Notes under the pieces: generated by a model | Told to the model about the DNA's origin: nothing | Seen by the model: only the letters and a program-made list of their open reading frames with translations | Database searches by the model: none | Origin: Candidatus Falkowbacteria bacterium | GTDB lineage: Bacteria; Patescibacteriota; Patescibacteriia; Patescibacteriales; UBA12465 | Direction of reading: 5' to 3' | Assembly (NCBI GenBank): GCA_037137655.1 | Contig: JBAXJX010000001.1 | Coordinates: forward strand, 97,188-161,187 | DNA: 64,000 bases | Part shown: positions 1 to 64,000 of the stretch, in pieces | Position numbering within the stretch: position 1 is the first letter of the stretch | Layout of the letters: each line of letters begins with the position of its first letter | Position numbers and translations under genes: made by a program

Positions 1-1
1 T

Positions 2-955
2 GATGGGCCATGTTCTAGTACTAGTGCTTATACTTATAGCCCATCAAGCGATGGCAATTCTTATACAATTGCTTATTGCCTTGGTGGCAATGTTAGTGCT
101 CTTACTCCCGGAAAACATTGTGCGACACCGGCTGGAATTAGTGATGGAAGTGGTTGCGGAACCCCTGCTGGTGATAGTTTTTCTTGCCCTGGTATTCCGG
201 TGGTGCAGTATGAGGGCGGTCCATATGATGCTAGCGGCTTAGCAACAACTACTCCTGGCGCAAACACTTATTATCGGACGGTTAAAATCGGTGATCAGTG
301 TTGGTTGAGGGATAATTTAAATGTTGGGACTATGATCAGTCGTGGTAATTCTGCGGCTACTGGCTGTGTTAATGTTTGGGGTGCTAATGATTGGTCGTGC
401 CAAGTAAATGATAACTTGGTGGAAAAATATTGTTATAATAATGATATTAATAACTGTGTTACTAACGGTGGTTTGTATGAATGGTCGGAAGCTATGGGTT
501 TTTCTTACCAATGTAATGGAAGAGCGACATTTACTGATGGTGTTAGTGATTGTGGCACTGCACAGACATATACCATTGCAGCTAAACATCAAGGCATATG
601 TCCTGCTGGTTGGCATATTTCAAGTGATTCCGAACAAAGCGCTTTAGAACAGTTTTTAACTGACTCTGGTAATAGTTGTGATGCAAATAGAATTGGCTTC
701 GGTTGTCTTGGTGCTGGAACTAAATTAAAGGTTGGCGGATCATCGCATTTTTCATCTTATTTTGCTGGTTATGTGGGCATGGATGGCGTTTTTTACGATA
801 TTGGGTATCGTTTATTTTTTTGGTCAACATTGCCAATTCCCAATAATCAGCAGCTCCATTCTTGGTGGCGTGTATTAGATGTTGGTAATGGTGGCGTGGA
901 ACACGGATGGACGTATAAAACAAATGGATATTCCGTCCGTTGTGTAAAAGATTAA
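2..955 (+). CDS. Type IV pilin-like protein with C-terminal FISUMP-type domain, 5'-truncated by window edge
   Basis: Frame 2 is open from base 2 and is continuous with the 200..955 ORF. The translation [29 protein letters not shown]...[11 protein letters not shown] matches the pilin-head region of the full-length paralogs at 48224 and 60293. The C-terminal part has the pattern KIGDQCWLRDNLNVG...LYEWSEAM...GICPAGWHISSDSE...GYSVRCVKD. Confidence 0.8.
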   Translation, partial: DGPCSSTSAYTYSPSSDGNSYTIAYCLGGNVSALTPGKHCATPAGISDGSGCGTPAGDSFSCPGIPVVQYEGGPYDASGLATTTPGANTYYRTVKIGDQCWLRDNLNVGTMISRGNSAATGCVNVWGANDWSCQVNDNLVEKYCYNNDINNCVTNGGLYEWSEAMGFSYQCNGRATFTDGVSDCGTAQTYTIAAKHQGICPAGWHISSDSEQSALEQFLTDSGNSCDANRIGFGCLGAGTKLKVGGSSHFSSYFAGYVGMDGVFYDIGYRLFFWSTLPIPNNQQLHSWWRVLDVGNGGVEHGWTYKTNGYSVRCVKD

Positions 956-978
956 TTTCATCAAAACTAAACCTCTAA

Positions 979-1005
979 TTAGCACTCTCTTGACAAGAGT
1001 GCTAA
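979..1005 (+). promoter_or_regulatory. CIRCE operator (HrcA binding site)
   Basis: TTAGCACTC-tcttgacaa-GAGTGCTAA is a perfect match to the CIRCE consensus TTAGCACTC-N9-GAGTGCTAA. It lies 35 bp upstream of hrcA. Confidence 0.9.
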
Positions 1006-1019
1006 TTTTTTTGTATAAT
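990..1019 (+). promoter_or_regulatory. Sigma-70-type promoter of the hrcA-grpE-dnaK-dnaJ operon
   Basis: TTGACA (990-995) sits inside the CIRCE spacer. It is followed by an 18 nt spacer and TATAAT (1014-1019). Confidence 0.7.
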
Positions 1020-1039
1020 AAGGCTGTAATAAAATCATT

Positions 1040-1732
1040 ATGATTTCCGACCGAAAAAGATTAATTTTAAAGACAATTATTAAGGAATACACTAAAACGG
1101 CCCAAGCGATTAGTTCTGGTCTTTTGGTGGAAAAATATAATTTAGGTATTTCGACGGCGACCGTCCGAAATGAAATGATGGAGCTGGAAGATGATGGCTA
1201 TATTTTTCAACCGCACACTTCGGCTGGCCGCATCCCAACGGAATTGGCTTACGCTTTATGTGTCGCCGAATTTATTGATGAGAAGAAAGTTAGTAAAGGC
1301 GCAGATGATTATGCCAAAATTTTAGATAAAGTTTTTGCGAAAGAGGAAGATGCTTTTAAACAAACAGCCAAAGCCATTGCTGAATTATCAGGCAATGCGG
1401 TATTCTGGGCTTTTCATAAAAACAATTTGTATTACACGGGTATTTCTAATTTGTTTGCCCAAGAAGAATTTAAACAATTAAATATGATCCATGATGCTTC
1501 GGGCGTAATTGATCGCTTGGACGAAATTATTGATCAGATTTTTAATGACTTGGTTTTGGGGCGCCAAATTTATATCGGCTCTAGTAATCCATTTGGAAAT
1601 TTTCTAAGTACAATTTTGCTTAAGTATAATTATAAAAATCAATCCGGCGTTTTTGGAATTTTAGGTCCAATGCGCATGGATTATGAAAAAAACTTGGCAC
1701 TAATTGAATATATAAAAAATAAATTTAAATAA
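1040..1732 (+). CDS. hrcA: Heat-inducible transcription repressor HrcA (short, 230 aa)
   Basis: N-terminal wHTH region LILKTIIKEYTKTAQAISSGLLVEKYNLGISTATVRNEMMELEDDGYIFQPHTSAGRIPT. CIRCE lies upstream and grpE-dnaK-dnaJ lie downstream. Confidence 0.85.
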   Translation: MISDRKRLILKTIIKEYTKTAQAISSGLLVEKYNLGISTATVRNEMMELEDDGYIFQPHTSAGRIPTELAYALCVAEFIDEKKVSKGADDYAKILDKVFAKEEDAFKQTAKAIAELSGNAVFWAFHKNNLYYTGISNLFAQEEFKQLNMIHDASGVIDRLDEIIDQIFNDLVLGRQIYIGSSNPFGNFLSTILLKYNYKNQSGVFGILGPMRMDYEKNLALIEYIKNKFK

Positions 1733-1739
1733 AAAAACT

Positions 1740-2366
1740 ATGAATGACAACAAAGACTTAAAAGACAAAGAGGCTCATAATCATGACCATGAATGTTGCG
1801 GTGGTAACTCTTGTGGAGGCGACTGCGAATGTGATGGTGATGAGGAATGTGGTGGTGGTTGTTGCGATGACAAACATTGCGGTAGTGACCACAAACCAGA
1901 AAATGATGGTATTTGTGATGATGCTTGTTTTTGTGGCACTGATAATGATGCTATTGCCGACATCGATCATGACAGTTATGAAGCCAAATATTTACGCGCT
2001 TTAGCTGATTACCATAATTTATTAAAGAGAACTGTCCAAGAAAAACAAGAATTTTTTCAATACGCTACCACTAATTTTTTACAAGACATGTTGCCAATTT
2101 ATGACAACTTAAAATTATCGGTATCAAATTTAAGTGAGGATGATGCCAAAAGTCCGTGGGTGGAAGGCGTGAAGCATGTTATTAAACAATTCAAAGAATC
2201 GTTGGTAGCATTGGGGGTTGCTGAAATAAATACTGTCGGAGAAAAATTTGATCATAATACCATGGAAGCTTTAGAAGGCAGCGGGGAAATGGTTAAGAAA
2301 GAAGTTAAGGCAGGTTACACTTTAAATGGTAAAGTGATTGTACCGGCCAAGGTAATCGTTGAATAA
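1740..2366 (+). CDS. grpE: Nucleotide exchange factor GrpE with Cys/His/Asp-rich N-terminal extension
   Basis: The C-terminal two thirds are GrpE-like (YLRALADYHNLLKRT...FDHNTMEAL...GYTLNGKVIVPAKV). The gene sits between hrcA and dnaK. Confidence 0.9.
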   Translation: MNDNKDLKDKEAHNHDHECCGGNSCGGDCECDGDEECGGGCCDDKHCGSDHKPENDGICDDACFCGTDNDAIADIDHDSYEAKYLRALADYHNLLKRTVQEKQEFFQYATTNFLQDMLPIYDNLKLSVSNLSEDDAKSPWVEGVKHVIKQFKESLVALGVAEINTVGEKFDHNTMEALEGSGEMVKKEVKAGYTLNGKVIVPAKVIVE

Positions 2367-2408
2367 AATTTACTTTATAAAAATTTATATATAATTAAAA
2401 ACAAAAAT

Positions 2409-4298
2409 ATGGGAAAAATTTTAGGAATTGATTTGGGTACCACCAATTCAGCCATGGCAATCATGGAAGGTGGTCAACCAAAAATTATTGAAAATATTGA
2501 AGGTAATCGCACTACACCATCAATCGAAGCTATCTCTAAGAATGGCGAAAGATTGGTTGGTATGTCAGCGAAACGTCAAGCCGTGATTAATCCGGAAAAT
2601 ACTGTTTATGCCGTGAAACGTTTAATCGGTCGTCATTTTAGTGATACCGAAGTTAGTCGCGACGTGGAAACTATGCCTTATAAAATCGTGCAATCTGGTG
2701 AAGGCGTAAAAGTTAAAATGGGAGATGGTGAATATTCACCGCAAGAAATTTCGGCGATGATTTTGTCTAAAATGAAAGCGGACGCCGAAGCTAAATTAGG
2801 TGAAAAAATTACGGACGCTATTATTACAGTGCCAGCTTACTTTGATGATGCCCAACGCCAAGCAACTAAAGATGCTGGTCAAATTGCCGGTCTTAATGTT
2901 ATGCGTATTATTAATGAGCCAACTGCCGCGGCCTTAGCTTATGGCTTTGATAAAAAACAAGGTCAAAAAATCGTCGTGTACGATTTAGGTGGTGGTACTT
3001 TTGATGTGTCTGTTTTGGATATTTCAGCTGATACCGTCGAAGTAAAAGCGACTAACGGTGATACTCATTTGGGTGGTGAAGATTTTGATAAGAGAATTAT
3101 TGATTGGATTATTGAAGAATTTAAAAAGGATCAAGGTATTGATTTGTCGAAAGACACTTTAGCTTTGCAACGCATTAAAGAGTCAGCGGAAAAAGCGAAG
3201 ATTGAATTATCAACAGCGACTGAAACTGAAATTAATCAACCATTTATTACAACTGATCAAAACGGTCCAAAACATTTGGTGATGAAAATTTCTCGCGCTA
3301 AATTAGAAGCTTTAGTATCTGATTTAGTTGATCGTACTATGGAACCTTGTAAAAAAGCTTTAGCTGATTCTGGTTTCTCTTTAGCTGATATTAATGAAGT
3401 GGTGATGGTTGGTGGTATGACTCGTATGCCAATGGTACTTCAAAAAGTGAAAGAATTTTTTGGCAAAGAACCAAATCTTTCAGTTAATCCAGATGAAGTT
3501 GTAGCTTTAGGCGCAGCGGTGCAAGCTGGTGTGTTACAAGGCGACGTGAAAGACGTTTTACTTTTAGACGTGACTCCATTAACTTTAGGTATTGAAACTT
3601 TGGGTTCTGTTGCAACCCCACTTATTGATCGCAATACAACTATTCCAACTTCGAAAGCTCAAGTTTTCTCGACGGCGGCTGATGGTCAAACTAGTGTGGA
3701 GATTCACATCGTACAAGGTGAACGCCCAATGGCCTCTGACAATAAAACTTTAGGTCGTTTCATTTTAGACGGAATCCCAAGTGCACCTCGTGGTGTTCCA
3801 CAAGTGGAAGTTAAATTTGATATTGATGCTAATGGTATTTTAAATGTGAGTGCGACCGATAAGGCGACTAACAAACAACAAAAAATTACTATCACTGCAT
3901 CTTCTGGTTTATCAAAAGAAGAAATCGAAAAAATGAAAAAGGATGCAGAGTTGCATGCCGATGAAGATAAAAAACGTAAAGAAAATATTGATATTAAAAA
4001 CCAAGCTGATGGCGTGGTATTTACAACCGAAAAAATGTTAAAAGAGTCGGGTGATAAAATGCCAGCTGATGACAAAAAAGCCTTGGAAGAAAAAGTGGAA
4101 GAATTAAAGAAAATTAAAGACGGCGAACAATACGAAGACATGAAAAAGAAAATGGATGAATTAAATGAAATCGCCCAAAAGATTGGTGCCGCTATGTACC
4201 AACAACCACAAGGTGGTGCGGAACAAGCTGCTCCGGAAGCTGGCGCGGAAGAAGCGAAGAAAGATGAAAATGTTGTGGAAGGTGAAGTTGAAAAATAA
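2409..4298 (+). CDS. dnaK: Chaperone DnaK (Hsp70)
   Basis: [17 protein letters not shown] and VGGMTRMP motifs. 629 aa. Confidence 0.98.
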
Positions 4299-4306
4299 TT
4301 TAAATT

Positions 4307-5392
4307 ATGTCAAAAGACTACTACGAAATATTAGGCGTTCCTAAAACTGCCACGGCTGATGAAATTAAAACTGCGTTTCGCAAAAAAGCGCACGAATATC
4401 ATCCGGATAAAAAAGGTGGCGATGAAGCTAAGTTTAAAGAGGCTAATGAAGCTCATCAGGTTTTAGGTAACGAACAAAAGCGCAAGCAATACGATCAATT
4501 TGGCTCTTCATTCCAAAATGGTCAGGCTGGCGGCGGCCAAGGCTATGGTGGCTTTGGCGGCGGTTTCAACGGAAATATTAACATGGATGATTTAGGTGAT
4601 ATTTTCGGTGGCATGGGCATGGGCGACATCTTTGGCTTTGGCGGCGGTTCACGTTCGTCAGGTAATCGTCGGACTCGCGGTGAAGACTTGGAGATGATTA
4701 TGAATGTTGATTTCATGGATTCCATTTTTGGAGCCGAGAAAGAAATTTCCCACCGTCGCGTTTTAACTTGTGATAAGTGTAAAGGTGAAGGTGGGGAACC
4801 GGGTGCTAAAGTGGAAACTTGTAAAACTTGTAACGGTCGTGGTCGCGTCATGAAAGTGCAGCGAACAATTTTAGGTAACATGCAAATGGAAGCGGCTTGC
4901 TCTGATTGTGCTGGTGAAGGTAAAATCTTTTCCAAAAAATGTTCCAAGTGCGCTGGCGATGGTATCGTTCGCGATCAAGTTAAAATTAAAGTTAAAATTC
5001 CAGCTGGCATCGATAATGGCGAAACAATTCGTTTAACTGGTCATGGTGACGCGGGACGAAAAGGCGCGGGTAGCGGTGATTTATTTTTACACATTAAAGT
5101 CGCACCAAGCAAGAAATTTGCCCGTGATGGCTATGATATTCGGACCGTGGAAGAAATAAATATTAAACAAGCGATCTTGGGAGATAAAATTGAAGTGGAA
5201 ACGGTTGATGGTCCACTCAAATTAAAAATTCCCGCCGGCACCCAATCGGGCACGGTCTTTCGCTTAAAAGAAAATGGTGTTCCAGAATTACATGGTCGGG
5301 GTCGTGGTGATCATTTAGTGGAAGTAATTGTAAATACACCAAAAAATTTGAGCAAAAAAGATCAGAAGTTAATTGAAGATTTGAGTTTATAA
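4307..5392 (+). CDS. dnaJ: Co-chaperone DnaJ
   Basis: J-domain with HPD (YHPDKK), a G/F-rich linker and four CxxCxGxG zinc-finger repeats. Confidence 0.97.
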   Translation: MSKDYYEILGVPKTATADEIKTAFRKKAHEYHPDKKGGDEAKFKEANEAHQVLGNEQKRKQYDQFGSSFQNGQAGGGQGYGGFGGGFNGNINMDDLGDIFGGMGMGDIFGFGGGSRSSGNRRTRGEDLEMIMNVDFMDSIFGAEKEISHRRVLTCDKCKGEGGEPGAKVETCKTCNGRGRVMKVQRTILGNMQMEAACSDCAGEGKIFSKKCSKCAGDGIVRDQVKIKVKIPAGIDNGETIRLTGHGDAGRKGAGSGDLFLHIKVAPSKKFARDGYDIRTVEEINIKQAILGDKIEVETVDGPLKLKIPAGTQSGTVFRLKENGVPELHGRGRGDHLVEVIVNTPKNLSKKDQKLIEDLSL

Positions 5393-5406
5393 TAAGGAAT
5401 ATAGCG

Positions 5407-5437
5407 AAAAACCCGGGGTTATACCTCGGGTTTTTTG
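5407..5437 (+). terminator. Rho-independent terminator after dnaJ
   Basis: aaaaCCCGGGG-ttata-CCTCGGGtttttt forms a stem plus T-run. Confidence 0.8.
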
Positions 5438-5517
5438 TTGTTGACATTGGTTAACGGTAGTTGTAATCTATTTTTAGATATTTAACAATTGTTTAATTAT
5501 AAAAATAGGAGGTAAAA

Positions 5518-5766
5518 ATGGGTGCTAATAACAGTCCTGAACCAACAGTACGTTATCAAACCTGGCAAGAAGCTTCAGAGGCTGTGCAGGAATTGGTAAT
5601 TGAAAGTCCAGTTGAATACAAGGAAAGGCGCAAAGAAAATTCACGACTACCGATGCGACCCAAAATTTATTACAAAGACTATCCTGGCGATGAAACATTT
5701 TTTGGTTGCGAACAAGACCAAGAACTCACGCCAGTTAAAAAAACAAAAAAAACTAAAAAGGCATAA
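5518..5766 (+). CDS. Small hypothetical protein with Lys-rich tail (82 aa)
   Basis: Strong SD AGGAGG 8 nt upstream, which is rare in this window. It has its own TTGACA box at 5441 and a terminator downstream. The segment LPMRPKIYYKDYPGDETFFG loosely resembles the short W/Y-G repeat motif seen in some phage or integrase-associated proteins, but this is not verified. Confidence 0.6.
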   Translation: MGANNSPEPTVRYQTWQEASEAVQELVIESPVEYKERRKENSRLPMRPKIYYKDYPGDETFFGCEQDQELTPVKKTKKTKKA

Positions 5767-5782
5767 AAAGCCGGCAAAAGTA

Positions 5783-5812
5783 AAAGGCACTTTAATTCAA
5801 AGTGCTTTTTTT
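5783..5812 (+). terminator. Rho-independent terminator
   Basis: GCACTTT-aattc-AAAGTGC followed by a T7 run. Confidence 0.7.
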
Positions 5813-5853
5813 ATTTGTCGGAGTTTGGTATGATTAGTAGGTAATAAAAAACT

Positions 5854-6711
5854 ATGTCTTCAAAATTTAAATACATCGACACGCATTGTCATCTTAACTT
5901 TAAAGAGTTTAAAGATGATGCTGATGAAGTTATTGCTAATTCACTCGCCGCCGACACGGCGCTGATTTTGGTTAGTTCGGAAATTAAAACGAGCGAGCGA
6001 GCGGTGGCTTATGCCGATAAATATGCCGACGGAGTTTACGCGGCGATTGGCTTACATCCAATTCACTTGGAAAATATTTTAGCTGAAAATCATAACGTAG
6101 ATGGTGATTATAAATTTGAAACACGGGCCGAAGAATTTGATTATCAAGCTTATTATGATTTGGCGAAGGGAAATAAAAAAGTCGTGGCGATTGGTGAAAT
6201 TGGTTTGGATTATTTTCATATTGATAAAAGTTTAGATGTAGTTGTGACCAAGACCAAGCAAATTAAAGTTTTCAAAGACCAATTAATTTTGGCGCATAAT
6301 TTAGATTTGCCGGTAATCATTCATTGCCGCGATGCCCATGAAGATTTATTGCCGCTACTCACTGAGTTTAAAGCTGAATACCAAAAAGGCGAAAATTGGG
6401 GTGTGATTCATTGTTTTTCGGGTGATTTAGTTTTGGCAGAAAAATATCGCGCCTTAGGTTTAATGATTTCTTTCACCGGCTTAATAACTTTTGCGAAAAA
6501 CTGGGACGATGTCATTCGTAATTTCCCAATGGAAAATATGATGATTGAAACCGACTCTCCCTACATGGCTCCAATTCCATTTCGCGGGACACGCAATGAG
6601 CCAAAAAATGTGAGGGAGGTAGCACGCCGGATGGGTATGCTAAAAAGTTTAAGTATGGAAGATGTGGGTGCGATTACTTATAAGAATGCGCAGAGGATTT
6701 TTAAAATATAA
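5854..6711 (+). CDS. TatD-family metal-dependent hydrolase/DNase
   Basis: YIDTHCHLNF start motif, GEIGLDY, VIIHCRDA and ETDSPYMAP. Confidence 0.9.
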   Translation: MSSKFKYIDTHCHLNFKEFKDDADEVIANSLAADTALILVSSEIKTSERAVAYADKYADGVYAAIGLHPIHLENILAENHNVDGDYKFETRAEEFDYQAYYDLAKGNKKVVAIGEIGLDYFHIDKSLDVVVTKTKQIKVFKDQLILAHNLDLPVIIHCRDAHEDLLPLLTEFKAEYQKGENWGVIHCFSGDLVLAEKYRALGLMISFTGLITFAKNWDDVIRNFPMENMMIETDSPYMAPIPFRGTRNEPKNVREVARRMGMLKSLSMEDVGAITYKNAQRIFKI

Positions 6712-6714
6712 TTT

Positions 6715-8436
6715 ATGAAAAATAAACGCGGCTTCACTCTAATTGAATTATTAGTCGTGATCGCCATCATCGGTATCTTGGCGACAATTGCAGTGGTCGC
6801 TTTGCAAAACGCTCGAGCCAAAGCGCGGGATGCTCGGCGGATTGCTGATGTGAAACAAATGCAAACAGCGTTGGAATTATTTTTCAACGACAAACAGCGT
6901 TATCCTACTATAGATGAATTTGCGGCCGGATCAATTTATTCTACTTCAACTTTAGGCACGACAACGTACATGGCCATCATCCCAACTCCGCCAACTCCAG
7001 CGGATGGTGCTTGTAACGCTAGTCAAAATAATTTTGTTTATAAAAATTCCAGCGATGGAAATTCGTATACTATTTCCTATTGCGTTGGTGGTCCGGTGGG
7101 CACATTAAGCTCTGGCGCTAATTGTGCAACGCCAGCGGGAATAAATAGTGGCGCTAATTGTGCTGCTTCCGGTGGTATTATTGCCGGTTGTAGTTCTAGC
7201 TCCTGGACACCAGATTTAAATTCAGCTTGTAGTGGACAAGTAATTACGCAAACTAGCAATTGTGGTTTAACACGACAAATTACAGCTACCGGCTCCGACA
7301 CCTCATGGACGCCAGCGCTTGGCACGGTTTGTAATGGCCAATCTTTTGCACAAAATGGTAATTGCGGTGGCACCCAAACAAGTCTTGGTTCTATGACCTG
7401 TTCTACGGGCCAAGTTTGTGTGAGTGGTACTTGCCAAGCCAGCCAATATACTCTAACTTACTCCGCCGGCACTGGCGGTGTTATTTCTGGAACATCACCG
7501 CAAACTGTAAATTATGGTGCTAGTGGCGCCCAAGTAACGGCCACACCAAATTCTGGTTATAGTTTTAGTTCTTGGAGTGATAATGGTTCTACTTTGGCCG
7601 CTAGAACCGATTCTAATGTGACAGCTAATATTAATGCCACTGCTAGTTTTGTTTGCGCTCCAAGTTGTAGTGGACGTAATTGTGGTAATGATGGTTGCGG
7701 CGGAGTTTGTGGCACTTGCGCCGGTAATTCGGTTTGCAACACTAGCCAAGTTTGTATTGATCCAATTGTTGTTAGTGGTTTAAAATTGTGGTTGCCATTG
7801 GCTAATGAAGTGGTGGATTATTCGAGTTCTCATGTTCCAATGACAAAACTGGCCGGTGTTACTTATGTACCTGGCAGAAAAGGTGTGGCCAGTTCCAGCG
7901 TTTATTTTGCGGGGACAAATTCAAGTTCCAATATTTATTCCACAGCCGCTCTAAGTATGTCGAGCGACAAAGTTGCAATGTCATTTTGGATAAATAGTAA
8001 GTGCACGGTTGGCGGTGAGTTAATCGAATATTCTTCAAACTTTAATGTGAATAATGCTTGGTATGTAGGTTTGACTGATTATTCTTTGGGCGCCGTTTCA
8101 TTTAATGATGCGGTTGGAAACAATACTTATAACTTAAGAGCAATATCTTCAAACTTAAATAACAATTGGCACCATATCGTGATTAATGCTGATCGTAGTC
8201 AAAGCGCCGCTGGCGAGGCCGCAATTTATGTTGATAATGTTTTAACATCTACAGTTCAAGGTGTTGGTGGCAGTTCATACGGAATGGATTTTAGTGGTAA
8301 CTGGGGAAATTACGTTATTTCGCTGGGAGCTAGAATTGGTGCTTCATCATATTTGTATAAAGGAAATTTACAAGACTTAAGAATCTATAATAGATTGTTG
8401 ACCACGAGTGAAATTAGCCTTTTATTTAATGAATAG
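6715..8436 (+). CDS. Type IV pilin-like protein with Cys-rich repeats, InlB-B-repeat-like segment and C-terminal LamG/concanavalin-like domain (573 aa)
   Basis: Prepilin signal MKNKRG|[17 protein letters not shown]. The first roughly 145 aa form a pilin head shared with the paralogs. [15 protein letters not shown]...[12 protein letters not shown] is a B-repeat-like segment. [13 protein letters not shown] motif present. The C-terminus LKLWLPL...[19 protein letters not shown] is typical of Laminin_G_3-type domains. Confidence 0.85.
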
Positions 8437-8447
8437 TTTAATTTTTC

Positions 8448-8474
8448 AAAAAGCGCCATATCGGCGCTTTTTTT
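8448..8474 (+). terminator. Rho-independent terminator
   Basis: aaaaaGCGCC-atatc-GGCGCttttttt. Confidence 0.8.
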
Positions 8475-8498
8475 GTATGTTTTCCCCTGAAATCACCC

Positions 8499-8528
8499 TT
8501 GACTTTTGCCTGGCATCGGCACTATAAT
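8499..8528 (+). promoter_or_regulatory. Sigma-70-type promoter of the ATP synthase operon
   Basis: TTGACT (8499-8504), 18 nt spacer, TATAAT (8523-8528). Confidence 0.7.
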
Positions 8529-8591
8529 TAGAGGTGGAAAAGAGATGTTAAATACAGGGGCCGTTTTAGCTCTTGGTTTATTTTTTTAAAA

Positions 8592-8855
8592 ATGCCTGAA
8601 AAAGACCAAAAAAGTAAAAATGTTGATTTCGTGGAGCCATTAAAAATAGCCACACGTCTTTCAGCTTGGATTGGCTTTCCGGTGGTGATTGGATATTTAA
8701 TTGGATCCTATTTGGATCGTAAATATAACAGCTCACCAAAATGGTTTTTGATTGTTATTGGAATTTCATTTTTTATTTCCATGTTTGGTTTAGTGCGAAG
8801 CGCTTTGGCGGAGTATAAAAAGATTTCACTAGAGGTAAAAGATAAAAAAGATTAA
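8592..8855 (+). CDS. AtpZ/AtpI-like small membrane protein of F-ATPase operons
   Basis: 87 aa with two TM helices. It is the first gene of the atp operon. The pattern WIGFPVVIGYLIGSYLDRKY fits this family. Confidence 0.7.
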   Translation: MPEKDQKSKNVDFVEPLKIATRLSAWIGFPVVIGYLIGSYLDRKYNSSPKWFLIVIGISFFISMFGLVRSALAEYKKISLEVKDKKD

Positions 8856-8857
8856 TT

Positions 8858-9691
8858 ATGTCACAAAATATAGAACAAGCTAATATTGAACCATTACACG
8901 AAAACACGTTATTTGCCGAACCAATTTGGCATGTGGCCGGTTTTCCAATTACCAATTCCTTGCTTAATTCTTGGATTGTTTTGGCCTTGGTTATTGTTTT
9001 AGCAATTTCACTTCGCGGCAAAATTAAAAGTGTACCGACAAAAATTCAAACCGTGTTAGAAGTAGTGATGGAATGGTTCTTGGATATTTTTGACGCTGTG
9101 ACTCATAGTCATAAGAAATCATTACAGTTTTTACCTTTTGTCTTAACTTTTTTCTTTTTTATATTATTGAATAATTGGTTGGGTTTATTGCCGGGTGTCG
9201 GCTCTATTGGCCAAGTGGTCATGCAAAACGGGGAAAAGGTTTTTGTGCCATTTTTACGTGGTGCGACCGCGGATTTGAATACGACATTAGCCCTGGCTAC
9301 AATCGGTGTGGTGGCTAGTCATATTTTTGGTGTCATGGCGATTGGGGCTTGGAATTATCTTAATAAGTTTGTAAATATTAAGGCTTTTTTGGAAATCCCG
9401 AAAAAAATTATGAAAGATCCAGCAATCATTTTGATTAATCCAATTAAAGCTTTCGTGGGTTTAATTGAATTGGTAGGTGAATTGGCCAAAGTAGCTAGTT
9501 TATCTTTCCGTCTTTTTGGTAATATTTTTGCCGGCGAAGTGTTGCTCGCGGCCATGTCCGCAATTTGTGCTTTTGGTTTGCCACTGCCATTTATGTTTCT
9601 GGAAGTTATTGTCGGCTTGATTCAAGCCCTGATCTTTGCTATTTTAATTTTGATATATTTGTCTATTAGCACTAGTGCTGAGGAACATTAA
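8858..9691 (+). CDS. atpB: F0 ATP synthase subunit a
   Basis: Polytopic protein. The motif LSFRLFGNIFAGE contains the conserved Arg of subunit a. Confidence 0.95.
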   Translation: MSQNIEQANIEPLHENTLFAEPIWHVAGFPITNSLLNSWIVLALVIVLAISLRGKIKSVPTKIQTVLEVVMEWFLDIFDAVTHSHKKSLQFLPFVLTFFFFILLNNWLGLLPGVGSIGQVVMQNGEKVFVPFLRGATADLNTTLALATIGVVASHIFGVMAIGAWNYLNKFVNIKAFLEIPKKIMKDPAIILINPIKAFVGLIELVGELAKVASLSFRLFGNIFAGEVLLAAMSAICAFGLPLPFMFLEVIVGLIQALIFAILILIYLSISTSAEEH

Positions 9692-9718
9692 TTTTAAAAT
9701 TTTTAAATTTAAATATAA

Positions 9719-9949
<231 letters not shown>

Positions 9950-9962
9950 TAATTTGACGAAT

Positions 9963-9994
9963 CGCCAAGTCTTAGCGGAATCCAAGACTTGGCG
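9963..9994 (+). other. Perfect 11-bp stem hairpin between atpE and atpF (no T-run)
   Basis: CGCCAAGTCTT-agcggaatcc-AAGACTTGGCG. It is not followed by a U-tract. Confidence 0.6.
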
Positions 9995-10029
9995 TCGGTT
10001 AGTTTATTATTTTATTTGTATTAAAATAT

Positions 10030-10518
10030 ATGGAATCAATTATTTCTACCTTTCATATCGATTGGAAATTGTTAATCGCGCAGGCGGTTAATTTTGCCAT
10101 TATCTTTTTTGTGCTTTACCGTTTTGCTTTTAAACCAATTGCGAAAGTGATGCAAGAAAGAACCGAAACTATTGAAAAAAGTTTACAAGAAGCCAAGGAT
10201 ATTGAGGCCAAACTTAGTGCCACCGAAATCGAACGGGGCGAAATTATTGCTAACGCCAAAAAAGATGCTTTAGCAATTATGGAAAATGCGAATAAAACTG
10301 CTGAAGATAATCGTCAGAAATTAGTTGAAAAAACTAAAGATGAAATTGCTAAAATTATTAAACGCGAAAAAGAGGGAATTGAGGCTGATAAAGTTGCTAT
10401 GATGAAAGAATTGAAACAGGACTTGGCGGAATTAGTAATTTTGGCCACAGAAAAAGTGATTAACGAAAAGATGAGTGATGTTAAAGACAAAAGTTTAATT
10501 GCGGAAATCATTAAATAG
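10030..10518 (+). CDS. atpF: F0 ATP synthase subunit b
   Basis: N-terminal TM helix followed by a long charged coiled coil. Operon position fits. Confidence 0.9.
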   Translation: MESIISTFHIDWKLLIAQAVNFAIIFFVLYRFAFKPIAKVMQERTETIEKSLQEAKDIEAKLSATEIERGEIIANAKKDALAIMENANKTAEDNRQKLVEKTKDEIAKIIKREKEGIEADKVAMMKELKQDLAELVILATEKVINEKMSDVKDKSLIAEIIK

Positions 10519-10521
10519 TTT

Positions 10522-10923
10522 ATGAAAATAACACCAAAACAATACGCTCAGAGTTTATATGAATTAGCGGCTGACAAACCAGAAGCTGAGGTTTTAGTGG
10601 TGTTAAAAACTTTTGTAGAAATGCTTATAAAAAATTTGGATTACGGTAAAATTGATGAAATATTGGCTAATTTCGCCAGAATTTATGATGAAGCACATGG
10701 TGAATTGGCGGTTAACTTAAGTAGCGCTCGAACTTTAAGCGCTGAATCAGAAAGTGATATTGCCAACTATCTAAAAAATAAAACTGGTTTTAGTAAAATA
10801 AATTTTTCTACCAAAATCGATACAGCTCTTATTGGCGGTATGGTGGTGCGTTACGGCGACAAGATTTTGGATGCTAGTTTAAAAAATAATTTAAATAATT
10901 TAAAAGATAAAATAAGTCAATAA
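10522..10923 (+). CDS. atpH: F1 ATP synthase subunit delta (short, 133 aa)
   Basis: Lies between atpF and atpA. The C-terminal [22 protein letters not shown] is OSCP-like. Confidence 0.85.
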
Positions 10924-10927
10924 TAAT

Positions 10928-12445
10928 ATGGCGAATAAAGATTTTATAATTGAACAGATTAAAAAGCAGATTAGTGATTTTAAAAATGAAATCAAAGAAC
11001 AAACTGTTGGTCGTGTTTTGAAAGTGTCTGATGGTATTGCTTTGATCTCCGGTTTAGCTGATGTCATGATGAGTGAAATTTTGATTTTTAAATCCAATGG
11101 TCATGAAATTTCTGGTGTGGCTTTGAACTTAGAAGAGAATATGGTTGGTGCAATTATTCTAGGCGAATTTACTATGATTAAGGAAGGTGATGAAGTACTA
11201 TCAACTAAAAGAATTTTGGAAGTTCCGGTTGGTGAAAAGTTAATTGGTCGAGTTGTTAATCCTCTTGGCGAACCAATTGATGGTAAAGGTAAAATTGAAG
11301 CGGCTGCCTTTTATCCAGTGGAAAAAATTGCGCCGGGTGTTATTACTCGCGCTTCAGTGAAAGATCCGATGCAAACTGGCATTAAGGCGATTGATGCTAT
11401 GATTCCAATTGGTCGTGGTCAACGTGAGCTTATTATTGGTGATCGTCAAATTGGTAAAACAGCGATTGCGATTGATGCAATTATCAACCAAAAAGGCCAA
11501 AACATGAAATGTATTTATGTTGGTATTGGTCAAAAAGAATCTAAGGTAGCTAATATCGTAGCTAAGTTAGAAGAATCTGGGGCCATGGAATATACCACCA
11601 TTGTTTTGGCTGGCGCTTCCAATCCATCTTCCTTATTATATATTGCGCCGTATGCCGGTTGTGCGATGGCCGAATATTTTTTAGACAAAGGTGAAGATGT
11701 TTTAATTGTTTATGATGATTTATCAAAACACGCCGTCGCTTATCGCGAAATCTCTTTGTTATTGCGCCGCCCACCGGGACGTGAAGCTTATCCGGGCGAT
11801 GTCTTTTATTTACATTCCCGACTACTCGAAAGAGCTTGTAAATTAAGTGCTGAATTTGGTGGTGGTTCAATTACCGCTTTGCCAATTATCGAAACTCAAG
11901 CCGGTGATGTCTCCGCTTATATTCCAACTAACGTGATTTCCATTACTGATGGTCAAATTTATTTGGAACCAGATTTATTTTACCAAGGTAATCGTCCAGC
12001 GGTGAATGCTGGCTTGTCAGTTTCGCGCGTTGGTTCTTCCGCTCAAATTAAAGCTATGAAAAAAGTGGCTGGCAAAATGCGTTTGGAAGCAGCCCAATAT
12101 CGTGAATTGGCGGCTTTCGCGCAATTTGGCTCAGATTTGGATATCGATACTAAAAATAAATTGGAACGCGGTAAACGTTTATATGAAATTTTAAAACAAG
12201 ATCAATACGCGCCAGTAGCCGTGGAGAAACAAGTTTTGCTTTACTATGGTTTGATTAATGGATTTTTTGACAATGTCCCGGTTGATCATGTCCGTGAATT
12301 TGAAGCTGGCTTATTAAAATATGCCGACTTAAATAATGACGCTTTGAAATTAATTGTGGACAAAAAAGAATTAAGCGAGGAAGTGGAAGTAGCAGTTAAA
12401 AAAGTGTTGGAAGATTATAAAGCGACTTTGGATTATTTAATTTAA
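10928..12445 (+). CDS. atpA: F1 ATP synthase subunit alpha
   Basis: P-loop GDRQIGKT. 505 aa, conserved throughout. Confidence 0.98.
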
Positions 12446-12447
12446 TT

Positions 12448-13317
12448 ATGGCTCAGACTAAAGAAATATCCCGCCGCATCAAATCAATTGCTAGTACTAA
12501 AAAAATTACTAAGGCAATGGAAATGGTGGCTGCGGCCAAAATGAGAAAAGCGAGCGAAGCCGTTTTAAAAACTCGGGCTTACGCTCATTTGAGTTGGGAA
12601 ACAATTTTAAACTTATCTCGTTTAGCCCAAAGCAAAAATCAAGATTTACATCCTTTGCTTAGTAAGCGGGCTGAGGTGAAGCGTGTGGCTGTAATTTTAA
12701 TTACTTCCAACCGCGGTTTATGTGGTGGTTTTAATGCTGCAATAATTAATAAGGTTAGAGATGCTATTCAAAAAGATGGACTTCCAGCCGATATGATTTT
12801 GGTGGGACGAAAAGGTGCGATTTTACATAATCAAGGTTATGAAGTTGTGGCCGAATTTCCAAAAGCTGATTTGCTTGTAAATTCTAACGAAACCAATCCG
12901 ATCGCCTTGCTAGCTATTGCTGATTTTTTGTCCGGTAAATATGATAAAGTTTTATTAGCTTATACTGATTTTGTTAGTCCGGTAAAACAAGTTCCACGCG
13001 TTAAACAATTATTGCCAGTAGAAATGGATAGTGAAAGTGAAGATGAAGAATTGACTAGTGATTACACTTTTGAGCCGAGTCCAAGTGAAGTTTTAAATCT
13101 AATGATTCCGAAATTGGTGGAAGTCCAATTGTATCAAGCTTTACTTGAATCGAATGCCGCGGAGCACAGCGCTCGGATGACTTCCATGCATCAAGCGACT
13201 GAAGCGGCAACTGATATGGTGAGCGAATTAACTTTGTATTATAACAAAGCGCGTCAAGCTTCGATTACAGCTGAAATTGCAGAAATTAGTGCTGGGGCTA
13301 ACGCTTTAAATGAATAA
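12448..13317 (+). CDS. atpG: F1 ATP synthase subunit gamma
   Basis: N-terminal IKSIASTKKITKAMEMVAAAKMRKA and C-terminal ITAEIAEISAGANAL. Confidence 0.95.
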   Translation: MAQTKEISRRIKSIASTKKITKAMEMVAAAKMRKASEAVLKTRAYAHLSWETILNLSRLAQSKNQDLHPLLSKRAEVKRVAVILITSNRGLCGGFNAAIINKVRDAIQKDGLPADMILVGRKGAILHNQGYEVVAEFPKADLLVNSNETNPIALLAIADFLSGKYDKVLLAYTDFVSPVKQVPRVKQLLPVEMDSESEDEELTSDYTFEPSPSEVLNLMIPKLVEVQLYQALLESNAAEHSARMTSMHQATEAATDMVSELTLYYNKARQASITAEIAEISAGANALNE

Positions 13318-13321
13318 TTAA

Positions 13322-14743
<1,422 letters not shown>

Positions 14744-14751
14744 AATATTTT

Positions 14752-15186
14752 ATGTCTGAAAATAAAACTATAAAATTCGAAATCGTGACTCCAGAAAGAA
14801 CTGTTTTAAAAGAGCAGGTTCTACAAGTAACTGTACCAACGGCTGATGGTGAAATTACAGTTTTGCCCCACCATATTCCTTTGGTCTCAATCTTGCGTCC
14901 TGGTGTGATTGAAGTAAAAAATGAAGCGGGGGAGATGGAAATTATTGCTTGCTCCGGTGGTTTTATTGAGGTGGCTCATGATAAAATTGTAATCTTAGCT
15001 GATACTGCAGAACGGGCGATCGAGCTTGATGAAGCTCGAATTGAAGAAGCGCGCGCTAAAGCAGAGGAACTCAAGAAAAATAAAGATGTCGATGCGGTTA
15101 AATTCGCTGAGGCGAGTGCCATGATTGAAAAACAATTGGCCCGAACCCGAGCAGTTCGTCGCTGGCGCAAATTAAAAAATTTATAG
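14752..15186 (+). CDS. atpC: F1 ATP synthase subunit epsilon
   Basis: N-terminal beta-sandwich (KFEIVTPERTV...) followed by a C-terminal helical hairpin. Last atp gene. Confidence 0.95.
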   Translation: MSENKTIKFEIVTPERTVLKEQVLQVTVPTADGEITVLPHHIPLVSILRPGVIEVKNEAGEMEIIACSGGFIEVAHDKIVILADTAERAIELDEARIEEARAKAEELKKNKDVDAVKFAEASAMIEKQLARTRAVRRWRKLKNL

Positions 15187-15196
15187 TTCGAAATAT

Positions 15197-15736
15197 ATGA
15201 AATTTTTAAAATTGTTAAAAGTTGTTTTATTTCCACCACGCGTAACTGAAAAAGCCAAGAGTTTTAAAGACTCGGGTGATAAAGAATTTGAAGCCGTGGG
15301 AGAAGAAGTGAAAAAGTTAGTAAAAGATTTATATAACGGTCGCTCTTTGCGCATTCGAGCCGTTGATGGTGGCTCGACTAATGGAGAAGAGATTGAGATG
15401 ACCGCTTTGGGAAATGCTTATTACGATATCGATCGTTTTGGTTTGAGCTTTGTGGCTTCACCACGTCATGCTGATATTTTAATGGTGACTGGTCCAGTGA
15501 CTAGAAATTTGGAAACAGCGGTTCGAACAACTTATGAAGCAACACCACATCCTTGCGTTGTCGTGGCCTTGGGAGATGGTGCTTGTACAGGTGGAATCTG
15601 GAAAGATTCTTACGCCGTAGTTGGCCCAGTAGAAGCCGTGATTCCGGTTGATGTTCGTATTCCAGGTGATCCACCAAGTCCAACTGAAATTTTACGCGGT
15701 CTCTTGCAGGCTTTGCGTGTTAAAAAAGATAACTAA
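15197..15736 (+). CDS. NuoB/HycG-like small subunit of a complex-I / group-4-hydrogenase-like module, Fe-S ligands largely missing
   Basis: DRFGLSFVASPRHADILMVTGPVTRN and VIPVDVRIPGDPP are typical of the family. The Cys motifs read VDGGSTNGEE, GDGACTGG and PGDPP. Confidence 0.85.
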   Translation: MKFLKLLKVVLFPPRVTEKAKSFKDSGDKEFEAVGEEVKKLVKDLYNGRSLRIRAVDGGSTNGEEIEMTALGNAYYDIDRFGLSFVASPRHADILMVTGPVTRNLETAVRTTYEATPHPCVVVALGDGACTGGIWKDSYAVVGPVEAVIPVDVRIPGDPPSPTEILRGLLQALRVKKDN

Positions 15737-15746
15737 CACTATTTTT

Positions 15747-17738
15747 ATGGGAATAAGTTCTATTGCTCTAATTTTTTTCGTGACTTTGTCGGTTTTAATG
15801 GCGGCGGCAATTTTTTCTTTATTTAAAAGTACTTTTAAGATTGCGTCATTTTTATTTATTTTAACTGGAGTGTGTGGCACGGTTGCTGGGGCACTTTATT
15901 TTATTAATTTTCCGGGTGCTAAAATAGTATTAACACAATTTGGTTGGTTTTTTGGCTTTGCCCCGACTCTTACTTTTGTCTCCACCATCTTTTTAACTTT
16001 GGTTAATATCGTAGCAGTGGCCGTTGGTGTTTATTCTTTGCGTTATTTGGAAATTTACAAAAATACTTACAGTCCGCTTTTAACTCAGTTTTTGATGATT
16101 GTTTTTGTGTTCGGCATGCAATGCGTGTTACTGGCGAACAATGTTTTTTCTTTTATGGTTTTTTGGGAGTTGATGTCCATCAGTTCTTTTTTCTTAGTGT
16201 TATCCGATAAATCAATTGAATCGTTTAATGCTGCTTTTTTATATTTCATCATGACCCATTTAGGCGCGCTCTCAATTTTGGGCGGCTTTTTAATTCTTGG
16301 CGGTGGATCATTAAATTTGAATTTCAGTGATTTGGCGAGCGCCAGTCAAGCTTTGTCGCCGAGTTTATTGGTTACTTCTTTTTGTTTATTGTTATTCGGC
16401 TTTGGTTCTAAGGCTGGTTTGGTTCCTTTTCATGTCTGGTTGCCGGAAGCGCATCCACAAGCTCCAAGCAATATCTCTGCTTTGATGTCTGGTTTAATGT
16501 TGAAGATTGCCGTATATGAATTTTTGTTAATCGTCCTTAGTTTTACTAATTTACCGCTTTGGATTTCTTTGTTAGTTATGGCACTTGGTTTGATCTCTGG
16601 CTTTGTCGGGGCTTTGCGCGCCGCACTAGAAACCGATATTAAACGCGTTTTTGCTTATAGTAGTATTGAGAATATGGGAATTATTTTTTCCATTCTTGGC
16701 TTAGCTCTTTTTGTATCTTCTTATCATGGCGACGTTTCTTTGGCCGCCTTTGCCTTGCCACTTATTGTCTTTGCCATATTTCACGCTATTAATCATGCTT
16801 TCTTTAAGACCGCTTTATTCCTTTCTAGTGGTGTAATTATCGGACGTTTGCATTCTCGCAGTTTGGAAATTATGGGTGGCATTGCTAAAGCCTTACCATT
16901 ATTTTCCGCTGTTTTCCTATTGGCAATTTTAGGTGCTTTGCCATTACCACCATTTGGTACTTTTTTTGGCGAATGGGGTTTTATAAAAACAATTATTTCT
17001 TTGTTTAGTTTGACGACCGATCAAACAGTGATTGCTGTATTGATTGCTAATATTTCCATGATCGGACTTATTGGTGGTTTGGCGGTGTTTGCCATGATTA
17101 AGACTTTTGCTGTTTCGATGTTAGGCTTACCACGCGATAAACACCATGAAATAAAACCAGAGGCCGGTGATAACTTATTGATTTATCCAATTTTAGTTTT
17201 GGTAGCATTAGTAATCGTGACGGGTATTTTTGCCCAAGCTCTAGTGGCTTTCTTAAAAAATCACATTATTGCTGGTAACGCTATGGCCCCAGTTTTTTCT
17301 GGCTTAGATATTTCTTCGGTATATTTATTTGGGGCGATTGCTTTGTTTGTTTTATTGGCTTATGGTTTGGCTAATTTACTTGGTCGCCGTAAACAAGAAC
17401 GGCTTTATCATACTTGGGATTGCGGCCAAGCAATTGATGCTAGTATGGAATACACTGCTACCGCTTTTGCCGCGCCAATTCGTTTTTTCTTTTCGGGTAT
17501 TATTAAACGTAACCGCGTAATTACAAGCGAACCAATCGTGCCGACTAATATTTGGATTAGAAATTATAAACATCAAATTTCAATTGATTCAGTTTTGCGT
17601 GAAAAAATTTATGAACCGATTGCGAATTTAATGGTTTATTTTTCTGATAAGATAAAAACAATCCAAAATGGCAGAATCCAATATTACTTATTAATATTAT
17701 TCTGTACTTTAATTATTGTATTAAGCATTGCCTTATGA
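15747..17738 (+). CDS. HyfB/NuoL/MrpA-like antiporter-type membrane subunit
   Basis: Polytopic. The motif VPFHVWLPEAHPQAPSNISALMSG is typical of the NuoL/M/N family. The start was moved to the ATG at 15747 (MGISSIALIFF...), 11 nt after the upstream stop. The track start at 15648 overlaps the upstream gene by about 90 nt. Confidence 0.85.
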   Translation: MGISSIALIFFVTLSVLMAAAIFSLFKSTFKIASFLFILTGVCGTVAGALYFINFPGAKIVLTQFGWFFGFAPTLTFVSTIFLTLVNIVAVAVGVYSLRYLEIYKNTYSPLLTQFLMIVFVFGMQCVLLANNVFSFMVFWELMSISSFFLVLSDKSIESFNAAFLYFIMTHLGALSILGGFLILGGGSLNLNFSDLASASQALSPSLLVTSFCLLLFGFGSKAGLVPFHVWLPEAHPQAPSNISALMSGLMLKIAVYEFLLIVLSFTNLPLWISLLVMALGLISGFVGALRAALETDIKRVFAYSSIENMGIIFSILGLALFVSSYHGDVSLAAFALPLIVFAIFHAINHAFFKTALFLSSGVIIGRLHSRSLEIMGGIAKALPLFSAVFLLAILGALPLPPFGTFFGEWGFIKTIISLFSLTTDQTVIAVLIANISMIGLIGGLAVFAMIKTFAVSMLGLPRDKHHEIKPEAGDNLLIYPILVLVALVIVTGIFAQALVAFLKNHIIAGNAMAPVFSGLDISSVYLFGAIALFVLLAYGLANLLGRRKQERLYHTWDCGQAIDASMEYTATAFAAPIRFFFSGIIKRNRVITSEPIVPTNIWIRNYKHQISIDSVLREKIYEPIANLMVYFSDKIKTIQNGRIQYYLLILFCTLIIVLSIAL

Positions 17739-19327
17739 TATTAAATCAAATTTTTGCAACAATTTTGCAAACCATTTTAATTTTATTACTTGCGCCTTTT
17801 GCGGTGGGGCTAACTCGCTTTTTAAAGGCTCGTTTTCAAGGTCGTCGTGGACCATCACCTTTTTTACCGTACTTCGCTTTGGCGACTATGTTCCGTCGTG
17901 AAATGGTAATTTCTAAATCAACTTCTTGGGTTTTTCGCGCGGCACCATTTGTGGTTTTTGCCTCATCTTTAGCCTTGGCTTTGATGTTACCACTCGTTTT
18001 TCGTTTTGGTATTTTTGGATCCTTGGGTGATTTTTTGGTAATTTCCGGTATTGTGATGCTCGGTTCCATTTTCTTGGTTTTTGGCGGTATGGATGCGGCC
18101 AGTGCTTTCGGTGGTATGGGTTCAAGCCGCGAAATGACTTTAGCCGCACTATCGGAAACTTCATTAATTTTAATTTTTGCGACTTTAAGTTTTGTAAATA
18201 AATCATTTCAAGTGGATAATTTATTTGGCGCTCAAAGCGTAGTGGCTCATCCTTATTTATTATTATCGATGTTTGCTTTTGTACTTATTTCTTTGGCGGA
18301 GAATGCACGTTATCCAGTTGACAATCCAGCGACGCACTTAGAACTAACAATGGTGCATGAAGCGATGACGATTGAATATTCTGGTCGCTACTTGGCCTTG
18401 TTGGAATATGCTTCCGCTCTAAAATTAACAGCCTTTTTAATTCTAATCGCTAATTTTTTATTTCCAGCTTTAAGCAGCGCTAACCTTAGTTTGGTTGGCA
18501 TCTTACTGGCCTTATTATTTACCATTCTTAAAGTTAGCGTGCTATGCGCAGTCTTAGCTTTCTTTGAATCTGTTTTTGTGAAGATGCGTTTTTATCGCAT
18601 GAATGAATATTTGTCTTTAGCTTTTTTTGTCGCTTTGTTTGGCTTGATTGTGACTTTATCAGTTATTGGCTTAAATTTTGATTACGCCACTATTTGGGCG
18701 GCCTTGGCAATTTTCTTTGTTGTTTTCTTATTTGGTCGCGTTCGTCTTAATTCTATTTTGCGTTATTATGCTTTATCTTCGATTGCGATCGCTGGCATGG
18801 CCTACAATTTAGCTTTGAGTTCAGAACCGACTGAGGCGCTACATTTATGGATTTTTGCCGGAATTACAATTGCGATTAAAGTAATTTTAGTGCCGCTTAT
18901 TATTCGGACTGCTGAACGTCGTCAAAAACTCACTGCTAATTTACAATCGTTTTTGCGTCCAGCCTCCAGTTATTTCTTAGCTATTATTTTATTGTTGGTA
19001 ATTTATTGTGCCTTACATCGTAGTGCTGTAGAAGGCATAATTGCCTGGAGTAATATGATTTATGTGGCAGTAGTTTTGTCAGTTCTTGGATTAGCGACCA
19101 TGATTGTTCATCGTAATGTTTTCTCTCAGATTATTGGATTATTTATTGTGGAAAACGGTATCGCTGTCTTTATTTTAGCGACAGTAAAATCATTACCGCT
19201 GTTATTGGAGTTAGGTATTTTTGCGGTTGTAGCTCTTAGCGCTGTTATTTTATCAATTCTTAGTTCACAAATTAGAGAACAATATGGTTCCACGGACACG
19301 GAGAACCTACGTAATTTAACTGAATAA
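17735..19327 (+). CDS. Fusion of HycD/HyfC (NuoH-like) and HyfE (NuoK-like) membrane subunits
   Basis: The N-terminal roughly 310 aa have FLKARFQGRRGPSPF and HLELTMVHEAMTIEYSG (HycD/NuoH-like). The C-terminal roughly 215 aa have QIIGLFIVENGIAVFILA (HyfE-like). The ATGA start overlaps the upstream stop. Confidence 0.8.
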   Translation: MILNQIFATILQTILILLLAPFAVGLTRFLKARFQGRRGPSPFLPYFALATMFRREMVISKSTSWVFRAAPFVVFASSLALALMLPLVFRFGIFGSLGDFLVISGIVMLGSIFLVFGGMDAASAFGGMGSSREMTLAALSETSLILIFATLSFVNKSFQVDNLFGAQSVVAHPYLLLSMFAFVLISLAENARYPVDNPATHLELTMVHEAMTIEYSGRYLALLEYASALKLTAFLILIANFLFPALSSANLSLVGILLALLFTILKVSVLCAVLAFFESVFVKMRFYRMNEYLSLAFFVALFGLIVTLSVIGLNFDYATIWAALAIFFVVFLFGRVRLNSILRYYALSSIAIAGMAYNLALSSEPTEALHLWIFAGITIAIKVILVPLIIRTAERRQKLTANLQSFLRPASSYFLAIILLLVIYCALHRSAVEGIIAWSNMIYVAVVLSVLGLATMIVHRNVFSQIIGLFIVENGIAVFILATVKSLPLLLELGIFAVVALSAVILSILSSQIREQYGSTDTENLRNLTE

Positions 19328-19328
19328 T

Positions 19329-20786
19329 ATGAATATTTTTATTATTGCTTTTGCATTTTTAGCGAGTTTAATTTCTTTTTTACTGCCATCACAAAAAGTG
19401 GTGCGTCGGATTGGTGGTATTTTTGCGGCTGTTAATTTTGCGGCTGTGCTAATTTTGGTTTGGCCATATTTAAGTGGCGCCCAAAGAGTTTTTGATGGTG
19501 GCTGGTGGTTAATTGATAGTTTTTCGGCGTTAATGTTGTTGTTGGTTTCCTTTTTATATTTAGCTGCCGCTCTAGTTAGTAATCGCTACCTTAAACATGA
19601 ACACGAAGAAGGAATAATTAGTGATAAAAAAGTTAAACTTTATTTTTCGTTATTACATTTATTTGCTTTGTCGATGTTGGTAGTGTTGCTAGCTAACAAT
19701 ACTTTGTTATTGTGGATCGCTTTAGAGATGACGACTTTATCCTCCGTTTTTTTGGTTGGTTTTTATAAACAAAAATCTTCCATTGAAGCGGCGTGGAAAT
19801 ATGTGATTATTTGTTCCACTGGTATTACCTTGGGACTGATCGGTATTTTATTTTTCAGTTACGGTGCTGGACTAGCTAGCGGTGGCCTAGCGACTATTTT
19901 TTCTTTAAGTGCTTTAATCGCGCAAGCGGCGACAATTCCAGCGGCGATTGCTAAAATTGCTTTCGTCTTTATTTTTGTTGGTTTTGGTGTGAAGGTTGGT
20001 TTAGTACCAATGTATTCTTGGTTGCCAGATGCTCACAGTAAAGCACCATCACCAATCTCCGCTTTCTTTTCTGGTATTTTATTAAATGTTGCCTTGTATG
20101 TAATTATTCGTTTCCAAGTTTTAACTAACGCGGTTATTGGAAACAGTCAGTGGACCACAACTTTATTTTTAGTTTTTGGTTTGGCTTCAGTTTTGTTGCC
20201 GGTGTTTATGATGATTACCCAAAAGAATTACAAACGCTTATTGGCTTATTCTAGTATTGAGCATATGGGTTTGATATTGCTAGCTTTATCAGTACCACCG
20301 CTTGGTATTATTGCAGCCATCATTCATATGATTGGTCACACTTTAGCGAAATCGAGTTTATTTTTTGGCGCCGGTGAAATTTTAATTGCTTACAAAACTA
20401 CTAGTATTGATAAAGTGCGAAATCTATTTAAAAACATTCCACGCACTGGCCTCTTATTTGTGTTAGGAATTTTGGTAATTATTGGTTTACCGCCAACCGC
20501 TTTGTTTATTAGTGAATATACGATGTTTGCCGCTTTAATTAAAGCTCATCTTGGTATCGCTTTGTTGGTGTTTGCGGCTTTGAGCGCGATTGCTTTTGCC
20601 ATGTTACGTTTAACAATCATGATGACTTTGCCAGATTCAAGTGCACCAGTTATGCCGAAAGAGAAATGGAACATTACTCATGTTGTTATGATCAGTGAAA
20701 TTATTTTAGTGGTGTTATTATCATTTTGGATATCATCACCAAGCGGTATGAATTTTATTAATTCAATTGCGCGCAATTTGATTTAA
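19329..20786 (+). CDS. HyfF/NuoN/MrpD-like antiporter-type membrane subunit
   Basis: VPMYSWLPDAHSKAPSPISAFFSG and LLAYSSIEHMG. Confidence 0.85.
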   Translation: MNIFIIAFAFLASLISFLLPSQKVVRRIGGIFAAVNFAAVLILVWPYLSGAQRVFDGGWWLIDSFSALMLLLVSFLYLAAALVSNRYLKHEHEEGIISDKKVKLYFSLLHLFALSMLVVLLANNTLLLWIALEMTTLSSVFLVGFYKQKSSIEAAWKYVIICSTGITLGLIGILFFSYGAGLASGGLATIFSLSALIAQAATIPAAIAKIAFVFIFVGFGVKVGLVPMYSWLPDAHSKAPSPISAFFSGILLNVALYVIIRFQVLTNAVIGNSQWTTTLFLVFGLASVLLPVFMMITQKNYKRLLAYSSIEHMGLILLALSVPPLGIIAAIIHMIGHTLAKSSLFFGAGEILIAYKTTSIDKVRNLFKNIPRTGLLFVLGILVIIGLPPTALFISEYTMFAALIKAHLGIALLVFAALSAIAFAMLRLTIMMTLPDSSAPVMPKEKWNITHVVMISEIILVVLLSFWISSPSGMNFINSIARNLI

Positions 20787-20797
20787 TTATAAACCTT

Positions 20798-22363
20798 ATG
20801 ACTACTATTGAAATTCTAAAAAAATATAAAATTGAAAATTTTTCGGAGCAGGGAAATATGATTACCGTTAAAGTAACTAAAGATGTTTTTACATCCTTAG
20901 CCACTTCTTTGGCCAACGAAGAAAATTTACCTTTGTCGTCGCTTTATGCCACTGATGATCGTCAGGTTAGTAATACTTTTGGTGTGCACGTTTTATTTGC
21001 TAATGACGCGGCGCATGACTGGTTATTGGTTTCAACCGAAGTTTTGACAACAGAGCCAAGTTACCCGTCGTTAACTGCCACGGTTATGGCGGCTCATTGG
21101 TATGAACGTTATTTACATGATATGTTTGGCATCACACCGCTTGGTCATCCAGATTTACGTCGTTTAGTGAGTCATGAAAATGTGCCGGAAAATGTTTATC
21201 CATTACGCAAAGATTTCGCCTGGAATACTAAAATGGAACATGCTAATGTGCCATATCCAATGGCGCACGTGGAAGGTGAGGGAATCTATGAAATTCCAGT
21301 CGGACCAATCCATGCTGGTATTATCGAACCGGGTCATTTCCGTTTTAATGTGGCCGGTGAAAGAATTATAACTTTAGAAGGAAAATTATTTTTTACACAT
21401 AAGGGTATTGAAAAATTAGTGGAAGGTAAAGCTCCACTGGAGGCTTTGCCTTTTATTGAGCGCTTGTCGGGCGACATGGCTGCTGGCCATGCTCTAGCTT
21501 TTTGCCAAGCTGTCGAAGCTTTAGCTGGCTGTGAGGTGCCTAAACGGGCGCAGTTATTGCGTGTTTTATTGTTAGAATTGGAACGCGTAACAATGCATAT
21601 TCACGACTTAGCTAATATTGGTGGTATGGGTACAGGTTTTAGTTTTATTGCAGCTAACGGTTTTCGGATTAAAGAAAGAATGGTGCGCTTATCAGATGAA
21701 TTATTAGGCAATCGTTTTTGGCGCGGTGAAATTGTTCCAGGTGGGGTGGCTAAAGATTTGAGTACCGAGAAATTAGCTGCTATTTTACCAGTATTGCAAG
21801 CAGCTCAAGTTGAAATAAACAAAATTGTTAAAATCGCTTTGTCATCCGATGGTTTTTTGGATCGCTTACAAACTACCGGTGTTTTACCACTTGAAGCGGC
21901 TAAAGCTTTCGGCGGTGTTGGTTTGCCGGTGCGTGCCTCTGGCTTTGATCGTGACGTCCGTCGTGACCATCCCGATGCCGTTTACAAAGAATTGGCAGTC
22001 AATGTTCAATTAAAGACTGTTGGTGATGTTCATGCTCGCTATTTGTGTCGTATTAACGAAATTGATGAATCGGTGCGTTTAATTGACGCAGTGCTTAAGC
22101 AATTGACAGGCAATTCCGATAAGAATATTATAAATGAGTGTCAAATTAAAGATGGTGTAACAATTGGGGCAGTAGAGTCATGGCGCGGTGAAATTATTTG
22201 CGCTTTGCATTTTCAGAATGGTAAAATTAGTCGTTGTTTCCCCCGTGACCCATCATTTTGTAATTGGGCATTATTCGCGATTATTGGCCCAGGGAACATC
22301 GTTCCAGATTTCCCGTTATGCAATAAATCCTTGAATTTGAGCTATTCTGGTACTGATATGTAG
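20798..22363 (+). CDS. NuoC+NuoD-type (HycE/HyfG-like) large subunit lacking all four Ni-Fe cysteine ligands
   Basis: VGPIHAGIIEPGHFRFNVAGERI...HKGIEK is typical of the family. The N-terminal metal motif reads ERLSGDMAAGH. The C-terminus reads SLNLSYSGTDM-stop. Confidence 0.85.
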   Translation: MTTIEILKKYKIENFSEQGNMITVKVTKDVFTSLATSLANEENLPLSSLYATDDRQVSNTFGVHVLFANDAAHDWLLVSTEVLTTEPSYPSLTATVMAAHWYERYLHDMFGITPLGHPDLRRLVSHENVPENVYPLRKDFAWNTKMEHANVPYPMAHVEGEGIYEIPVGPIHAGIIEPGHFRFNVAGERIITLEGKLFFTHKGIEKLVEGKAPLEALPFIERLSGDMAAGHALAFCQAVEALAGCEVPKRAQLLRVLLLELERVTMHIHDLANIGGMGTGFSFIAANGFRIKERMVRLSDELLGNRFWRGEIVPGGVAKDLSTEKLAAILPVLQAAQVEINKIVKIALSSDGFLDRLQTTGVLPLEAAKAFGGVGLPVRASGFDRDVRRDHPDAVYKELAVNVQLKTVGDVHARYLCRINEIDESVRLIDAVLKQLTGNSDKNIINECQIKDGVTIGAVESWRGEIICALHFQNGKISRCFPRDPSFCNWALFAIIGPGNIVPDFPLCNKSLNLSYSGTDM

Positions 22364-22383
22364 TGATTTGGCTGTAAATCAGA

Positions 22384-22412
22384 TTGACAAAACGTTTTAT
22401 TTATGATATAAT
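22384..22412 (+). promoter_or_regulatory. Near-consensus extended -10 sigma-70 promoter
   Basis: TTGACA (22384-22389), 17 nt spacer, TGaTATAAT (22404-22412). Confidence 0.75.
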
Positions 22413-22417
22413 ACGCT

Positions 22418-22435
22418 TATCATCAAGTGATGATA
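22418..22435 (+). promoter_or_regulatory. Perfect 8+8 palindrome just downstream of the -10 box (candidate operator)
   Basis: TATCATCA-ag-TGATGATA starts 6 nt after the -10 hexamer. Confidence 0.45.
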
Positions 22436-22484
22436 TTGAACATTAAAAATTAAATTAAATCTAATCTTAAAAAACGGAGGTTTT

Positions 22485-23588
22485 ATGTCGAATGATGGTA
22501 GTTTGATCGATTGGTTAAAAGGTGTTAATGGTGAGTACTCGCAGAGATTTTGTAGTCCTGGCGCCCAAGCTGAAAGAAGATCTTTTTGGTTGCGGTATCC
22601 GGTTGGGCTTTTCTGTTTCGGTTGCATGGACGGTCGCAACAATATTCACAACGCTACGGAGTTACCGGCCGGAATAATGAAAAATTATCGTCATGCCGGT
22701 CCTTGGGAATGGTCAAATTCTTTAGACCAACTTTTTTATGGCGATTTGATGCATTGGATTGATCAAGGTAAAGAATGTCTAGTTTTTGTAAGTTATCATT
22801 TTTCGAAATCGAACAAGGATTGGGGCTGTGCTGCTTTTGAATGTAATACTGACAAAGCCATCGCGTCCAATATTAGCTTCAAGGAAAAAATTGACCGAGT
22901 TTATGGCACCGATAGTGCGGTTTTCTCGGTTCTTCTTGGCTTTGAAACTGATGAAGAATCGATGATAATTCATGGCTGCGATTGTGATCAAGTTTTACGA
23001 GTGGCGGATTTGACTGAATTTAATGAGGCTGAGATTAAAGAAACGCTAACAACTTTATTTCCAAAATTTTCTTTAGAAGTTAAGGATTTGTTATTGCGCT
23101 TGATTTCTGGAAATTTTAATCATGTTTCAAAGAACCGTCGAAAAAATCGTCCAGCCATTGCTCTAAATCATAATGAGCGCGTGGTTGCCGTTGGACAAGG
23201 ATTAGGTTGGTTTTATCGTCCAAATCAGGCGATAATTATTGGAATGCATTCCAATAAATCGGGCGAAGCTATAGTAAAAGCGGTTACGATAGTTTATGAA
23301 AATTTACTTAGCGGTCGCATTTCCAGGGAAAAAGGTTTTATTCTTTTGGCGTCAGCCTCATTTCGGCGCGACGTCAGAGCGGAAAAATTGATGGGTTGTG
23401 TGGGAAGTGAAGAAAGAAGGGCTTGTGAGCGGGCCAAGGAAAACATGCGATTTGCCTTGGAAGTGATTGAAGCTGGTTTGCCAGAGGAAATCTATTCCGA
23501 GCTGTTATCGTATATGCATTTCCTTACAGTCATAACCGATTTGGACACCGGAAAATTCATCGAGGTGAAAGATGTTAATCTCGATTAA
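22485..23588 (+). CDS. Hypothetical protein with beta-carbonic-anhydrase-like (CsoSCA/DabA-style) Zn-site pattern; function unverified
   Basis: The CDS itself is well supported by the GGAGG SD, its own promoter and its own terminator. The functional call rests only on FGC47-M-D49-G-R51 (CxDxR), followed 58 residues later by YH105-x9-C115 (VFVSYHFSKSNKDWGCAA). Confidence 0.4.
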   Translation: MSNDGSLIDWLKGVNGEYSQRFCSPGAQAERRSFWLRYPVGLFCFGCMDGRNNIHNATELPAGIMKNYRHAGPWEWSNSLDQLFYGDLMHWIDQGKECLVFVSYHFSKSNKDWGCAAFECNTDKAIASNISFKEKIDRVYGTDSAVFSVLLGFETDEESMIIHGCDCDQVLRVADLTEFNEAEIKETLTTLFPKFSLEVKDLLLRLISGNFNHVSKNRRKNRPAIALNHNERVVAVGQGLGWFYRPNQAIIIGMHSNKSGEAIVKAVTIVYENLLSGRISREKGFILLASASFRRDVRAEKLMGCVGSEERRACERAKENMRFALEVIEAGLPEEIYSELLSYMHFLTVITDLDTGKFIEVKDVNLD

Positions 23589-23610
23589 AAAAACGTTTTG
23601 AAACATTTAG

Positions 23611-23637
23611 AACCCTGCTATAAAGTAGGGTTTTTTT
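23611..23637 (+). terminator. Rho-independent terminator
   Basis: AACCCTGC-tataaa-GTAGGGTT followed by T7. Confidence 0.75.
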
Positions 23638-23638
23638 A

Positions 23639-23667
23639 TTGCCAGTTTTTTTATTTTATGATAAAAT
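23639..23667 (+). promoter_or_regulatory. Candidate promoter of the T4SS-like cluster
   Basis: TTGCCA (23639-23644), 17 nt spacer, TGaTAAAAT (23659-23667). Confidence 0.55.
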
Positions 23668-23703
23668 AAAAATGTATTTAAAAGATTTAAGTCTTAGATA
23701 TTT

Positions 23704-24159
23704 ATGGACGAGCAGGAACAGGCTGACGAGTTGGCGGCCGCTAAACAAAAAGCTAAAAATGCTGGCGTAACATCTGGCGGTGACAATAATGATAGTGCTA
23801 AGTCATCACCAAAACAGAATAAGATTAAAGAGGGAACTGGCAAACTTTTAAAGCAATTTTGGTTAGATATTCCTGCCAGTTTTGGATTCACTATTCTGTT
23901 TATAGACTTATTCTATCTTTTGTGGAAGATTTTACCTGATTGGTTTGGTAAACCGGGGCATGAATGGGTACAGGCTGAAATCGCCAAGACTTCACCGGAA
24001 GAGGCGAAAAAAGTTGGTGATAAAATTTCTTTGGTGGAAAATTTAGGCTGCTGTTGTGTGAATATTCCTGGTTGTTTCGTCCTTTTATTACTTATTGTTA
24101 TTATTTATGCCATGCTTCATCCAGTTGAATTCGGTTGGATGGCATTAACAGGGGGCTAA
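23704..24159 (+). CDS. Small membrane protein, first gene of the T4SS-like cluster (possible pilin/VirB2-like role, unverified)
   Basis: 151 aa. Charged N-terminus, two hydrophobic helices and a CCC motif in helix 2. No recognisable family motif. Confidence 0.6.
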   Translation: MDEQEQADELAAAKQKAKNAGVTSGGDNNDSAKSSPKQNKIKEGTGKLLKQFWLDIPASFGFTILFIDLFYLLWKILPDWFGKPGHEWVQAEIAKTSPEEAKKVGDKISLVENLGCCCVNIPGCFVLLLLIVIIYAMLHPVEFGWMALTGG

Positions 24160-24177
24160 TAAAATTTATCACAAACA

Positions 24178-27100
24178 ATGAAAAAAATATTTTCAAAAAA
24201 GAATACCTTTATTTTCTCAGTGACACTTTTATCGTCGCTCGCGATTTTTGCTGTGGCTCGTCCGGCTCATGCCAGTGAAGTCATTGCCGGTATTATCGGC
24301 GGTATACTTTCAGTTGTCATTTATTTTATTGGGCAGCTTCTTTCTTTGGTAATTTCTGTTTTAATCTCTATTGCTCAATACAGTGCTTTTGGTACCGCCG
24401 CACCGGTCGTTTTTGGTTGGATGATTGTGCGCGATATTTGTAATATGTTTTTCGTACTCATTCTTCTTATTATTGCCTTTGCGACAATTTTACACGTGGA
24501 AGAATATAACTATAAAAAATGGCTGCCAAAATTAATTATGATGGCGGTCTTAATTAATTTCTCTCGTTTGATTTGTAATATTTTTGTGGATTTTGCCCAA
24601 GTGGTTATGTTAACCTTCGTTAATGGTTTTAAAGATGTTGGCGGCGGTAACTTAACTGAAATGTTGGGTATTAATGATTGGATCGGAACAATGTCAACCG
24701 ACCCAACGGCCACAGTTACTTTTACTACTATTGTTGGTACTTATTTATTGGCTTTGATTTATTCCATAATTGCTTTAATTACAGTTGTGACTATGGTGGC
24801 TGTTTTGGCTATGCGCATGGTCATGCTTTGGATTTATATAACTTTATCACCCTTAGCTTATTTGCTAAGTGCTTTTCCGCAAGGTCAACAATATGCTTCT
24901 AAGTGGTGGTCAGAATTCAGTAAAAATTTAGTGATCGGACCAATCCTAGCTTTTTTTATCTGGTTATCATTTGCTTCTTTAGGTGGCACAGCTGATTTAG
25001 CCGCTAACAACGCGACTGATCCGTTGAAAGGTATTCCTAGTGATCCAAGTAGTACGCCAAGTGTTGGTTTAACTGAATCCGGCTCGGCTGATAACATGAT
25101 TAAATTTATTATTTCCATCGGTATGTTACTTGGCGGTTTGCAAATTGCGCAGGAATTGGGCGGTGAAGCGGGTAAGATGGCCGGTAAAGTTTCTTCCAAA
25201 GGTTTCTCGATGGCGAAAGCTGGTGCGGGTGCAGCCGGACTTTATGCAGCTAAACGTGCTGGCGCAGGTGCAGCTGGCGCAGCCGGCAGCGCTGCTAATT
25301 GGGCTGGACAAAAAATTAATTTAGCCGGTAAAAGCGTCGGCCTTAAGGGTGATACTAATTTAATGGGTCGAGCCTTGCAAAAAACTGGAGCAATTGGAAC
25401 TGGTTTGCAGGCTGATATGATTACTACCAGAAAAAAAGCGGCGGTAAAATCACGCCAAGAGTTATTAGAAAAACTTGGTTTTGGCGAGACTGGCGCCACA
25501 GCTCTTGTTGAGGCTACTGAGCCAATAAAGAGACGTTTAGATTTTGGTGACAAAATTAAGAAAAGTATTAGCGCTAATACAACCAAAGGACAATCGTTGC
25601 TTACCGATGGTCAAGAATTAATAGATAGAGGTGAAGATGCTAAAGTTAAGGCTATGACCGCTGGTAAATTAAGACTGACCGGCGAAAAAGAAAGACAAGA
25701 AGGTGAAAACACTATCAATGATGCTGACAGAAAAATTAAATTCAATGAGAATGAAATTATTAATTTAGCTAAGAATAATATTAACGATCCTCGTATTGCG
25801 CAAATTAGACAGGAAAACAAAAAATTGGAAGACGACAAGATTCACGGACAGTCAATGATTGATAGTGGTCAATCCAAGCTTGATGATGTTGCCGCTATTG
25901 AAGCTGCTGCTGCCACTGCTGACGCTGACATTGCCAAGGGCGTGGCTATGAAAAATCAAGGTACTGAAATATTAAATAAAAAAGGATTTTCTTCTACTGC
26001 TTTTGGTAAAAATGTTATTAAAATGATTCCTAATATTGGTGATATGGCGGTTGGGACTACAAATAAAGCAGCTAAAAAAATGGCTGAAGAATCTTTGACA
26101 GCTAAAGATTTTGTTAAAAATATTAAAAATACTAAAGAGTGGCCGGATTATATAAGAGATACTGATGCGCATCAATGGGCTGGTAAGAGTAGTATGAATT
26201 CCCAACAAAAAGCCAACTTTAAAGCGATGGCCGGTGATCCTGAAGCCAGTGAAGGTGTTCGTGTTCAACTTGAAAAATGGAGCGGAGAAAGAAATGCGGA
26301 TGGTAGTCATGATAAAGATTTTCTTAAAGTGGCTGACGCTATTTCACGCGCGATTGCTGGACATCAAAAAGGTGGTGGTGATATGAAGAATTTAAGTGGA
26401 ATTTCAAGTCTCTTAACTACTGTTAGCTCGGAAGTTTCCAATCCAAAGGTTATGAAATCCCCAAGTGATTATAAAGACAAGGTTAGCTATTCTAATTATA
26501 ATCGGGAGCGATCTGTTGCTCAGGGCGGATTTAGCGCGGCGAAATTTAATGAAAACCAAGAGTCAGATAAAACTAAGAGCGCCAATAGTATTGCAATTGA
26601 TTTTGCTGAGTTGCAAGGCATTGCCTCTTTTGGTGGTAAGGATTTTAAAACTAATGCTGATGCGGCCAATTTAGATTCTGGTCAAATTAAAGACTTTACC
26701 GTTCATCTGGAAAGCAAATTACAGGGCATGAAACCAAATGATGGTGGCTACCAAGAATTACAAACCGCGATTAATAATTTAAAAAATAATAAAGTTGAGG
26801 CTTTATCAATTAGAAATTCTGGTGTTAAAAAAGGTTTCCGGGGTGATTTGGCGGCTGAATACCATGAAAATACTCATAAAGCTGGTGTTAAATCAGAAGA
26901 TTTGGCTCATGGCTTAGAGTCGATGATGATGGATATGCGCTTGACTGGTAGTGATAAAACTACAAAAGAAAACAATTCCTTTGAGGTTGGTCAAAAGGCA
27001 GCGGCTCTTGAAAGACAGGGCGTACCACATGATAAAATTTTAGAACAAATGAAGCTTGAGATTGTTGACCGTGGCGGTAAACATAAGGAAGCTTTTGCCC

Positions 27101-27345
27101 AACCAGCGCCAGTTAATGTTGACTTGAAGAACATTTTATCTGGTGGTGGACAGCCAACAATTCAAAATATTAATAACACTACTAACAATAATACATCTAT
27201 TAATAATGTTGTTAATAATGTCTTGGAAAATGACAAGAGTAAAGGTTCTGATATCTTGCAAGATATAAAAAAACAAGGTGACAAAACATTTAAAACTGTT
27301 GCAGATTTAAAGAAAAGCAATAATAAAGGACGATTTATCTCATAA
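24178..27345 (+). CDS. VirB6/TrbL-like polytopic membrane protein with a roughly 700-aa hydrophilic C-terminal extension (1055 aa)
   Basis: Signal-like N-terminus and about 6-8 TM helices in residues 1-330, with the LSPLAYLLSAFPQGQQYASKWW region typical of TrbL/VirB6-type proteins. An A/G-rich linker, a coiled-coil-like charged region and an Asn-rich tail follow. Confidence 0.6.
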   Translation: MKKIFSKKNTFIFSVTLLSSLAIFAVARPAHASEVIAGIIGGILSVVIYFIGQLLSLVISVLISIAQYSAFGTAAPVVFGWMIVRDICNMFFVLILLIIAFATILHVEEYNYKKWLPKLIMMAVLINFSRLICNIFVDFAQVVMLTFVNGFKDVGGGNLTEMLGINDWIGTMSTDPTATVTFTTIVGTYLLALIYSIIALITVVTMVAVLAMRMVMLWIYITLSPLAYLLSAFPQGQQYASKWWSEFSKNLVIGPILAFFIWLSFASLGGTADLAANNATDPLKGIPSDPSSTPSVGLTESGSADNMIKFIISIGMLLGGLQIAQELGGEAGKMAGKVSSKGFSMAKAGAGAAGLYAAKRAGAGAAGAAGSAANWAGQKINLAGKSVGLKGDTNLMGRALQKTGAIGTGLQADMITTRKKAAVKSRQELLEKLGFGETGATALVEATEPIKRRLDFGDKIKKSISANTTKGQSLLTDGQELIDRGEDAKVKAMTAGKLRLTGEKERQEGENTINDADRKIKFNENEIINLAKNNINDPRIAQIRQENKKLEDDKIHGQSMIDSGQSKLDDVAAIEAAAATADADIAKGVAMKNQGTEILNKKGFSSTAFGKNVIKMIPNIGDMAVGTTNKAAKKMAEESLTAKDFVKNIKNTKEWPDYIRDTDAHQWAGKSSMNSQQKANFKAMAGDPEASEGVRVQLEKWSGERNADGSHDKDFLKVADAISRAIAGHQKGGGDMKNLSGISSLLTTVSSEVSNPKVMKSPSDYKDKVSYSNYNRERSVAQGGFSAAKFNENQESDKTKSANSIAIDFAELQGIASFGGKDFKTNADAANLDSGQIKDFTVHLESKLQGMKPNDGGYQELQTAINNLKNNKVEALSIRNSGVKKGFRGDLAAEYHENTHKAGVKSEDLAHGLESMMMDMRLTGSDKTTKENNSFEVGQKAAALERQGVPHDKILEQMKLEIVDRGGKHKEAFAQPAPVNVDLKNILSGGGQPTIQNINNTTNNNTSINNVVNNVLENDKSKGSDILQDIKKQGDKTFKTVADLKKSNNKGRFIS

Positions 27346-27350
27346 TAAAT

Positions 27351-28385
27351 ATGGCTTATCTAGAAGATTGTATAAAAAAATATAGTGATTTGCCCGGGGA
27401 GACTAAGGCGGCTTTTGGTGCGCCAGAAGTAATTGCTAAAATCACCACCCTGGAAAAACGGTATAAAGTTAAACTAGATTTTGTAGTTCTTTTGTTGGCA
27501 ATCAATGAATTAGATTTGGAGGACATCGCTGGATATTTAGCGGAAAAGTTTAATTTAGAAATAGAATTGGCTGACGAGATAGAGCTTAAGCTAAGAGATG
27601 AGATTTTATCTTTGGTCACCAAAAAACTACCGGCGAGCGATGTGGCGGCACCAGAATTTAGCTTGTTAACTCTTAGCGTTAAAGATAAAAAGATTGTGCT
27701 ATCTGAAGCTTTTTCTGAAAACTTGCTAACAATCTTTAATGATGATCAGAGTTATTTGCAAGATTTGAATGTTATCGCTTTTCAGACCTTTAATGCTGAT
27801 CCTAACTTCGAGGACAAGATGACTGAACTCCTATATAAAAACCAAGAAGTTTTAACACATAAACCGTTTATTGCCGACAATGAAGATGTGACGGCAACGG
27901 TTGCGCGCTGGTTGAAAGATTTTATTGCCAAAAACGGCAGCGATATTTTTTCTAATATTGTGCTGGCAAAATATTTAACTGCTTCGGAAAATGCTAAAAT
28001 TTTAGATCCGGAAGAACGGAATTTGTTAAAAAAACTTTTGAAATTATATCGTAATTTAGTATTTTTTCCGGATAGCATGAAAGATGTTCCAATTGAGGAA
28101 TGGGAATTATTTCCCATTAACCGTGATCAAGTAGAAAAAGTATTTCATCCAACAAAATTAAGTACACCCGATGTTTCTGCTCCAATAATTGATCATGCCG
28201 AAGCCGATGCGGAAGCAACCGCGGCGGCTAAGAAAATTTTAGAAGAGTTGGAAAATGGCCAAACTAAAATTATGCCAAAAGAGGAGAGTCCAGAGATAAA
28301 GTCATTGCGAGCGATGGCTGAACAATATCCACTTGGTAGTTTGGAGCGTCGCGCAATTGAATCGGAAATTAAAAAGAAATTATAA
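27351..28385 (+). CDS. Hypothetical protein, paralogous N-terminal domain shared with the next gene
   Basis: 344 aa. N-terminal YLEDCIKKYSDLPGETKAAFGAPEVIAKITTLEKRYKVKLDF aligns with the N-terminus of the 28431 product. Confidence 0.7.
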   Translation: MAYLEDCIKKYSDLPGETKAAFGAPEVIAKITTLEKRYKVKLDFVVLLLAINELDLEDIAGYLAEKFNLEIELADEIELKLRDEILSLVTKKLPASDVAAPEFSLLTLSVKDKKIVLSEAFSENLLTIFNDDQSYLQDLNVIAFQTFNADPNFEDKMTELLYKNQEVLTHKPFIADNEDVTATVARWLKDFIAKNGSDIFSNIVLAKYLTASENAKILDPEERNLLKKLLKLYRNLVFFPDSMKDVPIEEWELFPINRDQVEKVFHPTKLSTPDVSAPIIDHAEADAEATAAAKKILEELENGQTKIMPKEESPEIKSLRAMAEQYPLGSLERRAIESEIKKKL

Positions 28386-28430
28386 GAAAACCTGGATCCC
28401 CGCCTGCGCGAGGATGACGGTTGAAAAAAT

Positions 28431-30005
28431 ATGTTTGAATACTTAGAAAAATTTAAAAATCTCTCGGCCGATCTTAAGGCTATAATTTCCACTCCGGAAG
28501 TTTTAAAGGCGACAGCTGATTTAGAAAAAAAATATAATGTTGATTTAGCAATCACAATTATGCGCGTGATGGTTAAAGAAATAAAGCTTGATGAAATTCC
28601 ACTTCATCTTTTTACGGATCTAGCCCTAGGACAGGCGGCAGTTGATACTTTAACAATAGAGTTGAAGGAGCAGGTCTTTGCTAAAGCTTTAGATTATTTA
28701 CAAGCGGACGATAAAAAAGTTATAGCGCCAGAACCGGTTATAATTACACCTAAAGTTGTTGTGCCAGAAATTAAACCTGAGGCGATATCCGAACCGGAAA
28801 TAGTAAAAGAAATTGATGAAGAGATCGCTGTCGAAGCAGCTATGCCTGAAATGAAATTAGATGAATATTCAGCTAGGATTTATGAAGCAATCGAGAAGAT
28901 TGTGGAAGAATTTAATGTTGGTGGCGAGCATCTGATGAAATTCCAGGACGCTATAAAATTATATTTACGCGAAATTAGATCTAGAATTGATACCCGCGCC
29001 TTTTTACTAAAAGCAATCCAGGACGGCGGTTTAGGTTTAAGTGATTTAATGGTTGATAAAATACTTAGTCGCGCTGATGCTTTAAGAAATGAAATTAATG
29101 TTAGCTTGAAAAAAGATACTAAGCCAAGTTTTTCCATTATGGATAAAATTAATGAGCTTAATAAAATGGGAGCTGATCGTGATGTAAGTTACGATTTATC
29201 AAAAATTTTAGACCTTAAACACGAGTTAAAAGGTGGCTTAGATTTGAGTCATGAAATTGCCGCGCCAACAACAGCGATTCCAAATATGGAAATTGCCGCA
29301 CCGGTGGTTGTAGATAAAAAAATTGAAGCACCGATTGCTCCAATAACTCCAGTTAAAGCGACTCCGATTAGTTTAGGGGCAATTAACCCAGCCGAACTTT
29401 TGGACGCCGAGGATATTTTACCATCAGTTAAAAATGTTGATGAGACACCAATTTTAAGTTCAATTCCAAGTGGAATTTTGGATTCAGCTCTAGCTTCAAT
29501 TCCAAAAGAACCATTTTTTGCAAAAACCGAATTAGCACCAAAACCAATTGCGGAGGTAAAGGCAACTCCAATTATGAATAAAGTCACACCGGTAGTTTTA
29601 ACCCCAACTCCAACACCGGCACCAAGTTCTAGCAAGTTTATTCCTGGTAAAGTTAAAATTGAAGATATTAAATCAATTAAAACCATGAGCCCAATTGATG
29701 AATTGTTGTATATGGACTTGGTAAATTTTAGAAGATTGGGTATTAGTGTGGATGAAATAATGGAAAAAATAAAAGATCGGGTTGAGTTGATGCGCGCCGA
29801 TGACTATGAAAAAGGTTTGGCGGCAATTGCTGCTTGGCGCCGATCACCAGTTAGTAAACTTTACTTAAAAATATTGTCCCGAGCTACATCAGAAGATAAA
29901 ACAATTCCAGCTGTGATTGAAGATTTGAAAAATAGTAAACAAGATTATTTAAGTATGGATGAAATCGAGGGAATTATAATGTTAAATAATAGATTGCGCT
30001 TTTAA
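28431..30005 (+). CDS. Hypothetical protein with the same N-terminal domain, a Pro/Ala/Ile-rich middle and a conserved C-terminal region
   Basis: 524 aa. N-terminal YLEKFKNLSADLKAIISTPEVLKATADLEKKYNVDLAI. Confidence 0.7.
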   Translation: MFEYLEKFKNLSADLKAIISTPEVLKATADLEKKYNVDLAITIMRVMVKEIKLDEIPLHLFTDLALGQAAVDTLTIELKEQVFAKALDYLQADDKKVIAPEPVIITPKVVVPEIKPEAISEPEIVKEIDEEIAVEAAMPEMKLDEYSARIYEAIEKIVEEFNVGGEHLMKFQDAIKLYLREIRSRIDTRAFLLKAIQDGGLGLSDLMVDKILSRADALRNEINVSLKKDTKPSFSIMDKINELNKMGADRDVSYDLSKILDLKHELKGGLDLSHEIAAPTTAIPNMEIAAPVVVDKKIEAPIAPITPVKATPISLGAINPAELLDAEDILPSVKNVDETPILSSIPSGILDSALASIPKEPFFAKTELAPKPIAEVKATPIMNKVTPVVLTPTPTPAPSSSKFIPGKVKIEDIKSIKTMSPIDELLYMDLVNFRRLGISVDEIMEKIKDRVELMRADDYEKGLAAIAAWRRSPVSKLYLKILSRATSEDKTIPAVIEDLKNSKQDYLSMDEIEGIIMLNNRLRF

Positions 30006-30008
30006 ACT

Positions 30009-30452
30009 ATGCAACAATTTACCGTACCACAATTTATTGACGTGGAATCAAAAATTATCGGCCCGCTAACGGTGCGCCAGTTTTTGATAATGTTGGCGGC
30101 AGCGGCTTTTATCTTTATTGCTTATAAAGCTTTTGATTTTACTTTGTTCGTTGTTGTGTCGGTGTTTATATTTTTAGCGGCCGTGGTCTTTGCTTTTGTT
30201 AAAGTTAATGGTCAAGGTTTTCATTATTTTATTTTAAATCTCCTTAGTACTTTACGTAAACCAGGTATCCGAATTTGGAATCATCATTTAACAACTTATG
30301 CGGACAGCGAAGAGCGGGAAATAAAATTTGAGAGTACAGAAATAAATAAAAATTTAAAAGCCTCTCAGGTGGCGGAATTATCCTTAGTGGTGGATACTAA
30401 GGGAAGATATCGCGGCAATAATCCTGACGCAGAAGATATTAAAAATCAATAA
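30009..30452 (+). CDS. PrgI-family (VirB3-like) T4SS membrane protein
   Basis: MQQFTVPQFIDVESKIIGPLTVRQFLIM followed by two TM helices, which is the typical PrgI-family N-terminus. It lies just upstream of the VirB4-like ATPase. Confidence 0.65.
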   Translation: MQQFTVPQFIDVESKIIGPLTVRQFLIMLAAAAFIFIAYKAFDFTLFVVVSVFIFLAAVVFAFVKVNGQGFHYFILNLLSTLRKPGIRIWNHHLTTYADSEEREIKFESTEINKNLKASQVAELSLVVDTKGRYRGNNPDAEDIKNQ

Positions 30453-30462
30453 TTTTTAAAAT

Positions 30463-31146
30463 ATGGCTAACGAAAATAAATTAGTACGCAATAAAGTTAC
30501 TGTTTCAACACAACAGTATTTAGATATTGCCGAAATTAAAGATGACACTGTGATTTTGCGCGATGGAACTTTGCGCGCGGTTTTATCGGTTTCTAGTATT
30601 AATTTTGCCTTGAAAAGTGAGGATGAACAAAATGCGGTTATTTCATCTTATGTTAGTTTTTTAAATAATATTAATTCCATGTTGCAAATTGTGATTCAAT
30701 CACGCGAATTGGATATTCGCGGCTATATGGAATATTTAGCGGAGAAAGAAAAGAGTCAAACTAATAAATTACTTAAAATCCAAACCGGGGAATATATTGA
30801 ATATATCAAAGAATTAACTTCTATCGGTAAAATCATGACTAAAAGTTTTTATGTGATTGTGCCTTATAGTCCAACCTCTGATACGCATAAAGGATTTTTC
30901 TCGAGCTTAGCTGAAACTTTAAAACCAGCTACACTATTGAAGCTGAAAGAAGTGCGTTTTTTAAAGTATAAAGAATCTTTGGCACGGCGGATTGATAGCG
31001 TGGTTGGGGGCTTGGGTTCGATGGGTGTCGGTACTAAACAATTAAACACGCAGGAACTTATTGAATTATTTTATAAAACTTATAACCCGGAGGTTTCCAA
31101 AAATCAGAATTTAGTTGACATGGAAAAGCTTCGCGTTGAGATGTAA
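30463..31146 (+). CDS. T4SS-cluster protein without a P-loop; N-terminal segment resembles the start of Gram-positive VirB4/TraE-type proteins
   Basis: QQYLDIAEIKDDTVILRDGTLRAVLSVSSINFALKSEDEQNAV. No Walker motifs. 227 aa. Confidence 0.5.
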   Translation: MANENKLVRNKVTVSTQQYLDIAEIKDDTVILRDGTLRAVLSVSSINFALKSEDEQNAVISSYVSFLNNINSMLQIVIQSRELDIRGYMEYLAEKEKSQTNKLLKIQTGEYIEYIKELTSIGKIMTKSFYVIVPYSPTSDTHKGFFSSLAETLKPATLLKLKEVRFLKYKESLARRIDSVVGGLGSMGVGTKQLNTQELIELFYKTYNPEVSKNQNLVDMEKLRVEM

Positions 31147-31164
31147 TTATTTTCTTAAATAAAT

Positions 31165-33111
31165 ATGCCTAATTTTAAAATATCACAACTTGATGACGAA
31201 ACGAAAGCAGCCAGCAAACAGCCGGAAGTTTATGCTGTGGGTGATAAGGTTGTTGTCCGCAAAACGATTGAAGAGAACGTTGAACTAACGCAAGAAATTA
31301 TTGAGGAAGAGTTAGCTTATCGTAAAGGAACATTGTCGGTGCGTGATTTGATTTCACCATCGAGCATGAAAATTACCTCAACTTATATGATGTTGGGGCA
31401 GAAATTTGCCCGCACCTTATTTGTGGTTAACTACCCACGTTATATTAGTGTTGGTTGGTTTGCACCGATTATCAATTTGAATAATGCTTTTGATGTGGCC
31501 ATGTTCTTCTACCCCGTTAATAGTGCTGTGATTTTAAAACAATTAAAAAATCGCGTGGGTAATATTGAAGCTCAGGTGATGTCTGATTCAGAAAAAGGCC
31601 AACCACGTGATCCAATTCGAGAAACAGCCTTGCGTGATATTGAATTTTTGCGCGACGCCTTAACTCAGGGAACAGAAAAGTTTTTTCAATTCGCTTTATA
31701 CGTTACAATCTACACAGAAACCCTTGAAGAATTGGATCGCTTATCTGATCAAGTAGAAGACGTTTTTGGTTCACGTTTAGTTTTTTCTAAGCGCGCCTTT
31801 TTTCAATCCGAACAAGGTTTTAATTCCACTCTACCGCTTTGTAATGATGAGCTATACATTACTTTTAACATGAATTCGTCACCAGCCGCTTCATCTTTTC
31901 CGTTTATTTCTTCAGAACTAACCAGTGACCGCGGTATCCTTTATGGTATTAATCGCCATAATAATAGTTTAATTTTATTTGATCGTTTTTCTTTGCCGAA
32001 TGCTAATTCGGTGGTTTTTGCCACTTCTGGTGCTGGTAAAAGTTATTGTATTAAATTGGAAGTATTGCGTTCTCTGATGATGGGCAGTGATGTGATTGTT
32101 ATTGATCCTGAGTATGAATATAAACATTTGTCCGAAGCTGTTGGAGGTACTTATATTAATATTTCTTTGTCGAGTGAAAACAAGATTAATCCATTTGATT
32201 TGCCTCGTTCCATCGGCGGTGAAGCTAAACCAAAAGATATTATTCGAAGTGCGGTTATAACTTTGAAGGGTTTGGTGCGCTTAATGGTAGGTAATCTAAC
32301 TAACGAAGAAGATTCGATTGTGGATCGAGCCCTACTTGAAACTTACGCTAAAAAAGATATTACGCCTGATTCTGATTTGTCTAAAATCGAACCACCAACT
32401 TTATCTGACTTCTGCCAAGTATTAGAAGGTATGGAAGGGGCTGATTCCTTAGCGGAACGTTTGAAAAAATATACCGAAGGTACTTTTGCTGGATTACTTA
32501 ACAGTCCGACTAATGTGGAGATGGATAATCAATTAGTTTGCTTCTGTGTGCGTGATTTAGAGGATGAGTTGCGTCCAATTGGAATTTATACTATTGTTAA
32601 TTATATTTGGAATGTGGTTCGCAGTCAGGTTAAAAAGAGAATTTTGATTATTGATGAGGCATGGTGGATGATGCAAAACCCCGATTCTGCTAAGTTTATT
32701 TTTGCCCTTGTGAAACGCTGCCGTAAGTATTATTTAGGTGTGACCACAATTACCCAAGATGTAAGTGACTTTTTGGAATCACCTTATGGTCAAGCGATTG
32801 TGACTAATTCCCAATTACAGATTTTGCTTAAACAATCACCAGCCGCGATTGATCGCGTGCAGAAAACTTTTATGTTAACCGAGGGTGAAAAATTCTTATT
32901 GTTGGAATGTGGTTTAGGTGAGGGAATATTCTTTGCTGGTAATAAACATGTGGCAATTAAAATTGTGGCTTCTTATTCTGAAGATCAATTGATTACTTCC
33001 GATCCTCGCCAATTATTAGAGCTAGAGGAAGCGAAGAAAAAATATGAGGAAGAAATGGCTGAAGAAGAAGCAGCAGCCGATGAAGCCCGAAAAATAAAGG
33101 AAGCTAAATAA
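31165..33111 (+). CDS. VirB4/TraE/PrgJ-like T4SS ATPase
   Basis: Walker A VVFATSGAGKSY (about 32030-32053), Walker B RILIIDEAWWM (about 32641-32665), and the YPRYISVGWF N-domain motif. Confidence 0.85.
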   Translation: MPNFKISQLDDETKAASKQPEVYAVGDKVVVRKTIEENVELTQEIIEEELAYRKGTLSVRDLISPSSMKITSTYMMLGQKFARTLFVVNYPRYISVGWFAPIINLNNAFDVAMFFYPVNSAVILKQLKNRVGNIEAQVMSDSEKGQPRDPIRETALRDIEFLRDALTQGTEKFFQFALYVTIYTETLEELDRLSDQVEDVFGSRLVFSKRAFFQSEQGFNSTLPLCNDELYITFNMNSSPAASSFPFISSELTSDRGILYGINRHNNSLILFDRFSLPNANSVVFATSGAGKSYCIKLEVLRSLMMGSDVIVIDPEYEYKHLSEAVGGTYINISLSSENKINPFDLPRSIGGEAKPKDIIRSAVITLKGLVRLMVGNLTNEEDSIVDRALLETYAKKDITPDSDLSKIEPPTLSDFCQVLEGMEGADSLAERLKKYTEGTFAGLLNSPTNVEMDNQLVCFCVRDLEDELRPIGIYTIVNYIWNVVRSQVKKRILIIDEAWWMMQNPDSAKFIFALVKRCRKYYLGVTTITQDVSDFLESPYGQAIVTNSQLQILLKQSPAAIDRVQKTFMLTEGEKFLLLECGLGEGIFFAGNKHVAIKIVASYSEDQLITSDPRQLLELEEAKKKYEEEMAEEEAAADEARKIKEAK

Positions 33112-33126
33112 GTTTAATAAAAAAAT

Positions 33127-33741
33127 ATGATAAACGAAAACAAAAAGATGGGTATATTTATAGTGGTTATCGCTATTGTTTTGTTGGCGGCCATGTTAAT
33201 TTATACTTACGGTTTTAAGAAGAATCAAAATAATGCCAATAACGTGCCAGCGGCTATCACTGGGCCAGTTAAAGATTTGATGGCGGAGGCTAAAAATAAA
33301 CAACCAGCGCCGACATATAGTTTTGACGCCCAAGCCGAAGCTAATCGTCAATTAGGCTCTGAAGATTTGCGTAAAATGGCTTTACCATTCGCGGAGAGAT
33401 TTGGTTCATTCTCCAATCAATCCAATTATAGTAATTTTGAAGATTTGAAAATTTTCATGTCTGATAACATGAAGACTTGGTCTGATTCTTATGTAGTTGA
33501 TTTGAAAAAGAGTGCTGGTGATACCACGGTTTATTATGGTATTACCACTATTGCTATTTCGGGTGAAGTGCAAAAATTTGATGATGCTGCCGGTCAAGCG
33601 CAAGTTTTGGTTTCAACCCAAAGACGCGAGCTTGGGGCTGATTCATCAGCTGCCAAAGTTTTTAATCAAGATATAACTTTAAACTTTGTTAAAATTAAAG
33701 GTGAATGGAAAGTTGACTCAGCTTATTGGGCGAAAAATTAA
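33127..33741 (+). CDS. Membrane-anchored protein, possibly a VirB8/PrgL-like (NTF2-like) T4SS component
   Basis: A single N-terminal TM helix. The C-terminal alpha+beta-looking domain ends in IKGEWKVDSAYW. Position after VirB4 fits. The family was not verified. Confidence 0.45.
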   Translation: MINENKKMGIFIVVIAIVLLAAMLIYTYGFKKNQNNANNVPAAITGPVKDLMAEAKNKQPAPTYSFDAQAEANRQLGSEDLRKMALPFAERFGSFSNQSNYSNFEDLKIFMSDNMKTWSDSYVVDLKKSAGDTTVYYGITTIAISGEVQKFDDAAGQAQVLVSTQRRELGADSSAAKVFNQDITLNFVKIKGEWKVDSAYWAKN

Positions 33742-33752
33742 TTTTTAATTTT

Positions 33753-33911
33753 ATGATAAAAAAAGAAACAAAAAAAATAGAACAAGATATCGAAATTACC
33801 GACGAAGACGGTAATAGCAAAACTTTTATGCTTTTTTCGATCGTGGCTTTTTTGGTTGTCGCCCTATTCTTCTTTTGGCTAACAAATGTTGTGCGGGCGG
33901 TAGCGGTTTAA
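33753..33911 (+). CDS. Small single-TM protein (52 aa)
   Basis: MIKKETKK... followed by FMLFSIVAFLVVALFFFWL. The start was moved to the ATG at 33753, after the upstream stop. Confidence 0.45.
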   Translation: MIKKETKKIEQDIEITDEDGNSKTFMLFSIVAFLVVALFFFWLTNVVRAVAV

Positions 33912-33948
33912 TAATTTATTTTTAATTTAGGTTCGCTTTGATATATTT

Positions 33949-35334
33949 TTGTTTATGGCTGATAAGCAACAAACAATTTACGTGTGCACAAAATGCGACG
34001 CCCAATTCCCAAAGTGGAGTGGGCGTTGTTTGGAATGTGGTGCCTGGGGAACTTTAGCGGAAAGTGTTTCAACTAAAGATGAGAAGCCAACGATGCGCGA
34101 GAAGATGACTCGGGCTACTGGTCCGGCAGCGAATTTTATTAATTTGGCTGACGTGGAATCGGTGCAAGGTGAACGAATTTTAACCGGCATGCCGGAAGTC
34201 GATCGTGTCTTGGGTGGTGGCTTGGTGCCGGGATCGTTAGTGCTTTTAGGCGGAGAACCGGGAATTGGTAAGTCGACTATTACGGCGCAGATTGTTGATT
34301 CCATTGCTAAGAAAAATGGGAAACCGGTGCTTTATGTTTCTGGAGAAGAATCGGCCGTCCAAGTTAAATCTCGCTTAGAGCGATTAAATTGTGATTTGAA
34401 AAATTTGAGTTTTGCCGGTGAAACTAATATTGAAAAAATTATTGCTGGGGCGATAAAATTAAAACCGCAACTCGTGGTAATTGATTCGATTCAAACTGTG
34501 CATTCCAGCCAGGTCCCGTCAGAAGCTGGTAATATTAACCAAATTCGGGCCTGTGCGGTGGGCTTTTTAGAACTCGCTAAAACCCATAATATTGCGGTGT
34601 TACTCATTGGTCATATTACCAAAGATGGTCAAATTGCTGGACCAAAATCTTTGGAACATATCGTTGATACGGTGGTTTATTTGGAAGCGGAAACAATTAA
34701 TAATCATTCTTTATTGCGTGCGGCGAAAAATCGTTTTGGCAGTATTAATGAAATTGGCGTCTTTGAAATGACGGGTGCTGGTTTTCGGGAAGTGAGCGAT
34801 CCATCATCCATCTTTTTGGAAAATGGCCAACCAAACATGGTAGGTACGGCGATTGGTTGTGTGCTCGAAGGTAGCCGCGCTTTTTTGATTGATGTGCAGG
34901 CATTAGTGACTAAGACTATTTTTGGTTATCCGCAACGCAAGGCTTCTGGTTTCGATTTGAATCGCTTGCAAGTTTTAGCGGCGGTGTTATCCAAAAAACA
35001 AAAATTAAATTTGGGGGAGTCGGATATTATTTTAAATATTGTTGGTGGCTTAAAAATTAATGACCCAGCTTTAGATTTGGCAGTAGCCTTGGCGATTATT
35101 TCGTCATTGCAAAACAAAGAGCTTGATCGCCGTTGTTTGATTTTAGGTGAGTTAGGACTAAGTGGGGAATTGCGCCCGGTATCCAAAATTGAGTTAAGAT
35201 TAAGTGAGGCGGAGAAATTAGGCTTTACGACAGCTCTTATTCCAGACGTCAAAAATGAAAATTTAAATAAGTTTAAAAAAATAAAACTCTTGAAAGTAAA
35301 AAATATCTCCGAGGCGATTAGTCAGATATTTTAA
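33949..35334 (+). CDS. radA: DNA repair protein RadA/Sms
   Basis: N-terminal zinc ribbon CTKCDAQFPKWSGRCLECGAW, Walker A GGEPGIGKST, KNRFG motif and a Lon-like C-terminus. The start could be 33955. Confidence 0.95.
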   Translation: MFMADKQQTIYVCTKCDAQFPKWSGRCLECGAWGTLAESVSTKDEKPTMREKMTRATGPAANFINLADVESVQGERILTGMPEVDRVLGGGLVPGSLVLLGGEPGIGKSTITAQIVDSIAKKNGKPVLYVSGEESAVQVKSRLERLNCDLKNLSFAGETNIEKIIAGAIKLKPQLVVIDSIQTVHSSQVPSEAGNINQIRACAVGFLELAKTHNIAVLLIGHITKDGQIAGPKSLEHIVDTVVYLEAETINNHSLLRAAKNRFGSINEIGVFEMTGAGFREVSDPSSIFLENGQPNMVGTAIGCVLEGSRAFLIDVQALVTKTIFGYPQRKASGFDLNRLQVLAAVLSKKQKLNLGESDIILNIVGGLKINDPALDLAVALAIISSLQNKELDRRCLILGELGLSGELRPVSKIELRLSEAEKLGFTTALIPDVKNENLNKFKKIKLLKVKNISEAISQIF

Positions 35335-35372
35335 AAATTGGGTATCACAAATTGTGATACCCAATTTTTTTG
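35334..35372 (+). terminator. Rho-independent terminator after radA
   Basis: aaaaaTTGGGTATCACA-aat-TGTGATACCCAAttttttt. Confidence 0.85.
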
Positions 35373-35379
35373 TAAAGAA

Positions 35380-35410
35380 AAGAGCCATCGTTGTTTTGAT
35401 GGCTCTTGAT
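35380..35410 (-). terminator. Rho-independent terminator for the minus-strand 56-aa gene
   Basis: The minus strand reads AAGAGCCATC-aaaacaac-GATGGCTCTT followed by a T-rich tract. Confidence 0.65.
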
Positions 35411-35418
35411 TTGTTTTT

Positions 35419-35589
35419 TTACTGTTTGGCTGCTTTCATTGTTTTTGCAACGCTGAATATGGTACATATAAAACATAAACTTGCTATAAGCGCGCAACAA
35501 GTAAAGTGTTTAGTAATGGCTAAATCGGAAAAAATAACTGTGCAAAGTATGCATAAAATAGCAAGACTGATGTTAATTTCTTTTTTCAT
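35419..35589 (-). CDS. Unannotated small Cys-rich membrane protein (56 aa)
   Basis: Not in the ORF track. The minus-strand translation is MKKEINISLAILCILCTVIFSDLAITKHFTCCALIASLCFICTIFSVAKTMKAAKQ-stop. It is preceded by promoter-module copy 1 and followed by its own terminator. Confidence 0.5.
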   Translation of the reverse strand: MKKEINISLAILCILCTVIFSDLAITKHFTCCALIASLCFICTIFSVAKTMKAAKQ

Positions 35590-35612
35590 GACTGTATATA
35601 TTTAAGTTTGAG

Positions 35613-35674
35613 TTGTTTAAGAACTAATTTTGATAATATAATTATATCACGTTTTTAGCAAAAAGTCAATATAT
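35613..35674 (-). repeat. 62-bp promoter/leader module, copy 1
   Basis: Differs at 1 of 62 positions from 36245-36306. The minus strand carries TTGACT (35669-35664), 17 nt spacer, TATAAT (35646-35641). Confidence 0.8.
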
Positions 35675-35699
35675 AGCGAGATAAGCCAATTTTTTTGGG

Positions 35700-35733
35700 A
35701 AATAAAAAAGGAATCCGATGTTTTGGATTCCTT
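35700..35733 (-). terminator. Rho-independent terminator after the 162-aa gene
   Basis: The minus strand reads AAGGAATCC-aaaacatc-GGATTCCTT followed by tttttatttc. Confidence 0.7.
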
Positions 35734-35740
35734 TGGGCTT

Positions 35741-36229
35741 TTAAGCAATTGCAATTTCATATCGGTTCTTGGAAAATTTTCCACTGAATAAGCGAAAAAT
35801 ATTAGCCGAAAATATTGATAAGAAAAAGATTGATGTAGTGCCAATAAACATTTGTTCGTTAAGTGAGCTGTGAGACAAAAATGTCGTTGTTGTTACAAGT
35901 AAAGAAGAAACAAAATCAAAAGCCGCAAAAACCAATAAAACAAAAAGTTCTGTTTTAAAGTCGGGAATTGAATTTTTTTTGCCTATTCCTGAAAAAATAA
36001 CAAATTGCATAAAAACAATTGACATTAAGGCAATGATTGCGCCGCAATTTCCAATAGTTTGAGCTCTGTCAATTTTATCAAAATATGCTGTCATTGATGC
36101 TTCTGATGTTATTGGTAGCGATTGACTCTGAGCATAAGCTACAGCATAAACGATTATTGATACTCCGACTATAGAACCTAAAATTAAGACTATTTTGCCT
36201 AATTGAAAAAAATCAATTTTTGTTTTCAT
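35741..36229 (-). CDS. Hypothetical 4-TM membrane protein (162 aa)
   Basis: Hydrophobic segments throughout. Promoter-module copy 2 lies directly upstream and a terminator lies downstream. Confidence 0.7.
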   Translation of the reverse strand: MKTKIDFFQLGKIVLILGSIVGVSIIVYAVAYAQSQSLPITSEASMTAYFDKIDRAQTIGNCGAIIALMSIVFMQFVIFSGIGKKNSIPDFKTELFVLLVFAAFDFVSSLLVTTTTFLSHSSLNEQMFIGTTSIFFLSIFSANIFRLFSGKFSKNRYEIAIA

Positions 36230-36244
36230 AATATAAATTTTAAA

Positions 36245-36306
36245 TTGTTTAAGAACTAATTTTGATAATATAATTATATCACGTTTTTAACAAAAAGTCA
36301 ATATAT
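36245..36306 (-). repeat. 62-bp promoter/leader module, copy 2
   Basis: Same sequence as 35613-35674 with one g/a difference. Carries TTGACT-17-TATAAT on the minus strand. Confidence 0.8.
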
Positions 36307-36307
36307 T

Positions 36308-36690
36308 GTAAAATAAGCTAGCAAAATCAGCATTTTTAGCCTCTTATGAAATACCGCACCTGAAGCGGGCGAAGCTTTCTTGGAAAGGTTGAGCAAGCGC
36401 GAAATCTTTTCAAAAAGATTTGCACGCTTCACCCCACACGGTTAACGGCATTCTACCGGAGACTATAAAGAGCGAATATCATGATTAATTAAAATAACCG
36501 TCTTCTCAGTCTTCGGTATCTCGGCTTGAATCATCTAATGCTTATAATTTCGCTTCGTCTTTCGACTTCGCTATCTTCAACGCTTTTATCGTCTGGGGCG
36601 AATCTGGCAAAACTTTTGAAAAAAGATCTCACTAACGTTCGAACTTTTTTAAAAGTTTCGACCAGCTTCGGATACGGTGACTTGGTGAGG
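36308..36690 (-). ncRNA. Candidate structured RNA or structured recG 3'UTR of unknown class
   Basis: About 380 nt with no credible ORF and visibly higher GC than other intergenic DNA in the window. A 13-bp long-range helix pairs 36590-36602 with 36428-36440; it has an extra G-U pair if the minus strand is transcribed. A 14-bp hairpin lies at 36397-36427. A terminator-like hairpin plus U-tract lies at 36308-36340 on the minus strand. Confidence 0.3.
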
Positions 36691-36696
36691 GCTACT

Positions 36697-38736
36697 TTAT
36701 TCAAGATGAATTGTTTTTTCCCACGCGCCTAATTCTTTTTTGACCAGCGGATGGTTTTTTAATTCTGGGTCAGCGGCGATTAGTTTTTCGGCTGCGGCCT
36801 TGGTTTTTTTAATGAGTTCATAGTCAAAGAGAGATGCGATTTTTAATTCGGGGAAGCCGCTTTGGATGGTGCCATAAATTTCACCGGCACCGCGCAGTTT
36901 CAAATCTTCTTCGGCCAAATAAAAACCGTCTTGATGTTTTACCATGGCCTCTAAACGCGTGCGACTTTTTTCGGATAATTTTGAGCCGTTGTTCGGGGCT
37001 AAGAAACAATAAGATTGATGTTCACCGCGACCAACGCGGCCACGGAATTGATGAAGTTGAGCTAAGCCAAAACGTTCCACGCCTTCAATTAACATGATGG
37101 TGGCGTTCGGAAAATCAACACCAACTTCAATCACGGAAGTAGCGACTAAAATTTTAATTTCATTTTTTAGGAATCCGGCCATGATGGCGTCTTTTTCGTC
37201 GGCTTTCATTTTGCCATGGAGCACGGCCATTTTAATTCCAGGAAATATTTCAGTTGATAATTTATCGTATTCTTGCGTTACTGATTTCACACCTAATTTG
37301 TCGGACGGATCAATGAGTGGGCAAACAATAAAAGCCTGGCGCCCAAGTTTAATTTGCTCACCTATGAATTTGTAAGCCGCAGTTCTATTTTCTTCGTTAA
37401 CAATTTTAGTGATAATATTTTGGCGATTACTTGGCTTTTCTTTGATGACCGAAATATCTAAATCACCGTAAATTGCGAGTGATAATGAGCGGGGAATTGG
37501 TGTCGCCGTCATGGAAAGAAAGTGGGGCATGAGAGAACTTTTTATTTTTAATTTTTGTCTTTGGCGCACACCAAAGCGATGTTGTTCATCCACCACAATT
37601 AAAGCGGGATTGGGAATGGCGGCTTTGTCTTGGATAATGGCGTGCGTGCCAATTAAAATTCCGGCTTGCTCGTCGCGGATTTTGCTTAGATCACTTTTAT
37701 TGTTTCGCGTTAGCAATTTTATTTCTACCGGAAAATCAGCTAACAATTTTTTAATGGAATTATAATGTTGAGTGGCTAAAATTTCGGTCGGCGCCATTAA
37801 AACACCGAGCTTTTTATCGAGCGCAGTATTAAGTAAAGCAATGACAGCGACTAAAGTTTTACCGCTGCCAACATCGCCTTGAAGTAGACGGGACATTGGA
37901 TGAAATTTGGCAATGTCTTTAATTATTTCCCAGGCGGATTTTTTTTGATCATTAGTTATTGTAAAGGGAAGACTGGCAATAAAATTTTTGGTGGCTTCTT
38001 CATTAAAAAAAACTTCTGGTGCTTGCGACAATTGAATTTCGCGGCGGCTAATTTGTGATTTTAATTGGCGCAAAAATAATTCCGCAAAACCAAAATGTTG
38101 TTTAGCTAGTTTAATATCCTCGGCATTCTCCGGAAAGTGAATTTTTTTAATGGCACTACCTAAACTTATTAGACCAACTTCTTTGGCAATGTCACTTGGA
38201 ATCCAGTCTTCCAGTTCGGAACTTAGATCGACCACTTGTTTTATTAACCCACGAATTTGTTTTTGGGTGACGTCGGCGTTGAGACTGTAAATTGGCGTTA
38301 AGCCTTGAGTGTGAATCAGTTCGCCATTATTTAGTTTTTCGTAAATTGGTGCCAGCATAGTGGCTTGGCCATTTTTTTCCGTGATCTTGCCGGCCAGTGA
38401 TAGATAATCACCCACTTTAAGACTTTTGGCGAGATAAGGTTGGTTGAACCACAGAACCTTGATGGTACCACTGTCATCGCGCACCAAAGCCTCTGTGAGG
38501 CTCATGCGGCGATTCATAGTGCGGCGGCTTTGAATGAGTTCAATTTGCCCAATAATATTAACTGGAGTATCGATTTCGGCCGTGTCGATGCTGGCCATAG
38601 CATCGTAGTTTTCATAACGAAAAGGCAAATAAAAAAGCAGGTCGGAAATGGATTCCAGGCCCAGCTTTTTAAGTGAGGCGGCAGTACTTTCGCCGACTCG
38701 GTTTAGATTTTGCAACTTAGCATTGAGACTTAACAT
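36697..38736 (-). CDS. recG: ATP-dependent DNA helicase RecG
   Basis: Wedge domain followed by helicase motifs GDVGSGKT, DEQHRFG and QLHQFRGRVGRG. Confidence 0.95.
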   Translation of the reverse strand: MLSLNAKLQNLNRVGESTAASLKKLGLESISDLLFYLPFRYENYDAMASIDTAEIDTPVNIIGQIELIQSRRTMNRRMSLTEALVRDDSGTIKVLWFNQPYLAKSLKVGDYLSLAGKITEKNGQATMLAPIYEKLNNGELIHTQGLTPIYSLNADVTQKQIRGLIKQVVDLSSELEDWIPSDIAKEVGLISLGSAIKKIHFPENAEDIKLAKQHFGFAELFLRQLKSQISRREIQLSQAPEVFFNEEATKNFIASLPFTITNDQKKSAWEIIKDIAKFHPMSRLLQGDVGSGKTLVAVIALLNTALDKKLGVLMAPTEILATQHYNSIKKLLADFPVEIKLLTRNNKSDLSKIRDEQAGILIGTHAIIQDKAAIPNPALIVVDEQHRFGVRQRQKLKIKSSLMPHFLSMTATPIPRSLSLAIYGDLDISVIKEKPSNRQNIITKIVNEENRTAAYKFIGEQIKLGRQAFIVCPLIDPSDKLGVKSVTQEYDKLSTEIFPGIKMAVLHGKMKADEKDAIMAGFLKNEIKILVATSVIEVGVDFPNATIMLIEGVERFGLAQLHQFRGRVGRGEHQSYCFLAPNNGSKLSEKSRTRLEAMVKHQDGFYLAEEDLKLRGAGEIYGTIQSGFPELKIASLFDYELIKKTKAAAEKLIAADPELKNHPLVKKELGAWEKTIHLE

Positions 38737-38737
38737 G

Positions 38738-38809
38738 TGTCCTCGATAGGAATCGAACCTATATTACGAGATCCGCAATCTCGCGTCCTATCCGTTGAAC
38801 GACGAAGAC
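38738..38809 (-). tRNA. tRNA-Arg (anticodon GCG)
   Basis: 72 nt cloverleaf folded by hand. Acceptor GTCTTCG/CGAGGAC, D arm GTTC/GGAC, anticodon stem CGAGA/TCTCG with loop TTGCGGA, T arm ATAGG-TTCGATT-CCTAT, discriminator A. No encoded CCA. Confidence 0.9.
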
Positions 38810-38866
38810 AAAATACAAGACGAACTTTCGTTCGCAATTCATATTACTATATCATTTTAAATTTGT

Positions 38867-39385
38867 CTATAACTTAAGAACTTTAGCCAATCCTTCGGAA
38901 AGGGGAATGTTCTCTTTTTCCAAATCTTCCTTTAAATATTGTAATAAATGAGTTCTAATTGTCAGTGGATTGGTTTTTTCAAAATCTAACGATATACGGG
39001 GTGTAATCGGATTTTTATAGACAAGATATAAATTTCTGATATTTTCCTCTGGGCGATAAATGATATAAAATTCAGAAAAAGCATTATATTCGTAGAATTT
39101 TTTGCCAATTTGCACTCCATTGCTCTTTAGGATGACATCAAGTTCCAATGGTTCTTCTTGGTCGTTAAAAACAATAAGAAAGGCAGAGATAATAATGATG
39201 AGGGCAAAAAAGTAGTTGTGCGTCCAAAGAGCATAGATTAATAATCCAAGTGCCACGATTCCAGCAATGATATACCAGCTGCGGCCATGCTCATGTTTTT
39301 GGTATTCTTTAACTTTCCATTGTAATGGCTGTTTGTCGCTATTTTGGCTTTTCTTGTTTTTTTTGGACATATTTTTGTTTGACAA
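38867..39385 (-). CDS. Hypothetical membrane protein (Lys-rich N-terminus, 2 TM, soluble C-domain)
   Basis: 172 aa ORF with two clear hydrophobic helices. No family motif recognised. Confidence 0.7.
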   Translation of the reverse strand: MSNKNMSKKNKKSQNSDKQPLQWKVKEYQKHEHGRSWYIIAGIVALGLLIYALWTHNYFFALIIIISAFLIVFNDQEEPLELDVILKSNGVQIGKKFYEYNAFSEFYIIYRPEENIRNLYLVYKNPITPRISLDFEKTNPLTIRTHLLQYLKEDLEKENIPLSEGLAKVLKL

Positions 39386-39448
39386 GATTAATTGAATTCT
39401 ATATCATTATAGCATGTTTAATCGCAGAGCTCAAATTTGTGATTAATT

Positions 39449-39537
39449 GGAGAGGTGGCTGAGCGGTCGAAAGCGGCAGGTTGCTAACCTGTTATACGTG
39501 TAAAAACGTATCCGGGGTTCGAATCCCCGCTTCTCCG
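39449..39537 (+). tRNA. tRNA-Ser (anticodon GCU)
   Basis: Acceptor GGAGAGG/CTTCTCC, anticodon loop TTGCTAA, long variable arm, T loop GGTTCGAATCC. Confidence 0.93.
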
Positions 39538-39543
39538 CATATC

Positions 39544-39572
39544 AAAAAGACTGGATTAATCCAGTCTTTTTT
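39544..39572 (+). terminator. Rho-independent terminator after tRNA-Ser
   Basis: aaaAGACTGGA-ttaa-TCCAGTCTttttt. Confidence 0.8.
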
Positions 39573-39620
39573 GTTTTTTTTCTAATTTTATGGTATTTTA
39601 TAAGCATGTTTATCTAATTT

Positions 39621-40490
39621 ATGAGTATTAAAAATATGAATGTTACAAAAAGAAGTAAAAAGGTGATTGGCTTATTAGTTATTCTAGTGTTTTTAATTGC
39701 TGCTGGCGCGACGGTATTTTTTTATAGTAAAAACAGGCACACACAAATAAAGTTAGCAAATCAAGAAAGCCGAGCTACGGAAAAAACTTTTACTGCCAAA
39801 ACTGATTTTTATGATATTGAAGCCGTATATCCAATAGAGCCTTTGGATAAAAATGGAGTAATTGAGCAATTTATAAATCAACAGGTGGAACAAAGAAAAG
39901 AAGATTGGAAGATTGGTAGCCCAGCGTATAATGATGAAAAAAATATAGAAAGAGATTTTCCGGATAGACCAAAAATGGTATATTCTTTGAATATTGTGTA
40001 TAAAAAATTTACCGCCGCTAGCCGGGGCACAGTTTCCTATTTGTTTTTAGTTGGGGAATACACTGGTGGCGCCAATGGAAGTGAAAAAGTACAAACTTTT
40101 ACTTTTGATAAGAATGGTCAAGTCGCTATTGAGTCGATCTTGGACACTTCGGGATATGCTACGATGAAGGGGAAAAATAAAATGCCAAATGATTTAGCTT
40201 TGTCATATCTATTATTAGAACAAGCTAGAAAGGATAAGGAAATTTTTCCAGATATTAATACTGTGCGTGATGGCCTGGGTTTATCTTATTTAAAAAATGA
40301 CGGTATAAGCCTGGATCATAAGAAATGTAATTGTGATGGCTGGCTCTACGCTTCTAATTTGCAGAATTTTATTATTACCGACAATGGTCTTACGTTTTAT
40401 TTTGACAAGGGAGCGATAACTATGAATGCTGCCGGAAGTACGGCCATAAATTTATCTTGGAATGATTTGAAAACATATTTGTTGAAATAA
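39621..40490 (+). CDS. Membrane-anchored protein, DUF4163/DUF3298 (RsiV/PdaC-like) architecture suspected
   Basis: N-terminal TM helix. FYDIEAVYPIEP...INQQVEQ... and the later YLFLVGEYTGGANGS pattern resemble that family. Not verified. Confidence 0.5.
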   Translation: MSIKNMNVTKRSKKVIGLLVILVFLIAAGATVFFYSKNRHTQIKLANQESRATEKTFTAKTDFYDIEAVYPIEPLDKNGVIEQFINQQVEQRKEDWKIGSPAYNDEKNIERDFPDRPKMVYSLNIVYKKFTAASRGTVSYLFLVGEYTGGANGSEKVQTFTFDKNGQVAIESILDTSGYATMKGKNKMPNDLALSYLLLEQARKDKEIFPDINTVRDGLGLSYLKNDGISLDHKKCNCDGWLYASNLQNFIITDNGLTFYFDKGAITMNAAGSTAINLSWNDLKTYLLK

Positions 40491-40508
40491 AATCTAATTA
40501 TAAATTAT

Positions 40509-41267
40509 ATGAAAGAAATGTTTGTGTCGTTACAACCAAATATTAAAGAGAATAATAAAAATTCTGCTGAGTCTTTAGATATCTCTAAACAACAAAGAGA
40601 TGTGTATGAGGTTTTTAAGGCAAGCCCAGAGTTGTCTAAGATTGGGACGAAGGAGCAATACGCAAAATATTTAGAAACGATATTTCCGGAAAGTGTTATA
40701 AAAAATATTGTTTATCATGGTACAAATAACAAATTTGAAAAATTTGAAAAACGAAGAAGAGAAGATAAATTTGACGCTGGAACAATAGGAAATGGTATTT
40801 ATTTTGCTGAATCTAAAGATGTATCATTTGGTTCTAATTTAGAAAATACAAAAGCATCTATTTTGAATGTTAAAAATCCCTTAGTAGGTGTTGATGAGAT
40901 AATATTGCATATAGGCAAAAGAGAAGAAAAAGGAGGTAGATATACAGGCAACCATATAATATATAATGAATTTAATTTAAAAAGAAGGTTTCTTACTGAC
41001 AATAAGGAATATTATGATATAGTGACTAATTTTATTAAAGATAATGGCTTGGAAGGCAGAACAATATCGGATTTTGAAATTTCGGAATTATATTCTGAAT
41101 ATTTAGTTAAATTGGGCTATGATGGGATTGTTTCAAATGGCACTTCGGCTTTTTCTGGAGGTAGGGAGTTTGTGGTGTTTGAGCCAGAGCAAATACATAT
41201 TCTAGGATCTAATGATGATATTGAAAATTTTAAAAAATTTGTTGAAAGTGCGGAGCTTGCACAATAA
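40509..41267 (+). CDS. PARP-like (H-Y-E) ADP-ribosyltransferase domain protein, ART-PolyVal-like
   Basis: H motif IVYHGTNNKFEKF, Y motif GNGIYFAESKDVS, and E motif at the C-terminus LGYDGIV...GGREFVVFEPEQIHIL. Confidence 0.55.
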   Translation: MKEMFVSLQPNIKENNKNSAESLDISKQQRDVYEVFKASPELSKIGTKEQYAKYLETIFPESVIKNIVYHGTNNKFEKFEKRRREDKFDAGTIGNGIYFAESKDVSFGSNLENTKASILNVKNPLVGVDEIILHIGKREEKGGRYTGNHIIYNEFNLKRRFLTDNKEYYDIVTNFIKDNGLEGRTISDFEISELYSEYLVKLGYDGIVSNGTSAFSGGREFVVFEPEQIHILGSNDDIENFKKFVESAELAQ

Positions 41268-41279
41268 ATAATAAAATTT

Positions 41280-41684
41280 ATGAAAGTAGTTATTGCTGGC
41301 AGCGCTAGTTTGCAAAAGGAAATACAAAAGTGGGTTACACATTGGAATGCGCAAAAAGATTGCGTGGTTTTAAATTATCCGCAGGCTATTCCGGCGGATA
41401 ATTTTGATGAGCTTTATCCTGGAGTGCATAAGAAATTTTTTGCGGATATTTTAGAAGCCGATATTTTATTTGTGGCCAATGAAGAGAAAAAGGGAATCGC
41501 TGGCTATATCGGTTATGAAACTTTTGCCGAACTTGGTTTTGCTGTCGCTCAGAAAATAATCGCCGGCCAAAATATAAAAATAATTTTAGCTAACATGCCA
41601 GCACTAGAATTATCTTGCCATGAAGAAATAGCTTTATGGAAAAAGCTGGGCTGGATTGATGAAATTTTAAATATATTATATTAA
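41280..41684 (+). CDS. Nucleoside 2-deoxyribosyltransferase-like (Rossmann/SLOG-type) protein
   Basis: MKVVIAGSAS...ADILFVANEEKKGIAGYIGYETFAELGFAVAQK follows the pattern of this superfamily. Not verified. Confidence 0.45.
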   Translation: MKVVIAGSASLQKEIQKWVTHWNAQKDCVVLNYPQAIPADNFDELYPGVHKKFFADILEADILFVANEEKKGIAGYIGYETFAELGFAVAQKIIAGQNIKIILANMPALELSCHEEIALWKKLGWIDEILNILY

Positions 41685-41687
41685 TAT

Positions 41688-41786
41688 ATGAAACAAGAAG
41701 AAATCGAAAGAGTTTTTTTGGTAAAAAAATTGCCATCCGATTTAGATTGGAGTGTAATAATTAATAATGAATATGATAAATATTAA
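41688..41786 (+). pseudogene. Possible remnant of a CYTH-domain gene (32 codons)
   Basis: MKQEEIERVFLVKKLPSDL resembles the CYTH N-terminal signature EIERKFLV..LP. The reading frame stops after 32 codons and overlaps the next gene start. Confidence 0.25.
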
Positions 41787-42240
41787 AAATCTTCGAGAAT
41801 TTTTAATTGAAGCAAAAAAATCAACTTACGCTAGTGGCGATGCGGCACACAAAGTAAAAGAATATGATAAATCTACCACTCTTGTTTTTGAAAGTGGTGA
41901 TTTTAAATATCATGATAACTATTTTGGTGGAGAGCCTTTTGGCGGCAGAGAGGTTGTGTTTTTTAAAGGAGCTCCAATTTATATCATGACATATTATGGT
42001 CTGGTAAATAAAGCAATTGCTGATTGTAATGGTGTTTATAGGGTATTGCAACATGCTCTATCTTTAATCCCAGAAAATAAGCCGTATCGTGGTCCTAATG
42101 AATATGTTGACGGAGCTTATATTTATTTAAATAAGTCTATTGGAGAAATTGATGATTTTTCTGGCGAAGAAATTATCAAGCTTGATGGAAGAGAGATTTA
42201 CAGAGCAAGATATGTCGGCGGCCTAGTTGACCAAAGATAG
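41767..42240 (+). CDS. DUF5680-like protein
   Basis: FLIEAKKSTYASGD...LVFESGDFKYHDNYFGGEPFGGREVVFFKGAPIYIMTYYG matches my recollection of that family. Not verified. Confidence 0.5.
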   Translation: MNMINIKNLREFLIEAKKSTYASGDAAHKVKEYDKSTTLVFESGDFKYHDNYFGGEPFGGREVVFFKGAPIYIMTYYGLVNKAIADCNGVYRVLQHALSLIPENKPYRGPNEYVDGAYIYLNKSIGEIDDFSGEEIIKLDGREIYRARYVGGLVDQR

Positions 42241-42267
42241 TACGTGTAATAATTATTAATAAAATTT

Positions 42268-42852
42268 ATGAAAACCATAATTAAATCCAAAGCGAGTCTC
42301 GCTTATAATTTATTAATTTTTGCTTATAGCGTCTCTACTTTTTCGGAAGGTATAATTGTGCCGATCTATGCTGTTTTTGTACAAAAAATTGGTGGCGACA
42401 TTTTGGACGCCGGCTTGGCGATGGGAATATTTTTGATCACCCAAGGATTATTTACTATCATTTTTCACCGTTTGAATTGGAATCCGCGTTCCCGCACCCC
42501 AATCATGATCACCGGTTGGATTATTTGGCTTACGGGTATTGGGTTGTATTTCATTATTTCCAATATTTGGATGCTGTTTTTAACGCAAATTTTAACGGCG
42601 CTGGGCAATGCGATTGCCGATCCGGTGTTCGATGAAGAATTAGCTGACCACACCACCAGGGCGCAGAGCGAATCACAGTGGGCGACCTTTGAAGGTGGCA
42701 AAGATTTGATGAGTGGCTTGGCGGCCATTTTGGGTGGCTTAATTGTCTCGGCTTTTGGTTTTTATTTTCTAATTTGGGCGATGGTGACGACAGCCACCTT
42801 ATCACTGCTAATAATTTTATTTTATGTTTACCAATTTAAGCGCCAAAAATAA
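42268..42852 (+). CDS. Six-TM membrane protein resembling half of an MFS transporter
   Basis: 194 aa with six hydrophobic helices. Short for an MFS protein. Confidence 0.5.
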   Translation: MKTIIKSKASLAYNLLIFAYSVSTFSEGIIVPIYAVFVQKIGGDILDAGLAMGIFLITQGLFTIIFHRLNWNPRSRTPIMITGWIIWLTGIGLYFIISNIWMLFLTQILTALGNAIADPVFDEELADHTTRAQSESQWATFEGGKDLMSGLAAILGGLIVSAFGFYFLIWAMVTTATLSLLIILFYVYQFKRQK

Positions 42853-43525
42853 TTCTGCTCTTCATCTTGGTCTTTCCACCAAATCAGACGGCTCGATGAA
42901 AAATGCGCCAGAGAATCGGGCGGCGTTTTTTGAATCCCAAAATTTAGGTGAAAAAATAATTATTTTTGCCGACTTGGCGCACACTGATAAAGTAATTATC
43001 GTTGATGATGTCGCGGAAAATAAAATCATTCCGAATTACGACGCGCTAATTACCAGTGATCCCAAGCAGATTTTGGCTTTAACGGTGGCGGATTGTTTGC
43101 CGATTTATTTTTATGATGAAGCGAAAAAAGTTATCGCTTTGGCCCATGCCGGGTGGCGCGGGGTGGCCAGTGAAATTGTTAAAAATGTTGTGAGCATGAT
43201 GAATGAACATTATAATTCTAATCCGAGTGACATCGTCGTTTTTATTGGGCCACATATTCATGATTGCCACTTTGAGATTGGGGAAGAGCTGGTGGAAAAA
43301 TTTTCCGCGAAAAGTATTATTCATCGTGACGGCCAAATATTTGTTGATTTAGCCAAAGAAGTTTCTGCTCAATTAGTTGCATCTGGAATTTTACCAAATA
43401 AGATTGAGGTTAGCGCCGAATGTACTTATTGTTTAAGAGATAAATATTTTTCTTTCCGCCGTGATAAGCCGGAGCAATTAGAAACTATGGTGGCGTATAT
43501 TGGATTAATTAATTTTATAAAATGA
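42824..43525 (+). CDS. pgeF: PgeF/YfiH family (DUF152, purine nucleoside phosphorylase/peptidoglycan editing factor)
   Basis: STKSDGSMKN, ADCLPIYFYD, AHAGWRG, and C..C and H residues in family-typical positions. Confidence 0.8.
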   Translation: MFTNLSAKNNSALHLGLSTKSDGSMKNAPENRAAFFESQNLGEKIIIFADLAHTDKVIIVDDVAENKIIPNYDALITSDPKQILALTVADCLPIYFYDEAKKVIALAHAGWRGVASEIVKNVVSMMNEHYNSNPSDIVVFIGPHIHDCHFEIGEELVEKFSAKSIIHRDGQIFVDLAKEVSAQLVASGILPNKIEVSAECTYCLRDKYFSFRRDKPEQLETMVAYIGLINFIK

Positions 43526-43995
43526 TAAATATGAAAAATAAAAAAGTTTTAATAATTTGTACTTCAATTCATCACGGTAATACTTTAAAAATTGCCAAAG
43601 TTATGGCCGAAGTTCTTGGCGCGCGGATAATGATGCCGGCTGATGTTAATTCAGAAATTATGTCTGGTTATGATCTGATCGGTTTTGGTTCTGGTATTTA
43701 TAATCAACAGCACCACTCCAGTCTTTTTGATTTACTTAAACAATTGTCGATGCAAGATCATAAAAAGGCCTTCGTTTTTTCCACTAATACTTTTGGTCTT
43801 AAAATACTTAATAAACCCTTTGTAGATAAACTAATTGAAAAAGGTTTCGATGTTCTTGGGGATTTCTCTTGTCCGGGATTTATGAATTACAGTGTTACTA
43901 AGTATTTTTTTGGTGGTTTTAGTAAAAACAGACCGAATGAAAATGATTTAAAAAAGGCGCGTGATTTTTCTGGAAAATTATGGTCAAAAATGTAA
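43522..43995 (+). CDS. Flavodoxin-like fold protein
   Basis: KVLIICTSIHHGNTLKIAKVMAEVLGA...YDLIGFGSGIY. Confidence 0.6.
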   Translation: MINMKNKKVLIICTSIHHGNTLKIAKVMAEVLGARIMMPADVNSEIMSGYDLIGFGSGIYNQQHHSSLFDLLKQLSMQDHKKAFVFSTNTFGLKILNKPFVDKLIEKGFDVLGDFSCPGFMNYSVTKYFFGGFSKNRPNENDLKKARDFSGKLWSKM

Positions 43996-44651
43996 AAATC
44001 GAACCGGAATGGGCGGCAGCCTTGAGTGATGTTTTTGACAGCGCGCAATTTGCACGGCTGGCGGATTTTGTGCGCGCAGAATATCAGGGCAAAAAAATTT
44101 TTCCACAACCGGCTGATATTTTTAAAGCTTTTTGGTTAACGCCGTTTTCAAAAGTGAAGGTGGTGATATTGGGGCAAGACCCGTATCATGGCGATGGTCA
44201 AGCGCACGGCTTGTGTTTTTCGGTTCCAGCTGGAGTAGAGGTGCCGCCGTCACTCAAAAATATTTACAAAGAAATTGAAAGTGATTTGAATATAAAAAAA
44301 GATTTTAAATCCGGTAATTTAGAATCATGGGCGGAGCAGGGAGTGTTTCTGCTCAATGCGATTTTAACGGTCGTGGCGCATACACCGGCTTCTCATCGAA
44401 ATCGCGGCTGGGAAAATTTTACCGACGCGGTGATTAAAACAATTTCTAACAAACGCGAACACGTCGTTTTTATTTTGTGGGGCAATTATGCCCGCAGTAA
44501 AAAAACTTTAATTGACGCGCAGAAACATTTAATCCTGGAAGCGCCGCATCCATCGCCGCTTTCGGCTTATGCCGGATTTTTCGGCTCCAAACCTTTTTCG
44601 CAGGCCAATAAATATTTAAAGCAATGCGGGGAGAAAGAAATAAATTGGTAA
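43980..44651 (+). CDS. ung: Uracil-DNA glycosylase (family 1)
   Basis: GQDPYHGDGQAHGLCFSV and HPSPLSA motifs. Confidence 0.93.
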   Translation: MVKNVKIEPEWAAALSDVFDSAQFARLADFVRAEYQGKKIFPQPADIFKAFWLTPFSKVKVVILGQDPYHGDGQAHGLCFSVPAGVEVPPSLKNIYKEIESDLNIKKDFKSGNLESWAEQGVFLLNAILTVVAHTPASHRNRGWENFTDAVIKTISNKREHVVFILWGNYARSKKTLIDAQKHLILEAPHPSPLSAYAGFFGSKPFSQANKYLKQCGEKEINW

Positions 44652-44662
44652 ATTTGATAAAT

Positions 44663-44698
44663 AAAAAACCCGGCACATTTTTGTGTCGGGTTTGTTTT
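44663..44698. terminator. Bidirectional terminator between convergent ung and purB
   Basis: aaaaaaCCCGGCACA-tttt-TGTGTCGGGtttgttttt has an A-tract on one side and a T-tract on the other. Confidence 0.8.
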
Positions 44699-44705
44699 TA
44701 CAGTT

Positions 44706-46190
44706 TTAAACGCCTAAGATTTCTTGAAAAAGAATTTTTTCATTCTTTAATAAAAACTCAGGTGTAAATAATTCTTGCCATTGTTCGGTGAGTGGTCCGT
44801 CATTCAAGTTTAGACTTTTCAAAGCATAATTGTATTTATAAACTTGCACTTCACTAATATCTAAATCATCAGTGTTTTCTAATTTAGCTTCAGCAATAAT
44901 GAATTGAATTGAATTTAGATCTCTTTCTACAACATTCATTCTGAAAAGTAATTCGCCAGCCTGAGAAAATGATTCGGGAATAATTTCTCGAATGCTTGCT
45001 ACATGTTCACTAGGCTTAAAAGCGTTGAAGGCGGCTAATTGCACGATGCGATAAATATCCTCATGCGCCAATTCATCACCAACTAAATGTTCTTTGAGAA
45101 ATTCTTTAACTTCACTGGAAGCGTAAACGCCGCGTGATTCTAAAATTTCTTTGTACATGTTGTCGGGATAAACTTTCAAGCCTTTCAAGGTTTTATTCAA
45201 ATCATTGATGGCGAGTACAGTGACATGAAATAAATCAGGCCAAGCGATGCGCTCCACTGAAGATTGGTGAATAGCGCGTTCTTCCCAAGTTTTAATCGTA
45301 TTGCTAATCATTAAGGCGTAGCCTTGAGCGAGAACATTCAAGCCTTCAATTCGTTCCAATACAATTGTATTCTTTTTGTGCGGCATAGCAGTAGAACCTT
45401 TTTGTTTTTTCTTGAAAGGTTCTTGCATAAGCACGCGACCACTGCGGGCGGACAAACGAATGTCGGTCGCAATTTTGTCAATTACGGCCATCATGTTTGA
45501 TAAGCTTTGGGCAATTGGGGCATAGAGAATACGCGGCATAATTTGGGTTGCGCCGTAATAGGGTGTTAATCCCATGATTCGTAAAGTCTCTTTTTCAATC
45601 GCCGGATCAATGCTGCCATATTTACCAATCGCGCCAGACAACTTTGATAGTTGCAGATTTACGGTGGCGCTGTCCATTTGGATTTTGGCCATCTTTAAAT
45701 CTTGGTACCAGGTTAAAACGCGAGCGCCAAAACTTTGCATTTCAGCTTCTTGGCCATGAGTGCGAGCATTCATTATTGTATGGCGATATTTAATTGCCAT
45801 ATCAGCCAGCGTGTCTCTAAGCTCATTGTAGGATTCGCTCACACAAATTACCGCTTCTTTTAACATGATAGCAAAAGGTGCTTCCTCGGTGTCATAAGAT
45901 GTGATGTTTTTGTGCACATAGCAATGTAGCTCATTGGGTAAAAAACGGTAGCGTTCGTCAAGGAAGGCATTTAGATCGTGATGAATTTCTTTGTCACGCG
46001 CTTTCCACCATTCGATGTCAATTGGATTTTTTAACCATGCCTCAGCAATTCTTTCGTAAATTCCGGGTGGAATCTTTCCTAAATTAGTCATGGCTTGGAT
46101 TAAGGCTAGTTCGGTGTTTTGCCAAAGATTTAGCTTGTTTTTATCGCAAAATATTTGCGTTATTTTTGGCGTTGCATAACGTTGGATCAT
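44706..46190 (-). CDS. purB: Adenylosuccinate lyase family protein
   Basis: Fumarate-lyase signature GSTAMPHKKNT. 494 aa. Strong SD (AGGAGG) upstream. Confidence 0.85.
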   Translation of the reverse strand: MIQRYATPKITQIFCDKNKLNLWQNTELALIQAMTNLGKIPPGIYERIAEAWLKNPIDIEWWKARDKEIHHDLNAFLDERYRFLPNELHCYVHKNITSYDTEEAPFAIMLKEAVICVSESYNELRDTLADMAIKYRHTIMNARTHGQEAEMQSFGARVLTWYQDLKMAKIQMDSATVNLQLSKLSGAIGKYGSIDPAIEKETLRIMGLTPYYGATQIMPRILYAPIAQSLSNMMAVIDKIATDIRLSARSGRVLMQEPFKKKQKGSTAMPHKKNTIVLERIEGLNVLAQGYALMISNTIKTWEERAIHQSSVERIAWPDLFHVTVLAINDLNKTLKGLKVYPDNMYKEILESRGVYASSEVKEFLKEHLVGDELAHEDIYRIVQLAAFNAFKPSEHVASIREIIPESFSQAGELLFRMNVVERDLNSIQFIIAEAKLENTDDLDISEVQVYKYNYALKSLNLNDGPLTEQWQELFTPEFLLKNEKILFQEILGV

Positions 46191-46282
46191 TTGGTCCTCC
46201 TTTTTTATATTGGTTAGTGTTTTTAAAGTACATCAAGCCCCTAAGTTAGCCTGTTTGTTATAATTAGTCAAGAGCGGTTAAT

Positions 46283-46311
46283 TTGACAGCCTTTATTTAT
46301 TATGATAATTT
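46283..46311 (+). promoter_or_regulatory. Candidate promoter of the pyrE-pyrF fusion gene
   Basis: TTGACA (46283-46288), 17 nt spacer, TGaTAATTT (46303-46311). Confidence 0.5.
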
Positions 46312-46376
46312 TACCCATAAACCTTGTTTCTTAACAATTAAATAAATTATAGTATTAACCTTTAAATTTTGTAGAA

Positions 46377-47903
46377 ATGAAACGAAAACTAATTGAATTA
46401 ATTTTGAAGAAAGGAATTATTAAAACCAATTTCCAAGAACCGATTACTTTTAAATCGGGTATTATTTCGCCAATCTATTGCAATTTTCGTGAGTGTTCAA
46501 CTCATCCGGAATTAATGGAAGAAATTTGCGCTAGCTTTAAAAGAATATTCCCACTAGATGTGGATGGTATTATTGGGGTGGCGACTGGAGCAATTTCTCA
46601 CGCTACTTTATTAGCCAGAAGTATGAATTTGTCTTCTGGTTATATTCGCCCAGATGCTAAAGCCAAAGATTATGGTTTAAAAAACCTGATTGAAGGTATT
46701 AGTGTGGCGGGTAAAGATATTGTAGTGATTGAGGACTTGGTTTCGACTGCAGGGAGTGTGATAAATAATGCTAAAATAGTTGAGAAGTCTGGGGCGAAAA
46801 AGATTTATCTTGGTTCGATATTTTCTTATGATATGGAGAAATCCAAAAAAGAACTTAAAGAATCTGGATTTACTCTGCAATCACTTTTGACTATCAATGA
46901 CATTATGCCGTACTTACAGGAAACTCTAACACCAGAAAATTATGAAAGTTTAAAAGATTGGGTGCGTGATCCGGAAGGCTGGTTTAATCGTCATCGCTTG
47001 GAATTCAATTTTGGTTTTTTAACTACTTTACGTCGTTCGGCTCTGGAAAATAACAGTATTATTTCCATGGGGCTTGATCCGGTGTTAGAGGGGTTACCAG
47101 CTGAATATGCTAACGATGGTATTATTGGGGCTGTTCGTTTCTACAGAACTTTGATTAGTCAAATGAATTATAAGGGTGTTATGCCAGGAATGTTTAAGCC
47201 AAATGATGGTTTTTATGCCAAGCATGAAACGTGGGATGATGCCCGCGGGTATAAGGGATTAAGTCATTTGAGTAAAGTTATATCAGAGTATAATATTCCT
47301 GATTTAGCTGATGCTAAGCGCGGTGATATTGGCAAGAGTTCCCAAAATTATGCTGAGCAGTATTTTGTTGATAGTGATTGCTGGGGGGCAATAACAATCT
47401 CACCTTTTATGGGCACCGATTCCGTTGAGCCATTTATTAACTTCTGCAACCCAGTTAAAGGTAAAGGTGTTTATATTTTAAATAAAACATCAAACTCCGG
47501 TTCAAAAGATTTCCAAATGCTTAAAATGGCTGATGGTCGCTTCTTGTATCAACATGTTAGCGATAAGATTTTGGAATGGGCTAAAGGTAGACCAGGAGTG
47601 GGAGCAGTTGTTGGTGGTACTTCTTTAGAGGAGCTGCGCACAATTTTAGCTTTCTATGCTGGAAAAAATATTCCAGTCTTAGTGCCAGGCGTTGGTGCTC
47701 AAGGTGGTAGTGCTAAAGATGTGGCTAATGTCGCTCGTGAAGTTGGCTTTGAATTGCCACTTTTGCGCATTAATTCCTCTTCGGGTTTAACTCATCCATG
47801 GTATAAAAAACCAGGTGATCCGATTCCTTCTGAAAATGAATGCATCGAAATATGTATTAATGAGTTAAAAAAACTCAACGCTGAAGTTGGTACTATCGAA
47901 TAA
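46377..47903 (+). CDS. Bifunctional orotate phosphoribosyltransferase / OMP decarboxylase (UMP-synthase-like fusion)
   Basis: The N-terminal roughly 190 aa have FKSGIISPIYCNFR and the PRPP loop VVIEDLVSTAGS (PyrE). The C-terminal roughly 300 aa have GLDPV, ADAKRGDIGKSS and VPGVGAQGG (type-2 PyrF). Confidence 0.85.
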   Translation: MKRKLIELILKKGIIKTNFQEPITFKSGIISPIYCNFRECSTHPELMEEICASFKRIFPLDVDGIIGVATGAISHATLLARSMNLSSGYIRPDAKAKDYGLKNLIEGISVAGKDIVVIEDLVSTAGSVINNAKIVEKSGAKKIYLGSIFSYDMEKSKKELKESGFTLQSLLTINDIMPYLQETLTPENYESLKDWVRDPEGWFNRHRLEFNFGFLTTLRRSALENNSIISMGLDPVLEGLPAEYANDGIIGAVRFYRTLISQMNYKGVMPGMFKPNDGFYAKHETWDDARGYKGLSHLSKVISEYNIPDLADAKRGDIGKSSQNYAEQYFVDSDCWGAITISPFMGTDSVEPFINFCNPVKGKGVYILNKTSNSGSKDFQMLKMADGRFLYQHVSDKILEWAKGRPGVGAVVGGTSLEELRTILAFYAGKNIPVLVPGVGAQGGSAKDVANVAREVGFELPLLRINSSSGLTHPWYKKPGDPIPSENECIEICINELKKLNAEVGTIE

Positions 47904-47926
47904 AATCACAGTTTTTAGTTTTTTAC

Positions 47927-47955
47927 AGAGCATCAGAAATGGTGCTCTTTTTATT
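47927..47955 (+). terminator. Rho-independent terminator
   Basis: AGAGCATC-agaaat-GGTGCTCT followed by ttttattt. Confidence 0.7.
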
Positions 47956-48033
47956 TATTTTTAGTGGTATTTGCTCAACACTTTGACATTGCCAAATTTT
48001 TTTATTATAGTGTTAGGGTAAAAAGAATAGATA

Positions 48034-48120
48034 GGAGAGATGCCTGAGCGGTTTAAAGGAACAGTCTTGAAAACTGTCGACCATGAAAGTGGTCCGTGAG
48101 TTCGAATCTCACTCTCTCCG
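48034..48120 (+). tRNA. tRNA-Ser (anticodon UGA)
   Basis: Acceptor GGAGAGA/TCTCTCC, anticodon loop CTTGAAA, long variable arm, T loop AGTTCGAATCT. Confidence 0.93.
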
Positions 48121-48130
48121 CATATTAATA

Positions 48131-48157
48131 AAAACGCCGGTAATTTGGCGTTTTTTT
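48131..48157 (+). terminator. Rho-independent terminator after tRNA-Ser
   Basis: aaaaCGCC-ggtaatt-GGCGttttttt. Confidence 0.8.
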
Positions 48158-48223
48158 GTTTTACCTGTTTATGTTGCTATTACGGTGTGTTATAATTTAT
48201 TTATAATAAAATAACTTATTTTA

Positions 48224-49477
48224 ATGAAAAATAAAAAAGCCTTCACTTTAATCGAACTCTTGGTCGTTATCGCTATTATCGGCATTTTAGCGACTATCGC
48301 AGTTATCGCCCTGCAAAACGCCCGAGCGAAAGCACGCGATGCTCGTCGCGTGGCTGATGTGAAGCAAATGCAAACCGCGCTCGAATTATTTTTTAATGAT
48401 GCGCAACGTTATCCAACGGCTAATGAATTAACTTCAGGCGGAGCATTAGTGCATTCAGATGGTTATTCAACAACCACCTATATGGCGATAATCCCAACCC
48501 CACCATCTCCAGCTGATGGCTCATGTACCAGTACTAGTGCTTATTCCTATTCACCAACATCTGATGGTGCTTCGTACTCTATTTCTTATTGTGTTGGCGG
48601 TCCGGTTGGAACACTAGCTTCTGGTTCTCATTGTGCTACTCCGGCTGGAATTAATGATGGTAATAGTTGTGGTGCGGGGAGCGGAGGTGGTGGTGGAGGA
48701 AATATTCCTGTTATTACCGTCGGGACCCAACATTGGATGACAAAGAATTTAAATGTTGGCACTAGAATTGATAGTATTAGCGGAGCGCCTTGCGTTAATG
48801 TTTCTAATCAAGGTGGTGGTTGGTCTTGTCAAACCGATCCTAATACGGTCGAAAAATATTGTTATAATAATAACGAGGCTAATTGCACTACTGACGGTGG
48901 TCTTTATGAGTGGGCAGAAGCAATGGATTTGCCTTACCAATGTAATTATACTAACTACACTTGCGACGGCACGACTTGTACCTCAACCGAATATCCAAAT
49001 AGTTACGCTAATGGCGGTTGTACTTTTCCTGATCCGACGACCACCATGAGACGGGGTATTTGTCCTATTGGTTTTCATATTCCTGGCGACAGTGACAATG
49101 TAAGTGCTTTGGCAGATTTTAGGATTTTAGAGCAATATTTAGGCACCGCTAATTGTGATACGACTGGTCAGTGGGGATGTACTCCTGCTGGAGATAAATT
49201 AAAACAAGCCTTAGATAATCCTGATTCTAACAATAATGGCTGTGTTAATCCAAACGACGGTGTTTGTGGTTTGTCTGGTTTTAATGCTTTATTGGCCGGC
49301 TACCGTAATGGCGATGGCTCGTTTGGTGCTCGAGGTGTTCTTGCTTTTTTATGGTCGTCTATGTATAGCGGTCCGGATGGCGCCTGGAACCATTATCTGC
49401 ATCCTGGCATTTCTGGAATTTTACGTAATCCCAACATTCGAACGAATAGCTATTCAGTTCGCTGTGTTCAGGACTAA
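48224..49477 (+). CDS. Type IV pilin-like protein with C-terminal FISUMP-type domain (417 aa)
   Basis: MKNKKA|[17 protein letters not shown] prepilin signal, a pilin head, a Gly-run linker, then [14 protein letters not shown]...LYEWAEAM...[14 protein letters not shown]...SYSVRCVQD. Confidence 0.85.
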
Positions 49478-51657
49478 ACTTGCATCAAAATCCTAACCAA
49501 CTTTAAATCATCATACGGATATTTCCCATCCAAATATTCAAATACTGGTTTTAATTTTTCTTCGCCACATTCAATAAAAGCCTTTTTCATGATTTCATAT
49601 TTGTCGTGGGGAAGTTTTAGATAGTCTAGATTAATTTTCTCACCGGCATCGACTAATTTTTCGATGTGATTAATAACGGTGCCAAGGGCTACTTTTTGGC
49701 TTTTAGCAATCCGCTCCACCGGAATTTTTTTTATCAAGAGTTCTTTAGTGCGGGAATAAAAAACCGGACCGCGCATTTTTATTTTTACAATCGGTTCGAC
49801 TATTTTTTTATCATCTCTGCTTGGTGCGACCAAATTATTTTCTTTTGTAAATTTAATAATCAGTTCCAAAAAAATAGCGCCGTGTTGTTCTAATTTTTTA
49901 GCACCAACGCCGCTGATTTTGGCAAAATCGTGGTTAGTCTGGGGTAAGTAATAAGCCATTTCGCGCAAGCTGGTGTCACCAAAAATTACAAAAGGTGGTA
50001 CGTTCGCTTTGTTAGCCAAGTCTTTGCGCAATTCTCGCAAAAGGGCAAATAGCTCCGGATTAAAATCAAGCTCGCCAGCTTTGGCTGGTTTTTTAATATT
50101 TTTAACATCGGCTTGTGGTTTATTTATAAAGAGCTCCTCTTGTCCGCGCAAAAATTTAATGCCGGTCTCTGTCAAACTTAAAGTCGGATACTGACCCTCG
50201 CTTTTCTGTAAATAGTCTAAGTTTGTCAATTGATTAATAATTTGGGCTAATTCATTTTCGGAAAAATCATTTACTATTTTAAAAACCGATAATTGGTCAT
50301 GTTTGTTGATTAAAATTTTCTGAATTTTTTTGCCCAGCAAAACATCAATAATATAATTTTTGCCGAAACGATTTTCCGTGCGCGCTACAGCGGAAAGAAT
50401 CTTTTGCGAAATAATCGTGGCATTGAAAACTTCTTGGGCGGTTAAGCAAACATCGCAAGCGCCACAATTGTCTTTTTCCAAAGTTTCACCAAAATATTTT
50501 AACAAGTATTTTTTTCGGCAAGTCGTTAAATCATAAAAGTTTAAAATTTCACTTAGTTTTTCTTGGGCATGTAGGCGGAGATGATCATCTTCAATTTGGT
50601 TGATGAAAAATTCATGTTTTCTGGTATCAGCATAAGTGTAAAAAGTCACGCATTCACTTGGCAATCCATCACGACCAGCCCGGCCGATTTCTTGGTAATA
50701 GCCTTCCAGCGTTTTGGGAAAAGTGTAATGCACCACCAAACGCACATCCGGCTTATCAATACCCATGCCGAAAGCAATGGTGGCGACAATAATATTAACG
50801 TGATCTTTGATAAAAAGATCTTGCACCATTTTTCTTTCATTAGCCTCTAGTCCGGCGTGATAAGCGCGGGCATTAAAATTGTTTAAACATAAATTCTCTG
50901 CGACCATCTCCGTTTCTTTGCGTGAGAAACAATAAATTATCACTGAGTCATTTTTATATTTTTCCAACAAGTTAACTAATTTAGGGAAGGCCTGTCTTTT
51001 TTCGACGACGCTTAAATTAAGATTCTCACGGTCAAAACTGGAAATGAAAATTGGTGCCCCTTTTAAATTGAGCTGGTTGATAATATCTTCGCGCACTTTG
51101 GCGGTGGCCGTGGCGGTCAAGGCGATGAGTGGTACAGCCGGAAAAAGTTTCTTTAGTAAACTTAAATTACGATAATCCGGCCGAAAATCATGGCCCCATT
51201 CGGAGATACAATGCGCTTCATCCACGGCAATTAAGCTAATAGTTAAAGATTCTAAAAATTTTTGAAACTCGGTTTGGGCAAATCTTTCCGGTGCCAAATA
51301 TAGAATTTTAATTTCATCATTTTTCGCGCGATCATAGGCAGCCTTGATTTGTTCGGCGCTTAAGGAGGAATTAATGAATTCAGCTTTAATGCCATTGGCT
51401 TGCAGGGCATCAACTTGATCCTTCATCAAGGCAATGAGTGGTGAGATTACTAAGGTTATTCCCGGAAGTTCCAGGGCCGGCAATTGATAACAAAGCGATT
51501 TACCGCCACCAGTCGGCATTAAAACAAAATTATCTTTCCCATCTAGCACATTCTTAATTATTTCCACCTGCCTAGGCCGAAACTCGTCATAACCGAAATA
51601 TTTTTTTAGAGTTTTGTGTAGTTGATTATTCATAACTGCATTTTGGCATAGATTCAT
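49474..51657 (-). CDS. recQ: ATP-dependent DNA helicase RecQ
   Basis: [37 protein letters not shown], a Zn-binding CxxC region, and HRDC-like and C-terminal HTH-like regions. The start could be 51633. Confidence 0.95.
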
Positions 51658-51748
51658 AAGCAGAGCAAATTTCCTTTGATTTTTTAGGGGTTTTATGATA
51701 TTTTATTATTGTATAGCATCTTGGTTATGTATTTAAAATAAATAAAAT

Positions 51749-52321
51749 ATGAAAATAGTTTTTGCTGTTATCGCTGCTTTGATAGGTGTTTTGGCATTCT
51801 TGCCATATTTTCGAGATATTTTTAGGCTTAAAACTAAACCACATATTTACACTTGGTTGATTTGGGCAATTACTCAAACAACAGCCATAGTTGGTATTAT
51901 CCGTGGTGGCGGTTCTTGGGGTGCGTTAAATCTTATTGTTGGAACTGTTTTTGTTGTTGGTATTTTTCTATTTTCTTTTAAATATGGATCAAAAAATATA
52001 ACCAGACAAGATACTTTTGTATTATTTGCCGCATTAGGTGCGATTCTTGTTTGGTGGCAACTTGATAAATTGACACTAGCGGTAATAATGGTTTCAATAA
52101 TTGATGTTCTAGGATATTTTCCGAGTTTTCGAAAAGTGTATCAAGAGCCGTGGAGTGAAACTTTGTCGTCGTGGCTATTGTTCTCCGTATCTAACATCTT
52201 TGCTATAATGGCCTTAGATAAGTACAACTTATTAACGGTAACTTATTTAACGTTGATATCATTGGCAAATATAGTTATGTTTTTAATTTGTTTTGTAAGA
52301 AGACGGTCAATTCCAAAATAA
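51749..52321 (+). CDS. Six-TM membrane protein with an internal 3+3 TM repeat (PQ-loop/SemiSWEET-like?)
   Basis: LPYFRDIFRLKTKPHIYTWLIW in the first half resembles GYFPSFRKVYQEPWSETLSSWLLF in the second half. Confidence 0.6.
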   Translation: MKIVFAVIAALIGVLAFLPYFRDIFRLKTKPHIYTWLIWAITQTTAIVGIIRGGGSWGALNLIVGTVFVVGIFLFSFKYGSKNITRQDTFVLFAALGAILVWWQLDKLTLAVIMVSIIDVLGYFPSFRKVYQEPWSETLSSWLLFSVSNIFAIMALDKYNLLTVTYLTLISLANIVMFLICFVRRRSIPK

Positions 52322-52349
52322 AATTGATTTTTAATTAAATTTATAAAAT

Positions 52350-52667
52350 ATGAAAAACTCAACTTTAGCTAAATGGGGTGCGCTTCACGCTACTGGTGTT
52401 TTTACTTTCATTCTTTTATTAGCCGTCTTCCTCGGTAAAGCCAGCGATTGGTTTGGCAAAGCTGACAAAAATATTGTCTCTCCATTAGCCGCGTTAATGT
52501 TGTTTGTTTTTTCGGCTTTAGTAACGGGCGGACTGGTTTTGGGAAAACCATTAATGCTCTATATTGATGGCCATAAGAAAGAAGGTGTGAAATTATTATT
52601 TTTCACCGGTCTTGGACTTTTTGTTTTTATGTCTTCAGCCTTTTTCGTTTTGTCGTTGATGAAATAA
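52350..52667 (+). CDS. Small 3-TM membrane protein
   Basis: 105 aa, hydrophobic throughout. Confidence 0.55.
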   Translation: MKNSTLAKWGALHATGVFTFILLLAVFLGKASDWFGKADKNIVSPLAALMLFVFSALVTGGLVLGKPLMLYIDGHKKEGVKLLFFTGLGLFVFMSSAFFVLSLMK

Positions 52668-52676
52668 AATTAATAT

Positions 52677-53189
52677 ATGAAACTAATAATTTTAAATGGA
52701 AGTACTTGCTCCGGCAAGAGCACAATTATAAAAAATATCTTGAAGAAACGAGATCATCTTTTTCATTTATCTTATGATTCTTTGAAGTGGTCTTTTTCCA
52801 ACTATAAACCAGACACTCATTTTAACGATGTTCGAATTATTGTTTTGGCTGTAGCCGCGGCGGTATTTAAAATGGGCTATGATGTTATCTCTGATTCAAC
52901 CTTGAGCAGAGAATCGCGCGAGAAATTAAAAAATTTAGCGATTGAAGCTGGCTATGAAATCCTGGAAGTTAATTTGGAAGCCGACTTTGAGTTATTGTCC
53001 GAAAGATTTGACGCGCGCGTGGCCAGTGCCTTGCTTAATCCCGAGCGTCGAATTTCCAATCTCTCCAAAGATAGATTTGTCGAACTTTATAACACATTTA
53101 ACCAAGAAAAAAATGCTTCAGCTCTGGTGTTCAGAACAGATATGCAAAGCGAAGAAGAAATTTCCGATAGTATAATTAAACTTTTGTAA
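52677..53189 (+). CDS. P-loop kinase-like protein (AAA_33/zeta-like small kinase)
   Basis: Walker A LNGSTCSGKST. 170 aa. Confidence 0.6.
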   Translation: MKLIILNGSTCSGKSTIIKNILKKRDHLFHLSYDSLKWSFSNYKPDTHFNDVRIIVLAVAAAVFKMGYDVISDSTLSRESREKLKNLAIEAGYEILEVNLEADFELLSERFDARVASALLNPERRISNLSKDRFVELYNTFNQEKNASALVFRTDMQSEEEISDSIIKLL

Positions 53190-53209
53190 TATAAAATAAA
53201 GCCAAATCT

Positions 53210-53902
53210 ATGATCAAATACAACGAAAAACATTTTAGTTCTAGTCAGCTCGTGCAAGATATTATTATTGGCATGTCCGATGGTTTAACTGTACCATTTG
53301 CTTTGGCGGCCGGTATTTCTGGTGTCACTCATTCAGCGGCAATTATTATCGCCGGCGGCTTGGCTGAAATTGTAGCTGGTTCAATTTCGATGGGATTAGG
53401 TGGTTACTTAGCGGCCAAAAGTGAAATTGATCATTATAAAACGGAATTGGCACGGGAATATCAAGAAGTGGAAGAAGTGCCAGAGGTTGAAGCGCAAGAA
53501 GTGACTGATATTTTTAAAACTTATGGTTTGCAAGATAATGAAATTGTTCCAATTATAAATAGCTTCCGGAAAGATAAAAAATCTTGGGTGGAATTTATGA
53601 TGAAAAATGAATTGGGCTTAGAAGAAACTCATCCGAAGCAAGCCCTAAAAACTGCTGCCACTATTACAAGCGCTTATGTTGTCGGCGGATTTATTCCGTT
53701 ATTACCGTATATGTTTGTGTCTCAAAATCATCAAGCCTTATTAATTTCGGCCATCATGACTTTATTGGCCTTATTAATTTTTGGCTATGTTAAAGGCTTG
53801 TTTATTGGCAACCGACCGTTTAAAAGTGCTTTTACAACCATGATTACCGGTGGCCTAGCAGCCGGCGCAGCTTTTTTATTAGCATCATTAATTTCTAGAT
53901 AA
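53210..53902 (+). CDS. VIT1/CCC1-family iron/manganese transporter
   Basis: IIIGMSDGLTVPFALAAG, a central acidic helix region EYQEVEEVPEVEAQE, and C-terminal TM helices. Confidence 0.8.
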   Translation: MIKYNEKHFSSSQLVQDIIIGMSDGLTVPFALAAGISGVTHSAAIIIAGGLAEIVAGSISMGLGGYLAAKSEIDHYKTELAREYQEVEEVPEVEAQEVTDIFKTYGLQDNEIVPIINSFRKDKKSWVEFMMKNELGLEETHPKQALKTAATITSAYVVGGFIPLLPYMFVSQNHQALLISAIMTLLALLIFGYVKGLFIGNRPFKSAFTTMITGGLAAGAAFLLASLISR

Positions 53903-53929
53903 AATAATCTTAAATATAAATAAAAAACT

Positions 53930-56287
53930 ATGTCAAAATTAAAAATTGCTTTAATTGCGAGTCTGACTGTTGTTTTAGTTATCGCTGGAATTTTAGTGCT
54001 TAAACTTAAGCCGGTGAGCGCTCCGATGACTAACACAAACAATCAAACAGATCTTTCGTTGGTTTCGCCTGCCTCTTCAAGCACTCCAAGTAACGAGCCA
54101 AATATTGGTTTCGTACCGAATTACCATGAAGATAATGTGCCGCTGAGCCAAGTGTCTAATTATCAAGCGCTAAAGACTAAGTATGGTTTAAATCTTTCGT
54201 CCGACCAAGAGAAATTTTTAAATGACAATCGTTTCTTATTAGTTAACACTGAACAATCTTCTTTTTTTCACACCGGTTTTAATTTTGATCAGTGGTTATT
54301 GGACTCTGATACTTTAGGTGGCGGCAGTATTTATGACCGCAAACCGGAAGATGCGGTTTTGGTGACGCCAGACACTGTCTTGCACTCTTATCATAAATAT
54401 TTTGAACTTACTTTGGAACAATTAGAACAACATGAACTTAGCCAAGCACTAGGAAATTTTTTATCCGGCTTACATGCTAATTTAGCAGTGGCCGTTAAAA
54501 ATAGTTCTGGTGAAGTTAAAGCCCATTATCAAAATGTAGAAGCCCAAATAGTTTTAGCTCAAGTTTTATTTGAGAATAAAAATGTCGCTAAGCCAGATTA
54601 CTTTACCAATCCAGAGGACGAGCAAAAATATAGCGAACAAGATAAGACTATTGATTCGCTAGCTAATGCTGAAAAAATTCTAAAAAAATATTCCAATGAT
54701 TTAACACCCGAATTAATTACGGCAATTAAAACTGATTTAACGGAAATTTATGCGGCTGATAAAATTGGGGCCTCACCGCTTTTCAAACCATACGACGACC
54801 AAATTAAAACTGATTATACGCAATTTACACCGCGGAGTCATTATGCTAAGAATTCCACTTTGCGCGCTTATTTCCGCACGATGATGTATTTGGGTCGCAG
54901 CAGTTATTTGCTAAATAGTAATCTTGGGTTGGCTGATGCTAATTTATTGGTTAAACAAATGAATGTTAAAAATGGTACAAGCACTCCACTAGCCGCTTGG
55001 GAGAAAATTACGGCCGTCACTGGTTTTTATGCCGGTCAAAGCGATGACTTGTCATATCATGAATATCAAGATTTTGTGACTAGCGTTTTAGGAACTAATA
55101 ATCAATCCGACGCCGCTTTAATTGCTCCGGCTAATCTTGCGAACTTAGCGGCTAATTTAGATAAGCTTAGAAAACCAAAAATATTATCCGATGTGATTGT
55201 CGATGAAAATATTGGCGCCAAAACCAAAGATGATTTACTAAAACAATCTTTGTCATTCCGCGTTTTTGGTCAGAAATTTTCTTTTGACGCTTGGATTTTA
55301 AATGATTTAACGGCTGGTCAAGAAAAAACCGAAGTGAAATTACCATCAATGCCATCAGCTTTATTTGTGCCGGCAGCTTTCGGTGATCAAAGTGCCAAAA
55401 ATTATGCTGGTCAGTTTTTACAACAATCCGCTAATTTTAATAATGATGAACTTAATGGATTCATGGGTAAACTAGAACAAAAAACTTCAGATATTAAAAA
55501 AGTGAAGGACAACGAATGGTTTGGTTCTTTGGGTAGTTCTTGGCTTTATATTTTAGGCTCATTAACACACGACTATGGTCAAAATTATCCGCTCTACATG
55601 CAGGCTAAAAATTTCTTAAGCAAACAAATTCAAACTTTCTTGGGTTCTTATGCGGAATTAAAACATGACACTTTACTTTACGCTAAACAAAGTTATGCGG
55701 AAATGGGAGCGGGCGGTGATGATCGCCCAACGCCGCCGGTGGTCAAAGGTTTTGTGGAACCGAATTTAGAATTTTGGCGTCGCTTTAATAGTTTACTGGA
55801 TCGCACTAAACAATTATTTGATGATAATAAATTGTTTGAAGGTAATGCCGCAGCTGATCGCTTAGCTTCATTTAAAACCATTTCAACTTTGTATGCTAAA
55901 ATCGCCGAACAAGAATTGCGCGGGGAAGTAATTAGTGAAGATGATTATGAAACTTTGCGCACCACCAGATTGTCTTTTATGGCCCAACCATTTGAAGCTG
56001 TTGATCCAAGTGAAACTTCGGGTCAAACTGCATTAATCGCTGATATTCATACTGACATGATTTCCGGCCAAATCTTATATGAAGCAACAGCTAAACCATA
56101 TTTAATGTTGGCTATTGTTGGTAATGAAAATTCACCTCGGGTCGCGGCTGGATTGGTTTATAATCATTATGAATTGACCGATAAAATTGGCACCCGCTTA
56201 ACAGACGAAGCTTGGCGCGATCAAGTTTATAAAAATAATAATTTGCCAGTTAAAAATTTCTGGTATCAATCTCTTCTTGTAAAATAA
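53930..56287 (+). CDS. Membrane-anchored DUF3160-like protein (785 aa)
   Basis: N-terminal TM helix. The FTPRSHYAKNSTLRAYFRTMMYLGR motif matches my recollection of DUF3160. Not verified. Confidence 0.55.
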   Translation: MSKLKIALIASLTVVLVIAGILVLKLKPVSAPMTNTNNQTDLSLVSPASSSTPSNEPNIGFVPNYHEDNVPLSQVSNYQALKTKYGLNLSSDQEKFLNDNRFLLVNTEQSSFFHTGFNFDQWLLDSDTLGGGSIYDRKPEDAVLVTPDTVLHSYHKYFELTLEQLEQHELSQALGNFLSGLHANLAVAVKNSSGEVKAHYQNVEAQIVLAQVLFENKNVAKPDYFTNPEDEQKYSEQDKTIDSLANAEKILKKYSNDLTPELITAIKTDLTEIYAADKIGASPLFKPYDDQIKTDYTQFTPRSHYAKNSTLRAYFRTMMYLGRSSYLLNSNLGLADANLLVKQMNVKNGTSTPLAAWEKITAVTGFYAGQSDDLSYHEYQDFVTSVLGTNNQSDAALIAPANLANLAANLDKLRKPKILSDVIVDENIGAKTKDDLLKQSLSFRVFGQKFSFDAWILNDLTAGQEKTEVKLPSMPSALFVPAAFGDQSAKNYAGQFLQQSANFNNDELNGFMGKLEQKTSDIKKVKDNEWFGSLGSSWLYILGSLTHDYGQNYPLYMQAKNFLSKQIQTFLGSYAELKHDTLLYAKQSYAEMGAGGDDRPTPPVVKGFVEPNLEFWRRFNSLLDRTKQLFDDNKLFEGNAAADRLASFKTISTLYAKIAEQELRGEVISEDDYETLRTTRLSFMAQPFEAVDPSETSGQTALIADIHTDMISGQILYEATAKPYLMLAIVGNENSPRVAAGLVYNHYELTDKIGTRLTDEAWRDQVYKNNNLPVKNFWYQSLLVK

Positions 56288-58074
56288 TGAAACACAAAAT
56301 TGTTTTATCAATAATCGCCATCTCACTGATTATTTCTTTGGGGCTTATTTGGCGAACAAATAAAGCACTTCAAGCGGGTGAATTAAAAAATACTAACACC
56401 AAACTCGATCAAGCTATAAATTCTCCGGCAATAGAACTAAATGATTCGTTACCAATCGGCGCGCAATATTCCGATGTCGCCTTGTTCTTGTCACCGATAA
56501 AACAAAATCTGACTACAGCCACGACCAGCACTCTAACTGGTTTGATAGTACCGCATCATCTTTTGGCGGTAGATTTAATGGCTAAAACTTTTGGCTTGGC
56601 CGCTAACGGAAAATATCAAAACATTGTGGTTCTTAGTCCGGATCATTTTCAAGCCGGGAAGACTGATGTTTCAGTGACTGAGCGTAATTTTTCAACAGTC
56701 TTTGGCGAGTTAGAAAGTGATAAACAAATTTCACGGCAATTAAAAAAATTATCCTTTGTGAGTGAAGGTGATTTTTTTTATCGTGAACATGGCCTGGGTG
56801 CGCAATTACCATTTATCAAATACTATTTTCCGGCAGCTAAAATTACCGCTATAACATTTAAACCAGAAACACTGCAATCAGAATTAGATGAAATCGTGGA
56901 AGTTTTGAAAAACACCTTGCCGGCCAATTCGCTCATCGTTCAAAGTACGGATTTTTCTCATTATCTAACAGTGGAAAAAGCACAAGCGCGTGACCAGGAA
57001 AGTATGGCGGCGATTAATAAGAATGAAGCGCCAAATATTTTAAAACTGCAGCAACCGGATAATATTGATTCTGTGGCGGCGCTATATGTCCAAACAAAAT
57101 TACAACAAGAATTTTTTGGTTCAGCGCCAGAAATTTTGGCTCATAAAAATTCACAAGATTATACTAAGAGTGAAGTCACTTCGACTACGAGCTATTTGAC
57201 GGCGGCTTACGCTAAACCGCAAAATTCCGGTCGCGCGAATTTTATTTTTGTCGGCGATATTATGTTGTCGCGGTATATTGGCGATATAATGAAGACGCGT
57301 CAAGATTATAATTTTCCTTTTGTTAAAATTAAATCAGTTTTAAGTTCGGCAGATTTGGTCTTTGGTAATTTAGAAAGTCCTATTTCTGACCAGGGAAGAT
57401 CGGCCGGACATCTTTATTCTTTTCGCGCCGATCCACGCAGCGCCGTTGGCTTAAAAGACGCTGGCTTCACGGTTCTATCAGTCGCCAACAATCACGCTTT
57501 TGATTATGGCTTACCAGCTTTTTCTGATACTTTAAATAATTTAAAAAATAATGATCTAGCTTATGTTGGTGGTGGTCAAAATTTTGCCGAAGCCCATCGT
57601 GGATTTTATAAAGAAATAAATGGCATTAAAATTACCATTCTAGCTTACACGGATCTTTTGCCTAAAAGTGAAGCGGCGACAAATGATCAAGCTGGTTTTG
57701 TCTATTTAGATTTAAAACAAATAGCCCAAGACATTAAATTGGCTAAAGGCAAATCTGATTTAGTTATCGTTTCTTTTCATTTTGGTCGGGAGTATGAATC
57801 TAAATCGAATGTGTATCAACAAAAGATTGCTATGGCCGCTGTTGATGCTGGCGCTGATTTAATAGTTGGGCACCATCCTCATGTAGCCCAGGAAATTAGT
57901 GAATACAAAAATGTATCAATTGCTTATAGCCTTGGCAACTTTGTTTTTGATCAGAATTTTAGTGAAGCCACTAAAACTGGTTTAATGCTTAAAGTTTCGG
58001 TGGAAAATAAGAAAATCAAAAGCGTAATACCACAAATCATTAACTTTAATAATGATTATCAGCCGTATTATTGA
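56287..58074 (+). CDS. Fusion of a Memo-like (AmmeMemoRadiSam system protein B) domain and a CapA/PGA_cap metallophosphatase-like domain, membrane-anchored
   Basis: N-terminal TM helix. GLIVPHHLLA...REHGLGAQLPFIKYY...STDFSHY is Memo-like. FVGDIMLSRY...NLESPIS...ANNHAFDYG...VSFHFGREY...GHHPH is CapA-like. The start A overlaps the upstream TAA stop. Confidence 0.7.
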   Translation: MKHKIVLSIIAISLIISLGLIWRTNKALQAGELKNTNTKLDQAINSPAIELNDSLPIGAQYSDVALFLSPIKQNLTTATTSTLTGLIVPHHLLAVDLMAKTFGLAANGKYQNIVVLSPDHFQAGKTDVSVTERNFSTVFGELESDKQISRQLKKLSFVSEGDFFYREHGLGAQLPFIKYYFPAAKITAITFKPETLQSELDEIVEVLKNTLPANSLIVQSTDFSHYLTVEKAQARDQESMAAINKNEAPNILKLQQPDNIDSVAALYVQTKLQQEFFGSAPEILAHKNSQDYTKSEVTSTTSYLTAAYAKPQNSGRANFIFVGDIMLSRYIGDIMKTRQDYNFPFVKIKSVLSSADLVFGNLESPISDQGRSAGHLYSFRADPRSAVGLKDAGFTVLSVANNHAFDYGLPAFSDTLNNLKNNDLAYVGGGQNFAEAHRGFYKEINGIKITILAYTDLLPKSEAATNDQAGFVYLDLKQIAQDIKLAKGKSDLVIVSFHFGREYESKSNVYQQKIAMAAVDAGADLIVGHHPHVAQEISEYKNVSIAYSLGNFVFDQNFSEATKTGLMLKVSVENKKIKSVIPQIINFNNDYQPYY

Positions 58075-58124
58075 ATTTTTCCGCGGATATTGCTAGGCTA
58101 TTAATATAAATTAAACAAAAACAT

Positions 58125-58523
58125 ATGCTAAAAATTATTATCGCCTCCGGGCCAGTAATCGTGGAAAATAATAAAGTCTTGTTAAATAAACACGGTGACG
58201 ATGATTTTTGGAAATTTTGTGGTGGTCGCGCAGAAGATTATGAAATTAATTTAAAAGAAACCGCCGAAAGAGAAGTAATGGAAGAAATGGGTTTGGAAAT
58301 TGAAATATTAAATGAACAGCCGTATTTCTTTTATACCGAAAAAGAAAAGGATGGTGAAAAAATAAGCATCGTCCTGGCTCACTTTTTAGCTAAGAGAATT
58401 AATGAGATTGTGCCCGGAGCTGATATTCGTGGCTGGGATTGGTTAGATTTAAATAATTTAGACCAAGAAAATTTAGCGCCGAACATTTTACCAACCTTAA
58501 AACACTTCGGCTTTATCAAATAA
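58125..58523 (+). CDS. NUDIX hydrolase
   Basis: Nudix box GGRAEDYEINLKETAEREVMEEMGL. Confidence 0.85.
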   Translation: MLKIIIASGPVIVENNKVLLNKHGDDDFWKFCGGRAEDYEINLKETAEREVMEEMGLEIEILNEQPYFFYTEKEKDGEKISIVLAHFLAKRINEIVPGADIRGWDWLDLNNLDQENLAPNILPTLKHFGFIK

Positions 58524-58528
58524 AAACT

Positions 58529-60199
58529 ATGTCTGAAAATAACACTGAACAACTTAAGAAATTGGCTGACGCTTTATTACCGGAAGTGAAAATGACCCCG
58601 GAAGAAATTGTGGCCAAATATCCAGCGCGAAATTTAGCACCAAGTATTATGGTGACTCGAATCGCTCCAAGTCCGACTGGTTTTTTGCATATTGGTGGTT
58701 TATATACGGCCATGATTTCAGAGCGCTTAGCTCATCAATCCGGTGGCGTTTTTTATTTACGCATTGAAGATACGGATAAAAAAAGAGAAGTGGCTGGTGC
58801 CGTGGAATTAATTATAAATACTTTGCGTGAATTTAAAATAAAAGTGGACGAAGGTGAAATAGCTAATAATAAAGAAATTGGAAATTACGGTCCCTACAAA
58901 CAAAGTGCCCGGGAAGATATCTACAAAGTGTTTATCAAAAAATTAATTGAGGACGGTTTGGCTTATCCAGCTTTTGAATCTAGTTTGGAATTGGAAGAAA
59001 TTGCCAAGCGCCAGGGTGAAATTAAAATCGCACCTGGTTACTACGGTCAATGGGCGACGTGGAGTCACAAAACAGCGGAAGAATATTTAGCGGCTTTAGA
59101 GAATGGTTTAAAACCAGTGATTCGTTTGCGTTCTCAAGGTGACACGAAAAATTTTGTGAACGTGGAAGATTTGTTTAAAGGTAAATTACATTTACCGGAA
59201 AGCGATCAAGATATTGTGATTTTAAAATCTGATGGTTTACCGACTTATCATTTTGCGCACGTCATTGATGATCATTTTATGGGCACAACTCATGTGCTGC
59301 GTGGTGACGAATGGTTAGCTTCGTTATCTTTACATTTACAGTTGTTTAATTTGATGGGCTGGACTCCACCAGTTTACGGTCATTTAGCCCCAATTCAAAA
59401 ATTAGATAACGGTAATCGCCGTAAGCTTAGCAAGCGCCATGATCCGGAAGCGACCATGACCTATTATCAAGAAGCTGGTTATCCAGTTGATGCTGTAATC
59501 ATGTATTTATTAAATTTAGCTAATTCTGGTTTTGAAAAATGGTTATTGGAAAATCCGAACGAAGACTTGAATAAATACTCACTTTCCATTAATGAACTTA
59601 AAAAAGGCGCCGGTGCTTTGCTTGATTTAGTGAAAATGGACAGTTTTAGCAAAGAGCTTATTGGCCGAATGCCGGTAGAAAAAGTAGTGGAATTGGCTCT
59701 TGTCTGGGCTAGACAATATGATAATGATTTAGCTAGAATCATGGAAAGCGATTTAGCGTACACCACAGCAATTTTAAATATTGAAAGAGGTAATGATAAA
59801 GCGCGTAAAGATTTAACCAAGTGGTCGGACTTACGCGTGCAAATCGGTTTTATGTTTGATGAGATTTTTTCCGGCATTAAAATTAATACAGTTGAGCTAG
59901 AGGGAATTACACCGGAAGATATTAAAGCGATTATTGTTAAAACTTTAGAGCGATACAATTTAAATGATGATAAAGATACGTGGCTGCAAAAAATAAAAGA
60001 TTTGGCGGTGGAACTTGGTTTTGCGCCGGATGTGAAAACTTTCAAAGCTGAACCTGATAAATATAAAGGTCACTTTGGTGACGTGGCTAAAGTGTTGCGC
60101 ATATTATTGGTAGGTGAAAATAAATCGCCGGATTTATATGAGATGATGAAAGTGATGGGTGGAGAGAGGATTGCGCGGCGCTTAAATAATTATAAATAG
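58529..60199 (+). CDS. gltX: Glutamate--tRNA ligase
   Basis: PSPTGFLHIGG (HIGH), LRIEDTD and KLSKRH (KMSKS). Confidence 0.93.
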   Translation: MSENNTEQLKKLADALLPEVKMTPEEIVAKYPARNLAPSIMVTRIAPSPTGFLHIGGLYTAMISERLAHQSGGVFYLRIEDTDKKREVAGAVELIINTLREFKIKVDEGEIANNKEIGNYGPYKQSAREDIYKVFIKKLIEDGLAYPAFESSLELEEIAKRQGEIKIAPGYYGQWATWSHKTAEEYLAALENGLKPVIRLRSQGDTKNFVNVEDLFKGKLHLPESDQDIVILKSDGLPTYHFAHVIDDHFMGTTHVLRGDEWLASLSLHLQLFNLMGWTPPVYGHLAPIQKLDNGNRRKLSKRHDPEATMTYYQEAGYPVDAVIMYLLNLANSGFEKWLLENPNEDLNKYSLSINELKKGAGALLDLVKMDSFSKELIGRMPVEKVVELALVWARQYDNDLARIMESDLAYTTAILNIERGNDKARKDLTKWSDLRVQIGFMFDEIFSGIKINTVELEGITPEDIKAIIVKTLERYNLNDDKDTWLQKIKDLAVELGFAPDVKTFKAEPDKYKGHFGDVAKVLRILLVGENKSPDLYEMMKVMGGERIARRLNNYK

Positions 60200-60205
60200 T
60201 AAATT

Positions 60206-60236
60206 AAAATCACCCCGCATCTTGGGGTGATTTTTT
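60206..60236 (+). terminator. Rho-independent terminator after gltX; copy 1 of an identical 31-bp repeat
   Basis: aaaaTCACCCC-gcatctt-GGGGTGAtttttt is identical to 61491-61521. Confidence 0.85.
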
Positions 60237-60292
60237 TGCGCCTCAAACAAAATTTTGCTATAATTTATCTATAACAAAATAAATAATTTTTT

Positions 60293-61477
60293 ATGTTTCA
60301 TAAATTTAAAAAAGCTTTTACACTCATCGAACTTCTTGTTGTTATTGCCATCATTGGTCTCTTGGCAACTATTGCAATTGTCGCACTAAACAATGCTCGT
60401 TCGAAAGCGCGCGACGCGCGCCGCGTAGCGGATGTGAAACAAATCCAAACTGCTCTCGATCTATATTACAATGACGCCGGTCATTATCCACTAAATAATA
60501 TTTTTGCCTCTGGCACCATATTCACAACTTCCACGGTTACCGGTACAACAACTTACATGCAAATCGTTCCACATGCTCCAACTCCAACTGATGGTTCATG
60601 TAACGTAGCCGCTAATACTTATTCTTACGCCGTTGATAGTGAAGGTAAGGCTTACAACATTGGTTACTGTCTTGGTGGTCCAGCCGGATCAATGGCCGCT
60701 GGCTATAAATGTGCTACTCCTGATGGTGTCTTTAATATAGCTTGTGCTGGCGCAGCTACTTCAACCAACATGGTTGGTGGCGGCGGAGCAGCTAACTTCA
60801 CTTCTTGTGGCGACCAAGTTTCTTATGGTGGTAAGAATTATGACACGGTGCAAATTGGAACTCAATGTTGGTTTGTGCAGAATTTGAATATCGGTACTGA
60901 AATTCTTGGCGCTAATAATCAGAGTGATGTTTCTACATCATCTACTCCAACTGATTTCCAAAAATATTGTTTTGGTGATATGCCAACTAGCTGCAATACT
61001 AATGGCGGACTTTATCAATATCATACTGCTATGGCCTGGCCAGCAACCTGCGATAATCATAACGGTTTTTCACCATGTGACTTAACCTACCCACATCAAG
61101 GCATGTGTCCAACTAATTGGCACATTCCAAGTGATGATGAGTGGCATGCATTGGAGTTGTTTTATTCAAATCCTTCCAATGAAACTGCTTGTTCAGCTTT
61201 GTCGGTTGGTGATCATTGTCCTGGGGCTGGTACCGCTTTAACTCAAATTGGAGCAGGAAATTTTAATGCTATTTTTGGCGGTTTTCGCAATACTGATGGA
61301 TCATTTATTTATGGTGGTTCAAATCAATATAATGGAGCTGGAGAATTTCATTGGTGGTCAGCTACACCACCAACCAATAGCACTGCCTGGGAACGTTCAA
61401 ATAATTACCCGGGATATATTTGGAGAACTTATGCTAGTAGAACAAGGGGATACTCCATCCGCTGTATTCATGACTAA
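60293..61477 (+). CDS. Type IV pilin-like protein with C-terminal FISUMP-type domain (394 aa)
   Basis: MFHKFKKA|[17 protein letters not shown], a pilin head, then VQIGTQCWFVQNLNIG...LYQYHTAM...GMCPTNWHIPSDDEW...GYSIRCIHD. TGcTATAAT extended -10 at about 60258-60266. Confidence 0.85.
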   Translation: MFHKFKKAFTLIELLVVIAIIGLLATIAIVALNNARSKARDARRVADVKQIQTALDLYYNDAGHYPLNNIFASGTIFTTSTVTGTTTYMQIVPHAPTPTDGSCNVAANTYSYAVDSEGKAYNIGYCLGGPAGSMAAGYKCATPDGVFNIACAGAATSTNMVGGGGAANFTSCGDQVSYGGKNYDTVQIGTQCWFVQNLNIGTEILGANNQSDVSTSSTPTDFQKYCFGDMPTSCNTNGGLYQYHTAMAWPATCDNHNGFSPCDLTYPHQGMCPTNWHIPSDDEWHALELFYSNPSNETACSALSVGDHCPGAGTALTQIGAGNFNAIFGGFRNTDGSFIYGGSNQYNGAGEFHWWSATPPTNSTAWERSNNYPGYIWRTYASRTRGYSIRCIHD

Positions 61478-61490
61478 AATTTAATCTTTT

Positions 61491-61521
61491 AAAATCACCC
61501 CGCATCTTGGGGTGATTTTTT
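61491..61521 (+). terminator. Rho-independent terminator; copy 2 of the 31-bp repeat
   Basis: Identical to 60206-60236. Confidence 0.85.
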
Positions 61522-61523
61522 GT

Positions 61524-61552
61524 TTGACAGAAGCGGAAAATATTGATAAAGT
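61524..61552 (+). promoter_or_regulatory. Candidate promoter
   Basis: TTGACA (61524-61529), 17 nt spacer, TGaTAAAGT (61544-61552). Confidence 0.5.
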
Positions 61553-61595
61553 TTTTAATCAATTGTTCTTTAAATTTAATTTAAATTTTTTAGTG

Positions 61596-62267
61596 ATGAG
61601 AAAATCAGTTCTAATTGTGGCTAATAACTTAGCCATGAGTTTTTCGTTTGTTACCGCTCTGCTTTATTTAATAATTTACTTGAGTCATGGTCATATACCA
61701 ATGGTTCATAGCTTAAGATTATTTGAAAAACAGGCAGATGCTTTTTGGGGATTGCCCGTTTCGGTTGAATTTCCTTTTTCCTTGTCGCAGGCCTGGGATG
61801 TTATTTTTACTTATATTTTTGGTTTTGGTTTGTATTTAGGAATTAATTATCTTAAAGGTACCGGCCTAAAACAGGGGAATTTCTGGGATCATTATTTAGT
61901 GGCTTTTGTTGGCGGTTCATTATTATTAATAATTAATCCGTTCACATCAAATATTGCCTCAGTTGTTTCCACCTCAGTTCTAATAAGCTTAATTGTGATT
62001 ATGATTCCGGGTTTAGTCGCACCACGATCAGCTGTAATTATTTTTGCTTTAGTTACAAGTTTCATCGTTGGGACGCGCTTTGGATTTTTGATCGGTTTTT
62101 TGTTCGGGGCTGTTTTCTCACTTATTTTTACTCTATCTTTTTTGTTGGCTTATGGCATTTTTGTTATTTCCAGCATTATTATCCTTGTAAAAAGAAGAAC
62201 ATCGCGTCACCGAAGTGATATTGATGGTTTACTGGAAAATTCCAACCAATGGGGAAGTCTTAAATAG
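61596..62267 (+). CDS. Hypothetical polytopic membrane protein
   Basis: The start was moved to the ATG at 61596 (MRKSVLIV...), because the track start at 61512 lies inside the terminator hairpin. About 6 TM helices. Confidence 0.6.
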   Translation: MRKSVLIVANNLAMSFSFVTALLYLIIYLSHGHIPMVHSLRLFEKQADAFWGLPVSVEFPFSLSQAWDVIFTYIFGFGLYLGINYLKGTGLKQGNFWDHYLVAFVGGSLLLIINPFTSNIASVVSTSVLISLIVIMIPGLVAPRSAVIIFALVTSFIVGTRFGFLIGFLFGAVFSLIFTLSFLLAYGIFVISSIIILVKRRTSRHRSDIDGLLENSNQWGSLK

Positions 62268-62368
62268 GCCCCCATTTTTTATTTGGGGAAAGCGGATGCG
62301 CTTTTGGCTTGTTTTTTGAGAGAAAGGTGTTATAATAATATTAATTAGAAATAGCTTTACCCATCCTT

Positions 62369-64000
62369 ATGTTAAAAGTTGAAAATAAAATTTTAGCAAA
62401 AGCCTCGGCTGTTTTATCCTCGGCCTATCCAAATTTCTCCGGAGATGGTTTGTCTTTAAGTTTTTCGCCGGAAATAAAATTCGGTGATTTTGCTTTACCT
62501 TGCTTTTTATTAGCCAAGGAATTCAAAACTTCGCCTATGGAAGTGGCTGCGACGATCGCCGCGACGCTTTTTGGCGATGACTATTTTGTGAAGGTTGAAG
62601 CTGCTGGTCCGTATGTTAATTTTACCGTGAAACCGGAATTTTTATTTGAAGATTTGATGAATTTAGATCAGACTGATTGTGTTTTGTCGGCTGGGGAAAG
62701 AATAATTTTAGAATATTTATCACCCAATACAAACAAGCCGCTACATCTTGGTCATGTGCGCAATGGTTGTCTTGGCATGGCGATGGCTAATATTTTAGCT
62801 TACACCGGTTATGACGTAACTCGTGCTAGCTTGGTTAATGATCGCGGTATTCATATTTGTAAAAGCATGTTGGCTTGGCAAAAATTCGGTAACGGTGAAA
62901 CACCGGAAAGTACCGGGGAAAAGGGGGACCATTTCGTGGGCCGCTACTATGTTAAATTTGCACAAGAATCTGATAACGATCCTAAGTTAATTGAGGAAGC
63001 GCAAGCGATGCTCCAAAAGTGGGAGGCTCGTGATCCGGAAATCCTATCTCTTTGGCACACCATGAATACTTGGGTGTATAGCGGTTTTGAAAAAACTTAT
63101 AAAACACTTGGGTTTAATTTTGATAAATTTTATTATGAATCCGAATTATATAATTTAGGTAAAGATATTGTGGCTGATGGTCTAAAAGCTGGCGTTCTAA
63201 AGAAAGAAGCTGATGGTTCAATCGCTTTTCCGCTTCCAGTGGATAAATTTGGTTTAGATCAGGATGATAATGAGAAGAGAGTTACTTTGCTTCGAGGTGA
63301 TGGCACTAGTGTCTATATTACTCAAGATTTGGGCGTGGCTCACAAAAGATTTGTGGAAGAAAAATTCTCCCAAGCCGTATACGTTGTTGGCAGTGAACAA
63401 ATTTATCACTTTAAATGTTTAATTGAGGTTTTAGCGGCACTTGGTTTCGCTTGGGCTAAAAACATTAGACACTTGTCTTACGGTATGGTTTATTTGCCGG
63501 AAGGTAAGATGAAATCCCGTGAAGGCAAGGTGATTGATGCTGATAATTTAGCGGCCGAATTAATTGATTTAGCGAAAGCAGCGGTGCTCGAAAGAAATTC
63601 TGACGCCAGTATTGATAATGCTGAAATTGCCCTCCGAGCCAGTAAAATTGGTTTAGGAGCTTTAAAGTTTTTTATTTTGCGAGTGGGTGCTGATGTGGAT
63701 ATTCATTTTAATCCAAAAGAATCAATTTCTTTTGACGGTGTGACCGGTCCATATTGCCAATACGCCTTTGCTCGTATTAATAGTATTTTGCATAAAGCCA
63801 GCGACTTTGATTTGGCTCAAGCCGATTTGTCGTTACTAGGAAATTTGGAAGAGCGTTTTTTAGCGCAAAAGATATTAGCTTTACCACGTAAAATTAAAGA
63901 GGCAGCGACAACATCTAATCCATCTTTGGTGGCGGGTGGTGTTTATGAAATCGCCAAAGCTTTCAATCAATTTTATCACCACCATCAAATATTAGGCGAG
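62369..64000 (+). CDS. argS: Arginine--tRNA ligase, 3'-truncated by window edge
   Basis: Absent from the ORF track because there is no stop inside the window. Read by hand from the ATG at 62369: MLKVENKILAKA...GPYVNFTVK...EYLSPNTNKPLHLGHVRNGCLG...DRGIHICKS...GSEQIYHFK. The frame stays open to base 64000. Confidence 0.93.
   Translation, partial: MLKVENKILAKASAVLSSAYPNFSGDGLSLSFSPEIKFGDFALPCFLLAKEFKTSPMEVAATIAATLFGDDYFVKVEAAGPYVNFTVKPEFLFEDLMNLDQTDCVLSAGERIILEYLSPNTNKPLHLGHVRNGCLGMAMANILAYTGYDVTRASLVNDRGIHICKSMLAWQKFGNGETPESTGEKGDHFVGRYYVKFAQESDNDPKLIEEAQAMLQKWEARDPEILSLWHTMNTWVYSGFEKTYKTLGFNFDKFYYESELYNLGKDIVADGLKAGVLKKEADGSIAFPLPVDKFGLDQDDNEKRVTLLRGDGTSVYITQDLGVAHKRFVEEKFSQAVYVVGSEQIYHFKCLIEVLAALGFAWAKNIRHLSYGMVYLPEGKMKSREGKVIDADNLAAELIDLAKAAVLERNSDASIDNAEIALRASKIGLGALKFFILRVGADVDIHFNPKESISFDGVTGPYCQYAFARINSILHKASDFDLAQADLSLLGNLEERFLAQKILALPRKIKEAATTSNPSLVAGGVYEIAKAFNQFYHHHQILGE

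Follow-up and report, generated by a model that had tools for sequence, protein, structure and literature searches.

An ATP synthase gene set followed by a complex-I-like module without cofactor ligands and a carbonic anhydrase gene in Candidatus Falkowbacteria

Introduction

DAB2 was described as a vectorial carbonic anhydrase that depends on the pmf and has a complex-I-like proton subunit as its basis (bioRxiv 10.64898/2026.03.13.711513), and in NDH-1MS proton pumping is coupled to CO2 hydration (PMC6981117). Bacteria of the Candidate Phyla Radiation (CPR) lack a respiratory chain yet have an ATP synthase, for which operation in reverse has been proposed (PMC11665869). The gene cluster described here may encode a system analogous to DAB and to the cyanobacterial NDH-1MS. 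The cluster lies in a 64,000-nt stretch (the window) of the genome of Candidatus Falkowbacteria, an ultra-small CPR bacterium (assembly GCA_037137655.1, contig JBAXJX010000001.1, positions 97,188-161,187, forward strand). Coordinates below are those of the window, and all features are on its + strand.

Results

The cluster encodes a full ATP synthase set, all nine genes being matched by Pfam profiles: the gene of an AtpZ/AtpI-like small membrane protein (8592-8855; PF09527 ATPase_gene1, E 1.6e-8), atpB for Fo subunit a (8858-9691; PF00119, E 3e-39), atpE for Fo subunit c (9734-9949; PF00137, E 8e-17), atpF for subunit b (10030-10518; PF00430, E 1e-20), atpH for delta (10522-10923; PF00213, E 3e-25), atpA for alpha (10928-12445; PF00006, E 6.5e-84), atpG for gamma (12448-13317; PF00231, E 1e-89), atpD for beta (13355-14743; PF00006, E 3e-74) and atpC for epsilon (14752-15186; PF02823, E 8e-28). 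Whereas Na+-binding c subunits, such as that of Ilyobacter tartaricus, have ES/T in helix 2 and Gln in helix 1, motif comparison found AEAV in helix 2 of AtpE and no Gln in helix 1; the F1Fo encoded here is probably of the H+ type. The atpE-atpF gap contains a conserved 11-bp hairpin (9963-9994), whose stem is maintained through compensatory changes in an 87%-identical relative (L081) and which, as the initial annotation had stated, is not followed by a T-run.

The five genes 3' of atpC form a CPR-specific, Hyf-like module, Ehr. EhrB (15197-15736; PF01058) is a small subunit of the NuoB/HycG/MbhJ kind that lacks the [4Fe-4S] site. EhrL (15747-17738; PF00361) is an antiporter-like subunit of the HyfB/NuoL kind, its nearest family being HyfB with 448 bits, which is under the cut-off of 667. 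Profile matches identified EhrH (17735-19327) as a fusion protein, NuoH/HyfC-like in residues 1-310 and HyfE/NuoK-like in residues 330-528, and EhrM (19329-20786) as a HyfF/NuoM/N-like antiporter-like subunit. EhrCD (20798-22363) is a NuoC-NuoD/HycE-like large subunit without the NiFe ligands, and its best match among solved structures was HycE (7z0s_E, E 6e-70). The Ehr subunits are nearest to HycE and HycG of the E. coli FHL complex and to MbhJ and MbhL of Pyrococcus, but they lack the cofactor cysteines. In the alignment with MbhJ, GSCNGCDIE is replaced in EhrB by GSTNGEEIE and PGCPP by PGDPP; in EhrCD, RLSGDMAAGH and NLSYSGTD stand in place of RVCGICGFAH and DPCYSCTD of HycE. Thus none of the four NiFe cysteines and only one of the four FeS cysteines is left, in agreement with the earlier description of the module as cofactor-less. 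The SGD, LSYSGTD, STNxEE and PGDPP substitutions are kept across approximately 70-80 homologues, those of EhrB in 80, and this family-wide conservation indicates that selection maintains the Ehr proteins and that they are not in decay.

The invariant Glu, Lys and His residues are retained in EhrL, likewise in the antiporter-like and NuoH-like subunits, and in EhrH numerous Glu, Asp and Arg residues are invariant; such conserved charged residues are of the kind that would line ion paths. NCBIfam reported a secondary similarity of the antiporter-like subunits to Mrp A/D. The conserved charged and His residues and the Mrp similarity would fit Ehr being an Mrp-like cation/proton antiporter or pH regulator, which turns the ATPase-generated proton gradient into one of Na+ or K+, the carbonic anhydrases found nearby (see below) being separate housekeeping enzymes. 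ATPase-driven antiport has already been proposed for CPR bacteria (PMC11665869). We nevertheless consider this explanation unlikely, as equivalents of MrpE, F and G are absent, and the strongly conserved NuoB-, NuoCD- and NuoH-like parts would be superfluous in a plain antiporter.

Upstream of the atp genes a terminator-like hairpin (8448-8472; 10-bp stem with five GC pairs, then TTGTATGTTT) closes a pilin-like gene. It is followed by TTGACT-18-TATAAT (8499-8528), a putative promoter of the unit, recognised by 11/12 consensus matches only; on re-scanning it was the top-scoring + strand promoter-like site 5' of the cluster, as had been claimed. The first terminator-like hairpin with a T-run after this promoter is at 23609-23634 (11-bp stem, then TTTATTGCCA), so that both strong terminators of the initial annotation, before the promoter and after the gene following the ehr genes, were found again. 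Between 8592 and 22363 the fourteen genes are contiguous and co-oriented, with intergenic gaps of, in order, 2, 42, 80, 3, 4, 2, 37, 8, 10, 10, -4, 1 and 11 nt, and no terminator-like site was found in any of these gaps. The gaps had been given as 0-80 nt; they range from -4 to 80 nt. The list takes ATG 15747 as the start of ehrL; the TTG at 15648 suggested by the ORF finder was rejected, ATG 15747 being the real start. As there is no terminator between 22363 and the next gene (22485-23588) either, the terminator-bounded unit comprises 15 genes, not the 14 originally counted. GC content is uniform over the atp and ehr gene sets. There is a promoter-like site with 11/12 matches at 22103-22131 and a perfect extended -10 promoter-like site (22384-22412; TTGACA-17-TATAAT with TG) 5' of the fifteenth gene, the latter with a GGAGG Shine-Dalgarno sequence behind it that is unique in the cluster.

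The stop codon of atpC (TAG, 15184-15186) and the ATG of ehrB (15197) are separated by 10 nt (15187-15196, ttcgaaatat) without Shine-Dalgarno sequence, hairpin or T-run; all coordinates previously given for this junction were correct. No + strand promoter-like site with at least 9/12 matches was detected within 14403-16216, and the predicted RNA fold of 15120-15260 was not more stable than that of shuffled sequences (z = 0.26). In the 87%-identical relative (L081/L082) the spacing is the same 10 nt, with 96% identity over the 81 nt around it. A 10-nt gap carries little weight by itself; it is the conservation that exceeds chance. The atp and ehr genes form an unbroken, co-oriented series without punctuation both here and in L081/L082, as the initial annotation had it for this genome, and in the Falkowbacteria genome they are predicted to be co-transcribed.

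The fifteenth gene (22485-23588) encodes a 367-aa homologue of CsoSCA-type (beta/epsilon-class) carbonic anhydrases, matched by PF20686 above its cut-off. Its family profile matched CsoSCA (8thm) over the full length with E 1.2e-14, and its AlphaFold2 model matched the same structure with E 3e-13 and a TM score of 0.66. In this CsoSCA-like family C47-x-D49-x-R51, H105 and C115 are invariant (21 homologues); the model is weak precisely in the active-site loop, where residues 48-51 have a pLDDT under 50. The protein is most likely soluble. The initial annotation had left this gene unrecognised as a carbonic anhydrase.

Among 63 informative CPR loci, atpC lies upstream of ehr on the same strand in 50, and atp is absent upstream in 13. 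The adjacency recurs in lineages labelled Uhrbacteria, Moranbacteria, Parcubacteria and Peribacteria, and the distance matrices of AtpA/AtpD and EhrCD/EhrM correlate with Mantel r 0.80-0.83 (34 loci), thus neither a neighbourhood unique to this genome nor independent assortment of the two gene sets, which had been named as the findings that would speak against a partnership, was observed. In approximately 15 of the 50 relatives a terminator-like hairpin is located 30-110 nt 3' of atpC, in many cases with a promoter-like site after it, which means that co-expression of atp and ehr is not obligatory, and genes for carbonic anhydrase, GGDEF and PD-(D/E)XK nuclease proteins are frequently inserted between atpC and ehr. 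Transcriptional fusion, and with it enforced stoichiometry, could therefore not be upheld as a conserved feature: to judge from the sequences, the tight fusion is lineage-specific, and the adjacency is not unique to this genome.

Vertical inheritance alone can account for the synteny as well as for the Mantel correlation. It is conceivable that an ancestral CPR gene order was simply inherited without functional coupling, the 10-nt gap being the result of intergenic loss in a streamlined genome; the hairpins and promoter-like sites between atp and ehr in many relatives and the 13 loci without upstream atp would agree with such a frozen accident. We find it very unlikely, because the adjacency was kept while the atpC-ehrB slot was remodelled many times by the insertions mentioned above, the genes flanking the atp-ehr pair differ among lineages (helicase, LeuRS, DUF4349, GroEL), and one locus (L054) carries a second atpZBEF set immediately 5' of ehr.

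Four carbonic anhydrase lineages occur either between atpC and ehrB or just 3' of ehrCD in 44 of 57 informative CPR loci; in the other 13 none was found within the fetched locus. The lineages are the CsoSCA-like family, Pro_CA_2 (PF20393), Cam-type gamma carbonic anhydrases (E 3e-20 to 1qrf/1thj) and a small family with beta-carbonic-anhydrase fold (pLDDT 84; the top 50 Foldseek PDB matches were all beta carbonic anhydrases). Near the Ehr homologues of Acidobacteriota both atp and carbonic anhydrase genes are absent (7/7 informative loci), which, together with the 13 CPR loci, shows that Ehr can occur with neither partner in cis. The loci devoid of carbonic anhydrase would suit an Mrp-like antiporter, but four unrelated lineages at the same two positions are hardly due to chance. 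A reciprocal test, in which neighbourhoods were examined starting from the CsoSCA-like family, found its members also next to DabA (PF10070, E 2e-247) with an antiporter-like cluster, to SulP transporters and to a differently ordered Ehr-like set; for the DabA and SulP neighbours, too, chance is a poor account. The recurrent association with carbonic anhydrases is the strongest functional clue for the cluster.

In seven metagenome loci (L102, L103, L108, L116, L117, L119, L121) atpC is followed directly by a CsoSCA-like gene and there is no Ehr; in these loci the carbonic anhydrase might be partnered with the ATP synthase, or with the pmf in general, instead of with Ehr. In acid-secreting animal cells a H+-ATPase is paired with carbonic anhydrase II, and by analogy CO2 hydration might replace the protons exported by F1Fo from a tiny cytoplasm, while Ehr would consume or regulate the gradient independently. 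Nine genome loci with a carbonic anhydrase straight after atpC and before ehrB would also agree with this proton supply, which we regard as distinctly unlikely: in six genome loci (L007, L029, L052, L059, L061, L066) and two metagenome loci (L093, L099) the carbonic anhydrase gene is directly 5' of ehrB with no atpC match upstream (searched to 10 kb in at least L007, L029, L052 and L061). These loci, and the linkage of the CsoSCA-like family to DabA/DabB and to the differently ordered Ehr-like set, favour antiporter-like partners over F1Fo.

Discussion

The kept neighbourhood and the repeated recruitment of carbonic anhydrases suggest a proton-coupled CO2/bicarbonate machine, consisting of a probably H+-coupled F1Fo ATP synthase, the redox-dead Ehr module and the CsoSCA-type carbonic anhydrase. 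ATP derived from fermentation would be hydrolysed by F1Fo with export of protons, and, since Ehr is unable to use the energy of electron transfer, its role would be in proton back-flow, through the antiporter-like subunits. By analogy with DabAB and NDH-1MS/CupA, the back-flow could be coupled to the carbonic anhydrase reaction, resulting in vectorial CO2 hydration with bicarbonate trapped in the cell or, equivalently, in a cytoplasm re-supplied with protons. In the Falkowbacteria lineage atp and ehr would be on one transcript running from the promoter at 8499-8528 to the terminator at 23609-23634, with a strong promoter and a Shine-Dalgarno sequence of its own probably giving the carbonic anhydrase gene additional expression. 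It must be noted that physical association of the three components, direction of proton flow and physiological role are what we infer from these genes. The loci in which carbonic anhydrase or Ehr is missing, the separate promoter of the carbonic anhydrase gene, the most likely soluble nature of the enzyme, the weakness of its model in the active-site loop and the hairpins after atpC in relatives count against this reading, and a non-autotrophic fermenter has no evident need for a bicarbonate pump. The data agree with the function suggested initially, ion-gradient interconversion or pmf homeostasis driven by ATP hydrolysis, but that suggestion was too generic and missed the carbonic anhydrase.

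The same neighbourhood evidence would also fit operation in the opposite direction, with Ehr and the carbonic anhydrase exporting protons through hydration of metabolic or host-derived CO2. This would explain why CPR bacteria retain an ATP synthase although they have no respiratory chain (PMC11665869), and, if true, recycling of end-product energy would supply the gradient for the adjacent ATP synthase. We give it only a slim chance: we estimate that, near neutral pH, no more than a few kJ/mol can be gained from CO2 hydration, whereas pumping a proton against a normal pmf costs considerably more, and both DAB and NDH-1MS consume gradient or redox energy and do not produce it (bioRxiv 10.64898/2026.03.13.711513; PMC6981117).

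We lean instead, tentatively and with slightly less than even confidence, toward the cluster being an ATPase-energised, proton-coupled CO2/bicarbonate system, in which ATP synthase, Ehr and carbonic anhydrase would function as one chemiosmotic sub-system of a non-respiring cell.

Organization of the atp-ehr gene cluster

The cluster starts with a complete F-type ATP synthase operon, atpZ-B-E-F-H-A-G-D-C (8592-15186), every subunit of which was recognized by Pfam. The eight core F1Fo subunits (a, c, b, delta, alpha, gamma, beta and epsilon; PF00119, PF00137, PF00430, PF00213, PF00006 twice, PF00231 and PF02823) are encoded in a single co-oriented cluster, together with AtpZ (PF09527). Between atpC and a carbonic anhydrase gene (22485-23588) there are only five genes, those of the Ehr module: ehrB (15197-15736), whose NuoB/HycG-like product matches a deposited Candidatus Falkowbacteria protein at 100% identity and so places the organism in the Candidate Phyla Radiation (Patescibacteria); ehrL, encoding a HyfB/NuoL-like antiporter-like subunit, with its real start at ATG 15747, 10 nt past the preceding stop; ehrH (17735-19327), a fusion of NuoH/HyfC-like and HyfE/NuoK-like parts; ehrM (19329-20786), HyfF/NuoM-like; and ehrCD (20798-22363), NuoC-NuoD/HycE-like.

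The initial annotation described the atp operon and the complex-I-like module as an apparently fused transcriptional unit of 14 genes, and all its coordinates were correct. The atpC stop codon (TAG, 15184-15186) is separated from the ehrB start (ATG, 15197) by the spacer ttcgaaatat, a promoter-like sequence (TTGACT-18-TATAAT) is found at 8499-8528, and terminator-like hairpins lie at 8448-8472 and 23609-23634. The intergenic gaps from atpZ to ehrCD are 2, 42, 80, 3, 4, 2, 37, 8, 10, 10, -4, 1 and 11 nt. The scans detected no promoter-like site (at least 9 of 12 matches) on the + strand between 14403 and 16216, and no terminator-like site in any gap of the atp-ehr unit. The predicted RNA fold of the atpC-ehrB junction was not more stable than that of shuffled sequence (z = 0.26); neither this fold nor the scan revealed a hidden terminator or structured element at this position. 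This lack of punctuation would be consistent with a single atp-ehr transcript, possibly including the carbonic anhydrase gene.

The contiguity of the 14 genes was thus borne out, and the count needs correction: the unit bounded by terminators contains 15 genes, because no terminator precedes the carbonic anhydrase gene. Missed in the initial annotation was a perfect TTGACA-17-TATAAT sequence with an extended -10 TG (22384-22412) ahead of that gene, followed by the only GGAGG Shine-Dalgarno sequence of the cluster. The leaders of the atp and ehr genes are all A/T-rich, and a Shine-Dalgarno sequence is absent from every one of them. As judged from the leaders, this contrast suggests a different regime of translation initiation and high expression of the carbonic anhydrase.

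Two further hairpins were seen in the atp operon. An 11-bp hairpin between atpE, the gene of the c subunit, and atpF (9963-9994) has its stem maintained by compensatory substitutions in L081, one of the two loci (L081/L082) representing an 87%-identical relative; it may be an mRNA-stabilizing or attenuating element that sets c-subunit stoichiometry. The other, a terminator-like hairpin with a T-run (8555-8575), is located downstream of the promoter-like site at 8499-8528, within the 5' untranslated region ahead of the atpZ start at 8592, and may be a leader attenuator or a chance occurrence.

The gene upstream of the atp promoter (6715-8436) encodes a 573-aa type IV pilin-like protein with an N-terminal methylation motif plus Flg_new repeat and LamG-like domains. 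Downstream of the cluster (24178-33111), a 1055-aa multi-pass membrane protein and a TraG/VirB4-like P-loop ATPase (31165-33111) are encoded, together with several ORFs that matched nothing in Pfam; this region resembles a type IV secretion cluster. In the L081/L082 relative, too, the carbonic anhydrase gene is followed by a large homologous gene (~993 aa).

Conservation of the atp-ehr neighbourhood

We scanned a GTDB set containing one genome per species with a NuoB-like profile, and mapped the proteins of the window onto the 80 loci obtained (up to 10 kb on each side). Among the loci from the Candidate Phyla Radiation (CPR), atpC was found upstream and on the same strand in 50, usually as part of a whole atpB-C operon; 13 informative loci lacked it, and nine were too short to judge. 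The remaining eight, from Acidobacteriota (GC ~0.70), had the same cofactor-less module and no atp genes. L081/L082 share the 10-nt atpC-ehrB junction with the window, at 96% identity over the 81 nt around it. Over 34 loci, the pairwise distances of AtpA/AtpD correlated with those of EhrCD/EhrM (matrix r = 0.80-0.83), compared with 0.90-0.94 for within-complex controls, and the GC content is even over the atp and ehr gene sets. The adjacency of atpC and the ehr genes thus recurs in relatives, and the outcome that the initial annotation had named as refuting, an adjacency unique to this genome with the two gene sets assorting independently, was not observed. We rejected the idea that ehr arrived behind atp by recent horizontal transfer, on the grounds of the even GC content, the junction common to the 87%-identical relative and the agreement of the matrices. 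It is also conceivable that the gene order was simply inherited, with no function behind the linkage; with the adjacency kept in 50 CPR loci and other genes often inserted in the slot between atpC and ehrB, we regard this as improbable.

The tight atp-ehr fusion is lineage-specific. Gaps of 10-57 nt between atpC and ehrB occur only in the window, L081/L082 and four other relatives (L010, L016, L025 and L041), and in about 15 of the 50 relatives a terminator-like hairpin stands 30-110 nt past atpC, in many cases with a promoter-like site (e.g. TTGACG-17-TATCAT) behind it. Stoichiometric co-transcription therefore does not hold as a conserved trait: given the lineage-limited short gaps, the hairpins and the frequent insertions, the conserved feature is the neighbourhood. 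Genes encoding GGDEF proteins (diguanylate cyclase) were found between atpC and ehrB in several lineages, another Falkowbacteria genome among them (L017:7909-8979, L060:412-1230, L083:9099-9923 and L084:4749-5423).

Some loci had unusual arrangements. In a Moraniibacteriota locus (L054:7823-20350) an atpZ-atpB-atpE-atpF set lies on either side of the Ehr genes and a Pro_CA_2 gene, so that a second Fo gene set stands directly in front of ehr. Directly 5' of ehrB in L077 (8018-9942) there are truncated ATP synthase ORFs, alpha-like (266 aa) and beta-like (372 aa), of which nothing remains but the N-terminal barrel and a portion of the nucleotide domain; they may represent a degenerating or repurposed F1. 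A DUF4349 protein (~310-400 aa) is encoded 3' of ehrCD in 13 loci (L002, L006, L009, L010, L011 and L016 among them), in some of which (e.g. L010 and L016) no carbonic anhydrase was found within the locus. The five-gene module of the Acidobacteriota loci L068-L070, L073, L074, L078 and L080, which have no atp or carbonic anhydrase gene nearby, encodes an EhrB 63-69% identical to the CPR protein, and this suggests transfer between phyla. A 627-629-aa CbiQ-domain protein is encoded downstream in at least two of these loci (L070 and L073); the Acidobacteriota neighbours (Sortilin/BNR, CbiQ-domain and DUF2911 proteins) gave no functional lead.

Loss of cofactor ligands in the Ehr module

Alignment of EhrCD with its best solved homologue, E. 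coli HycE (7z0s_E, E 6e-70), showed that RVCGICGFAH is replaced by RLSGDMAAGH and DPCYSCTD by NLSYSGTD. The NiFe-binding CxxC motifs L1 and L2 are thus gone, the four HycE cysteines being aligned with S, M, S and G, and the same replacement was seen in about 67 homologues. In EhrB, compared with Pyrococcus MbhJ, GSCNGCDIE has become GSTNGEEIE and PGCPP has become PGDPP, leaving the small-subunit [4Fe-4S] set incomplete (three of four cysteines replaced); the fourth, C130, is mostly retained, with Ile in some homologues. The replacing residues are themselves conserved across about 70-80 homologues. The pattern in the alignments indicates a module that has lost its cofactors and is not decaying. 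The alignments also showed many further invariant charged residues, among them Glu, Lys and His residues of EhrL and EhrM and a string of acidic residues in the NuoH-like part of EhrH. At the former [4Fe-4S] site of EhrB the residues T61, N62, E64, E65, E67, D127 and D158 are near-invariant and acidic or polar; this site could have become a new cation- or proton-binding site.

The module fits the definition of Ehr: it has homologues of the group 4 large and small subunits, NuoH-like and antiporter-like subunits, and the NiFe cysteines are missing. Jaffe et al. 2020 (PMC7304191) described a monophyletic CPR clade without these cysteines and inferred that its members are unable to interact with H2. 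EhrCD resembles that clade in grouping with relatives of group 4 NiFe hydrogenases and in missing the metal-binding cysteines. The terms 'ATP synth', 'complex I' and 'carbonic' occur nowhere in the text of PMC7304191, therefore the linkage to atp and carbonic anhydrase genes is an addition to that description.

The subunit set resembles HyfB, HyfC, HyfE, HyfF, HyfG and HyfI of E. coli hydrogenase 4, and the best solved homologues belong to formate hydrogenlyase (Hyc, 7z0s; E 1e-27 for HycG). Unlike Hyf and Hyc, the Ehr module has no NiFe ligands, no FeS cluster site, no ferredoxin-like subunit of the HycF/HyfH kind, and no formate dehydrogenase or maturation genes beside it; among its five genes we found none for a HycF/NuoI-type 2x[4Fe-4S] subunit. 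All NCBIfam scores of the Ehr subunits are under the family cut-offs. The names assigned by NCBI and JGI, which imply a true hydrogenase or formate hydrogenlyase, were rejected, since none of the NiFe ligands and just one of the four FeS ligands is left; none of the hallmarks of a group 4 [NiFe] hydrogenase (L1/L2 CxxC, four small-subunit cysteines, ferredoxin-like subunit) is present. The module is not respiratory complex I either: genes for NuoE, F, G and NuoI are absent from the cluster and the N2 ligands are lost. Nor does it correspond to an Mrp antiporter, as it combines no more than two antiporter-like subunits with NuoH-like and NuoK-like parts, and a search for the seven-subunit MrpA-G set found no MrpE/F/G-like ORFs in the cluster. 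Ehr could still work as a plain antiporter or pH device, for which its antiporter-like subunits would be suited; considering also the genes that accompany the module, we think this unlikely.

Carbonic anhydrases encoded next to the Ehr module

The product of 22485-23588 matches Pfam CsoSCA_cat (PF20686) with 30.7 bits (cut-off 21.5). A profile of 21 homologues matched the carboxysomal structures 8thm and 2fgy with E ~1e-14 (1.2e-14 for 8thm, over the full length), and the alignment with 8thm pairs the CxDGR and H...GC motifs; C47, D49, R51, H105 and C115 are invariant in the 21 sequences. An AlphaFold2 model (pLDDT 75) matched 8thm in Foldseek with E 3e-13 and TM 0.66. The protein is thus predicted to share with carboxysomal CsoSCA the fold of the catalytic domain, the Cys-His-Cys zinc ligands and the Asp-Arg dyad. 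It differs in length, 367 aa compared with 462 and 542 in the solved chains from Cyanobium (8thm) and Halothiobacillus (2fgy); the first residue of 8thm in the profile match is 128, which leaves most of the N-terminal region unmatched. The NCBIfam CsoSCA equivalog score is 38 (cut-off 241), and no shell protein or Rubisco was found among the genes annotated in the window.

At least one carbonic anhydrase was present within the fetched locus in 44 of 57 informative CPR loci and in none of the seven informative Acidobacteriota loci. The CsoSCA-like gene of relatives lies between atpC and ehrB or just 3' of ehrCD. The same positions are occupied by a Pro_CA_2 protein (PF20393, E 2e-16) in six loci, and six loci have a Cam-type gamma carbonic anhydrase (E 3e-20 to 1qrf/1thj). 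Uhrbacteria-type loci encode a 205-270-aa family with invariant C-x-D and H-x-P-C, whose AlphaFold2 model (pLDDT 84, pTM 0.82) had only beta carbonic anhydrases among its top 50 PDB matches, at E ~4e-4 and a TM of only ~0.4. Only this model with Foldseek gave such an answer, and by it the small family appears beta-carbonic-anhydrase-like. A sequence relationship of this family to CsoSCA was rejected (hhalign probability 0.5%, no Pfam match, best PDB sequence match E 0.036). The swapping of four carbonic anhydrase lineages at one genomic position is a strong comparative-genomic signal.

The reciprocal test started from the CsoSCA-like family, for which 80 metagenome loci were fetched. In two (L085 and L133) the gene lies between atpC and ehrB, and in two others (L093 and L099) directly 5' of ehrB, with no atp genes upstream or the upstream sequence missing. 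In eight loci it stands immediately 3' of a cluster made up of a DabA gene (PF10070, E 2e-247) and four antiporter-like genes. In some loci it adjoins a SulP-family transporter gene, some of these also having an Ehr-like set ordered L-H-M-CD-B, and some loci showed no obvious partner. These contexts repeatedly tie the family to inorganic-carbon transport and proton-translocating machinery. In seven metagenome loci the gene stands directly after atpC and there is no Ehr, an arrangement that would suit a carbonic anhydrase supplying protons for the ATPase itself; with the family found also beside Ehr and DabA genes, we give this explanation a rather small chance.

The DAB-type cluster (L134:522-11035; also L104, L105, L122, L123, L132, L135 and L160) is unusual and much larger than the two-gene DabAB, with one antiporter-like gene, DabA (1090 aa), three antiporter-like genes and the CsoSCA-like carbonic anhydrase gene in this order. 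In loci with atpC and carbonic anhydrase genes and no Ehr, the next gene encodes a 531-533-aa protein (L102:11217-12818, L117:11164-12759) with CMDVR and HLYCAAGG motifs, beta-carbonic-anhydrase-like; it showed no recognizable homology to the carbonic anhydrase profile, to Pfam or to any PDB sequence.

Discussion

The CPR Ehr clade and vectorial carbonic anhydrases on complex-I-like subunits are already known. In the searchable literature, to which most subscription journals do not belong, we found neither a conserved linkage of Ehr and ATP synthase operons nor the recruitment of four carbonic anhydrase lineages to Ehr.

It is useful to compare the Ehr neighbourhood with machines that couple complex-I-like subunits to carbonic anhydrases. 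DAB pumps such as DAB2 pair DabA, which has the fold of a beta carbonic anhydrase, with the complex-I-like DabB (PF00361), and they hydrate CO2 in one direction only, dependent on the proton-motive force (bioRxiv 10.64898/2026.03.13.711513). The Ehr neighbourhood resembles DAB in that a protein of carbonic anhydrase fold is encoded next to antiporter-like subunits of the complex-I type, that redox input is lacking, and that the proton-motive force would be the energy source; the CPR carbonic anhydrase family also adjoins genuine DabA genes in other organisms. Unlike in DAB, the carbonic anhydrase is CsoSCA-type, Pro_CA_2, gamma-class or of the small beta-like family and not DabA (PF10070 had no match in the window, and was found only in unrelated metagenome loci with the same carbonic anhydrase family), and in place of one DabB there is a membrane part of five subunits, homologues of NuoB, NuoCD and NuoH among them. 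The cyanobacterial NDH-1MS and NDH-1MS' complexes (NdhD3/F3/CupA/CupS) are complex-I-type machines coupled to CO2 hydration (PMC6981117). Unlike Ehr, NDH-1MS runs on ferredoxin-to-plastoquinone electron transfer and retains its FeS clusters. To our knowledge CupA is not homologous to the carbonic anhydrases found beside Ehr. Mitochondrial complex I of plants and protists has gamma-class carbonic anhydrase subunits attached to its membrane arm. The Cam-like gene 3' of ehrCD (six loci) matches those subunits too, more weakly, but mitochondrial complex I is full and redox-active, whereas the association of Ehr with carbonic anhydrase is genomic only.

Because the Ehr module is incapable of redox chemistry, an ion gradient is the only energy that it can exchange. 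CPR bacteria are fermenters that possess ATP synthase but lack a respiratory chain, and the enzyme has been proposed to run in reverse (PMC11665869). From the absence of redox chemistry, the DAB and NDH-1MS precedents and CPR physiology we therefore propose a sequence leading from the ATPase through Ehr to the carbonic anhydrase. F1Fo, whose c subunit looks H+-specific by motif, would make a proton gradient from ATP; the Ehr module would consume this gradient; and the carbonic anhydrase reaction would be the chemistry driven or buffered, by bicarbonate trapping or by re-supply of cytoplasmic protons. The opposite direction, in which Ehr and carbonic anhydrase would export protons, seems to us very unlikely. 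In its most radical form Ehr with its recruited carbonic anhydrase would be a primary, respiration-independent proton pump, which feeds the adjacent ATP synthase by hydration of metabolic or host-derived CO2. We consider this a long shot; if true, such a CO2-driven primary pump would be a previously unknown kind of energy conservation and would explain why CPR bacteria retain ATP synthase. In a less radical version, ATP synthase, Ehr and carbonic anhydrase may form one physical supercomplex.

The role of ATP synthase in CPR bacteria is an open question (PMC11665869), and our finding bears directly on the purpose of this enzyme. The conserved triad of ATP synthase, a cofactor-less complex I relative and carbonic anhydrase offers a concrete, testable answer, in which a proton-coupled CO2/bicarbonate (or pH) system would draw its energy from the ATPase. 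Such a role would extend vectorial carbonic anhydrase chemistry, so far represented by cyanobacterial NDH-1MS and DAB pumps, past autotrophs, and would provide a function for Ehr, an enigmatic family without any known substrate.

Follow-up and report, generated by a model that had tools for sequence, protein, structure and literature searches.

A predicted redox-dead Ehr-like complex encoded between ATP synthase and carbonic anhydrase genes in Candidatus Falkowbacteria

Five same-strand genes (15197-22363, +) of a Candidatus Falkowbacteria MAG (CPR, tiny genome) are predicted from their sequences to encode a complex that belongs to the Ehr branch of the group-4-hydrogenase/complex-I superfamily and is redox-dead. 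All cofactor ligands have been lost, the membrane arm is conserved, and the module is located between an F1Fo ATP synthase operon and a carbonic anhydrase (CA) gene, an arrangement that gives a testable idea of what the enigmatic Ehr complexes do. We tentatively propose that the complex translocates protons independently of redox chemistry and is coupled both to CO2/bicarbonate chemistry and to the F-ATPase. Positions refer to the window, that is, the whole 64-kb stretch of DNA that was analysed.

Gene layout and linkage to the ATP synthase operon

At its 3' end, a complete F1Fo ATP synthase operon, atpI-BEFHAGDC (8592-15186, +), is extended by the module. Every gene of the operon has a Pfam match: an atpI-like gene (8592-8855) is followed by those for subunits a (8858-9691), c (9734-9949), b (10030-10518), delta (10522-10923), alpha (10928-12445), gamma (12448-13317), beta (13355-14743) and epsilon (14752-15186). 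Consensus matches suggest a sigma-70-like promoter ahead of the operon (TTGACT-18-TATAAT, 11/12; 8499-8528, +), itself preceded by a terminator-like hairpin (8448-8472). The c subunit lacks the Gln/Glu-Ser-Thr Na+ motif. The ehr-like genes begin 10 nt past the atpC stop, and no terminator-like site lies between atpC and the small-subunit gene in the window. Moreover, in 31 of the 37 CPR loci with enough flanking sequence the small-subunit gene has atpC at most 1.5 kb upstream of it, and two divergent Ehr lineages (~42% identity) occupy the same junction between atpC and a CA gene. The preliminary description of this DNA did not mention the atp operon directly upstream, and no report of the module directly 3' of the F1Fo ATP synthase operon in CPR bacteria was found in the literature searched.

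The first gene (15197-15736, +) encodes a NuoB/HycG/MbhJ-like small subunit of 179 aa (Pfam Oxidored_q6, 1e-25). The second (15747-17738, +), whose ATG at 15747 lies 11 nt past the stop of the first (15736), encodes a NuoL/HyfB/HycC-like antiporter-like subunit of 663 aa with a single Proton_antipo_M match (9e-47), and overlaps the third through an ATGA at 17735-17738. The third gene (17735-19327, +) is a fusion of a NuoH/HycD/MbhM-like part (residues ~8-307; NADHdh, 1.5e-29) and a NuoK/HyfE-like C-terminal part (residues ~441-528; Oxidored_q2, 1e-5, which at 25.6 bits is slightly below the cutoff of 26.1); the latter is a separate gene in other lineages, namely in Uhrbacteria-type and non-CPR loci. 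The fourth (19329-20786, +) encodes a NuoN/M/HyfF/MbhH-like antiporter-like subunit of 485 aa, identified by one Proton_antipo_M match (7e-53) and by alignment to 6cfw_H. The product of the fifth (20798-22363, +) is a 521-aa large subunit with fused NuoC and NuoD/HycE-like parts, in which Pfam recognised Complex1_30kDa, Complex1_49kDa and the NiFeSe_Hases N-terminus, and whose best PDB match is HycE (7z0s_E, 6e-70). The ORF check and Pfam searches agreed to the nucleotide with the ORFs, five gene identities and junctions given in the preliminary description.

Cofactor ligands, membrane arm and conservation

Motif positions were fixed by phmmer alignment to solved structures and not by eye. The large subunit keeps 0/4 of the [NiFe] cysteines: HycE has RVCGICGFAH at the N-terminal motif, where the window protein has RLSGDMAAGH (S224 and M227; nt 21467-21478), and DPCYSCTD at the C-terminal motif, replaced by NLSYSGTD (S515 and G518; nt 22340-22351). 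The protein ends three residues after G518, and therefore the large subunit has no C-terminal maturation peptide. In the small subunit, aligned to 6cfw_J, 7z0s_G and NDUFS7, the positions of all four cysteines of the N2 (proximal) [4Fe-4S] cluster are taken by T61, E64, G128 and D158; GSCNGCDIE of MbhJ and GGCNGCEIE of HycG correspond to GSTNGEEIE, and PGCPP has become PGDPP. All of these losses had been read from the translations in the preliminary description, which nevertheless allowed that one N2 ligand at most, C130, might remain. This was too generous: since the canonical third cysteine (GAC in MbhJ and HycG, GSC in NDUFS7) aligns with G128, two residues off register from C130, and 10 of 41 CPR small-subunit relatives have Ile at the position of C130, none of the four is kept.

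Replacement of the N2 cysteines is common to 41/41 CPR small subunits, whereas the six nearest non-CPR Ehr proteins have lost the NiFe cysteines and kept all four N2 cysteines; the "beyond" in the earlier placement of the complex "in or beyond" the Ehr class is thus apt. Jaffe et al. (2020, PMC7304191) have already described a monophyletic CPR Ehr clade that has lost the NiFe cysteines. The additional N2 loss that the alignments indicate for this clade was not found reported in the literature searched. Three CPR-specific cysteines are conserved, C120 in the small subunit and C480 and C488 in the large subunit.

The CxxCxxCxxxC motif has zero occurrences in all six frames of the 64-kb window, and a Pfam scan of all window ORFs of at least 100 aa detected no hyp, hycI, FDH, HycB/F or NuoE/F/G/I, in accordance with the earlier claim that the window holds no Fe-S subunit, formate dehydrogenase or maturation gene. 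Likewise, no 2x[4Fe-4S] motif occurs in the ORFs of 47 CPR loci including their 10-kb flanks. A flavodoxin-like gene lies 21 kb from the module.

The membrane arm is intact, as first described, its charged channel residues being kept across 24-44 relatives. In both antiporter-like subunits (42-44 relatives) there is no or almost no variation at the TM5 Glu, TM7 Lys, TM11 Lys and TM12 Glu; E141, K222, H236, K253, K354 and E409 are conserved in the L-like subunit (42 loci), and E133, K222, H236, K341 and E396 are invariant or nearly so in the N-like subunit (44 loci). The TM8 residue is Lys in the former and a conserved Asn (N253) in the latter. The NuoH/NuoK-like fusion, aligned to 7z0s_D and 6cfw_M, has nine acidic channel residues that are invariant in 24 relatives.

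More than 100 homologues exist at identities of at least 60%, and the same substituted motifs (E-R-x-S-G-D...H, N-L-S-Y-S-G-T-D, GS[TSN]N[AG]EE and PGDPP) recur in 46-48 related loci, so the substitutions are not due to chance. Together with the invariant channel residues, the number of homologues and the conserved replacement motifs argue that the complex is under selection and not decaying. Profile alignment placed no cysteine at the former ligand positions, no adjacent or fused Fe-S subunit was found, and nothing assigned the large subunit to a bona fide catalytic [NiFe] group. Alignment and relatives thus support every step of the original reading of neither a hydrogenase nor a quinone reductase, but a complex-I-shaped ion translocator without electron input.

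Carbonic anhydrase genes beside the module

The next gene downstream, passed over in the preliminary description, encodes a CsoSCA-type beta-CA of 367 aa (22485-23588, +; Pfam CsoSCA_cat, 30.7 bits, cutoff 21.5) that is soluble and lacks the CsoSCA N-terminal domain. C47-x-D49-x-R51, H105 and C115 are invariant in alignments of 12 and 17 sequences, and the AlphaFold2 model (pLDDT 90.2, pTM 0.89) has CsoSCA 8thm (6e-17, TM 0.70), 9g4t and 2fgy as top Foldseek matches. The gene has a strong GGAGG ribosome-binding site, and the 121-nt gap separating it from the large-subunit gene contains a perfect match to the extended sigma-70 consensus (TTGACA-17-TG-TATAAT, 12/12; 22384-22412, +). The first terminator-like site 3' of the whole atp-ehr-CA block, again recognised by consensus match, is a strong hairpin with an 11 bp stem and T-run (23609-23634, +).

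Across the loci compared, the module is accompanied by genes that are not homologous to one another: CsoSCA-type CAs (13 loci), Cam/CcmM-type gamma-CAs (5 loci; PDB 3kwc 4e-36, Cam 1e-32), Pfam Pro_CA_2 beta-CAs (6 loci) and two unclassified families that show C-x-D...H-x-x-C motifs like those of beta-CAs (9 loci); the support for the "mini" CA-like family (8 loci) consists of motifs and weak profile similarity. A CA or CA-like gene is present in 27 of the 36 loci with both flanks, and one of a verified class in 18 of the 36; wherever a CA was matched in the loci, it lay at one of the block's junctions. At one locus a terminator parts atp from a unit in which a CA-like gene comes first and Ehr genes follow. 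Three non-CPR loci carry members of the CsoSCA-like family in Ehr-SulP-CA clusters, SulP being the family to which BicA-type bicarbonate transporters belong. A CA is absent from the surroundings of nine CPR loci with full flanks and of four non-CPR Ehr loci from genomes, and no fusion or overlapping stop/start joins a CA gene to an Ehr gene. Six close relatives have the order atpC-CA(-CA)-groES-groEL, with the Ehr module absent from the available flank, and therefore the CA may be a companion of the ATPase and not of Ehr; a CA homologue in Polyangiaceae has an unrelated gene context. A CA gene flanking the module was not reported in the literature searched.

Possible functions of the complex

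With the adjoining CA gene, the "no obvious input" of the preliminary description becomes a concrete hypothesis. The two antiporter-like subunits and the NuoH-NuoK-like subunit of the membrane arm would form a working proton or proton/cation translocator, and the peripheral NuoB/NuoCD remnant would hold neither a Ni-Fe site nor an Fe-S cluster, so electron transfer could not power the complex. Its genes are integrated at the 3' end of the F1Fo ATPase operon, and a cytoplasmic CA would be its partner. In a fermentative, quinone-less CPR host, the F-ATPase would hydrolyse ATP to generate a proton gradient, protons would pass through the antiporter-like channels of the Ehr-like complex, and this flux would be coupled to CO2 + H2O <-> HCO3- + H+, catalysed by the adjoining CA, yielding an energy-coupled machine that handles CO2, bicarbonate and protons. 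We infer a physical association of the CA with the complex, a direction of ion flow and a purpose, which may be DIC capture or pH homeostasis. What suggests coupling to the CA is gene neighbourhood; against it speak the promoter match and ribosome-binding site that the window CA gene has of its own. Moreover, a cytoplasmic CA working freely in both directions would short-circuit the build-up of bicarbonate, and few bicarbonate-consuming pathways are known in CPR bacteria.

A possible, though rather doubtful, alternative is a redox-independent secondary cation/proton antiporter that uses the complex-I membrane arm in the manner of Mrp. It would turn the F-ATPase proton gradient into one of Na+ (or K+), or serve pH homeostasis, the CA being an ATPase-linked cytoplasmic proton/bicarbonate buffer mechanistically uncoupled from the complex. 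A complex that lacks cofactors can be driven only by a gradient, the Lys/Glu chains of both antiporter-like subunits are intact, the module and the ATPase genes share an operon, and reviews propose that a reverse-running CPR ATPase drives antiporters or pH homeostasis (PMC11665869). The relatives in which the CA follows atpC without the module, and the nine CPR loci with the module and a CA in neither flank, also fit such an antiporter. However, no MrpB/C/E/F/G-type subunits were detected by Pfam scan, and this alternative leaves unexplained the retention of a NuoB/NuoCD remnant with highly conserved replacement residues, the recruitment of four or five unrelated CA families to the block, the position of the CA directly 3' of the large subunit or heading an ehr-only transcription unit, and the non-CPR Ehr-SulP-CA clusters.

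It is very improbable that the system runs in reverse, with CO2 hydration by the CA, or bicarbonate and CO2 out of equilibrium in CO2-rich habitats, feeding protons into the complex, which would export them and so build the gradient for ATP synthesis by the adjacent synthase. The same atp-ehr-CA linkage would accommodate this, and what supplies the near-universal CPR ATP synthase with any proton gradient is a recognised puzzle (PMC11665869), but by our estimate CO2 hydration near neutral pH yields only a few kJ/mol, far under the cost of one proton against a normal gradient; export of both H+ and HCO3- gives zero net charge separation, and the block in CPR loci has no bicarbonate exporter. Also very improbable is a surviving redox function, with electrons delivered by an unrecognised partner or a cofactor not ligated by cysteine, as proposed for FDH-Ehr complexes in Margulisbacteria and Saganbacteria. 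Docking of oxidoreductases has been suggested for Ehr complexes elsewhere (PMC6349859), and the CPR-specific cysteines and the distant flavodoxin-like gene could be enlisted for it; yet the N2 ligands are gone in every CPR relative, block and 10-kb flanks lack an Fe-S protein gene in 47 loci, the window has neither FDH nor NuoEF, and three scattered cysteines cannot make a relay to the former active site. That the module is a decaying, non-functional leftover of a laterally acquired hydrogenase operon would fit the loss of all catalytic ligands and the patchy CPR distribution ascribed to lateral transfer (PMC7304191), but is effectively refuted by intact ORFs of conserved length at 55-88% identity among Falkowbacteria, Moranbacteria, Uhrbacteria, Gracilibacteria and Kaiserbacteria, by the invariant channel residues and by synteny conserved in very small genomes.

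The proposed proton translocation coupled to CO2/bicarbonate chemistry has a precedent in DabB/NDH-1 antiporter-like subunits, which couple proton movement to CA-like subunits (PMC13144422; 10.64898/2026.08.03.742399). Its function would be analogous to that of DabAB and of cyanobacterial NDH-1MS/CupA; however, DabA and CupA are gated and membrane-docked, whereas the CAs of the block are ordinary soluble enzymes with canonical active sites.

The five-gene module and its cofactor-ligand positions

Five co-oriented open reading frames (ORFs) occupy positions 15197-22363 and are joined through an 11-nt gap (15736/15747), an ATGA overlap (17735-17738) and, at the remaining two junctions, a 1-nt and an 11-nt gap, which bears out the gene coordinates and junctions of the preliminary description. 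Pfam searches assigned the small subunit (179 aa) to the NuoB/20-kDa family (Oxidored_q6), the L-like (663 aa) and N-like (485 aa) subunits to Proton_antipo_M, the HK fusion (530 aa) to NADHdh (NuoH) with a C-terminal NuoK-like Oxidored_q2 domain, and the large subunit (521 aa) to Complex1_30kDa, Complex1_49kDa and the N-terminal part of NiFeSe_Hases. The closest solved relatives are HycE (6e-70), HycG (1e-27) and HycD (6e-24) of the E. coli formate hydrogenlyase, together with MbhL, MbhJ, MbhM and MbhH of the Pyrococcus membrane-bound hydrogenase MBH. Rfam and tRNA scans gave no match in or near the block.

Ligand positions were set by residue-by-residue HMMER alignment to solved hydrogenases. 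At the L1 site of the large subunit, aligned to HycE and MbhL, R-L-S-G-D-M-A-A-G-H replaces R-x-C-G-x-C-x-x-x-H, and the two cysteines correspond to S224 and M227. At the L2 site, N-L-S-Y-S-G-T-D-M-stop replaces D-P-C-x-x-C-x-x-[HR], with S515 and G518 at the cysteine positions. The large subunit ends three residues past the L2 site, where the mature HycE chain would end, and therefore has no C-terminal maturation peptide. All of this agrees with the substitutions and the missing peptide first read from the translations. In the small subunit, the four [4Fe-4S] ligand positions are occupied by T61, E64, G128 and D158, and the same loss was found in 41/41 relatives from CPR bacteria (Patescibacteria). 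The initial statement that at most one of the four ligands of this proximal (N2) cluster remains was correct for the first two positions and for D158, but the C130 that it retained is not at a ligand position: it lies two residues out of register with the canonical third Cys, which corresponds to G128, and is Ile in 10 of the 41 relatives. Thus, none of the N2 ligands survives. The two peripheral subunits have just three conserved cysteines, all of them CPR-specific: C120 of the small subunit (15554-15556; 39/41), and C480 (22235-22237; 41/46) and C488 (22259-22261; 45/46) of the large subunit. None aligns with a known cluster ligand, and their possible roles include a structural or novel metal site and a disulfide.

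A six-frame scan of the 64-kb window revealed no CxxCxxCxxxC motif, and Pfam scans of all its ORFs of at least 100 aa revealed no hyp, hycI, formate dehydrogenase, HycB/F or NuoE/F/G/I gene, in line with the first report that HycF/NuoI, HycB, formate dehydrogenase and hyp/hycI genes are missing from it; nor was a ferredoxin-type ORF found in 47 CPR loci with 10-kb flanks. A catalytic group 4 [NiFe] hydrogenase is rejected, since the L1/L2 cysteines, the proximal-cluster cysteines and, within the window, any maturation or 2x[4Fe-4S] genes are missing. An NADH:quinone oxidoreductase (complex I) is likewise rejected, given the lack of cluster N2 and, within the window, of NuoI and the NuoEFG module. 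The profile alignment and the relatives support the original reading of the module as an ion translocator of the Ehr-like (energy-converting hydrogenase related) type that is neither a hydrogenase nor a quinone reductase.

More than 100 database clusters are at least 60% identical to the large subunit, and all come from CPR lineages. One database protein, from a 965-kb contig of a Candidatus Falkowbacteria MAG, is identical to it, which makes the organism a CPR member. The motifs that have taken the place of the ligands are in turn conserved in a set of 48 CPR-type loci, made up of the window and 47 loci on one-genome-per-species contigs. In the large subunit they read E-R-x-S-G-D...H and N-L-S-Y-S-G-T-D, and in the small subunit GS[TSN]N[AG]EE, GDGA[C/I] and PG[DNS]PP. 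The module has both the complex-I-type TM5 Glu / TM7 Lys / TM12 Lys-or-Glu relay and the NuoH/NuoK acidic E-channel; in 42-44 loci there is little or no variation at the canonical proton-relay positions of either antiporter-like subunit, and nine acidic positions of the NuoH/NuoK-like fusion do not vary at all among 24 loci. The early impression that the membrane arm looks intact therefore holds across 24-44 loci. On grounds of conservation, a relic or decaying operon is essentially excluded.

Ehr complexes are relatives of group 4 that have no Ni/Fe ligands in the large subunit, and their function was still given as unknown as late as 2023 (PMC6349859; PMC10284858). By the definition used in these two papers the module belongs among them: its large subunit is homologous to group 4 and lacks Ni/Fe-coordinating residues, and its genes include those of Mrp/complex-I antiporter-like subunits. 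Jaffe et al. 2020 (PMC7304191) described CPR sequences without the NiFe cysteines that form a monophyletic clade within Ehr, and concluded that this clade cannot interact with H2. When 23 large subunits were compared in a rough neighbour-joining tree, that of the window grouped with the CPR lineage designated type A, apart from the Cys-containing Desulfosporosinus hydrogenases. The motifs E-R-x-S-G-D...H and S-Y-S-G are common to CPR and non-CPR Ehr, and S-G-D is present in all Ehr loci. The CPR clade differs from other Ehr in having lost all four small-subunit [4Fe-4S] cysteines, which are kept in 6/6 non-CPR Ehr loci examined (L045, L047, L051, L056, L085 and L106; L numbers denote the homologous loci compared), although the NiFe cysteines are gone there as well. 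Both sets are kept in the Desulfosporosinus control loci L048-L055, where L1 reads C-G-V-C. Most or all of the small-subunit cluster cysteines are also missing from type B, a divergent CPR-associated Ehr lineage (L064, L076, L087 and L095; ~42% identical). To judge by these alignments, the CPR clade goes beyond other Ehr complexes in the loss of the N2 cluster. It differs further in gene order (B-L-H(K)-N-CD in CPR, L-H-K-N-CD-B in other Ehr, where B is the small and CD the large subunit), and in being joined to the end of the ATP synthase (atp) operon with a carbonic anhydrase (CA) gene alongside. The Cys-less CPR Ehr large subunit was already known; what appears to be new is that no cofactor site is left at all, and that atp, Ehr and CA genes form a supercluster. 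No paper was found that ties an Ehr or CPR complex to CA, to the atp operon or to N2 loss, but most subscription journals were outside the scope of the search and this is absence of evidence only. In the Desulfosporosinus loci the gene order is L-H(K)-N-CD-B, with no room for HycF/NuoI between CD and B, and the modules contain no 2x[4Fe-4S] ORF; these relatives possibly represent the poorly characterised group 4f type.

Neighbouring genes in the window and at homologous loci

The module starts 10 nt past the atpC stop, and upstream of it lies a complete atpI-like/a/c/b/delta/alpha/gamma/beta/epsilon operon (Pfam). The preliminary description had the five genes right but missed this operon and the CA gene downstream. 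The linkage extends across CPR: of the 37 loci with enough flank, 31 have atpC no more than 1.5 kb ahead of the small subunit. A pattern scan, in which each site is a consensus match only, placed a terminator-like hairpin and a promoter-like site ahead of the atp genes (8448-8528), an extended sigma-70 consensus without mismatch (12/12 with TG) in the gap past the large subunit (22384-22412), and a strong terminator-like hairpin after the CA gene (23609-23634); the same scan found no terminator between atpC and the module. Judged by the Na+-binding motif, the c subunit is presumably H+-specific.

The next gene past the module, at 22485-23588 (367 aa), matches Pfam CsoSCA_cat with 30.7 bits against a cutoff of 21.5. 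A strong GGAGG ribosome-binding site precedes it at 22464-22484, in contrast to the five Ehr genes, which have no obvious Shine-Dalgarno sequence 5' of their starts. The residues C47-x-D49-x-R51, H105 and C115, corresponding to the Cys-His-Cys zinc ligands and the Asp-Arg dyad, are invariant in two alignments. The best Foldseek matches of the structural model (pLDDT 90.2) are three solved CsoSCA chains (8thm, 9g4t and 2fgy; E 6e-17 to 8e-14, TM 0.67-0.72). The product is thus predicted, from profile and model, to be a CsoSCA-type beta-carbonic anhydrase with a two-domain beta-CA fold. It shares with CsoSCA the catalytic domain, the degenerate duplicate domain, the zinc ligands and the Asp-Arg dyad, but lacks the CsoSCA N-terminal domain: the match begins at the catalytic domain, and the solved chains have about 460-540 aa. 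No shell or RuBisCO genes, which would indicate a carboxysome context, were found in the window.

CA-type genes of several families occur at the homologous loci. The CsoSCA-like family (A1) is beside the module in 13/48 loci, where it follows the large subunit or separates atpC from the small one. At these positions, a Cam/CcmM-type gamma-CA was found in five loci (4e-36 to CcmM, 1e-32 to Cam). Six loci have a tandem Pro_CA_2 beta-CA (A3; Pfam 1e-15 to 1e-19, with PDB matches that are weak and only to beta-CAs), and nine have members of two unclassified small families with C-x-D...H-x-x-C motifs, for which the evidence is motif-level plus weak profile matches. In total, 27 of the 36 loci with both flanks readable carry a CA or CA-like gene, of a verified class in 18, and all CA matches within the loci are at a block junction. 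The CA is 45 nt past atpC with no terminator in L041. In L058 the atp genes are followed by a terminator, and the unit beyond it begins with a CA-like gene and runs into the Ehr genes. The unclassified 'mini' family (A2) had no match in the PDB profile search or in Pfam, and hhalign of A2 against A1 and A3 was not significant (E 0.31, 0.043 and 0.0026, probability <=11%); the eight A2 loci therefore count only as motif-level candidates. In three Uhrbacteria loci a degenerate 'mini' paralogue without the Cys/His motifs lies directly 3' of the large subunit (L026:11697-12293, L027:11120-11740 and L058:11631-12254), so that the block there is flanked by an intact and a degenerate copy of one small family. 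A DUF4349 protein (about 310-340 aa) is encoded one to two genes past the large subunit in 12 Moranbacteria-type loci (L002-L018; e.g. L010:11678-12634 and L004:12845-13822).

The CsoSCA-like family was sized by exhaustive HMM search, word-indexed protein searches having given 5 and then 17 matches. It comprises about 256 clusters at E <=1e-30, nearly all stand-alone proteins of 340-390 aa, and long members (the 704-aa database protein P0189 and others) contain no extra Pfam domain that would represent a fusion to membrane or Ehr domains. A reverse search of metagenome contigs with the CsoSCA-like alignment returned 80 loci. The CA adjoins atp and Ehr genes in L062-L065, L076, L095 and L123; it directly follows atpC, with no Ehr in the available flank, in L066, L071, L086, L088, L092, L093, L112 and L139; and it forms part of a non-CPR Ehr - SulP transporter - CA - two-component regulator arrangement in L085, L106 and L138. 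SulP-CA alone was found in seven more loci. Other contexts were unrelated, including that of a Polyangiaceae genome whose CA homologue was checked and has no Ehr context. The varied contexts and stand-alone proteins indicate a general CA family repeatedly recruited to ATPase/Ehr blocks rather than a dedicated subunit. In L064 and L095, type B Ehr lies between atpC and the CA, and their close relatives L066 and L086 (atpD 84-93% identical) have no Ehr there; groES-groEL follows the CA gene(s) in all four. The junction between atpC and the CA gene thus looks prone to insertion or replacement, as a hot spot would be.

Elsewhere in the window, the run at 24178-33111 downstream of the block begins with large genes without a Pfam match (1055, 344 and 524 aa) and continues with a PrgI-family gene (30009-30452) and a TraG/VirB4-like P-loop ATPase (31165-33111), which suggests a type-IV-secretion/conjugation-like apparatus. 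A type-IV-pilin N-terminal methylation motif is present in the proteins at 6715-8436, 48224-49477 and 60293-61477, and a Fib_succ_major domain in those at 200-955, 48224-49477 and 60293-61477; in place of Fib_succ_major, Laminin_G_3 and InlB B-repeat (Flg_new) domains are present in the protein at 6715-8436. All four are candidates for pilus-tip proteins or adhesins of a kind typical of epibiotic CPR. An ART-PolyVal ADP-ribosyltransferase-domain protein (40509-41267) and a Zeta-toxin/AAA_33 kinase-like protein (52677-53189) are possible toxins or effectors. An MFS_1 fragment of 194 aa (42268-42852), which may be a truncated transporter gene, overlaps by 29 nt the start of a Cu-oxidase_4 (YfiH-like) gene (42824-43525). 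A single 508-aa ORF (46377-47903) contains phosphoribosyltransferase and OMP-decarboxylase domains (fused PyrE-PyrF), and pyrimidine synthesis is therefore encoded for its last steps at least.

Possible roles of the complex

The complex has no electron path, its ion-translocating arm is intact and conserved, and its linkage with the F-ATPase and with CAs of several folds is conserved. In a fermentative cell, the ATPase would build a proton gradient, and the complex would be driven by, or act on, that gradient, with a functional tie to CO2/HCO3-/H+ interconversion. Such a gradient-linked role with a tie to this interconversion is tentatively favoured, at somewhat less than an even chance. The main rival, which is itself rather doubtful, is a plain Mrp-like gradient converter, the CA serving only as a cytoplasmic buffer for the ATPase. 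In its favour are the atpC-CA blocks without Ehr, the window CA's own promoter (a consensus match), the canonical soluble nature of the CAs, and the generally low known bicarbonate demand of CPR bacteria. It concerns the mode of action; as a family assignment, the Mrp Na+/H+ antiporter was rejected for lack of the small subunits specific to Mrp, no Mrp family beyond Proton_antipo_M, NADHdh and Oxidored_q2 having been detected with Pfam. A cryptic redox enzyme and a CA-driven proton pump feeding ATP synthesis are both unlikely.

The favoured gradient-linked reading can be extended to the whole class: Ehr complexes may be gradient-driven CO2/bicarbonate machines rather than orphan redox enzymes, and in CPR, where they are cofactor-stripped, proton flow from the reversed F1Fo ATPase of the same operon might drive, or be gated by, CA chemistry at the peripheral arm. 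This extension is on the improbable side. If true, it would represent a further independent union of a complex-I module with a CA, after NDH-1MS/CupA, DabAB and the mitochondrial gamma-CA domain, and would assign a function to the Ehr class for the first time. Respiration-less Patescibacteria keep an ATP synthase, whose role in CPR is listed as unresolved in a recent perspective (PMC11665869), and the extension would account in part for this as well.

Ehr complexes are found in many phyla, including Nitrospira, Margulisbacteria, Elusimicrobia, Chloroflexi and CPR. CPR surveys (PMC9166423) and NCBI names alike call the module homologues 'NADH dehydrogenase subunits'. This naming is misleading for the CPR module. 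Counting it as NADH dehydrogenase or hydrogenase, as CPR surveys do, inflates the inferred respiratory or H2 capacity. The missing cofactor site, the wiring to ATP synthase and the repeated, unrelated CAs together give a specific and experimentally tractable hypothesis for a redox-free use of the complex I architecture, which bears on the role of the Patescibacteria ATP synthase.

Comparison with known systems

The E. coli formate hydrogenlyase and Hyf (group 4a, 7z0s) share with the module a NuoC-NuoD fusion and HyfB/HyfF-type membrane subunits. Compared with formate hydrogenlyase, the module lacks the NiFe site, the proximal cluster, HycF/HycB, FdhF, the C-terminal peptide and hyp/hycI. The small, large, NuoH-like and antiporter-like subunits of P. 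furiosus MBH (6cfw) and MBS/Mbx (6u8y) are homologous to those of the module, and MBS is a precedent for a group-4 relative with its NiFe site remodelled for other chemistry. Both MBH and MBS have three [4Fe-4S] clusters, take electrons from ferredoxin and carry a full Mrp-type Na+ module, whereas the module here has no cluster ligands and no detected MrpB/C/E/F/G-type subunits. Complex I (NuoA-N) has in common with it the NuoB, C, D, H, K, L and N homologues, the Lys/Glu relay and the E-channel acids; N2, NuoI, NuoE/F/G and a recognisable NuoA/J are missing from the module, which has only two antiporter-like subunits.

Among systems that include CA-like proteins, plant and protist mitochondrial complex I carries gamma-CA-fold proteins on a complex-I-type arm. 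CPR gamma-CA genes flank the module in five loci, and PDB matches of the CPR gamma-CA include the complex I gamma-CA subunits 7a23 and 8e73. Unlike the mitochondrial proteins, the CPR gamma-CA is of the Cam/CcmM type and is a neighbouring gene only, absent from the window. In DabAB, a complex-I-type antiporter-like subunit is paired with a beta-CA-fold protein and is driven by an ion gradient, not by redox chemistry (PMC13144422). In both DabAB and NDH-1MS/CupA, as at this block, a complex-I-type subunit is genetically paired with a CA-like protein. The block differs from both in having no DabA (DUF2309/PF10070) or CupA homologue, and in CAs that are soluble, canonical-site proteins of the CsoSCA, gamma or Pro_CA_2 type. 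The partner here is a five-subunit complex with a peripheral arm rather than the single DabB, and the coupling is indicated by gene neighbourhood alone. DabAB (PMC13144422) and NDH-1MS/CupA, in which a complex-I-type proton channel makes CO2 hydration vectorial, are the closest working analogues of the proposed mechanism.

Follow-up and report, generated by a model that had tools for sequence, protein, structure and literature searches.

A chromosomal T4SS gene cluster, probably of the Patescibacteria type, beside radA in Candidatus Falkowbacteria

A block of nine genes in the 64-kb stretch of a Candidatus Falkowbacteria genome analyzed here (the window, out of ~1 Mb) very probably encodes a chromosomal T4SS of the Patescibacteria clade that derives from monoderm MPF-FATA conjugation machinery, has the arrangement typical of ABY1 and is non-conjugative, where our estimate covers identity, architecture and non-conjugative status jointly. 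Such clusters have already been described across Patescibacteria, and the Falkowbacteria copy is neither a new discovery nor a new kind of system. The original prediction pointed to T4SS-like loci in CPR/Saccharibacteria; the system is indeed a known one (PMC12102498, PMC10633639), while the host lineage is Falkowbacteria of the class ABY1 and not Saccharibacteria. Wang et al. 2023 (PMC10633639) showed T4SS genes (locus SEML1_0006-0019) to be essential in a Saccharibacterium, Southlakia epibionticum, the sole species with a Patescibacteria T4SS so far tested. The present locus offers a clean and compact ABY1 example. Its confidently modeled VirB8-like fold, the g4 family preceding PrgI, the radA adjacency and the HExxH motif in the VirB6-like tail are handles that could become targets for interaction modeling and mutagenesis once ABY1 or its relatives are tractable.

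Genes of the cluster

Nine plus-strand ORFs, g1 to g9, occupy positions 23704-33911 with intergenic gaps of 3-45 nt (Table 1). The co-directional genes of the original prediction were all recovered, and gene calling done independently on the source contigs gives the same proteins. A terminator scan found terminators only before g1 and after radA, and g1 to radA is probably one predicted transcription unit. The proposed promoter was also found again. Promoter-like matches are common in the window (68 found versus 52 expected) and this one is not significant alone, so that its weight comes from its place directly after a terminator-like hairpin and before g1.

Table 1. Features of the cluster and its borders (positions in the window)
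Feature	Position	Strand	Basis or description
Intrinsic-terminator-like hairpin	23609..23634	+	11-bp stem and T run; closes upstream hydrogenase-like/CsoSCA-like unit
Candidate sigma-70-type promoter	23639..23667	+	TTGCCA-17-TAAAAT, extended TG, 10/12 match
g1, membrane hairpin protein, 151 aa	23704..24159	+	TMs near aa 56 and 116
g2, putative extended VirB6/TrbL-like protein, 1055 aa	24178..27345	+	TM pattern, distant homologs, AF2 and Foldseek
HExxH motif (HENTH), g2 tail aa 896-900	26863..26877	+	Motif scan, ortholog alignment
g3, cytoplasmic protein, 344 aa	27351..28385	+	N-terminal domain in common with g4
g4, cytoplasmic protein, 524 aa	28431..30005	+	Conserved blocks aa 1-95, 141-280, 401-524, variable linker
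g5, PrgI/VirB3-like, 147 aa	30009..30452	+	Pfam PF12666; two TM segments
g6, TrsD-like VirB4 N-terminal-domain homolog without P-loop, 227 aa	30463..31146	+	NCBIfam, PF26593
g7, VirB4 ATPase (CD1110 family), 648 aa	31165..33111	+	NCBIfam NF045971, Pfam, PDB 4AG5
g7 Walker A GAGKSY, aa 289-294	32029-32046	+	Motif
g7 Walker B IIDEAW, aa 495-500	32647-32664	+	Motif
g8, predicted bitopic VirB8/PrgL-like protein, 204 aa	33127..33741	+	N-terminal TM helix and NTF2-like domain, AF2/Foldseek
g9, single-TM ORF, 52 aa (61 aa from 33726)	33753..33911	+	ORF call
radA (sms)	33949..35334	+	TIGR00416 3.1e-157; no terminator before radA
Probable transcription unit end	35333..35407	+	18-bp perfect palindrome at radA stop, then 11-bp-stem bidirectional terminator-like hairpin
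recG, convergent neighbor	36697..38736	-	Pfam RecG_wedge, DEAD, Helicase_C

The protein g7, expected to be a VirB4-like ATPase, carries both Walker motifs and has the CD1110 family, with CTn2 as prototype, as its best NCBIfam model (NF045971, E-value 7.6e-107, 358 bits against a cut-off of 325); it also matches Pfam P-loop_TraG (5e-28) and PDB 4AG5 (1.1e-48). Most of the source-named sequences among its best 120 homologs belong to Patescibacteria or Falkowbacteria (79-100% identity), and its best plasmid VirB4 matches, from Bacillota and Actinomycetota, are just 28-36% identical. As predicted, g6 has no P-loop and resembles the N-terminal part of VirB4, matching the NCBIfam models for TrsD (4.8e-9) and the VirB4_plasma N-terminal domain (1.5e-11), both below cut-off, and it is recorded as PF26593 (TraC-like) on the source contig. 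It aligns with residues 26-102 of the single-chain VirB4 of pCDC3875, and g6 and g7 together align complementarily to this one plasmid protein. In 79 of the 80 related genome loci g6 is a separate ORF. VirB4 is here split into two proteins, one TrsD-like and one bearing the Walker A/B ATPase. The assignment of g5 to PrgI/VirB3 holds above the Pfam gathering score (E-value 2.4e-8, 34.8 bits, cut-off 27), and the source contig has it in the same Pfam family.

For two membrane components, predicted structures were compared in addition to sequences. Sequence-profile searches with g8 (Pfam, NCBIfam and others) gave no match, so the proposed VirB8/PrgL likeness finds no support at that level, but the confident AF2 model (pLDDT 88.3) has VirB8-family proteins as its best PDB matches: CagV (Foldseek E-value 3e-5, TM-score 0.67-0.71), followed by R388 VirB8 (TrwG), PrgL (7AED), TcpC (3UB1), DotI and TraE. 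We are confident that the modeled g8 is VirB8-like with an NTF2-like fold. For g2, the proposed VirB6/TrbL likeness failed the direct Pfam test, as g2 and 37 orthologs have no Pfam match, g2 has no NCBIfam match either, and hhalign against a CD1112 VirB6 was negative. It did gain support from distant homologs (P0267, P0313 and P0310; 31-43% identity) that match Pfam TrbL slightly below its cut-off, with E-values of 1e-5 to 3e-4, and from an AF2 model (pLDDT 82.7) whose best five Foldseek matches are all R388 TrwI/VirB6 (E-value 0.011-0.036, TM-score 0.41-0.49). This moderate support from sequence and model leans towards a VirB6/TrbL/PrgH-type membrane protein with a VirB6-like N-terminal domain. 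The protein begins with a signal peptide (AHA|SE), continues with a polytopic domain at residues ~33-350 and ends in a poorly conserved tail of ~700 residues rich in A, K, G and N. Positive-inside residues after the last TM segment suggest that the tail begins in the cytoplasm. Of the 38 g2 orthologs, 19 share an aligned, invariant HExxHxxGxxxE in this tail, and profile searches with this region found no family match.

The g1 hairpin and the g3/g4 pair are particular to the lineage. The cytoplasmic g4 has 1992 representative homologs and no known family in Pfam, NCBIfam and PHROG searches. In loci fetched with its own motif it is followed by g5 (70/70), g6 (61/61), g7 (44/44) and g8 (40/40); it is strictly linked to the T4SS and always lies immediately 5' of PrgI. 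Its neighbor g3, also without a Pfam, NCBIfam or PHROG match, was taken to be a paralog of g4. The homology (BLASTP 29% identity, E-value 7e-9; hhalign 98% probability over ~160 aa) extends over the N-terminal ~100-160 residues, and the remainder of the two proteins does not share it. Among 80 genome loci, 23-27 have the gene for the membrane hairpin protein g1 directly 5' of g2. The protein carries a GCCC motif and a conserved loop, KLGxEWxP; with its 27 orthologs it has no match to a Pfam pilin family and is not VirB2-like by Pfam. The small TM peptide g9 exists as an ORF, in its 61-aa form called on one of the two source contigs, but lacks conservation in relatives: its slot is empty in ~50 related loci and elsewhere holds a ~100-aa bitopic or DsbA-like protein, and its role as a T4SS component is doubtful.

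Chromosomal setting and related systems

Pfam scans of every ORF of at least 100 aa in the window detected no relaxase, VirD4/TcpA-type coupling ATPase, VirB11 or integrase, and no cell-wall hydrolase (SLT, CHAP, M23 or lysozyme) in the cluster or the 64-kb window, in line with the absences listed originally. We used the window's own genes to find 160 related loci, 80 in species-level genomes and 80 in metagenomes. In none of them did a relaxase or coupling protein turn up within ~10 kb of the cluster; the presence of one there is what the original prediction had named as pointing to an ordinary ICE. No att-like repeats bracket the cluster, and its GC content (0.36-0.39) is like that of the flanks. 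Gene order and downstream context are the same in the 80 species-level genomes, the order also recurring in the 80 metagenome loci, and VirB4 identity across the 80 species is 78-85%, with a median in the same loci of 82% for VirB4 versus 62% for RadA and 56% for RecG. Conserved order, native GC and VirB4 identity together argue for a fixed, vertically conserved chromosomal system rather than an ICE, and with no mobility gene in 64 kb they uphold the proposed chromosomal, non-conjugative apparatus.

The cluster had been described as flanked by the ATP synthase unit and radA. Directly upstream lie genes resembling complex I/group-4 hydrogenase, as a cluster, and a CsoSCA-like gene, with the ATP synthase genes further upstream (8858-15186), and radA is more than a flank. 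It directly follows the VirB8-like gene in 76 of 80 and 30 of 35 related loci (the other 5 of the 35, more distant, are without radA at this position), often with a gap between g8 and radA of only -65 to +80 nt. This near-obligatory adjacency probably makes radA a part of the conserved T4SS unit in one operon, although simple conservation of synteny may account for the link, as recG and another gene on the opposite strand are likewise conserved. recG is in the same place in 50 of 80 loci, many others being cut by contig ends. Pfam and further searches did not find comF in the 64-kb window, though PMC12102498 reports it as common in ABY1 loci. Further downstream of the cluster are tRNA genes (5 kb) and an ART-PolyVal ADP-ribosyltransferase gene (6.6 kb) outside the conserved block. 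The window's pilin-like genes encode type IV pilus (N_methyl) proteins and are sited away from the cluster.

These features agree with the Patescibacteria clade of T4SSs that Quinonero-Coronel et al. 2025 (PMC12102498) defined by a VirB4 tree, as a clade within the monoderm VirB4 proteins (Firmicutes, Actinobacteria, Tenericutes and Archaea). In that study, the clade's systems are chromosomal, with a Patescibacteria-specific VirB4 type nested in MPF-FATA and an adjacent TrsD, have PrgI/VirB3 and VirB6, rarely have VirB8 (mostly in ABY1), lack a relaxase or nearby coupling protein, and in ABY1 are linked to radA, recG and comF. It also reports that most Patescibacteria genomes encode VirD4 homologs, located far away from virB4, and the absence of a coupling protein here applies to the window. 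A VirB1-type hydrolase is not required for the clade, since the same study reports it as often absent or unlinked. Unlike the Southlakia locus, this one has no VirB2-like pilin array, peptidase or lysozyme genes beside virB4, and neither PMC12102498 nor PMC10633639, in their available parts, mentions the hairpin protein g1, the g3/g4 family or the HExxH motif in the g2 tail.

Among Gram-positive MPF-FATA systems, the order of VirB6-like, PrgI, VirB4 and VirB8-like genes and the lack of outer-membrane core components are shared with pGO1/pSK41 trs (TrsC-TrsD-TrsE), pCF10 prgH-prgL and the CTn2/CD1110-type system on C. botulinum pCDC3875, and a TrsD-like protein before VirB4 is shared with the pGO1 subclass. 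The cluster is collinear with pCDC3875 (VirD4-x-VirB6-PrgI-x-VirB4-x-SLT) minus VirD4 and SLT. In contrast to these plasmids and ICEs, it lacks VirD4, an SLT/CHAP hydrolase, a relaxase and surface adhesins, encodes an additional pair of cytoplasmic proteins between the VirB6-like protein and PrgI, lies on the chromosome next to radA, and has a VirB4 only 28-36% identical to that of any plasmid.

Possible functions

In the mechanism that we propose, a VirB4 hexamer would dock on the membrane via PrgI and the TrsD-like protein, and ATP hydrolysis would power the passage of a macromolecule through a channel of VirB6 and VirB8 that spans the single membrane and the wall. Translocation would occur at host-cell contact, without conjugative DNA processing. 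Our leading guess for the substrate in this lineage, which we hold tentatively, is nucleic acid of the host or the environment, taken up and passed to the recombination machinery, because radA is joined to the T4SS unit and recG lies beside it. Nucleic-acid uptake has been raised as a possible function in PMC11665869 and in a 2026 preprint. Helicobacter pylori ComB and archaeal Ced are likewise T4SS-derived machines independent of relaxase and coupling protein, and the association with recombination genes is a further likeness to DNA-uptake systems of this kind; g7 has weak NCBIfam similarity to CedB (7.9e-12) and CedD (7e-4), far below cut-off. However, the diderm ComB system includes VirB7, VirB9 and VirB10, and Ced has other membrane components. 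Unlike these uptake systems, transformation in Southlakia depends on comEC and not on the T4SS. Loss of comEC there abolishes transformation and leaves viability unaffected, whereas the T4SS is essential, and its function is therefore not ordinary competence. A more specific combination is improbable as a whole: that the ABY1 T4SS is a nucleic-acid importer coupled transcriptionally and functionally to RadA, that the g3/g4 family replaces the coupling protein in substrate handling, and that the HExxH motif in the VirB6-like tail is a new enzymatic activity of a channel subunit.

Nearly as likely as nucleic-acid uptake, and still doubtful, is the export of effector proteins to the interior or the surface of the host bacterium for epibiotic parasitism, perhaps including the VirB6-like tail or nearby toxin-like proteins. 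Wang et al. (PMC10633639) take the missing coupling protein and relaxase as grounds for preferring protein export or some alternative role; a PNAS perspective notes the speculation on effectors, and Ptl and Brucella VirB are examples of effector systems without a T4CP. The tail of g2 is hypervariable with a motif invariant in half of the orthologs, which would fit a secreted part, but its probable cytoplasmic start counts against this. Similarly, the downstream ADP-ribosyltransferase gene is a conceivable effector source, but it is outside the conserved block, and no effector, secretion signal or chaperone was identified in our analysis. Export would also leave the association with radA and recG without explanation.

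It is quite unlikely that the genes instead build a surface filament, a T4SS-type pilus for host attachment without a translocation role of its own. Many Patescibacteria are reported to have arrays of VirB2-like pilins beside virB4, tubular structures have been seen at the host interface, and VirB4 is required for pilus biogenesis in other T4SSs (PMC12102498), but no VirB2/TrbC-type pilin was detected in this cluster, g1 included, and the pilin-like proteins of the window are of the type IV pilus kind. Finally, the proposal that the cluster is a part or remnant of an ICE with its relaxase, coupling protein and integrase outside the window is close to refuted: a VirB4 of conjugative CD1110/MPF-FATA type, plasmid-like gene order, tRNA genes downstream and relaxases in a minority of Patescibacteria speak for it, but PMC12102498 finds those relaxases in no more than 103 of 3035 genomes, seldom near virB4, and the native GC, the lack of att-like repeats and of mobility genes in 64 kb, and a highly conserved VirB4 in the same chromosomal context in 80 species stand against it.

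Gene layout and predicted transcription unit

The nine plus-strand open reading frames of the cluster (g1-g9) lie exactly where the original prediction placed them, separated by intergenic gaps of 3-45 nt. Independent annotation of two public contigs with an identical VirB4 gives the same products of 151, 1055, 344, 524, 147, 227, 648 and 197 aa followed by radA, and of these contigs one alone has a call for the 61-aa frame (g9). A strong terminator-like hairpin closes the upstream unit, and the proposed promoter is indeed present directly after it. Such promoter-like sites show no enrichment in DNA this rich in AT (68 matches versus 52 expected), so the weight of this site comes from its position and not from its score. 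Because the terminator scan placed plus-strand terminators only before g1 and after radA, and g8 and radA in relatives often overlap or lie at most 40 nt apart, radA is predicted to be a member of the transcription unit, and not the mere flank it had been taken for.

Coordinates of features in the window
Feature	Position	Remarks
Fib_succ_major protein	200-955	Fib_succ_major only
LamG protein	6715-8436	Type IV pilin methylation motif, InlB-repeat and LamG domains
Complex-I/group-4 [NiFe]-hydrogenase-like gene set	15197-23588	Directly after ATP synthase operon
Terminator-like hairpin	23609-23634	Strong; closes upstream unit
Candidate promoter	23639-23667	TTGCCA-17-TAAAAT
g1-g9	23704-33911	Plus strand
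HExxH motif of g2	26863-26877	aa 896-900
radA	33949-35334
Palindrome	35333-35369	Perfect, 18 bp, 1-nt loop; overlaps radA stop codon
Second terminator-like hairpin	35380-35407	Bidirectional; just after palindrome
Cys-rich hydrophobic ORF	35589-35419	56 aa
Membrane protein	36229-35741	162 aa
Direct repeat, 83 nt	35604-35686 and 36236-36318	90% identity; minus-strand TTGACT-17-TATAAT promoter-like site in both
Low-GC (0.32) stretch	39449-42240	Directly after tRNA-Ser
ART-PolyVal ADP-ribosyltransferase	40509-41267
Fib_succ_major proteins	48224-49477 and 60293-61477	N-terminal type IV pilin methylation motif in each
Zeta-toxin/AAA_33-like kinase and preceding ORF	52350-53189	170 aa; 105 aa, unannotated

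Components of the T4SS-like cluster

The VirB4-like g7 scores 358 bits against the NCBIfam equivalog 'VirB4-like conjugal transfer ATPase, CD1110 family' (cut-off 325), aligning to positions 182-734 of 752, and also matches Pfam P-loop_TraG and a known structure of the VirB4 C-terminal domain (4AG5, 1.1e-48); both Walker A (GAGKSY) and Walker B (IIDEAW) were located in it. The PrgI/VirB3 identity of g5 is supported by Pfam PrgI (34.8 bits against a gathering score of 27). As predicted, g6 is without a P-loop and starts like a VirB4 N-terminus: it has sub-threshold matches to the N-terminal part of VirB4 models and to the TrsD/TraD family, and a precomputed annotation as PF26593 TraC-like. On the single-chain VirB4 that plasmid pCDC3875 encodes, g6 aligns with residues 26-102 and g7 with residues 209-758; the two alignments complement each other and indicate that VirB4 is split here into TrsD and TrsE, as in the pGO1 subclass. 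Of 80 related genomes, 79 keep this split.

The VirB8/PrgL-like reading of g8 failed in sequence-profile searches (Pfam, NCBIfam, and PDB sequences searched with g8 and its profile, which gave nothing meaningful) but stood up to a fold test. A confident AlphaFold2 model built on 60 homologs (pLDDT 88.3) has an N-terminal transmembrane helix, then helices and a four-stranded sheet, with CagV as best PDB match (E 3e-5, TM-score 0.67-0.71) and R388 TrwG/VirB8, PrgL, TcpC, DotI, TraM and TraE among further best matches. The modeled fold thus supports g8 as VirB8-like.

In the large protein g2, the first ~340 residues contain a signal peptide and five to six transmembrane segments and are followed by a tail of ~700 residues rich in A, K, G and N. 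Direct scans gave no support for its VirB6/TrbL-like reading, as Pfam TrbL matched none of 38 sequences (g2 and 37 orthologs), NCBIfam gave no match for g2, and PDB sequence searches with g2 and a profile of its tail returned nothing meaningful. Distant homologs and fold speak for it: proteins 31-43% identical over >90% of the domain match Pfam TrbL at 1e-5 to 3e-4, and when an AF2 model of residues 1-351 (pLDDT 82.7) was compared with PDB, TrwI/VirB6 chains of the R388 machine took the first five places (E 0.011-0.036), no other structure coming near them. We consider g2 as VirB6-like to be moderately supported. Its tail is otherwise hypervariable (13-23% identity), yet an HExxHxxGxxxE motif is invariant in that of 19 of 38 orthologs, including the g2 of the window and those in related loci L009, L027, L030, L036, L040 and others, whereas the remaining 19 have an unrelated tail. 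The motif matches no Pfam or PDB family and may be a zincin-like site.

Paralogy between g3 and g4, originally described as two paralogous unknowns, holds for the N-terminal ~100-160 residues but not elsewhere. The g4 family is large (1992 cluster representatives at E<=1e-3), with three conserved blocks and a variable linker. Neither a transmembrane segment nor a P-loop is present; Pfam, NCBIfam and PHROGs returned no match, and a g4 profile found nothing meaningful in PDB. Among 80 metagenome loci retrieved by the C-terminal motif of g4 itself, those long enough to be counted had downstream g5 (70/70), g6 (61/61), g7 (44/44) and g8 (40/40), which makes g4 a strict T4SS companion. The small protein g1 spans the membrane as a hairpin, has a conserved KLGxEWxP loop as well as a GCCC motif, and was rejected as a VirB2/TrbC pilin since 0/28 family members match a pilin family. 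Although the 52-aa transmembrane ORF g9 is present, it was rejected as a conserved component because it is not conserved in related loci. About 50 loci have nothing between g8 and radA. Others have a gene for a bitopic protein there, either one of ~100 aa with CGGDP..P.CP at its end, whose N-terminal half g9 resembles, or a DsbA-like thioredoxin of ~255-326 aa with a CPFC motif; such an extra gene occurs in L008-L022, L050, L061, L065 and L073, and in L001-L007 and L043. A PHROGs search had no hits, and hhalign of g1, g2-N, g3, g4, g5, g6 and g8 profiles with single pCDC3875 proteins gave none above 15% probability, profile-versus-single-sequence comparison being too weak.

Chromosomal context and conservation

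Pfam scans of all ORFs of at least 100 aa in the 64-kb window agree with the original prediction in finding no relaxase, VirD4/TcpA, VirB11, lysin or integrase. The window is housekeeping chromosome (dnaK operon, ATP synthase, a complex-I/group-4-hydrogenase-like cluster, radA, recG, recQ and gltX), and cluster GC equals flank GC. Candidate att-like direct repeats bracketing the cluster were only low-identity chance matches. The NCBI record of exactly this VirB4 protein gives a Candidatus Falkowbacteria MAG as its source.

The order g2-g3-g4-g5-g6-g7-g8-radA recurs across 80 species-representative genomes, with radA directly downstream in 76 of them. Next comes recG on the opposite strand, and upstream neighbours vary. 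Median identity in related loci is 82% for VirB4 and 71% for g6, compared with 62% for RadA and 56% for RecG; the closest plasmid VirB4 is 28-36% identical. The cluster shows inner-membrane T4SS parts that are conserved as a set and fixed in the chromosome, and its VirB4 looks active; its gene order is that of Gram-positive conjugation operons, without their VirD4 and hydrolase. A conserved 172-aa neighbour considered as comF is a small membrane protein and not ComF. In about half of the related genomes (L023, L055, L058 and ~35 other loci), g1, the g2-type VirB6-like gene and g3 are absent upstream of g4, and other genes, such as those for proteins of 312, 604 and 629 aa, take their place. 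What stays constant is thus the module g4-g5-g6-g7-g8-radA; in these genomes VirB6 must have diverged beyond detection or have its gene at another place.

Published systems, possible functions and other features

The study of 3035 Patescibacteria genomes by Quinonero-Coronel et al. 2025 (PMC12102498) gives the same picture as our cluster. There, VirB4 is monophyletic, its clade lies within MPF-FATA, and TrsD accompanies it most often; homologs of PrgI/VirB3 and VirB6 occur, and the very few of VirB8 come almost exclusively from ABY1. No more than 103 genomes have relaxases, VirD4 homologs are for the most part encoded at a distance from virB4, and T4SS loci of ABY1 commonly contain comF, recG and radA. 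For Saccharibacteria, Wang et al. 2023 (PMC10633639) report the T4SS as essential for epibiotic growth and note the coupling protein and relaxase as missing. Comparison of components, context and literature bears out the overall interpretation as a chromosomal, non-conjugative T4SS-like cluster; this interpretation is already published, and the cluster, a real feature, belongs to a system described before.

By analogy with known T4SSs, their channel model and energisation would apply to the cluster. Reviews mention effector delivery or nucleic-acid uptake for Patescibacteria T4SS, and in a 2026 preprint T4SS-like tubes are connected with feeding on host RNA. Because of the radA/recG association, nucleic-acid uptake is our leading, if tentative, guess for ABY1. 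The radA argument is weakened since the conserved synteny reaches genes on the other strand, and since transformation in Southlakia depends on comEC, with the T4SS essential independently. Effector export comes close behind as a doubtful but conceivable function. Conjugation is very improbable. As to what the machine transports, leads come from the g4 family, from the coupling to radA and from the g2 tail with its HExxH motif.

Elsewhere in the window, the hydrogenase-like set comprises NuoB-like, two antiporter-like and NuoH/K-like fusion subunits and a NuoC-NuoD fusion with an N-terminal NiFeSe_Hases match, a respiratory-type content unusual for a CPR genome, and is followed by a 367-aa carboxysome-shell-carbonic-anhydrase-like protein. 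One copy of the 83-nt repeat lies upstream of the Cys-rich ORF and the other upstream of the 162-aa membrane protein. Besides the ADP-ribosyltransferase, the low-GC stretch encodes a PdaC/DUF3298-like protein, an ORF of 134 aa and a DUF5680 protein, and it may be a toxin module or a small islet that was acquired; the zeta-toxin-like kinase and the ORF before it are a possible toxin-antitoxin pair. The four scattered Fib_succ_major/LamG-type proteins may be pilus-tip adhesins.
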